64,000 nt of DNA, from assembly GCA_000004695.1 (NCBI GenBank), contig CM000151.3, positions 1,536,001-1,600,000 on the forward strand, in the 5' to 3' direction. Positions within the stretch are counted from its first letter, which is position 1; each line of letters opens with the position of its first letter. This document shows positions 1 through 64,000 of the stretch, piece after piece. The notes beneath the pieces were generated by a model. That model saw only the letters and a list, made by a program, of their open reading frames with translations. It was not told the DNA's origin and did no database searches. The translations under genes were made by a program, and so were the position numbers. The stretch is from Dictyostelium discoideum (Eukaryota).

Positions 1-43
1 AGGGTCTAATATTTATATATATATATATTTTTTAAAAAAAAAG
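1..43 (+). other. 3' end of an intron in PKS copy 1; exon resumes at 44 after ...aaaaaaaaag
   Basis: Identical to the 3' part of the complete 78-bp intron seen in the paralogue (10004-10081: gtaagtat...aaaaaaaaag), which splits the KS motif DTACSS|SLNACLLGY. Downstream exon translates in frame from 44 as SLNACLLGYKSIIDGECNYSIVSGCNFIFNP. Confidence 0.6.
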
Positions 44-3000
44 GTTCATTAAATGCATGTTTATTAGGTTACAAATCAATTATTGATGGCGAATGTAATT
101 ATTCAATCGTATCGGGTTGTAATTTTATATTCAATCCAAATATTAGTAGAGGATTTACAACTATTAATATCATTGGTAAAAGTGGTAGATGTAAAGCATT
201 CGATGAATCAGCTGATGGTTTTGTACGTGCCGAAGGTGTTGCAGTGTTAATATTAAAAAAGTTATCGATGGCAATCAATGATGGTGATCAAATTTATTCA
301 ATCATTCGTGGTGGTAATTCAAATGTTGATGGTACATTAAATAAAGGTAATTTTATGAAACCATCAAAATCTGCACAATCAAATAATATCATTAAGGCAT
401 TTGAATCAACAAATGGATCCATTGGACCATCTGATATTGATTTCTTTGAATTACATGGTACTGGTACACCAACAGGCGATCCGATTGAAGTAGAAGCAGT
501 TTCAGATATTTTTAAGTCTGTCAAATCAAGTTCAAATCCATTATTAATTGGCTCAATTAAATCAAATATTGGTCATTTAGAACCAGCATCGGGTGTTGCA
601 TCATTAATGAAAATTTGTTTAATGTTTAAACATCGTCAGTTTATTAAAAACATTCATTTTAATAAACCAAATGGTGACATTAAATTTGAAGAATGGAAAG
701 TTAAAGTATGTACAGAGAATACACCATTCCCACAAAACAAACAAGTATCAATTGCAATCAATAGTTTTGGTATTACTGGTTCAAATGTTTGTTTGCTATT
801 AAGTGAATATACAAACCAATCTAATGAGGCATCACCATCTACATCATCAACATTATCGCATCAAAATGATATTAAATATTTAATACCAATTTCAGCAAAT
901 TCCAAAAAATCATTAGATGATATTAAAGAAGATTTAATTAATAATTCATCAGAATTATCAAAGAATTTACCATTTAAAGATTTTATTATAATCAAGTTTA
1001 TTCAAAATCAACAACATTAATCCAAAGATCAGTTATTTTTGCAAATGATTGGAATGATTTAAATTCAAATACTCAAATCATATCAACCAAAGGTAACATG
1101 TCTGGTAATATTGTAAAATCTGCAGGGGACGGTAATAACCAAAATGATCAAGATAATATTCTAGTGTATGTATTTTGTGGCCAAGGACCTCAATGGAATA
1201 AAATGGGCAATCAACTTTATAAAAATTCACCAAAATTCAAAGAAACAATGGATTTAATCGATTCAATACTTGAAAAACATTTTAAATACTCAATTCTATC
1301 AAAATTAAGATCAATCCAAGATGATGATAAAATTAGCATTAATGAACCAACAACGGCACAATCATCAATTTTAATGATTCAAATATCATTATTTGAATTA
1401 TATAAACATTGGGGTATTATACCAACAATCATCGTAGGTCATTCAATTGGTGAAATATCAGCAGCCTATTGTTCAGGTATGATTAACTTAGAAACAGCTT
1501 GTGAAATCATTTACAAAAGAAGTGTACTTCAAAAACAAACAGTTGGATTAGGTAAAATGTTAGCAATTGGATTAAATGAAAAACAATTTAAAGATCAATT
1601 TTCATCATCATTAAAATATTCAAATATCGAAATTTGTTGTTACAATTCACCATCATCAATTGTTGTTTGTGGTGATGAAATTGAATTAGAAAAAATATCA
1701 AATTCATTAAAAGAAAAACAAATATTTTCATTTTTATTAGGATCACCATCACCATACCATTCATCAAAACAAGAATTAATTAATGATCAGGTTTTAGAAT
1801 CAACCAGTAATATTAAATCAAACAAACCAAACATTCCAATATTTAGTACAGTAACAGGTGAATTATTCGAACTTGACCAAGACAATCAATTCAATTCTCA
1901 ATATATTTATGATAATATAAGAAATGCAGTATTATTTGAAAAAGCAATTGAAAACATTTTCAAATACATTGAAACAAATAATCTTGGTAAAAATATTCAA
2001 TTTTTAGAATTATCACCTCATCCAACATTATCACATTATTTAAAAGAGATGATAGCAGTAACAACGACAACAACATCAGATTACTTTCAACAACAATCAA
2101 TATCAGTTCTATCATCATTAACAAGAAATAAAAAGAATCAAAATCAAAATCAACAAAATGAAATGAATCAAATATTAAAATCAATTTCAGAATTATATTG
2201 TAATGGTTTTAATAATGTTAATTTTAAAAGTCAATTAAATGAACCAAGCAGAAATGAAACTATTGAATTTAAAAAAGCATCTTATTATTTACCACATTAT
2301 AAATTTGATGATGGAATTTATTTCACTCAATCACAATCATCATCAAATTATAAAAAGAATGGTTTTTCAACTAATCAATTAGGTATTCGTAATGAACAAT
2401 CACCATTTATATCATATACATCATTAATTGATATTGCAGAAGAACCATTTAGATTTTTAAAAGGTCACGCAGCAAAAGGTAAAGCATTATTTCCAGGTTG
2501 TGGTTATATTGATAATGTTTTAAGAGCATTCCCAAATAAAGATTTAACAATTAACAGTATGGAATTTAAATCACCATTACAACTATTTGAAGGAGTTAAA
2601 CAATGTTTAACCACAAACATTTATTCAAGTGGTAAAAATGAATACAGAGTTGTATTCAATTATAAAGATAATAAAACTGGTAAATGGATATTATCTGCCT
2701 ATGGTAGATTTACAATAAACAAACATAGTAGTGGTAGTAGTGGTAATATTAGTCAACCTAAAAAAGTTGATATTAATAAATATATTGAAAAATGCAATTA
2801 TACAAAAATTACAAAAAAAGATATTTATGAAGGTGTTAAATTAAAATTACAATTACATTTAACAGGACCATTCCAAATTATTGAAGAGGCATCATATGGT
2901 GACAGTCGTGGATTCTATAAAGTATCATTAAAGGATCCAATATCGAGTTATGACAATCAATTATTTTTAAATGTTTGTATACTTGATGCTTGTTTTCATT

Positions 3001-6000
3001 CAATGGCAACGGGTAAAGATAATCAAAATTTAACATTATTCGATAAGGTAGTGAATGGTCAGTTCTATTTCGATAATATTCCAAAATCAGCAATAGAAAG
3101 AGAACAATACCAATATTTATATTGTTATTCTAGATTAATTGCTCAAGTTGGTGATTCACTTTTCGCTAAAATTGTATTAATGTTACCAGATGGAACTGTA
3201 CTATTTAAAACACCATGTGCAGTTTACACTGAAATTAATTCAACAAATAATCAATATAAATTAGAATATCCAAATAATAATTTATATTCAATTGAAAAGC
3301 AATTAATTGATTCTCAATTAAACTCACCATTAATTCAATTTAATCAAATTATTAATTCTTTAGAAAATAATAATAATAATACATACCAATCATTAATTTT
3401 ATTTTATTTATATTCAATTATTAAAAATAATAATAATAATGATTTAACATTAGAAATAATAAATGAAAGTTCAACCGATCAATTAGTTAAAAGTTATTTT
3501 AAAATTAGTGATGATGAAAATGATATAGGAATAATTAATTTATTAAAATCAATATTTGAAATTTTAAAATCAAATATTAATACTTTATTCAAATGTAACA
3601 ATAGTGAAGTAAATAATAAATTAGAAATTAATCAAAAAGATAGTGAAACAATTAATGAATTGATCAAGTTTTTAGTGAATAATAATAAAGAACAACAAGA
3701 ACAACAATTATATACTCCTTATATAAAACAAAATGATATTATTAAAGATATTATAACAAATTCAGTTAAACCAATTTTAAATGAAAAAATTAAATTTAGA
3801 ATATTAGAGATTGGTTGTGGTATTGGTTTATTATCAGAAATCATTATCAATCAAATAAATTTATTATTTAAAGAGAATCCATTATCAGAAATTAGTATCG
3901 AATTCACTTATTCAGATTCAACATTTATACAAGCTGTTAAAGATAAAATTCAACAAATGATTCCAGAATCAACATTATTATCATTTAAAACTTTATTTAA
4001 TACAATTAATGTAAATGAAGATTTATTAGATCAAAATTTCAAACCATCTTATTATGATATTATTATTGTTAATGGTGTTAATTATTTAAATAAAGATAAA
4101 CAACTCAATTCAACAATCAACAATATTAATCAAATTTTAATTTCAAATGGTTATTTAATTATAATGGATACACATTATAAATCAAAAGTAGTCGATAAAC
4201 AAATTGAATTATATGAACAATGGTTATCATTTAATTTTAAATCAAAAAACAACAACAATAATAATAGTTTAACAAATGAACAATGGAATAATTTATTAGT
4301 TAATAAATTAAAATTTAAAGAATTCATATCAACATCATATGAACCATATTTATTAATTGTTCAAAAACCAACAATTGATGAAATCGTATTATCGACTCCA
4401 CAAAATATATCAAAGTTAATATCATCATATGATCAAATTATTAAATTTGATTCAAATTTAGGTCACAAAGATAATATAATTTCAGATATGCTAAACGATG
4501 GTAGTTTTGGTCTTTTAAGAATTACATCAATTGAAGAATTTGAAAAACATGTTGAAGCAAATCCATTGACAGATAGTTCGTTAATTCTTTTCTTTAGTTC
4601 AGTTAACGATTTAAATGAAATTAATTTTAATGAAATTACATTTGAATATATTAAAATCAACCAACATTTATTAAAAACCAAATGTAAATGTAAACATATA
4701 TTAGTTTCAAAGAATTCTCAAACATCTGCTGACGATGAAAATACATGTTCAAACTATTTAGGTACTTCAGTAATTGGTGCATTTAAATACTTTACCGAAT
4801 TTATAGATTTAAATATTTATGCAATTGATTATGGTTCAGATATTTATGAAATTAATTTAAATGATTTAATACTTCATAATGAATTAACAAATCCTTTAAA
4901 ACATATACAAAGAGAATATATTATAAGAGATAATAAAATATATTATGAATTTATAAAGTTAGAATCAAATATTAAAATGAAATATAAATCAAATTCATTC
5001 ATTCAAGATACAAATCAATTAGTATCAAAGATTGTTCCTCAAACATTAGAATTTAAATTATTAGCAAAAAGAGAATTAAAAGAAGATGAAGTCGAAGTTA
5101 AGGTTTTAGCAAGTGGTATTAATTTTAAAGACAATTTAATCTATCGTGGTTTAGTACCAAAAGAAGCAACAAATGAAATAGGTGACTCAACTGATCCACA
5201 AATTGGTTTCGAATGTTCAGGTATTATCACTAGAATTGGTAAAAAAGTAAATAAATTTAAAATTGGTGATTCAGTATTAGGTACTTGTTTTCATACAATG
5301 GCATCACATGTAAATTCAAATCAAGACAGATTTGTATTAAAACCAGATTGTTTATCATATGTCGAAGCTGCTTCAATTCCATTGGTTTATATCACATCAT
5401 ATTATTCATTATTGGTTCAAGGTGGTCTAAATTTAGAAAGAAATGATGAAGAGACTGTTTTAATTCATTCAGGTACAGGTGGTATAGGTTTAGCAGCAAT
5501 TGAAATATTAAAAGCAATTGGATTTAAATCATTATTATTCGTTACAGTTGGTTCAAAAGAAAAAGAACAATTTTTAAGAGATAGATATGGTTCATTTATA
5601 ACTGAAATTTATTCAACTAGAAACATTGACTATGTTAAAGATATAAAAAAGAAAATTAAAGAAATTAAAAAAGGTAAAGGTAAATTACTCACTCAATATG
5701 GTACATTATCATATGGAGTTGATTTAATTTTAAATACTTTATCAATTGAATTTATGGAATCAAATTTTTTACTTTTAAATCAAGGTGGTCGTATCGTTGA
5801 TTTATCAATCACCCATTTATCAACAACTGAAACAACTGATTATAATAAATTTAAATATTTCGTTGGTTATTCAACTGTTGAAGTAGTATCATTAGGTTTC
5901 TCAAAAGTTAAAGACTCACTTCAAATTGTTGTCAATATGATTAAAGATGGAAAATTAAAATTATTACCAATTATTGAATATCCAGTTAGTGAAATTAAAA

Positions 6001-8549
6001 ATGCAGTAGAGTATATTAGTGAAAGAAAACATATTGGTAAAATCGTTGTAAATTTTCAAACTACAAAAGATTTAGTACAAGATATAATTATTAAATCAAA
6101 TAATTCATTTGAAAATAATTATCTATTCCAATCACCTCAATACAATTTAAATAATACAACATTTGGTAATACTATATTAATTACTGGTCAAAAAGGATTA
6201 TCATTAACAATTATTAAATGGATATTATATTATTATCCAAATCAAGATAATAATACCAATAATAGTTTTATTAAAGATATAATAGTTTTATCAAAATCAA
6301 CAATTAATTATGAATTAGAAATTGAAATTGGAAGAGCAAGAAAAAAAGGATTAAAAACAAATATTCATTTTAAACAAGTTGATATTTCAAACAAAAATCA
6401 ATTATTCGAATCAATTGATGAATTATATAAATCAAATAAAGAATTAAAACCAATTGAAACTATATTCCATAATGCATTCGTACCAGTACAATCAGAACCT
6501 GAAGATATTGATTTACAACAATTAGTTGATTCACATGGTGCAAAAATAATTGGCGCAACCAATTTATATGATTATATTACATCAAAAGCTATGGTATTAA
6601 AGAACTATATAATTTCAGCATCAGCAACTTCTATAATGGGTTCAACAAGACAATGTGGTTATTGTTGTGCAAATGCAGTAATTGATTCATTCTCGAAATA
6701 TTTAAGAAGAAAAGGAATTCAATGTTTTTCACTAAAATATTCTCCAATTGAACAAAGTGGATATGTTGCAAGAAATGAATCTGTTGAAAAGCTATTAGCT
6801 TCAACTGGTTTAAATTCAATTTCAATTGGTACAGTTTTAGGTTCAATCGATTTAGCATTACAAAATCAAGATCAACTTAATAATAAATGTATTGTAGGTT
6901 TTGATTTCAAATTATTTTCTAAAAGACCAAATCATCTTCGATATATATTAGATTTCTACACCAATCAATATCAATCAAATAATGATGAATCTAATGATAA
7001 TGACGAATTTTCAATCAAAGATCAAATTTTAAACAAATTTTCAGAGTTATTACAAATTGAAGTTTCAAAGATTAATTTAGATATTAAAATGGTCGACTAT
7101 GGATTAGATTCATTAACAGTTGTAAATTTAAAAACATACTTGGATCAACAATTTTCATTTGGTCCAAATGTTTTATCAATTTCTCAAATTCAAAAAATTA
7201 CAATTGATCAATTATTGAATATTGTAAAAAATGAATTAAATAAAAAATCGAATTATAAAAATAATAATAATAATAAGAAATCAAATCAAAATAAACACAA
7301 ACAAATAATAGGTTCAACAATTAAGTGGGAAAATGAAATAAAATTAGATGATTCAATAATAGTAGATTTAAATGAAGATCAAATTAAAAATTATGAAAAC
7401 AATATTAATAATGAAAATGAAAATATTGTATTATTAACAGATGCAACCAGTTTTATTGGTATTTATTTATTATATGATTTAATAATTTTAGGAAATTATA
7501 AAAATGTTTATTGTTTATTAAATAATAACAATTCAAAAGAAGAAGGATTTAAAACAATCATTCAACTATTAAAAGAATACAAATTATTTGATAAATTAAC
7601 AAATGATCAAATTAATAAAATTGAAATTGTATGTGGTCACTACTCAAAAGAACAGTTTGGAATATCAAATGAAGATTATAATAACTTATCAAATCAAGTT
7701 AATATTATTTTAAATTGTGCAACTGATAGAAATTTAAATAAAAAGTATGAAGAATTTAATGAACAATTAGAAGGTATAAACCAATTTGTTAAATTTTCAT
7801 TCAATAATAAAATTAAGAAATTATTTCATTTATCAGCAATCGGGGTATACCAAGAAGATCCAAATACTGATGATGATTATTATTTACCACCATTGGAATC
7901 AATTGATAATATTAAATCTGGATATTTACAAAATAGAATTGTTCAAGAATATCGTTTAAGAAATGCAAATAAAATTCATGGATTACCAATAATGATAATT
8001 AGATTACCATTTTTATTCTCTGATGATAGTACAGGTATTGGTAGAGATAATGATGTAATTATGCTATTATTACAATCATGTTATATAATGAATACATGGC
8101 CATCAGATTTAGAGAATCAATTATTAAATTTAATACCTGTAACATTTGCAAGCAAATCAATATCATCAATTATTTCATCATTAAATGTTTGGAATCAATG
8201 CAAATCATTATCACCAATTAATAATTTAATTACATTTAATTTAGTTACAAATCAAATTTGTTTAGGTACCATTATGAATCAATTATCAAATGATCTTGGT
8301 TGGCGTAAAATTTCAACATTACAATTCATTAAAAAATTAGATATTTATGATAATGAATCTTGTAAAACATTATCATCTTTTATAAATAAAAAACTTTTCT
8401 TTAGTTTCTTATCTGTTGATGGTCAGTATAATTTTAATCAAGTTGTCAAAAATGAATTAATTTCAAATAATATATTTAATGGTTATAATGTTGATAAAAA
8501 TTCAATAATCAAACATTTAAGTTATACTTTTAAAAAGAAAATATTTTAA
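44..8549 (+). CDS. Type I iterative polyketide synthase, 3' part (5' end lies upstream of the window). Contains a 1-bp frameshift near 987, so it may be a pseudogene or carry a sequencing error
   Basis: KS C-terminal half (ELHGTGTPTGDPIE, GSIKSNIGHLEPASG) reads in frame 1 up to ~987, then continues in frame 0 to the stop at 8547-8549. Approximate domain positions: AT GHSIGEISAAYCSG ~1437; DH HAAKGKALFPGCGY ~2460; C-MeT LEIGCGIGLLSE ~3816; ER LIHSGTGGIGLAAIEIL ~5460; KR ILITGQKGLSL ~6175; ACP DYGLDSLTV ~7087; terminal NAD(P)-reductase (R) domain LLTDATSFIGIYLL ~7430-8540. The frameshift is a missing T in gattttatt(t)ataatc relative to copy 2 (11011-11030). Confidence 0.75.
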
Positions 8550-11500
8550 ATTAAATATTAATAAATATTATTAAAAAATAAAAAACAAACTTTAAAATGT
8601 TTAAAATATTATCCGTATCTTCATTTTTTTTTTTTTTTTGAATCAGATAATGCAATTGTTGCTTCTCCTTAAGATATTTGTTCTCATTTTATTTAAGAGT
8701 TTATAATTCGATAGGCCTTAATTTTTATACATCCTTAAGATGCTGTTTTTTTTTTTTTTGTCTTTAATTTATACATAATAAATTAAAAAAAAAAAAATTA
8801 AAAAAAATAATATATTCGAACTACACTGTTATCAGTCTAAAATAATCCAATTTCTAAACACAAAATATCATTTTGTGTGTGAGATTTTAAATAGATTTTT
8901 TTTTGGGTCGAAATGATAATAGTTTTTTTAAAAAAAAGGTGTTAAAAAAAAAGAATCCGTTTTTTTTGAAAAGATTTTTTTTTTTTAAAAAAAGGTGGTG
9001 TAAAAAAAAAAAGAATTTTTTATTTGTTTTATTGTAATATAATCTTTTTTGCAAATAAGATTTTTTTTTTTAAGAAAAAAAAAAAAGATTTTTCTGGTGA
9101 GGCAAACGTCAAAAAAATTACTTTCACTTTAATTATTAGTTAGTTTTTTTTTTTATATCTGCAAATTAAATAATCTTTTATCAAGTAACACTAATAATTG
9201 CACTTTTTTTAAATCTTCAAAAAAAAATTTTAATCTCTTTCAAAGATTAATAAACAATCACTTTTTATTGTAAGTGTCTTTTGAAAAAAAAAAAAAAAAA
9301 AAAAAAAGAAAAATCTATTTTCATTTAATAAAAAAATAAAATAATTTATTTTCATTCTATTAAACAAAAAAACTATTCTATTTTAAATATTATTATTAAT
9401 TAAATTTAATATTTATTTTTAATTAATTATTTGTTTTTTTTTTTTTCCCATATATATAATGGATATTAAATTAAAAAATAATGATAAATATAGTGACAGA
9501 GATGTTGCGATAATTGGTATTGGCTTTAGATTACCAGGTAATAGTAATCGTGGAACAGAATTATGGCAAAATTTATTGAATGGATTTGATGGTATCGTTG
9601 AAACATCTGATAGATGGTCAGATTCTTTTAAAGATTTAGGTGAAATTCATTGTAAAGATGCTGGTTTAGTAGAGTTGGAGGATTGGGAGTCCTTTGATCC
9701 AATTCATTTTGGTATTAATCCTGCCGAAGCTAAACAAATTGATCCACAACAAAAACTATTATTAAAATCAACATGGGAAGCTTTTGAAGATGCTGGAATT
9801 GATCCATTATCATTACGTGGTACATATACAAGTGTATTCGTTGGTGCATCTGCTTCTGATTACTCAACATCGATGCCAGAGAATTATGAAAAGCCAAACT
9901 TTAATGTTTTCAATTCAACAACTGGTAGTATTGCAAATAGAATATCATATTGTTTTGATTTTCGAGGTCCATCATTAACTGTCGATACTGCATGTTCAAG
10001 TAAGTATTTCTTTTTTTTTTTTCTTTTTTAAAAAGGAAAGGGTCTAATATTTATATATATATATATTTTTTAAAAAAAAAGGTTCATTAAATGCATGTTT
10101 ATTAGGTTACAAATCAATTATTAATGGAGAGTGTAATTATTCAATCGTATCAGGTTGTAATTTTATATTCAATCCCCATATTAGTAGAGGATTTACAACT
10201 ATTAATATCATTGGTAAAAGTGGTAGATGTAAAGCATTCGATGAATCAGCTGATGGTTTTGTACGTGCCGAAGGTGTTGCAGTGTTAATATTAAAAAAGT
10301 TATCAATGGCAATCAATGATGGTGATCAAATTTATTCAATCATTCGTGGTGGTAATTCAAATGTTGATGGTACATTAAATAAAGGTAATTTTATGAAACC
10401 ATCAAAATCTGCACAATCAAATAATATCATTAAAGCATTTGAATCAACAAATGGATCCATTCAACCATCCGATATTGATTTCTTTGAATTACATGGTACT
10501 GGTACACCAACAGGCGATCCGATTGAAGTAGAAGCAGTTTCAGATATTTTTAAGTCTGTCAAATTAAGTTCAAATCCATTATTAATTGGCTCAATTAAAT
10601 CAAATATTGGTCATTTAGAACCAGCATCGGGTGTTGCATCATTAATGAAAATTTGTTTAATGTTTAAACATCGTCAGTTTATTAAAAACATTCATTTTAA
10701 TAAACCAAATGGTGACATTAAATTTGAAGAATGGAAAGTTAAAGTAAGTACAGAGAATACACCATTCCCACAAAACAAACAAGTATCAATTGCAATCAAT
10801 AGTTTTGGTATTACTGGTTCAAATGTTTGTTTGCTATTAAGTGAATATACAAACCAATCTAATGACGCACTTACCATAACATCATCAACATCACCAACAT
10901 TATCAAATGATTTTAAATATTTAATACCAATTTCAGCAAATTCCAAAAAATCATTAGACGATATTAAAGAAGAGTTAATTAATAATTCATCAGAATTATC
11001 AAAGAATTTACCATTTAAAGATTTTATTTATAATCAAATTTATTCAAAATCAACAACATTAATCCAAAGATCAGTTATTTTTGCAAATGATTGGAATGAT
11101 TTAAATTCAAATACTCAAATCATATCAACCAAAGGTAACATGTCTGGCAATTTTGTAAAATCTGCCGAGGATGGTGGTAACCAAAATGATCAAAGCAATG
11201 ATAATATTCTTGTTTTTGTATTTTGTGGCCAAGGACCTCAATGGAATAAAATGGGCAATGAGCTTTATAAAAACTCACCAAAATTCAGAGAAACAATGGA
11301 TTTAATCGATTCAATTTTTGAAAAACATTTTAAATACTCAATTCTATCAAAATTAAGATCAATCCAAGATGATGATAAAATTAGCATTAATGAACCAACA
11401 ATGGCACAATCATCGATTTTAATGATTCAAATATCATTATTTGAATTATATAAACATTGGGGTATTATACCAACAATCATTATAGGTCATTCACTTGGTG

Positions 11501-12023
11501 AAATATCAGCAGCCTATTGTTCAGGTATGATTAACTTAGAAACAGCATGTGAAATCATTTACAAAAGAAGTACACTTCAAAAACAAACAGTTGGATTAGG
11601 TAAAATGTTAGCAATTGGATTAAATGAAAAACAATTTAAAGATCAATTTTCATCATCATCAAATGTTGAAATCGTTTGTTACAATTCACCATCATCAATT
11701 GTTGTTTGTGGTGATGGAATTGAATTAGAAAAAATATCAAATTCATTAAAAGAAAAACAAATATTTTCATTTTTATTAGAATCACCATCACCATACCATT
11801 CATCAAAACAAGAATTAATTAAAGATCAAGTTTTAGAATCAACCAATAATATTAAATCAAACAAACCAAACATTCCAATATTTAGCACAGTAACAGGTGA
11901 ATTATTCAAACTTGGCCAAGACAATCAATTTAATTCTCAATACATATATGAAAATACTAGAAATGCAGTATTATTTGAAAAAGCAATTGAAAACATTTTC
12001 AAATACATTGAAACAAATAATCT

Positions 12024-12159
12024 TGGTAAAAATATTCAATTGGTAAAAATATTCAATTGGTAAAAATATTCAATTGGTAAAAATATTCAATTGGTAAAAA
12101 TATTCAATTGGTAAAAATATTCAATTGGTAAAAATATTCAATTGGTAAAAATATTCAAT
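12024..12159. repeat. Perfect 8x tandem repeat of the 17-bp unit tggtaaaaatattcaat at the PKS copy-2 rearrangement breakpoint
   Basis: Units begin at 12024, 12041, 12058, 12075, 12092, 12109, 12126 and 12143 with no mismatches. The unit is single-copy in copy 1 (1984-2000, cttggtaaaaatattcaat). It introduces the stop that ends ORF 10282..12063. Confidence 0.9.
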
Positions 12160-12160
12160 A

Positions 12161-12690
12161 TTGTAAATTTACCATGTGCAGATAATATCCATTTACCAGT
12201 TTTATTATCTTTATAATTGAATACAACTCTATATTCATTTTTACCACTTGAATAAATGTTTGTGGTTAAACATTGTTTAATTCCTTCGATTAATTGTAAT
12301 GGTGATTTAAATTCCATACTATGAATTGTTAAATCTTGGTTTGGGAATGCTCTTAAAACATTATCAATATAACCACAACCTGGAAATAATGCTTTACCTT
12401 TTGCTGCGTGACCTTTTAAAAATCTAAATGGTTCTTCTGCAATATCAATATATGATGTATATGATATAAATGGTGATTGTTCATTACGAATACCAAGTTG
12501 ATTAGTTGAAAAACCATTCTTTTTATAATTAAATACCGATTGTGATTGAGTGAAATAAATTCCATCATCAAATTTATAATGTGGTAAATAATAAGATGCT
12601 TTTTTAAATTGAATAGTTTCATTTCTGCTTGGTTCATTTAATTGACTTTTAAAATTAACATTATTAAAATGACAATTTTCATATATGTAT
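12161..12690 (-). other. Inverted fragment of the PKS DH-domain region embedded in copy 2
   Basis: attgtaaatttaccatgtgcagataatatccatttaccagttttattatc is the reverse complement of copy-1 2671-2720. The fragment end ttgacttttaaaattaacattattaaaa is the reverse complement of copy-1 ~2207-2234. Confidence 0.8.
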
Positions 12691-15600
12691 TGACAATTAT
12701 ATACTCCTTATATAAAACAAAATGATATTATTAAAGATATTATAACAAATTCAGTTAAACCAATTTTAAATGAAAAAATTAAATTTAGAATATTAGAGAT
12801 TGGTTGTGGTATTGGTTTATTATCAGAAATCATTATCAATCAAATAAATTTATTATTTAAAGAGAATCCATTATCAGAAATTAGTATCGAATTCACTTAT
12901 TCAGATTCAACATTTATACAAGCTGTTAAAGATAAAATTCAACAAATGATTCCAGAATCAACATTATTATCATTTAAAACTTTATTTAAAACTATTAATA
13001 TAAATGAAGATTTATTAGATCAAAATTTCAAACCATCTTATTATGATATTATTATTGTTAATGGTGTTAATTATTTAAATAAAGATAAACAACTCAATTC
13101 AACAATCAATAATATCAATCAAATTTTAATTTCAAATGGTTATTTAATTATAATGGATACACATTATAAATCAAAAGTAGTCGATAAACAAATTGAATTA
13201 TATGAACAATGGTTATCATTTAATTTCAAATCTAACAACAACAACAATAATGATAATTTAACAAATGAACAATGGAATAATTTATTAGTTAATAAATTAA
13301 AATTTAAAGAATTCATATCAACATCATATGAACCATATTTATTATTTGTTCAAAAACCAACGATTGATGAAATCGTATTATCAAGTCAACAAAAGATATC
13401 AAAGTTAATATCATCATATGATCAAATTATTAAATTTGATTCAAATTTAGGTCACAAAGATAATATAATTTCAGATATATTAAATGATGGTAGTTTTGGT
13501 GTTGTAAGAATTACATCAATTGAGCAATTTGAAAAACATGTTGAAACAAATCCATTGACAGATAACTCGTTAATTCTTTTCTTTAGTTCAGTTAACGATT
13601 TAAATGAAATTAATTTTAATCAAGTTACATTTGAATATATTAAAATCAATCAATATTTATTAAAGACCAAATGTAAATGTAAACATATATTAGTTTCAAA
13701 GAATTCTCAAACATCTGCTGACGATGAAAATACATGTTCGAATTATTTAGGTACTTCAGTAATTGGTGCATTTAAATACTTTTCAGAATATATTGATTTA
13801 AATATATATTCAATCGATTATGGTTCAGATATTTATGAAATTAATTTAAATGATTTAATACTTCATAATGAATTAACAAATCCTTTAAAACATATACAAA
13901 GAGAATATATTATAAGAGATAATAAAATATACTATGAACATTTAAAATTAGAATCAAATATTAAAATGAAATATAAATCAAATTCATTCATTAAAGATAC
14001 AAACAAATTAATGACAAAAGTTGAACCTCAAACATTAGAATTTAAATTATTAGCAAAAAGAGAATTAAAAGAAGATGAAGTCGAAGTTAGGGTTTTAGCA
14101 AGTGGTATTAATTTTAAAGACAATTTAACTTATCGTGGTTTAGTACCAAAAGAAGCAACAAATGAAATAGGTGATTCAACTGATCCACAAATTGGTTGGG
14201 AATGTTCAGGTATTATCACTAGAATTGGTAAAAAAGTAAATAAATTTAAAATTGGTGATTCAGTATTAGGTACTTGTTTTCATTCAGTAGCATCACATGT
14301 AATTACAAATCAAGATAGATTTGTATTAAAACCAGATTGTTTATCATATGTCGAAGCTGCTTCAATTCCATTGGTTTATATCACATCATATTATTCATTA
14401 TTGGTTCAAGGTAATTTGGATTTTGAGGGTGATGAAGAGACTGTTTTAATTCATTCAGGTACAGGTGGTATAGGTTTAGCAGCAATTGAAATATTAAAAG
14501 CAATTGGATTTAAATCATTATTATTCGTTACAGTTGGTTCAAAAGAAAAAGAACAATTTTTAAGAGATAGATATGGTTCATTTATAACTGAAATTTATTC
14601 AACTAGAAATACTGACTATGTTCAAGATATAAAAAAGAAAATTAAAGAAATTAAAAAAGGCAAAGGCAAATCACTCACTCAATATGGTACCTTATCATAT
14701 GGAGTTGATTTAATTTTAAATACTTTATCAATTGAATTTATGGAATCAAATTTTTTACTTTTAAATCAAGGTGGTCGTATCGTTGATTTATCAATCACCC
14801 ATTTATCAACAACTGAAACAACTGATTATAATAAATTTAAATATTTCATTGGTTATTCAACTGTTGAAGTTATGACACCAAGTTTCTCAAAAGTTAAAAA
14901 AACACTTCAAATTGTTGTCAATATGATTAAAGATGGAAAATTAAAATTATTACCAATTATTGAATATTCAGTTAGTGAAATTAAAAATGCAGTAGAGTAT
15001 ATTAGTGAAAGAAAACATATTGGTAAAATCGTTGTAAATTTTCAAACTACTGAAAATGTAGTACAAGATTCAATTATTAAATTAAATAATTCATTTGAAA
15101 ATAATTATCTATTCCAATCACCTCAATACAATTTAAATAATACAACATTTGGTAATACTATATTAATTACTGGTCAAAAAGGATTATCATTAACAATTAT
15201 TAAATGGATATTATATTATTATCCAAATCAAGATAATAATACCAATAATAGTTTTATTAAAGATATAATAGTTTTATCAAAATCAACAATTAATTATGAA
15301 TTAGAAATTGAAATTGGAAGAGCAAGAAAAAAAGGATTAAAAACAAATATTCATTTTAAACAAGTTGATATTTCAAACAAAAATCAATTATTCGAATCAA
15401 TTGATGAATTATATAAATCAAATAAAGAATTAAAACCAATTGAAACTATATTCCATAATGCATTCGTACCAGTACAATCAGAACCTGAAGATATTGATTT
15501 ACAACAAATTATTGATTCAAATAGTGCAAAAACAATTGGTGCAATCAATTTATATGATTATATTAGTTCAAAAGCTATGGTATTAAAGAATTATATAATT

Positions 15601-18600
15601 TCATCATCAATGGCATCTGTAATGGGTTCAACAAGACAATGTGGTTATTGTTGTGCAAATGCAGTAATTGATTCATTCTCGAAATATTTAAGAAGAAAAG
15701 GAATTCAATGTTTTTCATTAAAATATTCAATAATTGAACAAAGTGGATATGTCGCAAGAAATGAATCTGTTGAAAAGCTATTTACAACCACTGGTTTAAA
15801 TACTATTTCAATCGGTACAGTTTTAGGTTCAATCGATTTAGCATTACAAAATCAAGATCAACTTAATAATAAATGTATTGTAGGCTTTGATTTTCAACTA
15901 GTTTCTAAAAGATCAAATCATCTTCAATATAAATTAGATTTCTATACCAATCAATATCAATCAAATAATGATGAATCTAATGATAATGATGAATTTTCAA
16001 TCAAAGATCAAATTTTAAATAAATTTTCAGAGTTATTACAAATTGAAGTTTCAAAGATTAATTTAGATATTAAAATGGTCGATTATGGATTAGATTCATT
16101 AACAGTTGTAAATTTAAAAACATACTTGGATCAACAATTTGTAATCGGACCAAATGTTTTATCAATTTCTCAAATTCAAAAAATTACAATTAATCAGTTA
16201 ATTAATTTTGTAAAAAATGAATTAAATAAAAAATCAAATTATAAAAATAATAATAATAATTTAAATAAAAATAAGAAATCAAATCAAAATAAACAGAAAC
16301 AAATAATAGGTTCAACAATTAATTGGGAAAATGAAATAAAATTAGATGATTCAATAATAGGTTTAAATGGAAATCAAATAATTTTTAATAATGAAAATGA
16401 AAATATTGTATTATTAACAGATGCAACTAGTTTTATTGGTATTTATTTATTAAATGATTTAATAATTTTAGGAAATTATAAAAAAGTTTATTGTTTAATA
16501 AATAATAACAATTCAAAAGAAGAAGGATTTAAAACAATCATTCAACTATTAAAAGAATACAAATTATTTGATAAATTAACAAATGATCAAATTAATAGAA
16601 TTGAAATTGTATGTGGTCACTACTCAAAAGAACAATTTGGAATATCAAATGAAGACTATAATAACTTATCAAATCAAGTTAATATTATTTTAAATTGTAC
16701 AACTGATAGAAATTTAAATAAAAAGTATGAAGAATTTAATGAACAATTAGAAGGTATAAACCAATTTGTTAAATTTTCATTAAAAAATAAAATTAAGAAA
16801 TTAATTCATTTATCAGCAATTGGAGTTTATCAAGAAGATCCAAATACTGATGATGATTATTATTTACCACCATTGGAATCAATTGATAATATTAAATCTG
16901 GATATTTACAAAATAGAATTGTTCAAGAATATCGTTTAAGAAATGCAAATAAAATTCATGGATTACCAATAATGATAATAAGATTACCATTTTTATTCTC
17001 TGATAATAACACAGGTATTGGTAGAGATAATGATATTGTTATGCTATTATTACAATCTTGTTATCTAATGAATACATGGCCATCGGAATTAGAGAATCAA
17101 TTTTTAAATTTAGTACCGGTAACATTTGCGAGCAAATCGATATCATCAATAACCATATCTTCAAATGTTTGGAATCAATGTAAATCATTATCACCAATTA
17201 ATAATTTAATTACATTTAATTTAATTGTTGATCATATTTCTTTTGGTACCATTATGAACCAATTATCAAATGATCTTGGTTGGCGTAAAATTTCAACATT
17301 ACAATTCATTAAAAAATTAGATATTTATGATAATGAATCTTGTAAAACATTATCATCATTCATAAAGAATCAAAATTTCTTTAATAGTTTATCTATTGAT
17401 GGTCAGTATAATTTTAATCAAGCTATCAAAAATGAATTAATTTCAAAAAATATATTTAATGGTTATAATGTTGATAAAAATTCAATAATCAAACATTTAA
17501 GTTATACTTTTAAAAAGAAAATATTATAAACTAAATATAAAAAAATTAAAAAAACACAGTCAAAGGTTTGTGTTTTTTTATTTTTTATTAATTAAAATCA
17601 AGTTTTTTTTTTTTTTTTTTTTTCGCCATTTTTAAAATTTTTTTTTTCTTTCTTTTTTTTATTTATTTTCTTATTCTTTTAAATAGACACTGGAGAAGTT
17701 TTGTTTTTTTTTTGATGAATAAAAAAAAAAAAAATAAAAAATTTAAAAAAAAAAAACCATCATTGAAACTAAGGGTAAAAGTATTACTTTTAAATTCAAA
17801 ATAAAAAATAAAAATAATACCAAATAAAATAAAACCACAACCAAAAATAAAAAAAAAAAAAATTAAAAATTAATTTAATGAAATTTTGTAAAATTAAATT
17901 CGATAAATTAATTTTTAATTTTATATCTAATTCTAAACTTTAGATTTTTACCAAACCAGCATAACTCAATTTTATAAAATTCTTTATACTTTTTTTTTTT
18001 TTAAAAACTTCTCAAATATATTTTTTTTTTTATAATACCCATACCACTTCAGCACCTTGTGAATATATTTTTTTTTTCTAATAATATAAAAAAAATTTTA
18101 ACACATCCAAATTGATCAGTTTTCTCAAAATGGCTAAATTTTTGATCAAAAAAAAAAAAAAAAAAGCATTGGAGTATAGGTTGTTTGGTTACCCCTAAGT
18201 AAATTGGGTGAAAAAAAAAAAGTAGTTTGGTATTACTGAACACACAATGTTGTGTTTACATATAAATATATAATAAAAAAATAATAATTAAAAAAAAAAA
18301 TAATTAAAAAAAAAATAATTAAAAAAAAAATAATTAAAAAAAATTATATAATTGAAAAAAAAAAAAAAAAAGAACACCACACCCAAAATAATTTTCTTTC
18401 TTTTAAAAAAAAAAATTAATTATAAACAATAAATAAACATTAAGAGAAAGAAAATTAAAAAAAGAAAATAAATATCGCATCAGGGAAATCACCGATGCAA
18501 TTTTCGTCATCAAAACAATCAAAAAATAAATTTTTTAAAAAATTCACAAAAAAAAAAAATTTCAAAAACCAAAATTTTTTTTTTTTTTTTTTTTTTTTTA

Positions 18601-18644
18601 TTCATTATTTCAAACCTTAACAAAAGGAAAATCTTCACACCAAA

Positions 18645-19097
18645 ATGAATAAACTCGACATGGACGCATGTCAAATTTATGATCCTGAAGAGTTTGATGC
18701 ATGTAGGTGTGAAGAAATTTATTATAGTAGTAGTTCAAATGGTGATATTATTAATCCACAAGCAATCAGCGATCTAATCTTCAATGCTTTTCAAAATTTA
18801 GAAATTCATAATCCTGTGTGGGCAGAACGAGCTATTGAAATACTCAAAACAGTATATGAAGATACAAATAATTTTCTTTCTCGAAAAAATCTAGATTGTG
18901 GTAATGAATTTAAGGTTGCAATTACTAATCTAATACGTTGTCTCGAAATAAGGAAAAATTTAACCAGTTTTTTCGATTCATTGGATGATTTAATATCAAT
19001 ATTACAAGAGCTTGCTGAAGTACTCCCTCAAGATTATTGGGATTTTATAGATGCTATTGAAGGTGTTTTGATTGGCCTCTTTGAAATTCCAGATTAA
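18645..19097 (+). CDS. Hypothetical 150-aa protein, single exon
   Basis: Clean ATG-to-TAA ORF. Codon usage is noticeably less AT-biased than the flanks (CTC, CGA, GGC, AGG codons), and there is an A-rich leader before the ATG. No recognisable motif. Confidence 0.45.
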   Translation: MNKLDMDACQIYDPEEFDACRCEEIYYSSSSNGDIINPQAISDLIFNAFQNLEIHNPVWAERAIEILKTVYEDTNNFLSRKNLDCGNEFKVAITNLIRCLEIRKNLTSFFDSLDDLISILQELAEVLPQDYWDFIDAIEGVLIGLFEIPD

Positions 19098-19164
19098 AAA
19101 CTGTTATTCACTCAAGATGTAACATAAATAGTTTAACTGTTTTTTTATTTTATATTAAAAATAA

Positions 19165-19270
<106 letters not shown>

Positions 19271-19449
19271 GAAAAAAATGAAAATAAAAATAGAATAATA
19301 ATAATAAAAATAAAAATAAAAATAAAAAAAATATTAAAAATTAAAATAAAAATAAAAATAAAAATAAAATAAAATTAAATTAAAACGGTTTAAGATTAAA
19401 AAGATTATTAACATATATGCTTTTTCTGTAAGATTATAATATATTTTAT

Positions 19450-21501
19450 TTAAATATTTTTTAAGTTATCATAAAGTGAATTAATAAAATTACCAGAACA
19501 TAATTTTAAATTATTATTTTTAATTAAATTTTCAAAACACAATTGATTTTCAATTATATTATAATTATTATAATATGTGTAAATTGTTGTTGATTTTGGT
19601 AATGGAAATTTAAATTTACACATAGCACTAAATAAAATTAAATGATTAATTGATGGTTTTAACCAATCACTTGATATTGTACCTTGAAAAGTTGGACCTA
19701 ATGATAAACAAGTTAAAGAATCTGGTAAATTTGGTAGATTTAATTGATTTAATGGTTGATTTAATTTTAAAGAACGTAATGAATTTGGAAATATTTTAAA
19801 ATCTATAACTTCTTGAATACCATAACCTAATTCAATATTTGTTAATGTATTTGGAAATATTACTCTACTAATTGGATGCTTAAAATGGTAATCAAATATT
19901 ATTGATTTTAAATTTTTCATATTCATAAATACTTTTGGTGTTAATTTTTCATTTTTATAACTTGAAAATTTAATTGATACAATTGATGTTGAAAAGTGAT
20001 CACATTCAAATTGATCTTTAAAATGACTCGTAATTGTTAACGATCTTAATGAGTTACATTTTATTAAACATTGATTATATGGACCTTCATATTGTGTTAA
20101 ATTTAATAATTGATTTGAAAATAGTGATGTTAAAGATTGTTCTTCTGATAAATGTATTTTTGAATGTTGAGGTTGTAATTCTGGTGAAACCAATTTTGGT
20201 TCTATAATTTTCAATGATTTAATTGAAGTTGGTAAATCATCATATTGTAATAAAAGTTTTTTAGTATATAATAAAACGTATGTTAATTCTAACGATTCAA
20301 GATTCTTTAAAAATGGTTTTAAATTTCTGAGTGATTGACTACAACTAATTGATAAATGTTTTAAAGTTGTCGGTATTGATTTAATGGGGGATTTAAAACA
20401 ATGTTCACCAAAAATTAAAGTTTCCAATGATGGCGGTAACTCATCAACTTCTAATTGATGATTGAATTTACAATCAATTGAAAATATTAATTCTTTTAAT
20501 GAGTTTGGAAGTGTAAATTTTTTAAATTTCTTATCAAATTCTCTACCAATATAAAGCTTTTCTAATTTATTTGTATTTAAAAAACAATAGTTATTTAAAG
20601 ATTTATTAAATGATTCACCAAATTTTAAAACTTTTAATTCTTTTGGTAATACATTCTTTCCAATTTCACAATTAAAATGATAACCAAATTCTAAAAAAGT
20701 AATTGATGATGGTAAACAACCTTCATTAATCTCTGTATTAAATGAATCACCAAATGTTAAACTTGTTAAACTATTTGGTAATAAACCCCTAAATAACTTT
20801 TCATTATAAAAATCTGCAAATAACAATTCTTTTAAATTATTTGGTAATTTTTTAATTTCACATTTATGATAATTACTATATCCACTTTTATTCTTTTGAC
20901 CAAAATCTAAATATCTTAATTTATTTGATGATTCATTAATACTACCATTACCACTACCATTGCCACTACCATTACCATTACCATTGCCACTACCATTACC
21001 ACTACCATTGCCACTACAATTACCACTACCACCTTCTAAAGATTGAATAAATGGTATAGTTTTAAAAGATAATTGATCATTTAAAATTAAAGATTTTATA
21101 TTTGAATGAATTGAATCATTTGAAAATGATGAATAAAATGAACCAACAAATTCTAGTGATGTTACTGAACGAGGTATGAACCCAGATTTAAAAATATTTG
21201 CTGATGGTCGATGTGAACTATTTTCAATTTCAACTGTATCAATATTCTCTGGTAATGATTCTAATATTGATAATACTCTTTGAAGATTATTTATATTTTT
21301 TTTACCACCAATAAAAAAATAAACCCTTTTCAAATACATTTTATATGGATAGTTTAACCAATATTGATATTCTTTATCTGTATTTATTTTGAAATCAACC
21401 CTATTAAAATTATTTAAAAAAATCATTTCCTTAAATATAAGATTTCTAATATATACATTTCTCCATAGTAAAAAAAATAAAAAATCATTATTATTTTCCA
21501 T
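19450..21501 (-). CDS. FNIP-repeat-containing protein (683 aa) with an internal (GSGN)n low-complexity stretch
   Basis: Many ~22-residue repeats of the form LPxSLxxLxFGxxFNxxI (for example LPNSLTSLTFGDSFNTEINEGCLPSSITFLEFGYHFNCEIGKNVLP), typical of the Dictyostelium FNIP repeat family. Single uninterrupted ORF on the minus strand. Confidence 0.8.
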   Translation of the reverse strand: MENNNDFLFFLLWRNVYIRNLIFKEMIFLNNFNRVDFKINTDKEYQYWLNYPYKMYLKRVYFFIGGKKNINNLQRVLSILESLPENIDTVEIENSSHRPSANIFKSGFIPRSVTSLEFVGSFYSSFSNDSIHSNIKSLILNDQLSFKTIPFIQSLEGGSGNCSGNGSGNGSGNGNGNGSGNGSGNGSINESSNKLRYLDFGQKNKSGYSNYHKCEIKKLPNNLKELLFADFYNEKLFRGLLPNSLTSLTFGDSFNTEINEGCLPSSITFLEFGYHFNCEIGKNVLPKELKVLKFGESFNKSLNNYCFLNTNKLEKLYIGREFDKKFKKFTLPNSLKELIFSIDCKFNHQLEVDELPPSLETLIFGEHCFKSPIKSIPTTLKHLSISCSQSLRNLKPFLKNLESLELTYVLLYTKKLLLQYDDLPTSIKSLKIIEPKLVSPELQPQHSKIHLSEEQSLTSLFSNQLLNLTQYEGPYNQCLIKCNSLRSLTITSHFKDQFECDHFSTSIVSIKFSSYKNEKLTPKVFMNMKNLKSIIFDYHFKHPISRVIFPNTLTNIELGYGIQEVIDFKIFPNSLRSLKLNQPLNQLNLPNLPDSLTCLSLGPTFQGTISSDWLKPSINHLILFSAMCKFKFPLPKSTTIYTYYNNYNIIENQLCFENLIKNNNLKLCSGNFINSLYDNLKNI

Positions 21502-21877
21502 AAATTTTTAGTTTTTTAAAATTTATTGTTAGAAAAAAAAAAAAAAAAAAAAAAGTATAAAAAATTGATTATAAAAATTTATTTTTAGAAAAAAAAAAAA
21601 AATGAAAAATAAAAAAAATAAAAAAAAAAACCAAAATAAAAATAAAAATAAAAATTAAAAAAGAGGTGGTTTTTTTACTTAAAAAATTAATAACGACGGT
21701 TACAAACTTGGTTTGTTTCAGATTTTTTTTTTTTTTTTTAGTTTTATTTTTATTTGTTGATTTATTTTTAGATATTTTTGTTTTTTATTTACTTAAAATT
21801 TTTTGACTTTGTATAAACCAGATATTTTTATTATTATTTTACAAATCAAAAAAAAAAATTTCTTCTTTTTTTTAACC

Positions 21878-23973
21878 CTATAAAATTTCGGTTAAAAAAA
21901 AAAAGATAAAAAAAAACAATTGGATAAATAAAAATAAAAAATATAAAAATAAAAAAAAAAATATTATTATTAATGTGCAATTATTATTAATATTTATTTT
22001 AATTTCTTTTTTTTTATCATAAATTGAATTAATAAAATTATCAGAGCATATTTTTAAATTATTATTTTCAATTAAATTTTCAAAATAAAATTGATTTTCA
22101 ATGACATTATAATTATTAAAAGATATGTAAATTGTTGTTGATTTTGGTAATGGAAATTGAAATTTACAATCAACACACAATAAAATTAAATGATTAATTG
22201 ATGGTTTTAACCAATCACTTGATATTGTACCTTTGAAATTTGAACCTAATGATAAACAAGTTAAAGAATCTGGTAGATTTGGTAACGTTAATTGATTAAA
22301 TTCAACCAATTTTAAAGAACGTAATGAATTTGGAAATATTTTAAAATCAATGATTTCTTTAATACCAAAACCAAATTCAATATTTGTTAATGTATTTGGA
22401 AATATTATCCCACCAATTTGTTGAATATAATAATGACTACTGAATATCACTGATTATAAATTCTTCATTTTTGTAAAAACCTTGGGGGTTAAATGTTCAA
22501 AGGCAAGGCTTAAAAATTCGATTGATTTAATTAATGACGAAAAGTGATCACATTGATAATGATTTGTGAAATGATTTGTTATCTTTAATGATCTTAATGA
22601 ATTTGATTTTTTTAAAAACAAGTTATATGGACCTTCATAATTTTTTAATTTTAATAATTTATTTGAAAATAGTGAGCTTAAAGATTGATCTTCCAACTGC
22701 ACCTGTTCTTGATTTGAATATGGATGCGACTGTGTTGAGACTAATCTCGGTTCAATTATTTAATGAAAATCAGTATCATTCAATATCCTTCTAACCAAAG
22801 GCACTAAAAATGATGTTAATTCTAATTTTTTAAGATTCTTTAAAAATGGTGATACATTCTCAATTGATTGACTACAATTTATTGATAAATATTTTAAAGA
22901 TATTGGCAAAGACTCAATTTCCGATTTAAAATATCGCTCACCAATAATTAAAGTCTTTAACGATGGAGGTAACACACCAACTTCCAATGGGTGATTGAAT
23001 TTACAGCCAATTGAAAATACCAACTCTTTTAATGATTTTGGGAATGTAAATTCGATAAACTCACCTTGATATTCTCTACCAAGATAAAGTTTCTTCAATT
23101 TATTTCTATTATAAAAACATTGTCTTGTACTTAAAGATTTATTGAATAGTTCACCAAATTTTAATATTTTTAATCTCTTTGGTAATACATTCTTCCCAAT
23201 TTCACAATTAAAATGGTATCCAAATTCTAAATAAGTGATTGACGATGGTAAACAACCTTCACCAATCTCTGTATTAAATGAATCACCAAATGTTAAACTT
23301 GTTAAACTTTTTGGTAGAAATACTTTACCTATCTCTTGATTGAAAAAGTTTGGTAATAACAATACTTTTAAATTTTGTGGTAACCTTTTAACTTCATATA
23401 TACTTTTTTTAAAACTATCTATACTTTTATTCTTTTTACCAAAATCCAAATACTGTAAATGACTACCACCACTACTACTACCACTACAATTGCCACCCTC
23501 TAGACATTCAATAAATGGTATAGTTTTAAAGATAATTGATCATTTAGAATTAAAGATTTTAAATTTGAATGAATTGAATTTTTTGAAAATGGTGAACTAA
23601 ATGAACCAATTAATTCTAGTGATGTTACTGAACGAGGTATGAAGCCAGGATTAAATATATTACATATAGGTATTATTGAATTTGTTTCAATTTCAACTGT
23701 ATCAATATTCTCTGGTAATGATAATAATGTCAATATCAATCTTTGAAGATCAAAAATTCTAAGACCTTGAAAACTAATAAAGAACCTGACCCTTTTCAAA
23801 TAAATTTTATATTTATAATCTAACCAATATTGATATTCTTCATTTGTATTTATTTTGAAATTAACTTTTCTAAATATACTAAATAATTTCAATTCATTGA
23901 TTATAACTTTTCTTAAAACTATATTTCTCCAAATTGAAAAAAATAATTTATCATTATAATTTTCTAAATTCAT
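21878..23973 (-). pseudogene. Decayed tandem paralogue of the FNIP-repeat gene
   Basis: N-terminus (23973..23500: MNLENYNDKLFFSIWRNIVLRKVI...FKINTNEEYQYWLDYKYKIYLKRV) parallels the intact gene. Homology continues through ORFs 22760..23449, 22454..22702 and 21878..22450 in three different frames. A 1-bp deletion at ~23540 (ttttaaag versus ttttaaaag) truncates the first ORF, and the C-terminal stop is lost. Confidence 0.7.
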
Positions 23974-24254
23974 TTTTTATTAATTATGTATATAAAAAAA
24001 ATAAAAAAAATAAAAAAAATTTGAAAATGAATTTTATGAAAAACCAACCTGAAAATTGATGAGAAATAAAAAAAAAAGCATGGAAATAAAAAACTAAATT
24101 TTTAATAAACCTTTTATTTTATTTTTTTTTTTTTTTCTTTTTATTTTTTTATTTATGATTTATAAATAAAAAAAAAAAATGAAGTTTTATTTAGATTTAT
24201 AGTTATTTTTTTTTTTATTTTTTTTTTTTGTTTGTAATTATTAATGTTAATGGT

Positions 24255-24298
<44 letters not shown>

Positions 24299-24307
24299 TT
24301 TTTTTTT

Positions 24308-24472
24308 TTATTGATGTAATATTGTAGTTTTGTAAGATGGTGGAATTGCAGAAGATTCAGAGGAAGACTCTTCATCAGATTCACTATTTGATGATGAGTA
24401 AGAAGATGAGGAAGAATAATTATTATATTCATCATGTTTTAATATTAATGGTGAGTTAATATTATTATGGTA

Positions 24473-24511
<39 letters not shown>

Positions 24512-25020
24512 ATTATTTTTATTTGATTTTACAAGATGATTAAATGAAGCAGATGTTAATAATGAATATTGAGATGAATATCTATTATTTTGAGGTTGCT
24601 GTTGTTGTGGATCACTTAATAATAAAGCTCTCTTCTTTTTCATTTTTCTTAACCTAAACATCATTAAAACTGTTGGTAAAATTTCAGTCATAAAGAAATA
24701 AGCCAATTCAAATTCCCAACCCAAATTAAATGATGTTGTACCAGACTGATTTGGATCATTAATCGATTCACGAATACTGTACAATGTGATAATCGATCTA
24801 ATACAAAAACAAACTGTACAAATACTACCAACAACTGCTGCTCTAATCGCCTCTGGTGGTGATTGTAATATACCTTTTCTTTTTCTTCCATTATTATTAA
24901 TTAATAAATGATGACCTTTATTATTATTACCACTACTACTTATACCACCACTTATATTTATTTTATTATTATTATTAATTTCATTATTATTATTACCATT
25001 CGGTATTATTATATTATTAC

Positions 25021-25078
<58 letters not shown>

Positions 25079-25852
25079 ATTATTACTATTTATAATTTTA
25101 TTATGTTTATCTAATTTTTTAAATGATACAAATAATAAGATACCATAAATTAAGAAACCAAATCCTGCAACTAAAAACAATCCACTAATTATACCTTCAA
25201 TGATTTGATCTAATAATAATCTTCTATCTTCAGTTTTACCCCATATTGTTAAGGTTACAATCCAACCAACCAAAGCTAAAACCATTATCGTTGTGAATAC
25301 CACTACTCTTGGTATCCAAATATTCCAAAAATCTTTTGCCGTTGTAAATGGTTGAGAGAATCTTGAATATAATTCCATCCAAAATAATAATAAACAACCA
25401 TATCCTACAAACAATAACATACTTGATACCTCATACCAAATAAGAACAATATCATAGTTATTAATCTTTTGTGATGAAAAAAAGAATCCACTTCTTACTA
25501 AATAAATTTAAAAAAGAAAATAAAAAAATAATAAAAAAAAAAGTTAATAAATTGTTATTATTTTTATTTATTTCTTTATTTATTTCTTTATTTTTGAAAT
25601 ATATTTACCTAACATTGTAACAGCAATGATAAAATGAAAAATAAGTTTTGGTTTTAAATTTTTTGCACCATTTCTACTATATATGAGTATTCTAATTAAT
25701 TGGAATAATGCCCATAAGAATAGTAATCCATCTATAATTCCTAAAATATAATATAAATTTATATTGTATCCATTAATATCATCATCACTGTTACCGCTAC
25801 CACTACCACTACTACTCTTAAGTTTTAACCTAAGAAATGATTCAACCAACAT
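24308..25852 (-). CDS. Seven-transmembrane membrane protein with a long poly-Asn loop; 2 exons: complement(join(24308..25497,25609..25852))
   Basis: Exon 1 ends ...AVTMLG with donor GTAAAT (plus-strand 25608-25603), acceptor tttatttag, phase 1, and the codon is completed as GTA in exon 2. Seven hydrophobic segments (LYYILGIIDGLLFLWALFQLI, LIFHFIIAVTMLG..., IVLIWYEVSSMLLFVGYGCLLLF, VVVFTTIMVLALVGWIVTLTIW, IISGLFLVAGFGFLIYGILLFV, AAVVGSICTVCFCIRSIITLYSI, LAYFFMTEILPTVLMMF). An (AAT/ATT)n-encoded Asn-rich insert lies between TM5 and TM6. Confidence 0.6.
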
Positions 25853-26469
25853 ATTTAACTATTCTATTCCCTATTACAACTACTATAAATATAACTATAA
25901 TTGATTATTATAATTATTTTATAGTAGTGTTTTATTTATTTTATTTATTTTATTTTATTTTTATTTTATTTTATTATTCTTTATTTTATTTTATTTTAAT
26001 CAAAAAAAAAAAAAAAAAATAATTAAGATGGGTAGTAGGGAAATGAATTAATTTACAAATAAAAAAAAAAATAATGATGGGTGTGGAAAAATAAAAAAAA
26101 AAATAAAAAAATAAAAAATTAAAAAAAAAAAATAAAAAAAAAATGAAAATTTTGGAAACCGTTGCCTGTCACATAACAGGATAAAAAAAAAAAAAAAATA
26201 AAAAAAAAAAAATAAAAATAATAAAAATAATAAAAATAATAAAATTATAACAAAAAATCAATAAATGGACTAAAATGGAATAAAAACAAAAATAAAAATA
26301 AAAATAAAAAATTTTTAAATGATATTAATTGGAAACTCAATGTTTTGTTTTCAAAAGATAATTAAATGTGAAAATGAAAAAAAAAAAAAATGGGTTGGGA
26401 TTTTATCTTAATAAAAAAATATTTTTTTTGGCTTTTTTTTTTTTTTTTTTTTTTTTTTGGATTTTTTTA

Positions 26470-26500
<31 letters not shown>

Positions 26501-26524
26501 TTTATAATTTTTTTAATTTTTTTT

Positions 26525-26559
<35 letters not shown>

Positions 26560-26719
26560 CATCACTATTTATTGCCTATATCTTTAGCTTTTGTTGCTTT
26601 TGTTGTATTTATATTGTACCCTTTCAAACTTTTTTTTGTTTTTAATAGAATAAAAAAAACCATATTATTTTTATTACCGATAAATATATATAAATATAAA
26701 AAAATAATAATAATATAAA

Positions 26720-27332
26720 ATGGCCTCAAATCAAGAACTCGTTCAAATCGCCACAAACTTTTTATTAAATGCACCACCATGCGAATTTATGGAAGTTGTT
26801 TCAGGTAAGAATTTAATTTAATTTATTTGGAATCAACAATGAACAACGAAAACATATTCGTCTCATAGATAGGATTTTTTTTTTTTTTTTATATTTATTA
26901 GGTGACAGTGTGTGGTGTGTTTAGTTTTTTTTTTTTTTTTCCTTACAATCAAATTCTTAATTCTTAAATATTAAAATAATTTTATTTTATTTATTTTTGT
27001 TTTAAAAACAGATGTTCGTGCTCTCCTTCCAAGTGAATCATTATTAAATGCCTCAGCTGGTTCAACATTCAGAGAATACAATACATCACAAATGGTTAGT
27101 GTACAAACATCAAAAGGTTCAGCTTTAATTACCAAAGAAGGTGAAATTAGCAACAACGAATATTTAGATCCAAAGAATAAACAAGTTATTACTTATGATC
27201 ATATTAAACAAGTATGTTTTTAATTATTTTAGGGAAAAAAAAAAAAAAAAACATACCATACCATACTAACATAAAATTTATAATTTATTCAATTTTTACC
27301 AAAACAAAACTTTTCAATTAATGATCAATTTA

Positions 27333-27375
<43 letters not shown>

Positions 27376-27802
27376 CAAATCTTTGTTTTTGTTAATAATT
27401 TAATAGGAAGTCACTGGTGAACGTTCAGCATCAGGTGAAATTGAACAAGATATTGAACAATACAGAGCAGCATTTGATGAAGAAGCAACCAAATATTGTA
27501 ATGAATATTATCCAAATGGTGTAAGTGCCGTTTATGGTACCAAAGTATCAGAAGGTATTAAAATTACCGTTTGTATCTCTACCTGCATATACAAACCAAA
27601 CGCTTTCTACTCTGGTAGATGGAGATCAGTTTGGACCTGTACTTTCAAACCAGGTAGTGGTAATGTAACCTCAAATGGTAAAGTTCAAGTTAATGTTCAT
27701 TACTTTGAAGATGGTAATGTTCAATTAAACACTGTCACTCAAAAACAAACTACTTCACCATCTGCTGTAAGTTTTATATTCATATATATATATTTTTGAA
27801 TT

Positions 27803-27833
<31 letters not shown>

Positions 27834-28080
27834 CAAATAGTTACTAATTAATTTTTATATTTATTTTTTAAAACTTTAGGATGCACAATCAACTGCAGTC
27901 AATGCATTTAAAGCAATTGGTAAAGCTGAACTTAACCTCCACACCGCACTTGATAACAATTACTCCACTATGGGTGATACCACATTCAAAGCCCTTAGAC
28001 GTGCTCTTCCAATCAATCGTACCAAAATCAACTGGCAAAAAGTCAAAAACTTCAAAATTGCCAATGAACTCAATAAATAA
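26720..28080 (+). CDS. acpB: F-actin capping protein alpha subunit (Cap34); join(26720..26804,27012..27211,27407..27766,27880..28080)
   Basis: Protein MASNQELVQIATNFLLNAPPCEFMEVVS / DVRALLPSES...DHIKQ / EVTGERSASGEIEQD...YSGRWRSVWTCTFKPGSGNVTSNGKVQVNVHYFEDGNVQLNTV...SPSA / DAQSTAVNAFK...DTTFKALRRALPINRTKINWQKVKNFKIANELNK. Collinear with CapZ-alpha (APPGEF, GRWRSxW, HYYEDGNVQL, TFKALRRQLPVTRTKIDW). All introns are GTAAGA/GTATGT/GTAAGT...AG with consistent phases. Confidence 0.85.
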
Positions 28081-28449
28081 ATTTAAAACTAATTCACTCT
28101 TGTTCACCAATTCTATATTAATATCTTGTCACACGTAAAATAAAAAATAAAAAATAAATAAAAATAAAATAAATAAAAATAATTATTTATTTATTTACAA
28201 TTAAAAAAAAAAAAAAAAAAAAAAAAAACCAAAGTTTAAAAGAAGAATTGATTGTTAACTTTATAATTAAATTCCAATTATTGATTTTATTAAAAATAGT
28301 AAAAAAAAAAAAAAAAAAAAAAGTTTTCCAGTTTTTTTGTTTAATTAAACAACAAAAAATTAAAAATCCCAAATTAACATAAAACTAGATTTATTTTTAA
28401 TGAGTGAATTTATAATTATAAATTATATATTTATTTATTGTAGAAACAA

Positions 28450-31400
28450 TTAACGTTTACTTAAACCATCTAAAAATTTTTTCTCTTTTTTCTTCTTTCT
28501 ATAAAGGAAAGAAGCCAAACCAGCTAAACAAACTGTGGCACCAGCACCAATAGAAAGTCCAGTGGCAAGTTTCCAATTTGCTTTATCATCTGATTCGCAA
28601 TCACCTGTTTTTTTATTTTCAACATTCAAAAGCATTCCAAAATCTTTATAAAAAAAAATAAATAAAAAAAAAAAATAAAAATTAATATATAATGATAAAT
28701 TAGAGGGGGAGAGGGGTTTAATAGATAAATACCTGGGTCAATAATTGATTGTTTTGAAAAGTATGGAACTGAAATACCAATAATTGAAGTTTTTTTATTT
28801 GAGCTATATGATAAATCTTCGATGTTGGCAGTGATTGGAGTGGTGGAATCCAATTCAGCCAAAGATACAAATCTTGCAACCATGCCAGATTCAGAGTTTT
28901 CAGTTGTACTCCAAAGGTGTTGATTATAGGTGGTAGTAACAGAGTTACTGATTGAACATTTTTCAACATCTTCATTTTTAACGATTGTATCTGTTTGAAC
29001 GACAACTCTTAATGAACTTAATTTTGAACGGAATGGCCATTTCATTGTTTTAAATGATAGTTTTAATGATTCTGCTGGAATAATGAATGAACTTGATGCA
29101 AATGTAATGTTTCTAGATTTTTCAAAGTATTCAAAAGTTGCTTCTAAATATGATTTATTTTCCAATGTAATATTGAATATCCATTGATTTGGAGCATTTG
29201 AACTACCATTCCATTTTGCATTTGATAATGGGAATGAAGTTTCTTCAATTATTGCATTATTAAAATCCAATTCTTCAATTCTAACAATTGTAATTTTATA
29301 ACCAAACCCATCATTATCACCATTGTTATCAACATCGATTGAAGGGGTTTCTGGATTGGTTGGTGGGAATTTTGGAATAATTCCACCTGATGTTTCATTA
29401 CAAGAAATACCAGTGAATCCATCTGCGCACTTACAACCAAATGATGTACATATACCTTTACCACTGTCTGAATTACAATCACCTGGACAACTACCAGATT
29501 CTAATGTTGAATAGGTGAAATAATAATCATTTGCAACTGGTAAACCATCAACAACCAAATCTATTATATTAGTATAGACTTTTGATGTTGACTCCAATTC
29601 ACATGTTAATTCAGAATGAGACTTGATTTCAACATTACTACAATGTTTATTACCAATATTAAGTGTTGCCATAGATTTTGATCCAATACCAAAGTTTGAA
29701 CCAGATACAGTTAAAATACCACCACTTGCATAAACTTTGGATGCTGATGAAATAATTGGATTTGCATAGGTTAAATACATCAAGTCAGTGTTTGTTACTG
29801 ATTCATTTAATAATCTAATATAATTGAAGCTACCTGAACCTTCTCCAATTGTACATATTATTTGATCACTTGATAATGGTTGTGAGATTGGACAATCAAC
29901 TGAATTAATTATTAATTGAACTGAACCTAAAGTTGGGAAGTTTCTACCTTTAATTGTAATTAAACCACCAATGGTTGATGGACTATTTAAATATTCAATA
30001 ACAAATGGTGCACCTGAAAAATTGAATGGTTCTGATAGAATATCGTTTGCCTCAACTAAAACTTTCCCAATTACTTCTTTACCTTCTCTAGTTGAACATT
30101 CTGCATATGTATCATTACCATTTAAATATTGACAAACCATCATCTCTTCTCCAATAGTAATAGTTGTTGCGAATTCTACAAAATGTAAACCTTCAACAAT
30201 GAATACATTGGATCTTGATGGTTTTTGATAAAAGTTTGTGATGATTGGTTTTGGTTCACATGTAAATTGTGATGAATGTGAGTAATCGCTTGGGCTACAT
30301 TGACAAATATAACTACCATTTCTATTTTCACAAACTGTATTTAAACCGCATTCATTCAATTCCTTTGATGAACATTCATCAATATCTTCACAATAGGTAC
30401 CATTATTTGAAAATCCATCAATAGATGGGCAGACACATAAGTATGAACCAACAGTATTTTGACAAGAAGTAAATTCACCAAAACATTTGTTATCTTGGGT
30501 TTCGCATTCATTAATATCATCACAGGATAAACCATTTAAATTATAACCTGGATCACATGAGCATTCAAAACTACCAATTGAATTTTTACAATTTTGTTGG
30601 CATCCACCATTTTTACCATCTAAACATTCATCAATATCCTCACAATAGGTACCATTATTTGAAAATCCATTGGATGGGCAAACACATAAATAAGAGCCAG
30701 CAGTATTTTGACAAGAAGTAAACTCTCCAACACATTTATTATCACCTGTTTGGCATTCATTAATATCATCACAAGAGAAACCATTTACATTATAACCTGG
30801 TTGACATGAACAATCAAAGCTACCAATTGAATTTTTACATATTTGACTACATCCACCATTATTACCATCTAAACACTCATCAATATCTTCACAGTAGGTA
30901 CCATTATTTGAATATCCATTAGATGGACAAACACATAAATATGAACCATTTGTATTTTGACAAGAAGTATACTCTCCAACACATTTATTATCTCCTGTTT
31001 GGCATTCATTAATATCTTGACAAGAGAAACCATTTGAAATATAACCTGGATCACATGAGCATTCAAAACTGCCAATTGAATTTTTACAATTTTGTTGGCA
31101 TCCACCATTTTTACCATCTTGACATTCATTAATATCATCACAAGAGAAACCATTCAAACTATAACCTGGCATACATGAACAACTAAAACCACCAATTGAA
31201 TTTGTACAATTATGTTGACATCCACCATTTTTACCATCTAAACATTCGTTAACATCATCACAAGAAAAATCATCATTTGAGGATTTAATATAACCAGTTG
31301 GACATTTACATGAATATGAACCAATTGAATTTTCACAAATTGATGGTGAATTACATTTATTGGAACCATCTAAACATTCATTTTGATCTTGACAAGAGAA

Positions 31401-32172
31401 TCTATCTTGTGGAGGATTAATAAAACCTGATGGGCATTTACAGTTATAGCTGCCAATTGAATTATCACAAACTGCGAGGCTAGAACCATTACATTTATGA
31501 GTATTTAAGCTGCATTCATCAATATCCAAACAAGAAGCTCCATTCTTTGAATAGCCACTTTGACAAGAGCATTCAAAACCTCCTGGATTATTTGTACATA
31601 TTTGACTACATCCACCTTTATTAACCAAACATTCATCTACATCGATACATGATAACCCATCGGTACTCTTTATATATCCCGCTGGACAATTACAATTGTA
31701 ACCACCTTGAGTATTTGCACAGGTAGCTGGTGAAACACACTTTTGAGCTCCAGTTGCACATTCATCAACATCTATATAGGATATTATTTCAAAAAATATT
31801 AGAGTCAAACTCTATTTTATAAAAAACAAATAAATAAAAAAAACTAATCAATACTACTTACCAGTGCAACCTTTTTTGTCTGAATTGAGTGTATAACCTG
31901 TGTCGCAGCTACAGGTGGATGAACCAAATGTATTGGTACATATTTGAGCACAACCTCCATTGGAAGTAGCACATTCATCGATATCGATACATGATAATCC
32001 ATCTGTACTCTTTGTATACCCAGCAGGACAATTACAATTGTAACTACCTTGAGTATTTGCGCAGGTAGCTGGTGAAACACATTTGTGAGTTCCAGTTGTG
32101 CATTCATCAATATCAGTTGAACATACTGGGAAATTTGTATATCCATTTTGACATACACTTTGACCCTAAAGT

Positions 32173-32235
<63 letters not shown>

Positions 32236-32649
32236 TTAATTAGAATTAAAAATTTTTATTTTCCCAACTTAAGTTTTTTTTTTTTTTTTTTTTTTGTTTT
32301 GTAAAATAAAAAAATACTTACATAGTCCCAAACTGAAACTACTCCAACTTTGGCTCCGGGACTGCTTTCACATGATGCTCTACCAGCTTGTGAAACAGAT
32401 GGAGAAGAATTTACTTCGAAAACTGTATTTGGATATAATGGGACATCACATTTAAATGATACAAAATATCTATTTGTATTATCCAAAGTATCATTTTGGT
32501 TTGACCATGGTGAAGTTGTAGCTCCATCACCACAGGACCCACCAACTGAACGAAAAACAGACATATCCGTAATAACTCTAGCCATTTGGCAATCCTTTTT
32601 ATTAATATTATTATTTTTATTATTATTATTATTTTTATTATTATTATTA

Positions 32650-32742
<93 letters not shown>

Positions 32743-32983
32743 TACATATTTTTGAAAAATTAGTAAATTATTTAAAAAAAATAAATTTCATTATCATTAA
32801 AAATAAACATACAACTGAATTTACTTGATTATTTTTTATATTATGATAGTTCCAAGCTTTTAATGTGGCCCCAGCTGGGCAATTTGGTGCTGCTGTATAA
32901 CCAAGATAAACATTGTTTACACCAGAAGATGTTATACACTAAATTCAAGGATAATAAATTTAATAATAAGTATACAACCATTT

Positions 32984-33017
<34 letters not shown>

Positions 33018-33426
33018 CAAAAAAAAAAATACAAAAAAAAATACAAAAAAAAAAAAAAAAATCAATTTATTATTATTTTTTAATGGTACTTACATAAGAA
33101 GAACTAATTAAGGTTGAGCCTGAGTGACAATTATTGCTACCCTTTATTATCGAATATTACATAGTTTAAATTATTATTTTTGATTTTTAATATTTAAATA
33201 TTAATGATTTGGAGAAAAAAAAAAAAGAAAAGAAAAAAAAATAAAAAAAAAATAAAAAATAGTTGATGTTAGTGGGGGTTAAAAAATTCCGAGTGATCGA
33301 TTTAAATCACACACTTACAGGATTCCATGTGTATCCACTTGGACAAATTTGTCCAAATGAAAAAGAAGTTAAACTATTTAAAAAAATAAAAACTAATAAT
33401 AAATTAGAAATCAAATTTAATTTCAT
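28450..33426 (-). CDS. Large secreted/type-I membrane protein with ~15 calcium-binding EGF-like repeats, IPT/TIG-like domains and a C-terminal TM; 7 exons: complement(join(28450..28643,28733..31771,31862..32165,32322..32594,32825..32938,33094..33141,33319..33426))
   Basis: Exon 1 encodes signal peptide MKLNLISNLLLVFIFLNSLTSFSFG. Repeated D(I/V)(D/N)EC...C.N..GS(Y/F)xCxC...G(Y/F) cbEGF modules. IPT-like stretches (ITIKGRNFPTLGSVQLIINSVDCP; ILTVSGSNFGIGS). Final exon encodes the TM segment LATGLSIGAGATVCLAGLASFLYRKKKK. Splice sites were read directly: donors GTAAGT, GTAAAT and GTATTT, all acceptors AG, and phases 0/0/0/0/1/1 are mutually consistent. The two smallest exons (33094..33141 and 32825..32938) are the least certain. 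Confidence 0.65.
32175..32237. repeat. (TAA)n microsatellite within an intron of the EGF/IPT gene
   Basis: Perfect taataataa run. Confidence 0.9.
32598..32746. repeat. (TTA)n microsatellite, ~45 units, within an intron of the EGF/IPT gene
   Basis: Near-perfect attattatt run. It produces the spurious poly-I and poly-Y ORFs 32350..32763 and 32586..32828. Confidence 0.9.
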
Positions 33427-33876
33427 TTTTTAATTATTATTTTTTATATGAAAAATTGAAAATAAAGGGAATAAAGGGATTAAAAAAAAAAAATGATATT
33501 GTTGCTGGGAAAAATTATCATTGCGCGGAGTTTGTGTGAGAAAAACGTTCGAAAAAATGAAAAATAAATAAAAATCATTGAAAAGGAAGATATCAGTGGT
33601 TTTTTGAAATGAAAGCAGTTGGAATGAATCCATTTAATAAAAATATATGCTTGTCGGGTTTTTCTATGACAGATGATCATAGATAGAGTAGATATTTTGG
33701 ATTTCAAAAAATATCACACACTTTTTTTTTTTGATTTTTATAATTTTATTTTTTTCATTTTTTTTTTGATTTTTTTTTTTACCAACCGTCAACCAGCACC
33801 AATTTTATTTAATTTCGTCAAAAAAACAGTTCAAAAATTAATACGATTTTTGACTATAAATAATACCAGGGTCTTA

Positions 33877-34024
33877 AATGAAATAAACAAATTTAACATT
33901 ATGATTCTAAATTTGTAAAATTTTTTTATAAAAAAAAAAAAAAATTTTTTTGTTTTTATTATTTTTTTTTTTTTAAAAATTTTACAAATTTAGAATCATA
34001 TTGTTAAATTTGTTTATTTCATTT
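33877..34024. repeat. Foldback-like inverted repeat, ~50-bp arms around a ~48-bp A/T loop, in the divergent promoter between the EGF/IPT gene and the Prx-like gene
   Basis: Left arm aaatgaaataaacaaatttaacattatgattctaaatttgtaaaattttt. The reverse complement of the right arm (33975-34024) is identical except for 2 mismatches. It is followed by a direct repeat of ttgtttatttcattttaattt...tttatattttatatcttt at 34010-34075 and 34088-34150. Confidence 0.8.
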
Positions 34025-34335
34025 TAATTTAATAATTTCATATTTTATATCTTTTTTTTTAAAAAAATATAAAATAATAAAGATAAAAAATTCTAAATTT
34101 GTTTATTTTATTTTAATTTTTAATTTTATATTTTATATCTTTGTTTTTTTTTTTTTTTTTAAAAAAAAAAAATATTTAAGGATTTAGGTTTGGTATAATA
34201 AAAATTATTAACAACTCGAAAAAAATAAGATTACATAGATTTATAATCTCCCCACTCTTAATTAATATATAATTTCAATTTTCTAATCATACAACTTTCA
34301 TTCTAAATATGAATAATTCCAACACGGGGCACATA

Positions 34336-34382
<47 letters not shown>

Positions 34383-34397
34383 CAAAAAAATTTAAAT

Positions 34398-34594
34398 TCA
34401 TTTAATAGATTTTCTGTTATTACTTTTTAAATTATCTTAAAAATTATTTTATAATATAAAACTTTTTATATCAAAAAAAAAAAAAAAAAAAAAATTTATT
34501 TCTTTTAATTTCAATTATAAGATAATTAAAAATTCATTTAATAGATTCTGTGTTATTATCCTTTTAAATAATCTTAAAAAATATTTTATAACAC

Positions 34595-34632
<38 letters not shown>

Positions 34633-34690
34633 AATTTCTTTTAATTTCAATTATAAAATAATTAAAAATTCAAATAATAATTATTTCATT
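34398..34690. repeat. ~135-bp tandem direct repeat, 2+ units, upstream of the Prx-like gene
   Basis: Units ttcatttaatagatt(t)tctgttatta...atcttaaaaa(t)tattttataa...(A)n...tttcttttaatttcaattataa(g/a)ataattaaaaa at 34398-34540 and 34541-34670, then a partial third start. Confidence 0.75.
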
Positions 34691-34827
34691 AAAAAAAATA
34701 AAAAAAATAAAAACAAAGAAAGAGTATTTAAGGAATGTAATTTCTTTTTTTTTTTTTTCATTTCAAAAATAAAACAATTAAAACAACAATTAAACTCAAA
34801 CAAATAATATCAAACAAATAAATAAAA

Positions 34828-35463
34828 ATGACACACACTAAATTAAAAGGTAATATATTAAAAATATTATTTTTGAAATTATTATTATTTTAATTAACTT
34901 TTATTTTATTATATTTTAATTTATTTTTTATTATTTTAGAAGGAGACGTTTCACCAAACTTTAATGCACCAGACCAAAATGGAATTCGTTTAACCTTGGA
35001 TGATAGTAAATTCCAGAATAAAACTATAATAATTTTCTTTTATCCAAAGAATGAAAGTAAATCTGGTGCAAATATGGCACGTGAATTTAGAGATAACTAT
35101 CAAATTCTAAAAACATTACAATGTGAAGTAATTGGAGTTAATTATGATGATCACCAAAAAAACCAACAATTTGCCCAATTTAATGATATTCCATTTTCAA
35201 TGTTATCTGATACTGATGGAGCAATTGCAAGAAGATTTGGAGTTCACAAAGATTTGTTAATTTTTCCTTCAAAAACAACATTTGTTATTAACAAAGAACA
35301 TAGAATTGATACTATTTATTCGAATCCAATTAAAGTTGAATCACATCTAAAACAAGCATTAAAAGCTGTTGAAAAAATGAAAAATTCACCACAAAATTCT
35401 ACCAATCATACTGTAGCTTCTAATACAACAACAAACCCTGCTGTTAGTAATCCAATTTCATAA
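34828..35463 (+). CDS. Peroxiredoxin-Q/BCP-like thioredoxin-fold protein lacking the peroxidatic cysteine; join(34828..34849,34940..35463)
   Basis: MTHTKLK | (E)GDVSPNFNAPDQNGIRLTLDDSKFQNKTIIIFFYPKNESKSGANMAREFRDNYQILKTLQCEVIGVNYDDHQKNQQFAQFNDIPFSMLSDTDGAIARRFGV aligns with BCP (G.xAPDFxLxDQxGxxVxLxDxxGKxVVLYFYPKDFTPGCTxExxxFRD...VxGVSxDxxxSxxxFxxKxxLxFxLLSDxxxxVxxxYGV). The FTPGC motif is replaced by ESKSGA. Donor GTAATA, acceptor ttttag. An alternative acceptor 3 nt downstream is also in frame. Confidence 0.7.
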
Positions 35464-35509
35464 TTTTTAATAATAAAAATTGTTTCCTCCGTTTCTAAAT
35501 TAAAAAATA

Positions 35510-35554
<45 letters not shown>

Positions 35555-36221
35555 AACAAAAAAAAAAATTCTTCAAAATAAATATTTTTATTTTTATTAT
35601 TATTTATTTTGATTGCAGTAACAATGTAATAATATTTATTCTTTACAAAAAAAAAAAAAAAAAATAAAAAAAAAATTAAAAAAAAAGTTGAAAAAAAAAA
35701 AAAAAAAAAAGGATTTGGTTTTTTTTTAGGGATCTAAGTAAACTGGGCGTTCGTGTGTGCAATATATAATTTTAATTTGGAATTCTTTTTTAATTTTTAT
35801 TTTTTTTATTAAAAATTTTAATTAATCTAAATGTATACATTCTTTTTTTTTTTTTTTGTTATTATTTTTTTATTTTTTTTTTTTTTTTTTTTTTTTAATT
35901 TTTTTTTGTTTTTTTTTTTTAATTTAAATAATTAATTAATTTTTAAAACATATCTCAAATAAAAAATAAAAAAAAAAATAAAAATAAAAAAAAAAAAAAA
36001 AGCGCAAACGTCGTCAAAAAATTTAAAAAAAAAAAAAAAAAAAAATCTAGCTTGTTAACAATTAAAAATCAAAAAATCAAAAGAAAAAAAGAGAATAATA
36101 AAAATAATAAAATAAATTTAAAATTTTAATAATAATAAAAATAATAATAATAATATTAAAAAAAAAATCAAAAAAAAAAAAAAAAAAGAGATTACCTGTT
36201 GTTTATTTTCCATTCCCACAA

Positions 36222-36265
<44 letters not shown>

Positions 36266-36925
36266 ATTTTTTTTTTTTTTCAATTTTCAAAACAAAAAAT
36301 AATTTTTTATTTTATTTTTTATTTTTTTTTTTTATTTTTTTTTTTTATTTTTTATTTTTTTTTTCTCACAAAACATTCACACAAGCCCAAATTTATAATC
36401 CAATCAACATTGACCAATAACAATCCAACAAATTTTTTTTTTTACACTGTGTGAATTATTATATTAAAAACAAAAAAATAAAATAATTTTAAAAAAAAAA
36501 AGATTTCAAATAAAAATAAAAAAAAAAAACTCTCATAATTATGTGTAGAGTTGAATAAAACAATAAAATATTTAAATAATATCTTGAATAAAAAAAAAAA
36601 AAAAAAATAAAAAAAAAAAAAAAATAAGCAACCTCAAGCTGTCAATCAATAAAAATAAAAATAATAATAATATCACTACAAATTGTACTACTAGATTAAA
36701 ATAAAAATTTAATATTTTTTAAGTTTTTACATCAATTTATTTATTTATTCGGTTCAAATATATACAAAAGTTTTATTAGTAGTATATATATTTTAAAATA
36801 TCTTAAAAAACATCCCTCATCACAAATCTCAAAAAAAAACTCAAAAAAAAAAAAAAACACAAAACCACACACACAATAATTGATCTTTTCTTTTTATATA
36901 AATAAATTAAATAATTCATATTGAA

Positions 36926-43568
<6,643 letters not shown>

Positions 43569-43692
43569 TCTTTAAAAATTTTTAGTAATTTGTGGATAAA
43601 ACTAAAATTTTATCCATAAATTACTATTTGTAAATTTCAAAACCAAAAAAAAAAAAAAAAAAAAAAAACTTCTTTCATTATTATTATTATTT

Positions 43693-43726
<34 letters not shown>

Positions 43727-43847
43727 GATATATTTTTATTTTTTATTTTTAATTTTTAATTGTTGATAATAAATACTACTATTTTATAAAAACATTTCTA
43801 TGGCCAAAAAAACCATAACAATGTAATTATGAAATAGTACTAAATAT

Positions 43848-44576
43848 TTAAAGAGGTCGAGCATGACCAACCCTAGCGTGGATATAAAAATCTAAAGCTA
43901 AAAATTCCATAAAAATTTGAATTAGCTGAGGAATGGCAGAATTGACAATAATTTGGCCAAAGGGACCCGTTTCAAGAAAATCTAAATAATCAACGACATA
44001 CTTAAAACAAGGGTCAAGAGAGTTTAAGATTACACATGATTTTGGTGGTCCAAATTTTATTTTGGGGAATGGTTCTAGAAAGAGATTTGGTTGATTTAGT
44101 GTTTCTGGTAATTTTCCAATACCCTTAGTAGCTTCTCTAAGAGTTCCCGATAAACGTATGATATTGCACTCGTGTTCTTCGATTACTGGGTCAATTTGTG
44201 GTTCATTGACTAGACCTCCAAGAATTAATTCTAAATGTAGATTTTCTTGAGATGGTGGAGGTGGCGGTGGTAGTGGTGGTGGTGGTGGTGGTGGTGGTGG
44301 TGGTGGTGGTGGTGGTGGTGGTGGTGGTGGTGGTGGTGGTGGTGGTGGTGGTGGTGGTGGTGGTGGTGGTGGTGGTGGTGGCGGTGGTGGTGGTGCCGGT
44401 GGTAGTGGTGGAGGGAGCTCTATTACCATTTTTTCATTAAAATTATATTTCAAGAATAATGGACATTGTTTTGCTATGATCTTAAATAATTCGGTTTTAT
44501 TTATTAAAGATCTATTTTTGCCATTTTCCATTGCTTTGCAGTTTGAATATTCATTAGATTTGTTGTGTAAATCCAT
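43848..44576 (-). CDS. Proline-rich hypothetical protein (242 aa), with a ~50-residue pure poly-Pro tract encoded by (CCA)n
   Basis: ORF MDLHNKSNEYSNCKAMENGKNRSLINKTELFKIIAKQCPLFLKYNF...(P)n...SQENLHLE...VIEEHECNIIRLSGTLREATKGIGKLPETLNQPNLFLEPFPKIKFGPPKS.... The plus strand carries (GGT)n at 44262-44400. Paralogous to 46590..47300. Confidence 0.6.
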   Translation of the reverse strand: MDLHNKSNEYSNCKAMENGKNRSLINKTELFKIIAKQCPLFLKYNFNEKMVIELPPPLPPAPPPPPPPPPPPPPPPPPPPPPPPPPPPPPPPPPPPPPPPPLPPPPPPSQENLHLELILGGLVNEPQIDPVIEEHECNIIRLSGTLREATKGIGKLPETLNQPNLFLEPFPKIKFGPPKSCVILNSLDPCFKYVVDYLDFLETGPFGQIIVNSAIPQLIQIFMEFLALDFYIHARVGHARPL

Positions 44577-45204
44577 TTTTTAATTGTACAAAAAAAAAAA
44601 ATTCTACAGGAAAGGAATAAACTATTAAAAAAGATAATATTATTATTTTGTACTAATTTTTTCTTTTTTTTTTTTTTTTAAACAGCATTTTTTCCTTTTC
44701 ACAAAATTAAACGAAAAAAAGACATGAAAAATAAAACAAAAAAAATTAAAATAGAAAGTGGAAAAAGGTGATCACCTTTTTCCAAAAAAAAATAATAAAT
44801 AATTAAAAAAGACATAAACAAGACTTACATTTTATAAAAAATAATTTTTTGATGAAATTAACTATTGAAAAAACAATACCACAACGAAGGGAAAACTATA
44901 AAAAAAAAAAAAAAAAAAAAAAATTAAAAAAATTAAAAAAATTAAATAAAATTAAATGAAATTTCATTAAAAATTGTTAAATTACCTACCAACTTCAAAT
45001 GATCGATTATTTGAAATATTATATTATTATATTATATTATTTTTAGTTAAAAAAAAAGATTAAAAAATGAAAAAATAACTAATTTATTAAAAAGGATTAA
45101 AAAAAAAAAAAAAAAAAAAATTTAAATCTTCTAAAAAGGAATTTGATTAAAAAAAAAAAATTAAAAAAAAAAATTTGATTAATTAAGGAAAAAAAAAAAA
45201 AAAA

Positions 45205-45241
<37 letters not shown>

Positions 45242-45361
45242 AAATATATATATACATACATAAATAAATTAAAAAATCTAAAAAAAAAAACTTATATTAA
45301 TCAAAATAAAGAGAAATGAACAAAAAAAAAAAAAAAAAATAAAAAAAAAATAAAAATTTAT

Positions 45362-45393
<32 letters not shown>

Positions 45394-46185
45394 CAAAAAA
45401 AAATTCTATTCTGAAGTATTCATTTTGTTTCATATTCTTTCATTGGACCAAACAATTCACCTAAATAAATTAAATAAAATTAAAAAAAAAAAAAAAAAAA
45501 AATTAATTTATTTTATTTTTTATTTATTTTATTTTGTTTTTTATTTATTGTGTAGGGAAATTATTAATATGATTTTATTTTTTAGCGTTTTATGGGGTGT
45601 GCATTTAAACGCAATGGTAAAAATATTAATTTTAATTTAAAATTTTTTTTTTTTTTTTTTTAGGGGGCCTTTCCCACATTGTTTTTTTTCGATCAAAAAA
45701 ATAAAAAAAAAAAAAAAAGAAAATTGAGAAATTTTAAAAAAAAAAAATCACCCCAAAATATCGGCACCCCTTTTCGTGTAAAAACCGCGCCGGTGAATTT
45801 TTCCAAAAAAAAAAAAGAAAAAAAAAATTAATTTGGGCAAACCCGCAATTTTTTTTAAAAAAAAATTAATAATTAAATTAGCCAAATCCAAAAAAATAAA
45901 TAAGGAGATTATAGATTAAATTTATTTACTTTTTTTTTTTAAAACTAAATGGTAAATTTTTTTTTTTCATTTGATATTTTAGTGATGACTTTTGTCTTGA
46001 CTTTTCTAGTGTAATTTTTTTTTTTTTTTTTTATTTTCAAGATTTACTTATTAATTTTTTTATTTTTTTTTATTTTTTTCAAGATTTATTGGAAAACCCT
46101 ATCACTCCTTTTATTTTTTTTTTTTAATTTTCACTCCTCTTCATTTTTCTGATAAAAATTGAACCTTTTTTTTTTATTAAATCGG

Positions 46186-47479
46186 ATCACTCTTTGTAAT
46201 TTCTCTTTTAACAACATCAATCACTTAAAAAGATATTAATAATTTTTTCTTAAAAATAAATCTTAATCTTCAAAAATTTTTAGTAGTTTGTGGATAAAAC
46301 AAAAATTACTACTTTCAAAACCAAAAAAAAAAAAAAAAAAAAAAAAAGAAATTTCTTTCATTATTATAATTATTTATTTTATTTTTTTAAAGATATATTA
46401 TTATTATTATTATTGTTATTATTATTACCAACAATTGACGGTTTATTTTTATATTTTTTATTTTTTTTATTTTTATTTTTAATTTTTAATGGTTGATAAT
46501 AAAATACTACTATTTTATAAAAACATTTCTATGGCCAAAAAAACCATAACAATGTAATTATGAAATAGTACTAAATATTTTAAGGGAGGTCAAATATGGC
46601 CAACTCTAGCGAGAAAATAAATGTTTAAAGCTAAAAATTCTTCCAAAATTAGACATAACTCAGAGATGGCAGAATCGATAGTAATTTGGTCAATGAATTG
46701 ATCATTCATTTCAAAAAATTCTAAATACCTATTGAAAGAAATAACACAATGTTGGAGAGAGTTTAAGACTGATTTTGATTTTAGTGGTCCAAATTTTATT
46801 TTGGTGAATGGTTCTAGAAAGTGTTCTGGTTGATTTAGTGGGGCTGGTAATTTTCCAATATTATTAATCACTTCTCTTAAATTACTCGATATACGTTTGA
46901 TATTGCACTCGTGTTCTTCGATTACCTGGTCATTTCGTGGTTCATATGGTTCTCCAAGAGGTAATTCTAAATTTGGATTTTCTTGAGATGAAGGGGGCGG
47001 TGGTGGAGGTGGTGGTGGTGGAGCAGAAAGAGAAGGAGGAGTTTCTTGAAATGGCGACAGTGGTGTTAGTGGTAGTGGTACTGGTGGTGGTTGTACTGGT
47101 TGTTGTGGTGGTTTAGGATTTTCTTGAAGTGGTGCGGGTGGTAGAGTCATTAATGATACATGTATCAAAAACTTTGAAAAAATTGGATATTTTTTTGCTA
47201 GGGTCCTATAGATTTCAGTTTTATTTAATAAAGATCTAGTTTGGCCATTTTCGATAGCTTCAAAAATTGGACTTTCACTTGGTTCGTGGTGGAAATTCAT
47301 TTTTAGTTGGGTGAAAAAAAAAAAAATAAAAAATAAAAAAAAAAAAAAAAAAAATTCTAAATGAAAGAATATTAATAATTTTGCGTATGTGTGTATAAAA
47401 AAACAATAAAATCCTTTTCACAAAAAATAAATATGAAAAATAAAACAAAAAAAATTAAAATAGAAAGTGGAAAAAGGTA

Positions 47480-47522
<43 letters not shown>

Positions 47523-47605
47523 AAACAAGATTGCTTACATTTTATAAAAAAAATTATTTGATGAAATTTACTATTAAAACCATAATCCCACAATGAAGGG
47601 AAAAC

Positions 47606-47646
<41 letters not shown>

Positions 47647-47954
47647 ATAAATTGAATTAAATTAAATTAAAAATAAATAAAATTAAATAAAATTAAAAAT
47701 TCTTAAATTACCAACCGACAAATGATCGATTATATGAAAAATTATTTTTAATTAAAAAAAAAAATAAAATGAAAAAAAAAAAAAAAATTGTCTAAAAAGG
47801 GATTTGTTTAAAAAAAAAAAAAAAAACTAATTTTGACAAAAAAAAAAAAAAAAAAAATTTACTAAAAATTTACTAGGTTAAATAGTAATTTGGTTAAAAA
47901 AAAAAAACCTAAAAAAAAAAAAAAAATATTTTGTGATTAAAAAGGAAAAAAAAA

Positions 47955-48004
<50 letters not shown>

Positions 48005-49040
48005 ATTGAATTCTATATACACAAATAAATTAATTATCTAAACCTACCTAAATAAAAAAATAAAATGTGAAATGGCCAAAAAAAAAAAAAAAAAAAAAAA
48101 AATCATTAATATAAAAAAAACAAAAAAAAATTAATAACAAAAATAAAAAAAAAAAAATTAAAAAAAAAAAAAAAAAAAAACAATAAAATTTCAAATTAAA
48201 TTATTGAACAAAAATAACTTATTTTATAAATATTTTTTTATATTGGGACAAACAATTCACTAAAAAAAATAAAAAAAACAATTAAAAAAAAAAAAAAAAT
48301 AAAATCTCAATTTTTTTTAATTATTTTTTATTTTTAATTTTTTTTTATTTATATGTTTTTATTTAAATAATAAAATTCTTTATTGGCTAGTGAAAATAAA
48401 TATTAAAAATACAATGATATAATATTTTTAGTCTTTATATATAGGGGGCGAATCCCACACAGATTCAATCGGTTCAAAAAAAAAAAAAAAATAAAAAAAA
48501 AAAAATAAAAAAAATTAATTTTAAAAAAAAAAAAATCACCCCCAAAATATCGAAACCCCTTTTTCCACGAACCACGCCAGCACCTGTTTTTTTTTAAAAT
48601 TTTTTAAATTCCATTACGATTTTTTTTTTTTAAATAAAATTAATTTTGAAAATAATAAAAAATAAATTAGCCCAATCCATAAAAATTAATAAAGAAATTA
48701 TAGATTAAATAAATTTATTTGGTTTTATATTTTTTCAAATTAATAACAAACCTAAAAAACTATGATGTGGTAATTTTTTTTTTTTTTTTCTTTGTCGATG
48801 ACTTTTGGCTTTAGTGTAATAAAGAAATAATTTATTATTTTAAAAATACTAAAAATAAAATTAGATTTATTTTTAAAAGTAATAAATAAAATAAAAAAGA
48901 ATTTATAAATTTTTTTTTTCAAGATTTTTTGAAAACCCCATCACTCATTTTTAATTTTTTTTTTTATTTTTTTTTAAATTTTCCCTCCTTTTTTTTTTCT
49001 TATAAAAATTGAACTTTTTTTTTTTATTAAATTTTTATTT
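46186..49040. repeat. Unit 2 of the tandem segmental duplication; begins with a relic copy of the last ~70 bp plus 3' UTR of the kinase gene
   Basis: See unit 1. The many substitutions and indels between units indicate an ancient event. Confidence 0.75.
46590..47300 (-). CDS. Proline-rich hypothetical protein, paralogue (236 aa), with a heterogeneous Pro-rich region
   Basis: MNFHHEPSESPIFEAIENGQTRSLLNKTEIYRTLAKKYPIFSKF...PPAPLQENPKPPQQPVQPPPVPLPLTPLSP...APPPPPPPPPPSSQENPNLE...VIEEHECNIKRISSNLREVINNIGKLPAPLNQPEHFLEPFTKIKFGPLKS. Collinear with 43848..44576. Confidence 0.6.
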   Translation of the reverse strand: MNFHHEPSESPIFEAIENGQTRSLLNKTEIYRTLAKKYPIFSKFLIHVSLMTLPPAPLQENPKPPQQPVQPPPVPLPLTPLSPFQETPPSLSAPPPPPPPPPPSSQENPNLELPLGEPYEPRNDQVIEEHECNIKRISSNLREVINNIGKLPAPLNQPEHFLEPFTKIKFGPLKSKSVLNSLQHCVISFNRYLEFFEMNDQFIDQITIDSAISELCLILEEFLALNIYFLARVGHI

Positions 49041-49057
49041 TTTATTTTTTTGTTTTT

Positions 49058-49097
<40 letters not shown>

Positions 49098-49132
49098 TAT
49101 TTTATTATTTTATTTTTTTAATTTTGTTAAAT

Positions 49133-51851
<2,719 letters not shown>

Positions 51852-51873
51852 TAAAAAATCAAAGATAAAGACA

Positions 51874-51910
<37 letters not shown>

Positions 51911-52041
51911 AATTTAATTATTTGTTTATTTATACAACAAAACTCCTTTATTAATTTTTTGTCGAATTGTTTAATAAAATAAATAAAGGTTAAACCTAAT
52001 GTCAATAACATGTTTTATAATATTCATTAACTTTGATTTTT

Positions 52042-53130
52042 TCACTTGTTTTTACTTGACAAAAACCTTTTTAACATTTGTTCTCTTAGCAGTAATTCTT
52101 TTTCTTTTAATTCCTTATCAGTATCTTTCTCTTCTTCTTTTTCCTTTCCATCATTTTTCTCTTTTATTACCCATACTTTTTGGTCATGATAAAGTTGATT
52201 GGGATTTACCACTAAACTTGGGATATGAACAGGTTTTGTTGAGAGATCATTATGATTATAAATATTCTCTTTATACTGCCATGGCATTAAATACATATCA
52301 TCTTTACTTGTACTATTAAATTGGTTGTTTTCTTCTTTATCTTTTTGTTGTATTATTCGTTGTCGTTTATATTTATTAGTTAAAATTAATTTAAATTTAT
52401 CTAACCAATTTGAGAGATCAATAATTTTTGAGTCAATCTTTTCAATTGTTATTTCATTTTCACTCTTTAATTTTTCTTCAAATTCAATTCTTTCTAATAA
52501 TTCTTGTTCGTATAAGATTTTTTCATTTTCATAATCAATTTCTAATTGTTTGATTTCATCCAATTCTTGTTGAACTTTTTGTCTTTTTAATTGTTTTTTC
52601 AATTGTTTTCTTTCTTGTTTTCTTTCTTGTTTTTCTTTTTCTTTAAATTGTTGTTCTTTTAATTTCTCATTTTCAATTTCAATCATTTTCAATCTCATTT
52701 CTTCCTCGATTGCAATTAATTGATTCTTTACTTTTAATTTCATATCTTGTTCAATCTTTTCTTTTCTTTGTCTTTCAATCTCTTCATTCTTTATTTTTTT
52801 ATCATTTTCAATGATTATCTTTTCTTTTCTTTCTTTTTCTCTTTTTAATAAAAGTTCCTTTTCAAATTTCCTTTTTCTAATATTTTCAAATGAAAAATAA
52901 TTATTTTCATCAATTAAAATTTCATAATCTATTATTGAAATTATATTATTATTATTATTATTTGATAAGCTTTCACTATAAATTAATTTTTTATTTATCA
53001 TTTCATAAAAACATAATTTACAATCATTAATATTTTGAAATTGTAAAATTAGATTTATTGAAATTAAATCATCTTTTAAAATTTCAAAATTTCTATTTAT
53101 TAAAAAAAAAATATAAATTTAAAGTTAATT

Positions 53131-53189
<59 letters not shown>

Positions 53190-53329
53190 AAAAGAATATT
53201 ATACATACTTTATATCACCAAAATAGCTGAAAATAGATTTAATGTAATCTCCATTATTAAATATTAATTTTGGTAAATTATTAATTATTACTGTATCATT
53301 TATTTTATTAGAATTTAAATTTAAATTTA

Positions 53330-53417
<88 letters not shown>

Positions 53418-53780
53418 TTTAACAATTAATTTAAATTTTAAATTATTTCCATTGAATTGAATAGTTTTATTATTTAATATATTAATTGTTATATCATTGT
53501 TTATTGATTTAATATCAATCTTGAATTTATATATATAATCTTCACTTTGTTTATTGTTTGTTTTAGGTTTTAATAAAGTTATATTTGCAGGTGGTAGTGG
53601 TAGTTGATCTTCAATGTTATTCTTTAAAATTGATAAAATTTTCTCTTTAACATCAAACGATGTTGGTATATTGTTTATATTTGAGTTTATTTCACCATCG
53701 TTCAGCTTAAATGAAACTTCTAAACTTTTAATGGATAATAGTATTAAATTTTTATTTATTTGTATTTCATTATAATTCAT
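52042..53780 (-). CDS. Hypothetical charged coiled-coil protein (~540 aa); complement(join(52042..53092,53209..53780))
   Basis: Exon 1 ends ...SYFGDIK with phase-2 donor GTATGT (plus-strand acatac at 53203-53208). The 116-bp intron contains (TTTA)n, with acceptor aataaatag. Exon 2 continues (K)NFEILKDDLISINLILQFQNINDCKLCFYEMINKK...; the phase-0 alternative hits a stop immediately. The C-terminal half is E/K/R/Q-rich heptad-like sequence, and exon 1 carries an (AAT)n-encoded poly-N. Confidence 0.6.
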
Positions 53781-54420
53781 TTGTAAAAATAAAAAAAAAA
53801 TTAAAAAAAATCTGAAAAAAAAAAAGTGAAAAAAATAAAAAAAAAATAAAAAAAATAAAAAAAAACAAAAGAAATTTCTTTAAATGGTTTTTTAAAAAGG
53901 AAATGTCGTTTTGGGTTTTAAAAAAAAATATTTGGAATTAAAAAAAAAAAGATTTTGAAAAATGAAAAAAAAAAATAATTAAAAAATAAATAAATTTTAT
54001 TTATACAAAATTGAGGGATCATGATTAATGTTTTTTTTATCTGAACAATTTTAAATAAAAAAAAAAAACAAAGGAATTTTATTTTGACTTTGTTAAAAGG
54101 TAATTTTTTTATTTTTAATATTATTTTCCAAAATACAGGGGTAATTTAATTTAATTTTTTTTAATTATTTTTTTTTTTTTTCTTTTTTCAGAATTTTAAA
54201 TAAAAGGGGTAAAGGAAAATTCATTGTTTTTTTTTTTTTTTTTCTTTTAATTTTATTTACGAATATTAATATATATATATGGTTTTTCTATTTTTAAAAT
54301 TACTTCAATAATACTTTCCAATTTTTAAATATCAAAAAAAATAAAAAATAAAAAAAATAAAAAAATAAAAAAAATAAAAAAATAAAAATAAAAAAAATTA
54401 AATAATTTAATAATAAAAAA

Positions 54421-54512
54421 ATGAATAATAATTTAAAAAAATTATTAAGTAAAATGGAAATTTATAATAATTTTAAAATTGAAGAGAAAGATCAAGAAAT
54501 TAAAATTAAAAA

Positions 54513-54543
<31 letters not shown>

Positions 54544-57500
54544 AAAAATAATAATGATGATGAATGGTTTTGGAATGTAATTCATAATAAATTTTTATTT
54601 AATAAAATAATTCAACATTTAAAAAATAATGATGGTAATGATGATGATTATGATGATTATGATGAAGATTATAAAGATAATGAAGATGCAGAACCAAAAG
54701 GTGAAAAATCAATTGAAGATATTAATTATTTAAATAATTTTAAAGATATTTCATCATTAGAATTAATAATTGAAAAGAAACAATGGAATATTTTAAAAGA
54801 TAAAATTAAAAATAATCAATTTATTAGAATGGAGAAATCATCATTAAATATTTTATATAGTATTTGTAAAGATAAAGAAATTTTTAAATCATTATATAAT
54901 AATTCATGTTTATCAATGGAAATTGTGGATCCAGTATTTTATTCTGCAAAAAATAATAATTTAATATCATTACAATTATTCATTGAAGAATTTAATTTAC
55001 CAATTTATCCATCAACTTTAGAATTTGCGATTATCAATTCATCATTAAAAACCATACAATTCCTAATAGAATCAATTTTAAATAGAAATTTATCAATTGA
55101 TAGCTCATTTAAAGAGAGATCTTTAATTTGTAGTTTTAAAAATTATAGTAATAATTTGAAATCAGATTCAGTAATTACAGAATATTTATTGGAAAATAAA
55201 GAATTACTATTAGCAAATTCAATTGATATTATTAAAATTCCAATTGAAAAATGTTTAAAATTAAAAAAATTAAAAACTAAACAATTGTTATTTAATTATG
55301 GTTTCATTGATTTTAATCATTCAATACCAATTTTAAAAGAATGGTTAATTACAAACTATAATGTATTGTCAATATTGGATTTATGCTTTTCAATTAATAT
55401 TTTATTAAATTGTGATAAGCAATGTGTTGATCTTAAGAATGCACCACAATTCTCAAAAGTGATAGAATCTATTAGAGAAAGGGTTGAACAAGGTCCAATT
55501 ACAGATGACGAACATTCAAATTTTAATTTACTATTAAAAGGACGTTTAATTCAGTTAATTAGAGTTGACGAATTATTTTTAAAATTTTTAAATGAATTTG
55601 GTTTTGAAAAAGGTGTTCATTCATTAGCTTATTGTCCAATGGTAATGGTTTATCAATATACTTTTCAATCATTTAATATTCATGGATTAACACATTTATC
55701 TCATACACAAACTGATGTTCCTCATCCTCAATCGAATCCACATTTTAAACCAAATATGTCAACTTTAACTGACCCAAAGAGAATATTAAATTTTATTAAA
55801 TTTTATTTCAGTTCACAAAATAAGGTTATTTATAATGGTTGGGAAGAGATATCAAAATTTTGTTTGTTAAATTGTAGTATTGAGATTTTAAATGAAATTA
55901 TCGCAATCGAAGGATACCCAATTAAATCATTTCTAATTCCAGATATACAATTTAAACAATTCTCAAAATATCAATGGTTTATTGAGAGTATTGTTGTACC
56001 ATTTGGTTTGAAGTTACATAAAATGGCAATGTACAATTCTTATTTTCAAACTAATCAAGTTTCAAAAGATTATTATTATAGAGAAATTGATGAAAAGGTA
56101 TTAATATCAATTGAAAAATGTAATGAAATTGATTTCATTGATTATTACAGAAACTATTTCCAATTGGGTAATGATAACGTTTCAAATATTAAATATAAGA
56201 AATTAATTGGTGGTAATGGATTCTTTACAATTATCAACTCAATTGAGTGTGCACGTTATTGTTGTGAAAAATTTAAAACTATTCCAAAAGATTTAATTTA
56301 TTATAATTTAATTGTAAAAACAATTTTAACATCAAATATAAATAAAATGAAATCTATAGACACCTATGATAATTGTTCATTAAATTATTTTAAAGGTTAT
56401 TTCAATTTAAATTGTGGTTCAATTGGTACTGAAAATATTATAAAATTATTCAATTATTTAAATTCATCAGGATTTAAATCATTTTCAAAAATATGTGGTC
56501 TATATTACTTATTATATAGTTTAATAAAATCATATAGTATATCATATGATAATAGTAATAATAATAATCGTCATCATGATAATAATAACAATAATTCATT
56601 TGATATAGTTTATAAGATTTTTTCAAATTTATCAATTAATCAATTTCCAAAATGTTTTATGGATTTATTTATAACATTATGTTTTTCAAAATATCAAAGA
56701 GATTTAGAATTGGCTAAATTAATAATTGAAAAATTGGATTTTGATAATGTTTTAACAGTTTATCAATTTACAGATTTAAAATTCAAATTTCATAAATATT
56801 TAATAGAACAAAGTTATAGTGTTGATGATAGAAGAGAAGATGAACAATATGATATCATTTTATCAATAATTCAAATACTATTTGAAAAGGTTTCAGATGA
56901 AAATCAAAAGAATTTTCATGCACTTTATCAACATTTATATAATATTGCATTATCTTGTAAAGTGACATCATTGGATAAAATCAAAGTTTTACATAATCTT
57001 TATAATTCAAAATCAATACCTTTAAAAATCGGATTCTATCATTCATTCTTTTATTTAGATATCAAAAATACAAAATTAGGTAGATATTATTTATTCATTA
57101 GGGTTGATGGTTTAGAGAATGATACATTCGAGCATGGTATGGGATATAATGGTGATATCATTCCTTATTTTTCATTAGATGTTGAATTATGTTTTGATTA
57201 CATTTGTAATAATTCATATAAGGATATATTCTATTTGTTAAGAACTGTAATTATGGTCCAACCATTACCAGGATATAATGGCAGTGATTATTTAAATGGT
57301 ACTAAAAAATGTACAATCAATTTAATTAGTACACGTGGTAAAGTAAATCCTTCAAATGAATATTCATATGATGATAAATCATTTTGTGATCAAAAACAAG
57401 AAGAGATTCTATACAGTTTAAATCAAGATATCGAATATTTATCAACATTTTCTCAATATAATTTAGTAATTAGATTATTAAAAGACTCTATGGAAGCTAG

Positions 57501-58059
57501 TGAAATCGATTCAGAAACTTTAAAAGACCGTACTAAATCGTTCTTAATTTGTGGTATCGATTGTAAATCGTTAAGGAAAATTATTAATCTTGGTATTAAA
57601 GGTTTGGATTTTGAATTATTGGAACAATCATTCTATGAATTACGTTTAGACTTAATCGAATGTATTATGAATAATTATAGTGACTCAATTTTAAAATCTG
57701 GTAAAAGATTAAAAAATGATAAACATTTCCTTTTTCAATCAAATCATTTAGATATCATTGGATTCATATTTGAAAATTATATTCAATTAATGCCAGAATT
57801 TGATTTAACTTGGTTTGAAATATCATTTGAAAATGGTTTAATAGAAATGTGTTTATTAATTTTAATGTTTTATCCACAACAACAAATCATTATAACAAAT
57901 GACCTTTTAGAAAAAACAATTCAAAACAAAAATATTAATATTGTTAAATATTTTTATAATAATTATCCATCATTTAAATATTTAAAATTAAATATTCAAT
58001 CACTAATTAAAAAATATTATTTTTTAGATTATAAATATTTTGATTGGATTTTAAATTAA
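54421..58059 (+). CDS. Hypothetical 1212-aa protein, no recognisable domain; probably a lineage-specific orphan
   Basis: Single long ORF with AT-rich but non-repetitive codon usage. Acidic/Asn-rich N-terminus (NNDGNDDDYDDYDEDYKDNEDAEPKGE). Confidence 0.55.
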
Positions 58060-58213
58060 AATAAAATCAAAAAAAAATAATAAATTAATAAATAAATAAA
58101 TAAATAAAAATTATTAATCTATTAAATATATATATATATATATATATATGTTTTATTATTATTTTTTTTTTTTTTTTTTTTATATATATATTATGTTATT
58201 GAAATAATAATAT

Positions 58214-59207
58214 TTAAAGATGTTTACCACCAGTAACTGGGAAAATATCACCAGTACAATAGGTTGAATCACATGATGCTAAAAAGACATACATTGGTGC
58301 TACTTCAGAAGGTTGACCAGCACGACCCATTGGAGTATTTTTACCAAAAGTTGAAAGTTTGTCTTGTGGATAGCCACCAGAGATTTCAATTGGGGTCCAG
58401 ACTGGTCCTGGTGCAACAGAGTTTACTCTAATACCTCTGTGTGCAACTTGTTTGGATAAACTTTGAGTGAATGATACAATTGCACCCTTTGAAGTTGCAT
58501 AATCCAAAAGGAATGGTGAACCACTGAATGCCTCAATTGATGTGGTTGTAGTGATTGTTGAGCCCTTTGAAAGATGTGGTAAAGCAGCCTTTACAATATG
58601 GAACATTGAGAATACATTTACTTGGAAAGTTTCCATTAATTGCTCTGTGGTGATTTCAGTTATACAATTCTTGGCACATTGTTTACCAGCTACCAAAACC
58701 AATGTATCCAATCCTCCTAATCTATTCTTGGTTTCTTCAACTAAATCTTTACAGAATTTTTCACATGTCAAATCACCTTGAATCATTTCAAATTTGCCAC
58801 CACATGTAGTTGTACCACCACCACTGCCACCACCTGATGTGTTTTTAATCTCTTTCTCTAATAAACATTTGAGAGAATCAGCATCTTTCTTTTCACTTGG
58901 TAAATAAGAGATACAAACATCAGCACCTTCACGGAACATTGCAATGGTAACTGCTCTACCAATACCACTATCACCCCCAGTGACTAATACTCTTCTACCT
59001 CTTAAACGATTATTACCTTTATAGGTTTCTTCACCACCTAAAAATAATATTAAATTTAAATTTAAATTTTAGTTAATAAATAAATAAAAAAAAAAATAAA
59101 AAATTATTATTATAATTACACATACAATCTGGTACTGGATTCATTTCACTTTGAACCCCTGGTACATCTTGTTGTTGTTTTTGGAATGTTCCTTCCTTTG
59201 TTTCCAT
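58214..59207 (-). CDS. Short-chain dehydrogenase/reductase of the bacterial YghA/YhdF (GS-39, glucose/ribitol dehydrogenase-like) subfamily; complement(join(58214..59037,59126..59207))
   Basis: Exon 1 METKEGTFQKQQQDVPGVQSEMNPVPD + C (phase-1 donor GTATGT) joins exon 2 [49 protein letters not shown].... This is near-collinear with B. subtilis YhdF/YhxC ([58 protein letters not shown]). Catalytic YATSKGAIVSF (YxxxK) and C-terminal IFPVTGGKHL. Confidence 0.8.
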
Positions 59208-59657
59208 TTTTTTTTTTTTTTTTTTTTTTCTTTTTAAATAATAAAATATATTTGAATGGCTTTCTTTTAATTATTATTTACAAAAAAAGAAAAAAAAAAG
59301 AAAAGAAAAGAAACTTTTTTTTTCTTTTTATACAAAAAAGAAATTACATAACCAGATTAAAAAAAAAAAAAAATAATAAAAATAAAAAAATTTTATTTCC
59401 ATTTGTGTTAATAATAATTATTTATGATTTTTTAATTTTAAATTTCTGAATTTGATCATATCTATAGTTAACCCCTTCTGACCTTTTTTAGATTTTCTTT
59501 TATTTTTTTTTATTTATTTTTTATTTCATTTTAATTATTATTATTATTATTATTATAATTTTTTTTTTTGATCTTTGTTTTTATTGAAATTCCAAATGTA
59601 AAAAATAAAATAAAATGAAATTGATTGTGTATGAGAATAAATGAAATAATTTAATTT

Positions 59658-59693
<36 letters not shown>

Positions 59694-59723
59694 CTCGAAA
59701 CTTAATTTTTTTTTTGTTTTTTT

Positions 59724-59761
<38 letters not shown>

Positions 59762-59784
59762 AACAATAACCTAAAGATAATAAA

Positions 59785-59889
59785 ATGTCAGATAAAAGAG
59801 ATGATGAACATCAAATATTTACCCCAATCGCAAGAGGTATAATTGAAACCATTGATAATAGTAAAGAATTAAAAAAAGTAAGTTGGATG

Positions 59890-59930
<41 letters not shown>

Positions 59931-60308
59931 ACAAATGATTAACAATAATAATAATAAAAAAAAAAAAAAAAATACAAATATTTAATATTTTAGGAAACAT
60001 GTATTTTAGTAGATAAATCAATTAAAAACGTATCAAAGTTATTAGTAAATGAATATGAAAGTCCAATTTATAGAAATTCATTTGATGATTTTAAAACCTA
60101 TATTAACAAATCCAATCCATACCTCGTTGTCGCAGGTTCAACTTTAATTCCATATTTAATTACCAAACCAAAATTTTTAAAATTAAGACCAATCTCTTTT
60201 GGTTTAGTTGGTCTTTCAACAAGTTTATATTATTGTTTCCCAAATGAAGTTTCAATGGCTGCTAAAAAATCTGTAGACTATTATAACGAATTCAAAGAAA
60301 ATTTTTAA
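59785..60308 (+). CDS. Small hypothetical protein (135 aa) with one predicted TM segment; join(59785..59877,59994..60308)
   Basis: MSDKRDDEHQIFTPIARGIIETIDNSKELKK | ETCILVDKSIKNVSKLLVNEYESPIYRNSFDDFKTYINKSNPYLVVAGSTLIPYLITKPKFLKLRPISFGLVGLSTSLYYCFPNEVSMAAKKSVDYYNEFKENF. Donor GTAAGT; the intron is a poly-A tract; acceptor ttttag; phase 0. Confidence 0.55.
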
Positions 60309-60578
60309 TTTTTAATTTTATATAAAAATAATAATAATAATTTGGAATTCATCATCACCACCACCACATATACAAATATTAATTAATATTTGTGTGGGTG
60401 ATGATTGAAAAAAGAAAAAAAAAAAAAAAAAAAAAAAAAGAATCAAATAAAAAAAAATAAAAAACAATGTAATAAATATTTATAACCAAATTACCATATT
60501 TATCTTTATTTTATTTTATTTATTTTATTTTAATTTTTTTAATTTAATAAGAATTGTGAATGAAATTAAAATATTTTC

Positions 60579-61666
60579 TCAGTCAGTGAAACCTTTCACA
60601 ACAACTTTACCCATATTTTTATTTGCTTCCAAATATTCATGAGCCTCTTTTATTTCAGAAACATTGAAAACTTTATCAACAATTGGTTTTAATTCACCAG
60701 ATTCAAATAGGGTTAAATATCTCTTTGAAAATTGAGCAACTAAATCAGCTTTATAATCATTATCACGATTTCTTAATGTTGATCCTTTAATTGTTAATCT
60801 TTTACCTAAAATTGGTGTAATATCAGCTGCTGTATCTTTAATATGTGATCCTGATAAAAATCCCTAAAAAAATTAAAAAATATTAGTAAGTGATTTATTG
60901 ATTAATTAGTTAATTGGTTGATTAAAAGTAAGTAACTACCTACTTGAATAATCATAACGCCATCCATTGAAAGTGATTTTAAATTTTGGTTCCAATATTT
61001 AGCACCAACATAATCAAATACATTGTTTACACCTTTTTTGGAGGTGACATCATTGATTACGTCTAAAAAGTTTTCATTGGTTTTATAATTGACCGAATGG
61101 GTTGCACCTAATTTTTCAATAAACTTTGCTTTTTCATCAGAACCAACAGTGCCAATGATTTTTGTTGCACCATCAACTTTACAAAGTTGGATCAATGCTG
61201 TACCAACACCACTTGCAGCAGCATGGATTAAAACGCTATTACCCGATTTGAAATTTGCTAATGGGTGTAATGCTTGGAATGCAGTTAACCAGGCTTCTGG
61301 AATCGCCGATGCCGATTCAAAAGTTAAGTGAGATGGCATGTGGAATGCTTGATTCGATGCGATTGTGCAGAACTCGCCATATGCTCCACCACCGACGAGC
61401 CCAAATACTTTATCACCGATTTTGAATCTTTTATCCTGTTTATCAGCCTCCACAACCACGCCTGACATTTCCAATCCTAAAATATCACTATCACCTGGTG
61501 GTGGTGGGTATCTACCCATTCTTTGTAAAATATCTGCTCTATTTAATGCAAAACTTTTAACATGAACTAAAATTTCATTATTCTTTGGTGTTGGTTTTGG
61601 TGCTGTTCCAATAATTAAATTTTCAATACCTCCAAATTGTTTAACTAAAATTGATCTCATTGACAT
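60579..61666 (-). CDS. Zinc-binding alcohol dehydrogenase/quinone oxidoreductase (MDR superfamily); complement(join(60579..60863,60944..61666))
   Basis: MSMRSILVKQFGGIENLIIGTAPKPTPKNNEILVHVKSFALNRADILQRMGRYPPPPG...; NAD(P)-binding AASGVGTALIQLCK. Exon 1 ends ...GVMIIQ (donor GTAGGT), acceptor tttttttag, and exon 2 continues GFLSGSHIKDTAADITPILGKRLTIKGSTLRNRDNDYKADLVAQFSKRYLTLFESGELKPIVDKVFNVSEIKEAHEYLEANKNMGKVVVKGFTD*. Confidence 0.8.
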
Positions 61667-61911
61667 TTTCTTTTTTTTTTTTTTATTATTATTAAATTAT
61701 TATTAAATTATTATTAATGTGTTTTGTTTTTTTTTTTTTTTTTTTATATGAAAAGAAAAAATTAAAAAAAAATAATGGAAAAATAAATAAAAAAAAAAAA
61801 AAACAATAAACACCACCACAATGATGTTACATTTTTTTTTTTTATTTTTTTTATTTTTTTTTTATTTTTTTTTATTTTTTTATTTTTTTTTTTAATTTTT
61901 GTTTTTTAAAT

Positions 61912-61990
61912 AAAAAAAAAAAAAAAAAGCTTCTGAAGGCATTTCTATTTTTAAACAAAAATTAAAAAAGCCTTCAGAAGCTTTTTTTTT
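61912..61990. repeat. Perfect long palindrome (>=20-bp arms) in the intergenic region between the deaminase 3' end and the MDR gene 5' end
   Basis: aaaaaaaagcttctgaaggc (61921-61940) ... 29-nt A/T loop ... gccttcagaagctttttttt (61970-61989). The arms are exact reverse complements and extend into the flanking A/T runs. Confidence 0.9.
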
Positions 61991-62091
61991 TATTGATTAT
62001 GAAATCAAAAAGCAAAAAAAAAAAAAAAAAAAAGTTAAATAATAATTATCACATTGATTTTGATTGATGCTCTAAAACTAAAATTAAATCC

Positions 62092-62122
<31 letters not shown>

Positions 62123-62329
62123 AAAAATAAAAATAAAAATAAAAATAGATATTTTCACCCTGGGCTCATATTTATTTTTTATTTGTTATTTTAATTTTTT
62201 ATTTTTTTTTTTTTTGAACCTAAAACACCATCTTTATTTTTATTTTTTTTTTTTTATATTTTTTTTTTTTTTATATACATAATGAAATAAATAAATAAAT
62301 AAATTTACAACGAAATTTTAATTTTGTGA

Positions 62330-63367
62330 TTAAAAATCAGAACTATCTGAAAAAATTCCATTTACTGGGCAATCTCTAGTCCATCCAGCTTGACAAAATG
62401 GTGTGGTTGAAAAAACGCTACCAGTACCACATACAGATGGAATTAATAAATCAGTTTGTGATTCTAAAACTCCACCTATTAAAACTGCATTATGATTAAT
62501 ACCATAACCTAATCTGAAAATTCTATCAGCATCCATTGGTAATTGAGTGAAACAACGCTCACAATACATATTTGAAATAAATGATCCAAAAATAACTTTT
62601 TCAAATTTAGTCCATAATAAAGCTGCTGAACACCTAAAAAAATAAAAAATATATTAATAACACTATAATTTAAAATTAAAATTAGTTATAATTATCATTG
62701 TTGAATAACTTACATTGGACATGGTTCACCTGTTGTGTACATGTAATAATCTTCCCATGTTTCTTGTTGGTATAATTGAGTACAATTAAGAATTGCTCTG
62801 ATTTCACCATGGAGGCTATAATAAAATAAAAAAATGAATTAATACAATTGATTTTTTTTTTTTTTTTTTTAAAAAATATATTTACATTCTTGAACCTTCT
62901 CCAGTATTAGCAGCTGTACACATTAAAGTTCCATTTTTATGTACAATTGCTGCACCAAATTTAGAATTATGTTCAATAGCTTTATCAAGTGCACTATTAA
63001 ATTTTTTTTTTTTTTTTTTTTTTTAAAGATATAAGTATGTTTTTTTTACAAAGAAAAAATATAATAATTTAACATACATTCTCATATATTTTTCATGGAA
63101 TTGCTTTTCAATTGATGATAAATCATTAGCATAAATAATACCATTCTAAAAATAATTTTTAAATTAACAATTATTAGTTATTTTTTTTTTTAAAACTTTT
63201 TTTTATTATTTTTTTACACATACATAAGCATTTTCAGGATCTACAGGTGGGTTATCGTAATATGGGGATTCTGGGCATTCTTCAACTTCACTACTTGTAC
63301 TTTGACTAATAGTTTCAAAAGTAAACAAAGTAATTATTAAAATAATAACAATAAATATCTTATTCAT
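62330..63367 (-). CDS. CMP/dCMP-type (CDA-fold) zinc-dependent deaminase with an N-terminal signal peptide; 5 exons: complement(join(62330..62633,62714..62815,62886..62993,63078..63145,63224..63367))
   Basis: Exon 1 MNKIFIVIILIITLFTFETISQSTSSEVEECPESPYYDNPPVDPENAY (hydrophobic signal-like N-terminus). Exon 4 carries the zinc-ligand/catalytic motif LHGEIRAILNC (HxE) and exon 4/5 the PCPMCSAA (PCxxC) motif. All four donors (GTATGT, GTATGT, GTAAAT, GTAAGT) and AG acceptors were read directly, and phases (0,2,2,2) reconstruct one continuous ORF to TAA at 62330. Confidence 0.7.
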
Positions 63368-64000
63368 TTTTTTTTTTAATTATTTATTTAATTTTATTTT
63401 ATTTTATTTTATATTGATTTGATTAACTATTATAATATTAAATTTATTTATTTTTATTATATATGTATATCTTAATTATTAGATTTTGTTTGATGGTAAT
63501 TAATGAAATTTTATAAAAAAAAAAATACTATTTATATTATTTTTTTAATAATTTAAAATTTTTTTAAAAAAAAAAAAAAACGATAAAATTATTTAAAATA
63601 AAACTATTTTATAATAATCTATTATTATTTTTTTAAATGGGCTAATTTAAGGTTTTGTTTGAGCATTACAATGATATCATTATAGCTTCTTTTATTTGAT
63701 TGGTTGTTTTAGGTATATCGTTTAATTTAAACCTTAAATCGCATTTTGTTTTAAAGACTACGTGGTTTTTTGATCCTATTTATGGCGGTTTTTATTTTAG
63801 CGTTGCATGTTCCAATTAAAAAAACTTTGAAAATCAAAATGTAAAAAATTAAAAAAAAATAAAATTAAAAATAACCAATCAAAATTTCAAAGGGTTTTTT
63901 TTTTAGCGTTTTTTATTTTTAAATTTGATTTTATAATAATCTCTCCAAATTATGATAAAAACGAAAAAAAAAAAAAATAAAAAAAAAAACTTTTTGAAAA

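Follow-up and report, generated by a model that had tools for sequence, protein, structure and literature searches.

Of two highly reducing type I polyketide synthase (PKS) genes that lie in tandem on Dictyostelium discoideum chromosome 2, adjoining DDB_G0272164, the downstream one has very probably been made a pseudogene by a genuine, recent and complex rearrangement that is private to the NC4-derived laboratory lineage (AX4/AX2). A 1.7-kb ancestral stretch, from the end of the AT domain to the start of the C-MeT domain, was replaced by a 17-bp tandem array, an inverted block and a short filler. The mechanism that we infer, with about even confidence, is one episode of serial template switching; related templated repair also fits.

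The window, a stretch of 64,000 nucleotides that was analysed whole, is DNA of a 22% G+C genome with many repeats. It opens within the KS intron of the upstream PKS gene (copy 1), and the following features were located in it; L003 denotes a positional orthologue of the downstream gene (copy 2).

1 to 8549, plus strand: PKS copy 1, from open reading frames and Pfam domains.
9459 to 9999, plus strand: copy 2 exon 1, the N-terminal part of KS, ending in the active-site DTACSS (Pfam ketoacyl-synt, E = 4e-45).
10000 to 10081, plus strand: copy 2 intron (GTAAGT...AG), whose removal gives an open 840-aa frame.
10082 to 12040, plus strand: block A of copy 2, holding the remainder of KS and an AT without its last ~50 residues, collinear with copy 1 44-2001.
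11937 to 11955, plus strand: source of the 19-nt filler, with two substitutions private to the copy 2 lineage.
12024 to 12159, plus strand: array of eight perfect TGGTAAAAATATTCAAT units, one ancestral and seven added (119 bp), from Tandem Repeats Finder and exact positions.
12160 to 12669, minus strand: inverted block, the N-terminal half of DH, from BLAST to copy 1 2207-2716 and L003 2320-2827 (PKS_DH_N, E = 1.5e-5).
12670 to 12693, minus strand: junction filler, 5 nt (TGACA) of ambiguous origin and then a 19-nt inverted copy of 11937-11955.
12693 to 17529, plus strand: block C of copy 2, with the domains cMT-ER-KR-ACP-R, matching copy 1 collinearly from position 3704 onwards.
18645 to 19097, plus strand: neighbour gene DDB_G0272164, a 100% match to the D. 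discoideum AX4 protein.

Copy 1 had the domain order KS(C-terminal part)-AT-DH-cMT-ER-KR-ACP-R. Copy 1 and the orthologues carried the arrangement that defines the PKS family, KS-AT-DH-(cMT)-ER-KR-ACP on one polypeptide, with Pfam matches to KS_C, KAsynt_C_assoc, AT, Methyltransf_23, ADH_N/ADH_zinc_N, KR, ACP and NAD_binding_4. The DH domain was supported by PKS_DH_N, by PDB 9nju (D. discoideum PKS16, E = 8e-56) and by the CurF DH 3kg6. The domain set of copy 2 was equal to that of copy 1, but its order was broken. The splice junction of copy 2 exon 1 was read from the sequence and the spliced frame was checked; removal of the 82-nt intron gave a frame of 840 aa, equal in length to the gene model in a second assembly, GCA_054883475.1. 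Block C was open from 12694, with the first ATG at 12946 and an ORF of 1527 aa. Copy 1, used by the first-pass annotation as the intact reference, is itself frameshifted, which was overlooked there: at about 986, TTT has become TT by a private 1-nt deletion (from alignment against copy 2 and L003 and as read in the window assembly alone), which splits its frame into 244-1020 and 1098-8549.

Searches with the window ORFs 10282-12063, 12946-17529 and 1098-8549 found no exact-sequence match on record, the homologous-protein search yielded nothing above ~1035 aa and no PKS entry from AX4, and literature searches on DDB_G0272164 and the neighbouring PKS genes brought up nothing usable. We take the two copies to lie, perhaps, in the pks10-12 range. 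In the supplements to PMC3188802, gene IDs neighbouring the locus are placed at about 1.35-1.40 Mb on chromosome 2.

BLAST resolved copy 2 into three blocks: 10039-12040 matched copy 1 1-2001 (96.7%), 12160-12669 matched the reverse complement of copy 1 2716-2207 (95.7%, without an internal indel), and 12693-17554 matched copy 1 3704-8578 (95.3%). The order of segments across the lesion was direct, inverted, inverted, direct, with two deletions and with junctions at 12159/12160, 12669/12670, 12674/12675 and 12692/12693. The first-pass annotation had described eight exact 17-bp tandem units that are single-copy in copy 1, followed by an inverted DH piece and a return to collinearity at C-MeT, and this description was confirmed apart from the details corrected below. 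Tandem Repeats Finder reported 12023-12159 (period 17, 8.1 copies, 100% matches, score 274), with units starting at 12024, 12041 and so on to 12143, and the unit occurred once in copy 1, at 1985. The first, ancestral unit (12024-12040) belongs to block A. Each joint between units creates the palindrome CAATTG, and the last unit abuts the inverted block with no ancestral downstream sequence left between them. The reading frame of copy 2 met a stop codon at 12061-12063, within the third unit, in agreement with the earlier view that copy 2 is unable to encode a full enzyme. A predicted truncated KS-AT product would also miss the last ~50 residues of AT. The Pfam AT match, which starts at profile position 1 (of 319) in each copy, runs to 303 in copy 1 but only to 256 in copy 2.

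The inverted block, put at ~530 bp in the first-pass annotation, was real but measured 510-511 bp (508-510 bp of ancestral DH sequence). It held an uninterrupted 170-codon minus-strand frame that includes an HxxxGxxxxP motif, and it matched PKS_DH_N profile positions 18-98 of 103 with the catalytic-His motif LKGHAAKGKALFPGCGY intact. The N-terminal sequence of DH, previously taken to be missing, is therefore the inverted block itself, and it is the C-terminal half of DH that was lost. The lost parts were the last ~50 AT residues with the AT-DH linker, and the C-terminal half of DH with the linker to C-MeT. The loss amounted to 205 + 986 = about 1.19 kb relative to copy 1, rather than ~1.5 kb as first estimated, and to 197 + 1003 bp relative to the true orthologue, for a net length change of -1050 bp. 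The lost segments were absent elsewhere within the 64-kb window; the sequence loss is genuine, and the deleted segments were not relocated within the window.

The 19-mer TCAATACATATATGAAAAT occurred only at 11937-11955 on the plus strand and 12675-12693 on the minus strand (0 chance matches expected, 100 shuffles). It had been read as microhomology at the distal junction; instead it is an inverted templated insertion. It was copied from copy 2's own sequence, from a site 720 bp upstream of the insertion and 87 bp ahead of the array. The filler matched copy 2 at 19/19 positions, compared with 17/19 in the orthologue L003 and 16/19 in copy 1, and was therefore copied in cis from copy 2. The preceding TGACA (12670-12674) had no unique template. 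Base 12693 is the last base of the filler and is common to filler and block C, and the octamer TGACAATT recurs at 12690-12697. Judged against copy 1 and L003, the switch points showed microhomology of 0-1 nt at junctions J2 and J3b, and of 1 nt where units adjoin; at a distance of 1 nt past J3b there is an imperfect AATTA.

To place these observations in the lineage, the locus was compared with GCA_054883475.1 (contig JBTAPE010000001.1), which is among the de novo Nanopore + Illumina assemblies of PMC12745789. From their near-identity and the strain list of that study, this genome (L002) is probably AX2-214 and the window AX4. Over window positions 8643-29133 the two were 99.78% identical; the only differences were in the lengths of homopolymers and at a few SNPs, one of which (15242 C/A) lies in copy 2. 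Over 11900-12800 they were 100% identical, with exactly eight units. Three models were called independently in the annotation of the second assembly: one for KS-AT (840 aa), one of 213 aa on the minus strand and one of 1527 aa. The structure was thus present base for base in an independent assembly that shares its junctions and its eight units and differs elsewhere, and it is therefore real in this lineage. AX4 and AX2 both derive from the isolate NC4, so their agreement covers the NC4 lineage and not natural populations.

The first-pass annotation had allowed for an assembly artefact in a region of near-identical paralogues. Such an artefact would be due to mis-joined paralogue reads or to rearrangement, in E. 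coli, of an unstable AT-rich clone. The paralogues are 95-97% identical, the genome is repeat-rich with a G+C content of 22%, and perfect short tandem arrays are a classic signature of artefacts. Against these considerations stand the separate de novo long-read genome and the inverted block, which was as diverged from copy 1 (95.7%) as its flanks were and was closer to the orthologues of copy 2. The block is therefore copy 2's own DH and not misplaced reads of copy 1. An artefact is consequently as good as refuted. Recent gene conversion from copy 1 was also rejected as the source of the block, which was no closer to copy 1 than its flanks.

Orthologous loci were fetched using DDB_G0272164 as the anchor. 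The orthologous PKS was intact and collinear in four other isolates, two of them diverged D. discoideum, one D. cf. discoideum and one D. citrinum. The positional orthologue L003 had one open frame (ORF 340-8664, a 3014-aa model) with the 17-bp unit once, and its identity was 96.4-97.2% to copy 2 versus 93.5% to copy 1. The D. citrinum locus (L006) was full-length and collinear and also held the unit once, L004 and L005 were collinear across breakpoint BP4 with models of 3013 and 3018 aa, and the D. cf. discoideum protein P0001 was continuous through breakpoint 1. The relatives' alignments to copy 2 all ended exactly at 12693. The unit was single-copy in L001, L003 and L006 and reached eight copies only in the window and L002. 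Judged from these sequence comparisons, the ancestral gene was collinear and intact, and the lesion is derived and private to the NC4-derived lineage. Relative to the intact orthologues, copy 2 retained its intron, as a duplicated (non-processed) pseudogene does, and had a frame disrupted by the stop codon, the inverted half of DH and 1.2 kb of missing sequence.

The 74 private substitutions of copy 2 comprised 43 synonymous and 31 non-synonymous changes, with dN/dS of about 0.18. They created no stop codon, compared with 5.2 expected if neutral (P = 0.006), the other indels of copy 2 were all multiples of 3, and the 170 codons of the inverted block have stayed open. Copy 2 therefore lacked the marks of relaxed selection (dN/dS near 1, stops and frameshifts), because inactivation would have been too recent to leave a neutral signature and not because function was retained. 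The upper bound since inactivation was about 43 neutral substitutions (0.6%). The lesion is evidently recent in evolutionary terms, as the first-pass annotation had argued from the perfect 17-mers, and this is now indicated independently of them.

An origin by slippage or template switching, also proposed earlier, fits the anatomy of the lesion. In the reading that we favour at about even confidence, a nascent strand growing rightwards would have stalled at ancestral position 2122 (L003 coordinates throughout) and slipped back repeatedly on the 17-mer. At 2827 it would then have changed over to the opposite (lagging-strand) template, which it copied leftwards as far as 2320. Still on that template and heading the same way, it would have jumped to 2037-2019 before returning to the original template at 3831. 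Such a single switching path would explain the order and orientation of both inverted pieces, both deletions and the end of the array at the first breakpoint. A single-event origin is not provable from the end product, and the array could have grown from two to eight units later by slippage. A hairpin or cruciform driver was rejected: the J2 palindrome CAAT/ATTG and the junction folded no better than shuffles (z = -1.6 and -0.95). The direct quasi-repeat TGGTAAA...CAAT, shared by the unit and the high end of the DH block, would give a deletion or duplication and not an inversion, and was considered coincidental.

Breakage and religation offer another, rather unlikely, route to the same structure. 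A region of about 1.7 kb would have suffered three or four double-strand breaks, after which its middle was religated inverted and the flanks were lost, and PolQ-like fill-ins would supply the 19-nt filler and the first 17-bp duplication. An inverted copy of 19 nt taken from within a few hundred bp is generally regarded as typical of snap-back templated insertions, and junction microhomology of 0-1 nt suits classical non-homologous end joining. D. discoideum keeps classical NHEJ (PMC6635534), and the PolQ-related proteins that it encodes are reported only as polymerase-only proteins of putative function (PMC7515707). Yet several simultaneous breaks in 1.7 kb and separate processes for array and filler are needed, end joining does not usually add 17 nt seven times over, and the order and orientation of the inverted pieces as one excursion (2827 to 2320, then 2037 to 2019) are left unexplained. 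The improbability is somewhat greater for a stepwise history, in which an inversion-deletion with filler came first and the array arose by later slippage at the new junction. Two 17-bp copies would make further expansion easy, and repeated slippage or homogenisation would be expected to yield eight perfectly identical units. The array also folds into many weak alternative registers around an unstructured centroid (z = -4.5), with the palindrome at each joint. However, no intermediate was seen among the two NC4-derived assemblies and the intact relatives, the eight units in both NC4-derived assemblies indicate that the array was stable over decades of separate laboratory culture, and the end of the array coincides exactly with the breakpoint, a match that would have to be fortuitous if the duplication were later and unrelated.

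The lesion is, from all that the DNA itself indicates, without function: the predicted frame is cut after KS and a clipped AT, and the open cMT-ER-KR-ACP-R frame is orphaned. That the lesion is tolerated or used is very improbable. A GTAAAA donor in the array could be spliced to a downstream AG to give an in-frame protein without DH; blocks A and C lie in the same absolute frame, and 13 stop-free in-frame GT...AG combinations were found with donors at 12026, 12043 and 12060. The hypothetical introns are 711-930 nt long, however, compared with 82 nt for the gene's own, GT/AG pairs are common by chance in this DNA, the predicted product would have no DH at all and would also be missing the C-terminus of AT and the beginning of the MT region, and the gene prediction of the second assembly does not splice across the lesion. 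Splice rescue was therefore rejected as an explanation. Both flanking frames are still open, which is explained by recency. The inverted block could instead provide antisense RNA against the paralogous PKS, being 95.7% complementary to the DH-coding sequence of copy 1 over 510 nt, but copy 1, the obvious target, is itself frameshifted. There is only a slight chance that copy 2, with promoter, exon 1 and intron intact, is still transcribed and that the 510-nt antisense feeds the Dictyostelium RNAi machinery and silences the upstream paralogue, and possibly other pks genes, in trans. If true, the pseudogene would be a trans-acting silencer of related PKS genes.

The lesion was compared with known classes of rearrangement. 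Complex rearrangements formed by fork stalling and template switching (FoSTeS) or microhomology-mediated break-induced replication (MMBIR) were reportedly described by Lee, Carvalho and Lupski in 2007 and by Hastings et al. in 2009. Like these, the lesion has more than one cis junction clustered at one locus, direct and inverted joins, deletions interleaved among retained pieces, a short templated insertion from nearby (the filler with its copy 2-private substitutions) and a path readable as template switches. It differs in its size, spanning about 2 kb of a single gene where the others span kb to Mb, in the 7-fold iterated 17-nt slippage product at its first switch point, and in its host, an amoebozoan with a 22% G+C genome; the literature search found no comparable dissected event in such an organism. 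Classical FoSTeS/MMBIR junctions have microhomology of 2-5 nt or more, unlike the 0-1 nt found here. This minimal microhomology lowers the claim to FoSTeS/MMBIR membership, not the claim of polymerase template switching.

Pol theta scars are PolQ-dependent short templated inserts, usually under 50 nt, with microhomology of 2 nt or more. The 19-nt inverted copy from a few hundred bp off the junction fits this class, and the recurrence of the octamer in the filler suggests repeated priming attempts. In contrast, the 508-bp inverted segment and the 119-bp array of seven added 17-mers far exceed typical inserts, and the expected microhomology is absent. In a minisatellite generated by slippage, the number of head-to-tail copies varies among individuals; the array showed eight perfect head-to-tail copies in both carrier genomes (n = 2, both NC4-derived).

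Within D. discoideum, PMC9618038 describes 5 of about 40-45 pks genes as pseudogenes 'interrupted by stop-codons'. Copy 2 is like these in family, organism and interrupted-frame outcome; the structure of their lesions is not given in the portions of the literature found. The tgrB/C hotspot, described in the same genome set (PMC12745789), shows duplications, inversions and gene fragments that differ between close isolates. Copy 2 resembles it as a structural difference between closely related Dictyostelium isolates. Unlike the large, recurrent and allorecognition-tied changes at tgrB/C, the copy 2 lesion is single and small and is confined to one lineage, with four relatives intact. It is an ordinary pseudogenisation by a known kind of mutation, of which it is a clean instance, and not new biology. 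Its scar is unusually legible because little time has passed since the event and close relatives still show the ancestral sequence.

These results mean that the odd structure in the reference is genuine NC4/AX2/AX4 DNA, and that annotators and engineers should treat copy 2 as dead; copy 1 is probably to be treated as dead as well. AX2 and AX4, as standard laboratory strains, are without a PKS that diverged D. discoideum isolates, the cryptic sister species and D. citrinum all have in intact form, and a polyketide made by the intact enzyme would be missed in natural-product screens based on AX2/AX4. Read as the trace of serial template switching that stuttered where the fork stalled, the scar documents such an event in the wild state of an extremely AT-rich genome, and it can help to calibrate models of rearrangement for AT-rich eukaryotes. 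The pks family, according to PMC3188802, has undergone rapid lineage-specific turnover, and copy 2 illustrates concretely the birth-and-death process that has been inferred for it.

The window, with a G+C content of about 22% and abundant homopolymers, carries two highly reducing type I polyketide synthase (PKS) genes. Its ORF 18645-19097 matches DDB_G0272164 (D. discoideum AX4, chromosome 2) with 100% identity, and the IDs of adjacent genes put this part of the chromosome at roughly 1.35-1.40 Mb. The Pfam domains of the PKS pair are KS, AT, methyltransferase, ER (ADH_N/ADH_zinc_N), KR, ACP and a terminal NAD_binding_4 reductase. Copy 2 was aligned to copy 1 as follows.

PKS copies and aligned blocks (window coordinates)
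Up to 8549 (start lies before the window): PKS copy 1, head to tail with copy 2
9459-17529: PKS copy 2
9459-9999: first exon of copy 2, normal
10000-10081: intron of copy 2, 82 nt, GTAAGT...AG
10039-12040: copy 2 block matching copy 1 1-2001 (96.7%)
12160-12669: copy 2 block matching the reverse complement of copy 1 2716-2207 (95.7%, without internal indel)
12693-17554: copy 2 block matching copy 1 3704-8578 (95.3%)

The first two blocks of copy 2 are joined by a tandem array at 12023-12159 (TRF: period 17, 8.1 copies, 100% identity). Starts of the 17-bp unit run from 12024 to 12143 at 17-nt intervals, against a single occurrence in copy 1, which agrees with the eight perfect units described in the first-pass annotation. 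The inverted dehydratase (DH) fragment that it reported was likewise found, at 12160-12669 and not at the proposed size of ~530 bp. Between the inverted block and resumed collinearity lies a 24-nt filler, TGACAATTTTCATATATGTATTGA, whose last 19 nt match 11937-11955 exactly in reverse complement; the 19-mer has no further occurrence in the 64 kb, and a chance match is not expected. What had been taken for microhomology at the distal junction is an inverted templated insertion.

The loss relative to copy 1 was 205 + 986 bp, or ~1.2 kb rather than ~1.5 kb. It comprises the last ~50 residues of the AT with the AT-DH linker, and the C-terminal half of the DH with the linker to C-MeT; neither segment was found elsewhere within the 64-kb window. 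The AT profile was covered at positions 1-256 of 319 in copy 2 versus 1-303 in copy 1 (Pfam). The N-terminal half of the DH, previously listed as missing, is the inverted block itself, which matched PKS_DH_N positions 18-98 of 103 (E = 1.5e-5, just under the Pfam cutoff), still has 170 open codons and keeps the catalytic-His motif LKGHAAKGKALFPGCGY. For the corresponding segment of copy 1, alignments were obtained with the D. discoideum PKS16 structure (9nju, E = 8e-56) and with the dehydratase of CurF (3kg6).

AX2-214 and AX4 both derive from isolate NC4. A separate de novo assembly, GCA_054883475.1 (L002; contig JBTAPE010000001.1, 3.6 Mb), was reached via the neighbour gene DDB_G0272164, and its locus begins at window position 8643. 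Its accession series fits the ten de novo Nanopore and Illumina Dictyostelium assemblies of PMC12745789, and we infer that it is AX2-214 and the window AX4, because no other strain of that study is near AX4. Identity over 8643-29133 was 99.78%. Besides one 14-nt indel and changes in homopolymer length, the 17 differences comprise a few SNPs, among them a non-synonymous C/A SNP at 15242 in the 1527-aa ORF of copy 2. A SNP cluster and the 14-nt indel (ATGGTAATTTTTTT) lie at 24236-24269, in an intergenic T-rich stretch. Since the two assemblies differ elsewhere, they are independent data. Over 11900-12800 they agree base for base, with exactly eight units. The rearrangement is genuine, and the suggestion of an assembly artefact is refuted.

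Orthologous loci were located in five more genomes, with DDB_G0272164 and the adjoining FNIP-repeat gene as anchors.

Orthologous loci (breakpoint 1 is the array side; breakpoint 4 is the resumption at 12693)
L003, GCA_054859385.1, a diverged 'D. discoideum': PKS beside the anchor, one open frame 340-8664, 3014-aa model, collinear throughout
L004, a second D. cf. discoideum: 3013-aa model, collinear through breakpoint 4
L005, another 'D. discoideum': 3018-aa model, collinear through breakpoint 4
L006, D. citrinum, GCA_054859145.1: PKS collinear over its full length, unit present once
L001, D. cf. discoideum, GCA_054859205.1: single PKS remnant carrying deletions of its own (2.6 kb and 0.6 kb), breakpoint 1 read straight through

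With 96.4-97.2% identity to copy 2 and 93.5-95.5% to copy 1, the L003 PKS is nearer to the former; it has the 17-mer once. All alignments to copy 2 end at 12693, and by BLAST the D. citrinum PKS is full-length and collinear at 87-88% identity. The collinear gene is therefore ancestral and the rearrangement derived; among seven genomes, only the window and L002 carry it. The D. citrinum gene (12102-21747) is annotated at 3180 aa, ~165 residues longer than in discoideum-clade isolates, with no Pfam hits on record. In L001 the same locus (9280-17612) has decayed independently. The remnant lacks equivalents of copy 1 2548-5174 and 6791-7413 and is annotated as split models of 181, 517, 939 and 111 aa; a stray 400-bp PKS fragment lies past the neighbour gene (17211-17611).

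The rearrangement in L003 coordinates
2122/2123: breakpoint 1
2123-2319: first deletion
2320-2827: inversion
2828-3830: second deletion
3831: collinearity resumes

The derived strand reads plus to 2122, seven extra 17-mers, minus 2827 to 2320, five ambiguous nt, minus 2037 to 2019, and plus from 3831. The two inverted pieces are ordered and oriented as a single uninterrupted excursion along the opposite template would leave them, and the array ends exactly at breakpoint 1, which is what serial template switching within a fork predicts. This is probably the mechanism: a fork would have stalled at the first breakpoint, stuttered over the last 17 nt before the stall, switched to the lagging-strand template ahead of it and copied backward, skipped once along that template and returned to the original one. 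The template-switching or slippage origin proposed earlier fits the piece order and the array end; the microhomology of only 0-1 nt speaks against strict membership in FoSTeS/MMBIR. Multi-break end joining with PolQ-like fill-in is a less likely route. Dictyostelium keeps classical NHEJ, and PolQ-related genes of the polymerase-only type are present; this route would take a larger number of independent steps, and the order of the pieces does not follow from it. The array may also have grown later, by slippage.

At the junction of the last 17-mer with the inverted block (12140-12176) there is an imperfect 32-nt palindrome, TGGTAAA...CAAT/ATTG...TTTACCA, owing to the likeness between the 17-mer and TGGTAAATTTACAAT, the ancestral sequence at the high end of the DH block. 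Its fold was not significant (z = -1.6), such a direct quasi-repeat would not alone yield an inversion, and single-strand folding revealed no strong driver of the rearrangement.

Substitutions private to copy 2, polarised with copy 1 as outgroup, numbered 74 (43 synonymous, 31 non-synonymous; dN/dS ~0.18). Stops arise from ~7% of random single-base changes in copy 2 codons; none was found versus 5.2 expected if all 74 were neutral (P = 0.006), and neutral decay therefore accounts for at most ~43 substitutions, or 0.6%. The remaining indels of copy 2 all have lengths divisible by 3. The filler matched copy 2 at 19/19 positions, L003 at 17/19 and copy 1 at 16/19, and includes two copy 2-private substitutions; the event was therefore later than part of copy 2 divergence and was templated in cis. 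It is recent on an evolutionary scale, as first proposed, yet predates the AX2/AX3 split.

The copy 2 frame ends at a stop at 12061-12063, consistent with the earlier view that no full enzyme can be encoded. The predicted product would be an 840-aa KS with a C-terminally clipped AT, a model independently predicted in L002, and a 1527-aa downstream frame (cMT-ER-KR-ACP-R) is orphaned. In-frame GT...AG bypasses of the lesion, with introns of 711-930 nt, are purely hypothetical. The rearrangement is derived, recent and non-functional. A 1-nt deletion private to copy 1 shortens TTT to TT at ~986 (975-1000; equivalent to copy 2 11027), where copy 1 reads GATTTTATT-ATAATC versus GATTTTATTTATAATC in copy 2 and L003. 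It cuts the copy 1 frame into 244-1020 and 1098-8549; dN/dS on the copy 1 branch was ~0.55. This 'intact reference' may itself be a pseudogene, or else ~986 may be a reference base-call error; if the deletion is real, both PKS copies would be dead in the window lineage.

Elsewhere in the window, a second FNIP-repeat paralogue (21878-23973, minus strand) lies in four consecutive ORFs (190, 82, 229 and 157 aa), and L003 and L005 have one 667-aa gene model at the orthologous position. It may be decaying in the window lineage too, or the breaks may be introns. Long tandem repeats with periods of 249, 120 and 132 nt (64-86% identity) occupy 30371-31471 (minus strand), where the G+C content of the window is highest (32%), within a large EGF_CA/cEGF-repeat protein gene (1363-aa model in L002 and L005).

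For D. discoideum, PMC9618038 reports ~40 pks genes, of which five are pseudogenes 'interrupted by stop-codons', and lineage-specific turnover of the family is known (PMC3188802). No description of the structure of the copy 2 lesion was found in the literature searched. The lesion is a new, well-resolved case, of a mutation class and a pseudogene class that are already known.

Follow-up and report, generated by a model that had tools for sequence, protein, structure and literature searches.

Peroxiredoxins (Prx) are defined by their peroxidatic cysteine (Cp). The PrxQ-like gene described here lies on the forward strand of a 64-kb stretch of Dictyostelium discoideum DNA (the window, GC content 22.6%), and it raises the question of what such a protein is, and for what it may be kept, once that cysteine is gone. 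In the original prediction it was taken for a redox-dead Prx paralogue repurposed as a binding or chaperone protein.

The gene model is simple (Table 1). The junction between its two exons is the sole GT..AG splice that yields an open frame, and the spliced product of 181 amino acids is identical to XP_645245.1/UniProt Q559T9 of D. discoideum AX4, annotated as "AhpC/TSA family protein". Exon 1 and the splice phase are kept in four assemblies from three species. No signal peptide was found on reading the N-terminus, from which the protein reads as cytosolic. Literature searches by the accession Q559T9 or by guessed DDB_G identifiers returned nothing relevant. One microarray paper contains several 'AhpC/TSA family' genes under old DDB identifiers, none of which was mapped to the Q559T9 gene.

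Table 1. Features of the Q559T9 gene and its surroundings in window coordinates, with the state of the equivalent column among 145 family representatives
Feature	Position	Strand	Family column	Remarks
PrxQ-like gene (paralogue C)	34828-35463	+		ATG at 34828, stop codon end at 35463
Exon 1, 22 nt	34828-34849	+		MTHTKLK; codons 1-7 and first base of codon 8
Intron, 90 nt	34850-34939	+		GT..AG, phase 1, after codon 7
Exon 2, 524 nt	34940-35463	+		Whole PrxQ/BCP domain and tail; stop codon 35461-35463
tblastn match of paralogue B	34945-35388			Single match in the 64-kb window
Former active-site segment, P43-K-N-E-S47-K-S-G50-A-N-M53-A-R55	35044-35082	+		HMMER and MAFFT alignments
Gly50	35065-35067		Cp: Cys 143/145	Codon GGT
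Ala51			Residue after Cp: Thr 91%	
Met53			Active-site helix position: Glu or Gln 100%	
Arg55	35080-35082		Resolving Cys (Cp+5): Cys 82%	Codon CGT; resolving Cys of atypical 2-Cys PrxQ, present in paralogues A and B
Cys69 (LQCEV)	35122-35124	+		First residue of strand beta4
Lys119	35272-35274	+	Catalytic Arg: Arg 143/144	Codon AAA; PSKTTF for PGRTTF
Ser/Thr/Asn-rich C-terminal tail, ~residues 157-181	35386-35460	+		Predicted disordered, pLDDT <50
A-run	35516-35568			~55 nt 3' of the stop codon

From homology and fold, it is clear that Q559T9 is a member of the PrxQ/BCP family. The Pfam AhpC-TSA model (PF00578; gathering score 26) matches residues 9-131 with 90 bits (E 1.4e-25), and the top PDB sequence match is Bcp1 of S. 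solfataricus (3drn, E 6.5e-24), followed by M. tuberculosis BcpB and yeast Dot5. The AlphaFold2 model, built from a 126-sequence alignment, has a mean pLDDT of 84, rising above 90 in the core and falling below 50 in the last ~21 residues; its top Foldseek matches are again 3drn (target-normalised TM 0.89-0.90, rmsd 1.3-1.9 Å, E 1e-14) and M. tuberculosis BcpB (5epf). In the model, the helix whose first turn normally bears Cp starts at residue 48 (pLDDT ~94), as in a fully folded Prx. Retained fold-core positions comprise F41, Y42, P43, F57, R58, D59, G73, D77, F85, D98, T121 and H143. The motifs that had been read as fold-defining are present as FFYPK, FRD, EVIGVNYD and LSDTDGAIARRFGV, except that the first one is GDVSPNF in AX4, with Ser in place of the predicted Ala, which is seen in D. 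citrinum and D. dimigraforme. Among the NCBIfam models the BCP model NF006960 fits best; its 81.8 bits fall short of the 140 bits required for an equivalog, but so do the scores of the intact Dictyostelium paralogues, so that these cut-offs are not diagnostic here. Homology at an E of 1e-25, together with conservation in at least eight independent assemblies, rules out a chance resemblance.

With the PrxQ/BCP enzymes (Bcp1 3drn, BcpB 5epf and the D. discoideum paralogue Q54NG4) the protein shares the same AhpC-TSA domain and fold, the FYPK, FRD, GxxxD, LSD, TF and His143 positions, and an identity of 34% to Bcp1 and 43-48% to Q54NG4. It differs from them in a two-residue insertion (DDSKFQNK), a disordered tail of ~25 residues and its intron structure and, above all, in its former active site, where Cp and the resolving Cys are missing, Arg is changed to Lys, Glu/Gln to Met and the Thr after Cp to Ala. 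These columns were scored on 145 diverse representatives drawn from a library of 1.84 billion proteins clustered at 50% identity (Table 1). The cluster of Q559T9 itself is not among the matches, presumably because a more distant member stands for it, and close orthologues were reached through cluster membership. The universal PxxxT/SxxC reads PxxxSxxG in Q559T9 (P43-KNE-S47-KS-G50), with Ser47, Lys48 and Ser49 filling the Thr, Pro and Gly columns. The replacement of the peroxidatic-Cys motif by ESKSGA, as originally predicted, is thus borne out, whereas the guess that Ser or Lys would occupy the Cp column is not, since both HMMER and MAFFT place Gly50 there. Selenocysteine at Cp was also considered and rejected, given the GGT codon and the lack of any in-frame TGA. 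Thus, Cp, the catalytic Arg and the resolving Cys, the three residues by which a peroxiredoxin enzyme (EC 1.11.1.24) is recognised, are all absent.

Two other natural proteins among the 145, both metagenomic representatives, have no Cp, namely P0084 (Cys to Ser, 304 amino acids, a 13-member cluster) and P0132 (Cys to Asp). Unlike Q559T9, however, both retain the catalytic Arg, and P0084 the resolving Cys as well, so that within this sample the loss of both Cp and Arg is seen in the Dictyostelium clade only. Cp loss thus recurs sporadically in the family, in about two of 145 representative clusters (~1%).

In a Prx, Arg and Thr activate the Cp thiolate for its nucleophilic attack on the peroxide, and the Arg activates the peroxide as well. 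From the residues of Q559T9 and this established chemistry we infer that a protein without Cp and Arg would be unable to act as a thiol peroxidase or to be recycled by thioredoxin. Its automatic UniRef name, 'thioredoxin-dependent peroxiredoxin', for which no experimental support was found, is contradicted by this residue analysis, on the strength of which the protein should not be so annotated.

Could Q559T9 nevertheless be a redox protein of another kind, with Cys69 or a partner's cysteine serving as a peroxide-reactive or disulfide-exchanging thiol? Cys69, rightly predicted to be the sole cysteine, is conserved in all C-clade orthologues, and a few family members, for example P0022, also carry Cys in that column. 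However, Ala fills this column in 70% of the family, with Val, Ile or Thr as the alternatives, which points to a small hydrophobic side chain in the protein interior. The start of strand beta4, where Cys69 lies, should by the beta-alpha-beta topology be far from the pocket, at the other end of the unit. Neither the activating Arg nor the Glu/Gln is left, and there is no second Cys with which to form a disulfide. We therefore regard a redox role through Cys69 as very unlikely.

The loss of Cp would also lose its meaning if it were a gene-model or assembly artefact, the true transcript acquiring a cysteine from an alternative exon or the genome sequence carrying an error. This was raised a priori in the original prediction, which named an alternative or upstream exon with a TPGC segment, or an alignment with Cys at Cp, as the findings that would overturn it; no alignment places a Cys there. 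The active-site segment is colinear with its homologues and falls well inside a single 524-nt exon that nothing interrupts. Three tblastn queries, namely the intact paralogue, the active-site exon of that paralogue and the canonical TPGC peptide, matched the 64-kb window at this locus only and uncovered no Cys-bearing exon of the TPGC or the SKSC type; the parental active-site exon found the SKSG site alone. Furthermore, the codons of Gly50 (GGT), Arg55 (CGT/CGA) and Lys119 (AAA) are identical or synonymous across independent assemblies of three species and D. cf. discoideum. An artefact is rejected on these three grounds, its probability being practically negligible, and the redox-dead reading stands.

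The same catalytic-site substitutions are found in D. citrinum, in D. dimigraforme and in five assemblies of D. discoideum or D. cf. discoideum, the orthologues of the three closely related species being 88-94% identical. The loss in other dictyostelids, proposed as a check, is thus confirmed in these two species, although orthologues that carry it were found only in a narrow clade within the D. discoideum group. A search of the annotated proteomes of D. firmibasis, D. purpureum, C. fasciculata and P. violaceum yielded no C-type protein, but this is weak negative evidence, as the search, being word-indexed, is not exhaustive and also missed paralogue B. The unrelated Ser/Thr/Asn-rich tail noted earlier is real: with small indels it is found in D. 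citrinum and D. dimigraforme, and it is missing from paralogues A and B.

There are at least three PrxQ-type genes in D. discoideum. Paralogue A, of ~198 amino acids, has an N-terminal hydrophobic (TM) anchor and the TPGC motif, and is orthologous to a Cavenderia fasciculata protein. Paralogue B (Q54NG4), a cytosolic protein of 157 amino acids with the signature FYPKDDSK[ST]CTNEAC...PGRTTF, has both cysteines and the Arg intact, and paralogue C is Q559T9 itself. While C is 43-48% identical to B, its identity to everything else is 37-41%. B and C further share the rare Ser-Lys-Ser/Thr preceding Cp, with a Lys that is found there in five of the 145 representatives, as well as GVHK[DE]LL and NK[DE]H[KR]I. 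In a neighbour-joining tree the metagenomic P0022 adjoins the C clade; because these three motifs link C specifically with B, we treat that placement as long-branch attraction. From these shared residues Q54NG4 is likely the parent of C. That all three catalytic residues are replaced in C and in its orthologues, with an intact Q54NG4 in the same genome, agrees with the prediction of a redox-dead paralogue.

The divergence between parent and copy was uneven. Between B and C, dN is 0.45 and omega 0.2-0.4, as compared with an omega of 0.05-0.10 within either clade, which points to a burst of replacement on the C stem. The introns differ as well: B is split twice, in phase 1 at codon 41 and in phase 0 at codon 61, and the single intron of A falls no more than a codon away from the second of these sites. 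Both introns are missing in C, which has one of its own at codon 8, where no paralogue is interrupted. Retroposition is possible because the parental introns are missing in C, the single feature on which a retrocopy reading depends; the intron of C is not expected in a simple retrocopy, and the A-run shortly downstream of the stop codon (Table 1) is of a kind that is ubiquitous in DNA of 22.6% GC.

The genomic neighbourhood bears on the age of the gene. On one side of C is acpA, which encodes F-actin capping protein alpha, and on the other a large protein-kinase gene; this order holds for D. citrinum and D. dimigraforme and also for D. discoideum, where an EGF/TIG-repeat gene is additionally present between acpA and C. 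In D. firmibasis, whose locus was reached through an acpA CDS reconstructed from D. citrinum and D. dimigraforme (90% cluster), acpA is followed by a spacer of 1,580 bp (16% GC) and then directly by the kinase, and no Prx-like sequence was detectable by tblastn in this 1,580-bp interval. The dS of acpA is 0.19-0.21 to D. firmibasis and 0.13-0.14 within the D. discoideum/D. citrinum/D. dimigraforme trio, which makes D. firmibasis the outgroup. The most economical reading suggests a duplication near the base of the trio, possibly by retroposition. The B-C dS of 1.2-2.1, which is saturating, is nevertheless not below that of the B genes of D. discoideum and D. firmibasis (1.1); C could therefore be older, and D. 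firmibasis could have lost it from the now empty site, instead of the trio having gained it later.

Such a history might be that of a functionless relic, a young duplicate or retrocopy in decay whose open reading frame is intact by chance. The lost catalytic residues, the single-lineage distribution with an empty syntenic site in D. firmibasis, the missing parental introns and the lack of any expression record found for the Q559T9 gene would all fit. Selection, however, argues otherwise. For the CDS pulled from four assemblies, the Nei-Gojobori (NG86) dN/dS is 0.10 between AX4 and D. citrinum (dS 0.34), 0.088 between AX4 and D. dimigraforme (dS 0.64) and 0.075 between D. citrinum and D. dimigraforme (dS 0.78), dN/dS over the pairs ranging from 0.075 to 0.105 and dS from 0.31 to 0.78. 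Replacements make up 31-33% of the differences against ~80% expected under neutrality (binomial P < 1e-11), and P remains < 1e-4 even when the neutral expectation is lowered to 60%. NG86 does not take the extreme AT bias into account, although the shortfall of replacements amounts to ~8-fold. Paralogue B, in the same species, has a dN/dS of 0.04-0.06, and the constraint on C is thus only ~2-fold weaker than that on its catalytic paralogue. The reading frame, splice sites and intron phase are moreover intact in at least eight assemblies of three species, and the intron, constant in position and phase across the four assemblies, has diverged freely in sequence and ranges in length over 80, 86, 90 and 149 nt, whereas the exons have not diverged in this way. 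The gene is therefore under strong purifying selection and is not a decaying pseudogene; a dN/dS of ~0.1 means that it is retained for some function, and the relic, which we consider extremely unlikely, is rejected by this result. By its residues, Q559T9 would then be a pseudoenzyme, a clear enzyme homologue without the essential catalytic residues that is retained by selection.

Constraint is not evenly spread along the protein, though maps at the residue level are coarse because the gene is known from just three species, which are close relatives (88-94% identity). In the former active site (segment 38-61) one codon is amino-acid-variable and six are synonymously variable; the corresponding numbers are three and 13 for residues 100-126, which include Lys119, and one and nine for the C-terminal helix (127-157), as compared with eight and 11 for the N-terminal hairpin (1-37) and 10 and 11 for residues 62-99. 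Constraint is hence strongest in three places: the loop and helix of the former active site, the hairpin with Lys119, and the C-terminal helix. This pattern could be expected if the remodelled pocket, with Ser47, Ser49, Lys119 and His128/His143, had acquired a new non-thiol catalysis, for example of a hydrolase/esterase-like type; the active-site substitutions are not random but specific, and are fixed, and the faster replacement on the stem branch fits adaptive remodelling. Mammalian Prdx6, which has phospholipase A2 activity on the same fold, provides an analogue in spirit. A binding surface, however, explains the constraint equally well, and no catalytic motif is recognisable: GxSxG is absent, and Pfam and NCBIfam return solely Prx or redoxin families for Q559T9. 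New catalysis is in our judgement unlikely.

Taken together, we consider it probable that Q559T9 is a fold-intact, catalysis-dead PrxQ duplicate kept by selection, which would serve as a non-catalytic binding module, be it an adaptor, a decoy or a sensor. A gene of the Q54NG4 type would have been duplicated, plausibly by retroposition, before D. firmibasis branched off or at about that time; an episode of rapid amino-acid replacement would then have dismantled the active site, and purifying selection (dN/dS 0.08-0.10) would have acted ever since. The step of which we are least certain is the last one, in which the protein would bind a partner or a small ligand through the former active-site face, now remodelled, more open and basic. 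Gly50 would leave a cavity at the position of the thiolate, Lys119 would keep the positive charge, Arg55 would add one and Met53 would remove the Glu/Gln. Candidate roles for a binding module, itself proposed from these residues, may include that of a decoy or adaptor with thioredoxin or the catalytic paralogue as its target, and that of a binder of peroxide or anion ligands. We also entertain, tentatively, a more specific possibility: a young, retrocopy-derived pseudo-peroxiredoxin in which positive selection on the stem remodelled the active site into a new ligand or partner pocket, for example that of a non-consuming peroxide/hydroperoxide sensor or of a thioredoxin or PrxQ decoy. If true, it would be a natural, genetically tractable case of the Prx fold gaining a non-redox function within a few close Dictyostelium species.

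Proteins that bind without redox chemistry are familiar from the wider thioredoxin fold. The b/b' domains of PDI, ERp29 and the phosducin-like proteins have this fold without redox cysteines and bind proteins or ligands, and such redox-inactive modules are the nearest functional analogy that we can propose for the binding module suggested here. They are thioredoxin-like, ancient and widespread, with documented partners, whereas Q559T9 is a young, lineage-restricted PrxQ derivative. A second precedent, for a peroxiredoxin scaffold with a physiological function independent of its catalytic cysteines, is the Cys-independent holdase activity of decameric Prx1/AhpC-type proteins such as the mitochondrial mTXNPx of Leishmania. 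The binding or chaperone role suggested in the original prediction is plausible in general terms, but chaperoning in the manner of decameric Prx1 would seem less obviously transferable by analogy, because such holdases need decamers or higher oligomers and a PrxQ/BCP protein occurs as a monomer or an A-type dimer. An incomplete full-text search of the literature returned no description of a natural Cp-less peroxiredoxin, the matches being engineered mutants only.

Q559T9 is thus a lineage-restricted, selectively maintained pseudo-peroxiredoxin of a small clade, with an identifiable intact parent. The finding corrects an automatic annotation that would lead antioxidant-gene inventories astray, and it adds a dated example of the birth of a pseudoenzyme whose intact parent is present in the same genome. 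It also offers a clean system in which the function of a Prx scaffold without redox chemistry can be studied, in a model organism with easy genetics.

The intron structures of the intact catalytic paralogue B (Q54NG4) and of the Cys-less PrxQ/BCP-like copy (Q559T9) differ. In paralogue B, the 59-nt exon lying between its two introns corresponds almost exactly to the active-site segment (DDSK[ST]CTNEACEFRDKYSSF). Both of these introns are missing from the Cys-less copy, which instead carries a private intron at codon 8. This position is intronless in both paralogue B and the membrane-anchored paralogue A, which implies that the intron was gained within the young gene.

Between acpA, encoding the F-actin capping protein alpha, and the Prx gene lies a large calcium-binding-EGF/TIG repeat gene, which is found at this place in D. 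discoideum in AX4 and in a second assembly. From the locus comparison with L001, L003 and L008 (loci from other assemblies), this repeat gene is missing at the corresponding place in D. citrinum, D. dimigraforme and D. firmibasis. The pattern suggests that an insertion or a rearrangement specific to this species affected the same intergenic region that took in the Prx copy.

About 150 nt upstream of the Prx start codon there is a 136-bp unit present in 2.1 copies (84% match), with T42 and A36 runs on either side. A promoter element may have been duplicated here, or the repeat may reflect only AT-rich slippage. Some 55 nt 3′ of the stop codon there is an A-run of approximately 53 nt, which could be the poly(A) remnant of a retrocopy, but it is uninformative on its own since homopolymer runs are ubiquitous in this DNA.

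Features of the window outside the Prx coding region
Feature	Position	Strand
Highly-reducing polyketide synthase, first of tandem pair	244..8549	+
Highly-reducing polyketide synthase, second of tandem pair	9459..17529	+
FNIP-repeat genes	19450..23449	-
THH1/TOM1-3-domain membrane protein	24308..25420	-
acpA	26720..28080	
Calcium-binding-EGF/TIG repeat gene	28626..~32600	-
136-bp repeat	34394..34679	
A-run	35516..35568	
Poly-proline ORF (~240 aa)	43848..44576	-
Poly-proline ORF (~240 aa)	46590..47300	-
MgsA/WRNIP1-like AAA+ ATPase (two exons)	49124..51851	+

The FNIP-repeat genes, the THH1/TOM1-3 protein and the MgsA/WRNIP1-like ATPase are ordinary neighbours, and the order FNIP, THH1, acpA is also kept in D. 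firmibasis. The two polyketide synthase genes are closely related, both containing acyltransferase, ER-type dehydrogenase, KR and ACP domains and a C-terminal NAD_binding_4 reductase; their peptide matches recur every ~9-10 kb, a spacing that indicates a recent tandem duplication. The two poly-proline ORFs are likewise paralogous: each has a long poly-proline core, and they resemble each other at both the N- and the C-terminal end. The one member scanned against Pfam gave no match.

Two metagenome representatives among the 145 aligned PrxQ-family members also lack the peroxidatic Cys while keeping the catalytic Arg. The Cys is replaced by Ser in P0084 (304 aa, from a metagenomic cluster of 13 members) and by Asp in P0132 (167 aa), and these proteins may represent independent pseudo- or neo-functionalised peroxiredoxins of uncultured organisms.
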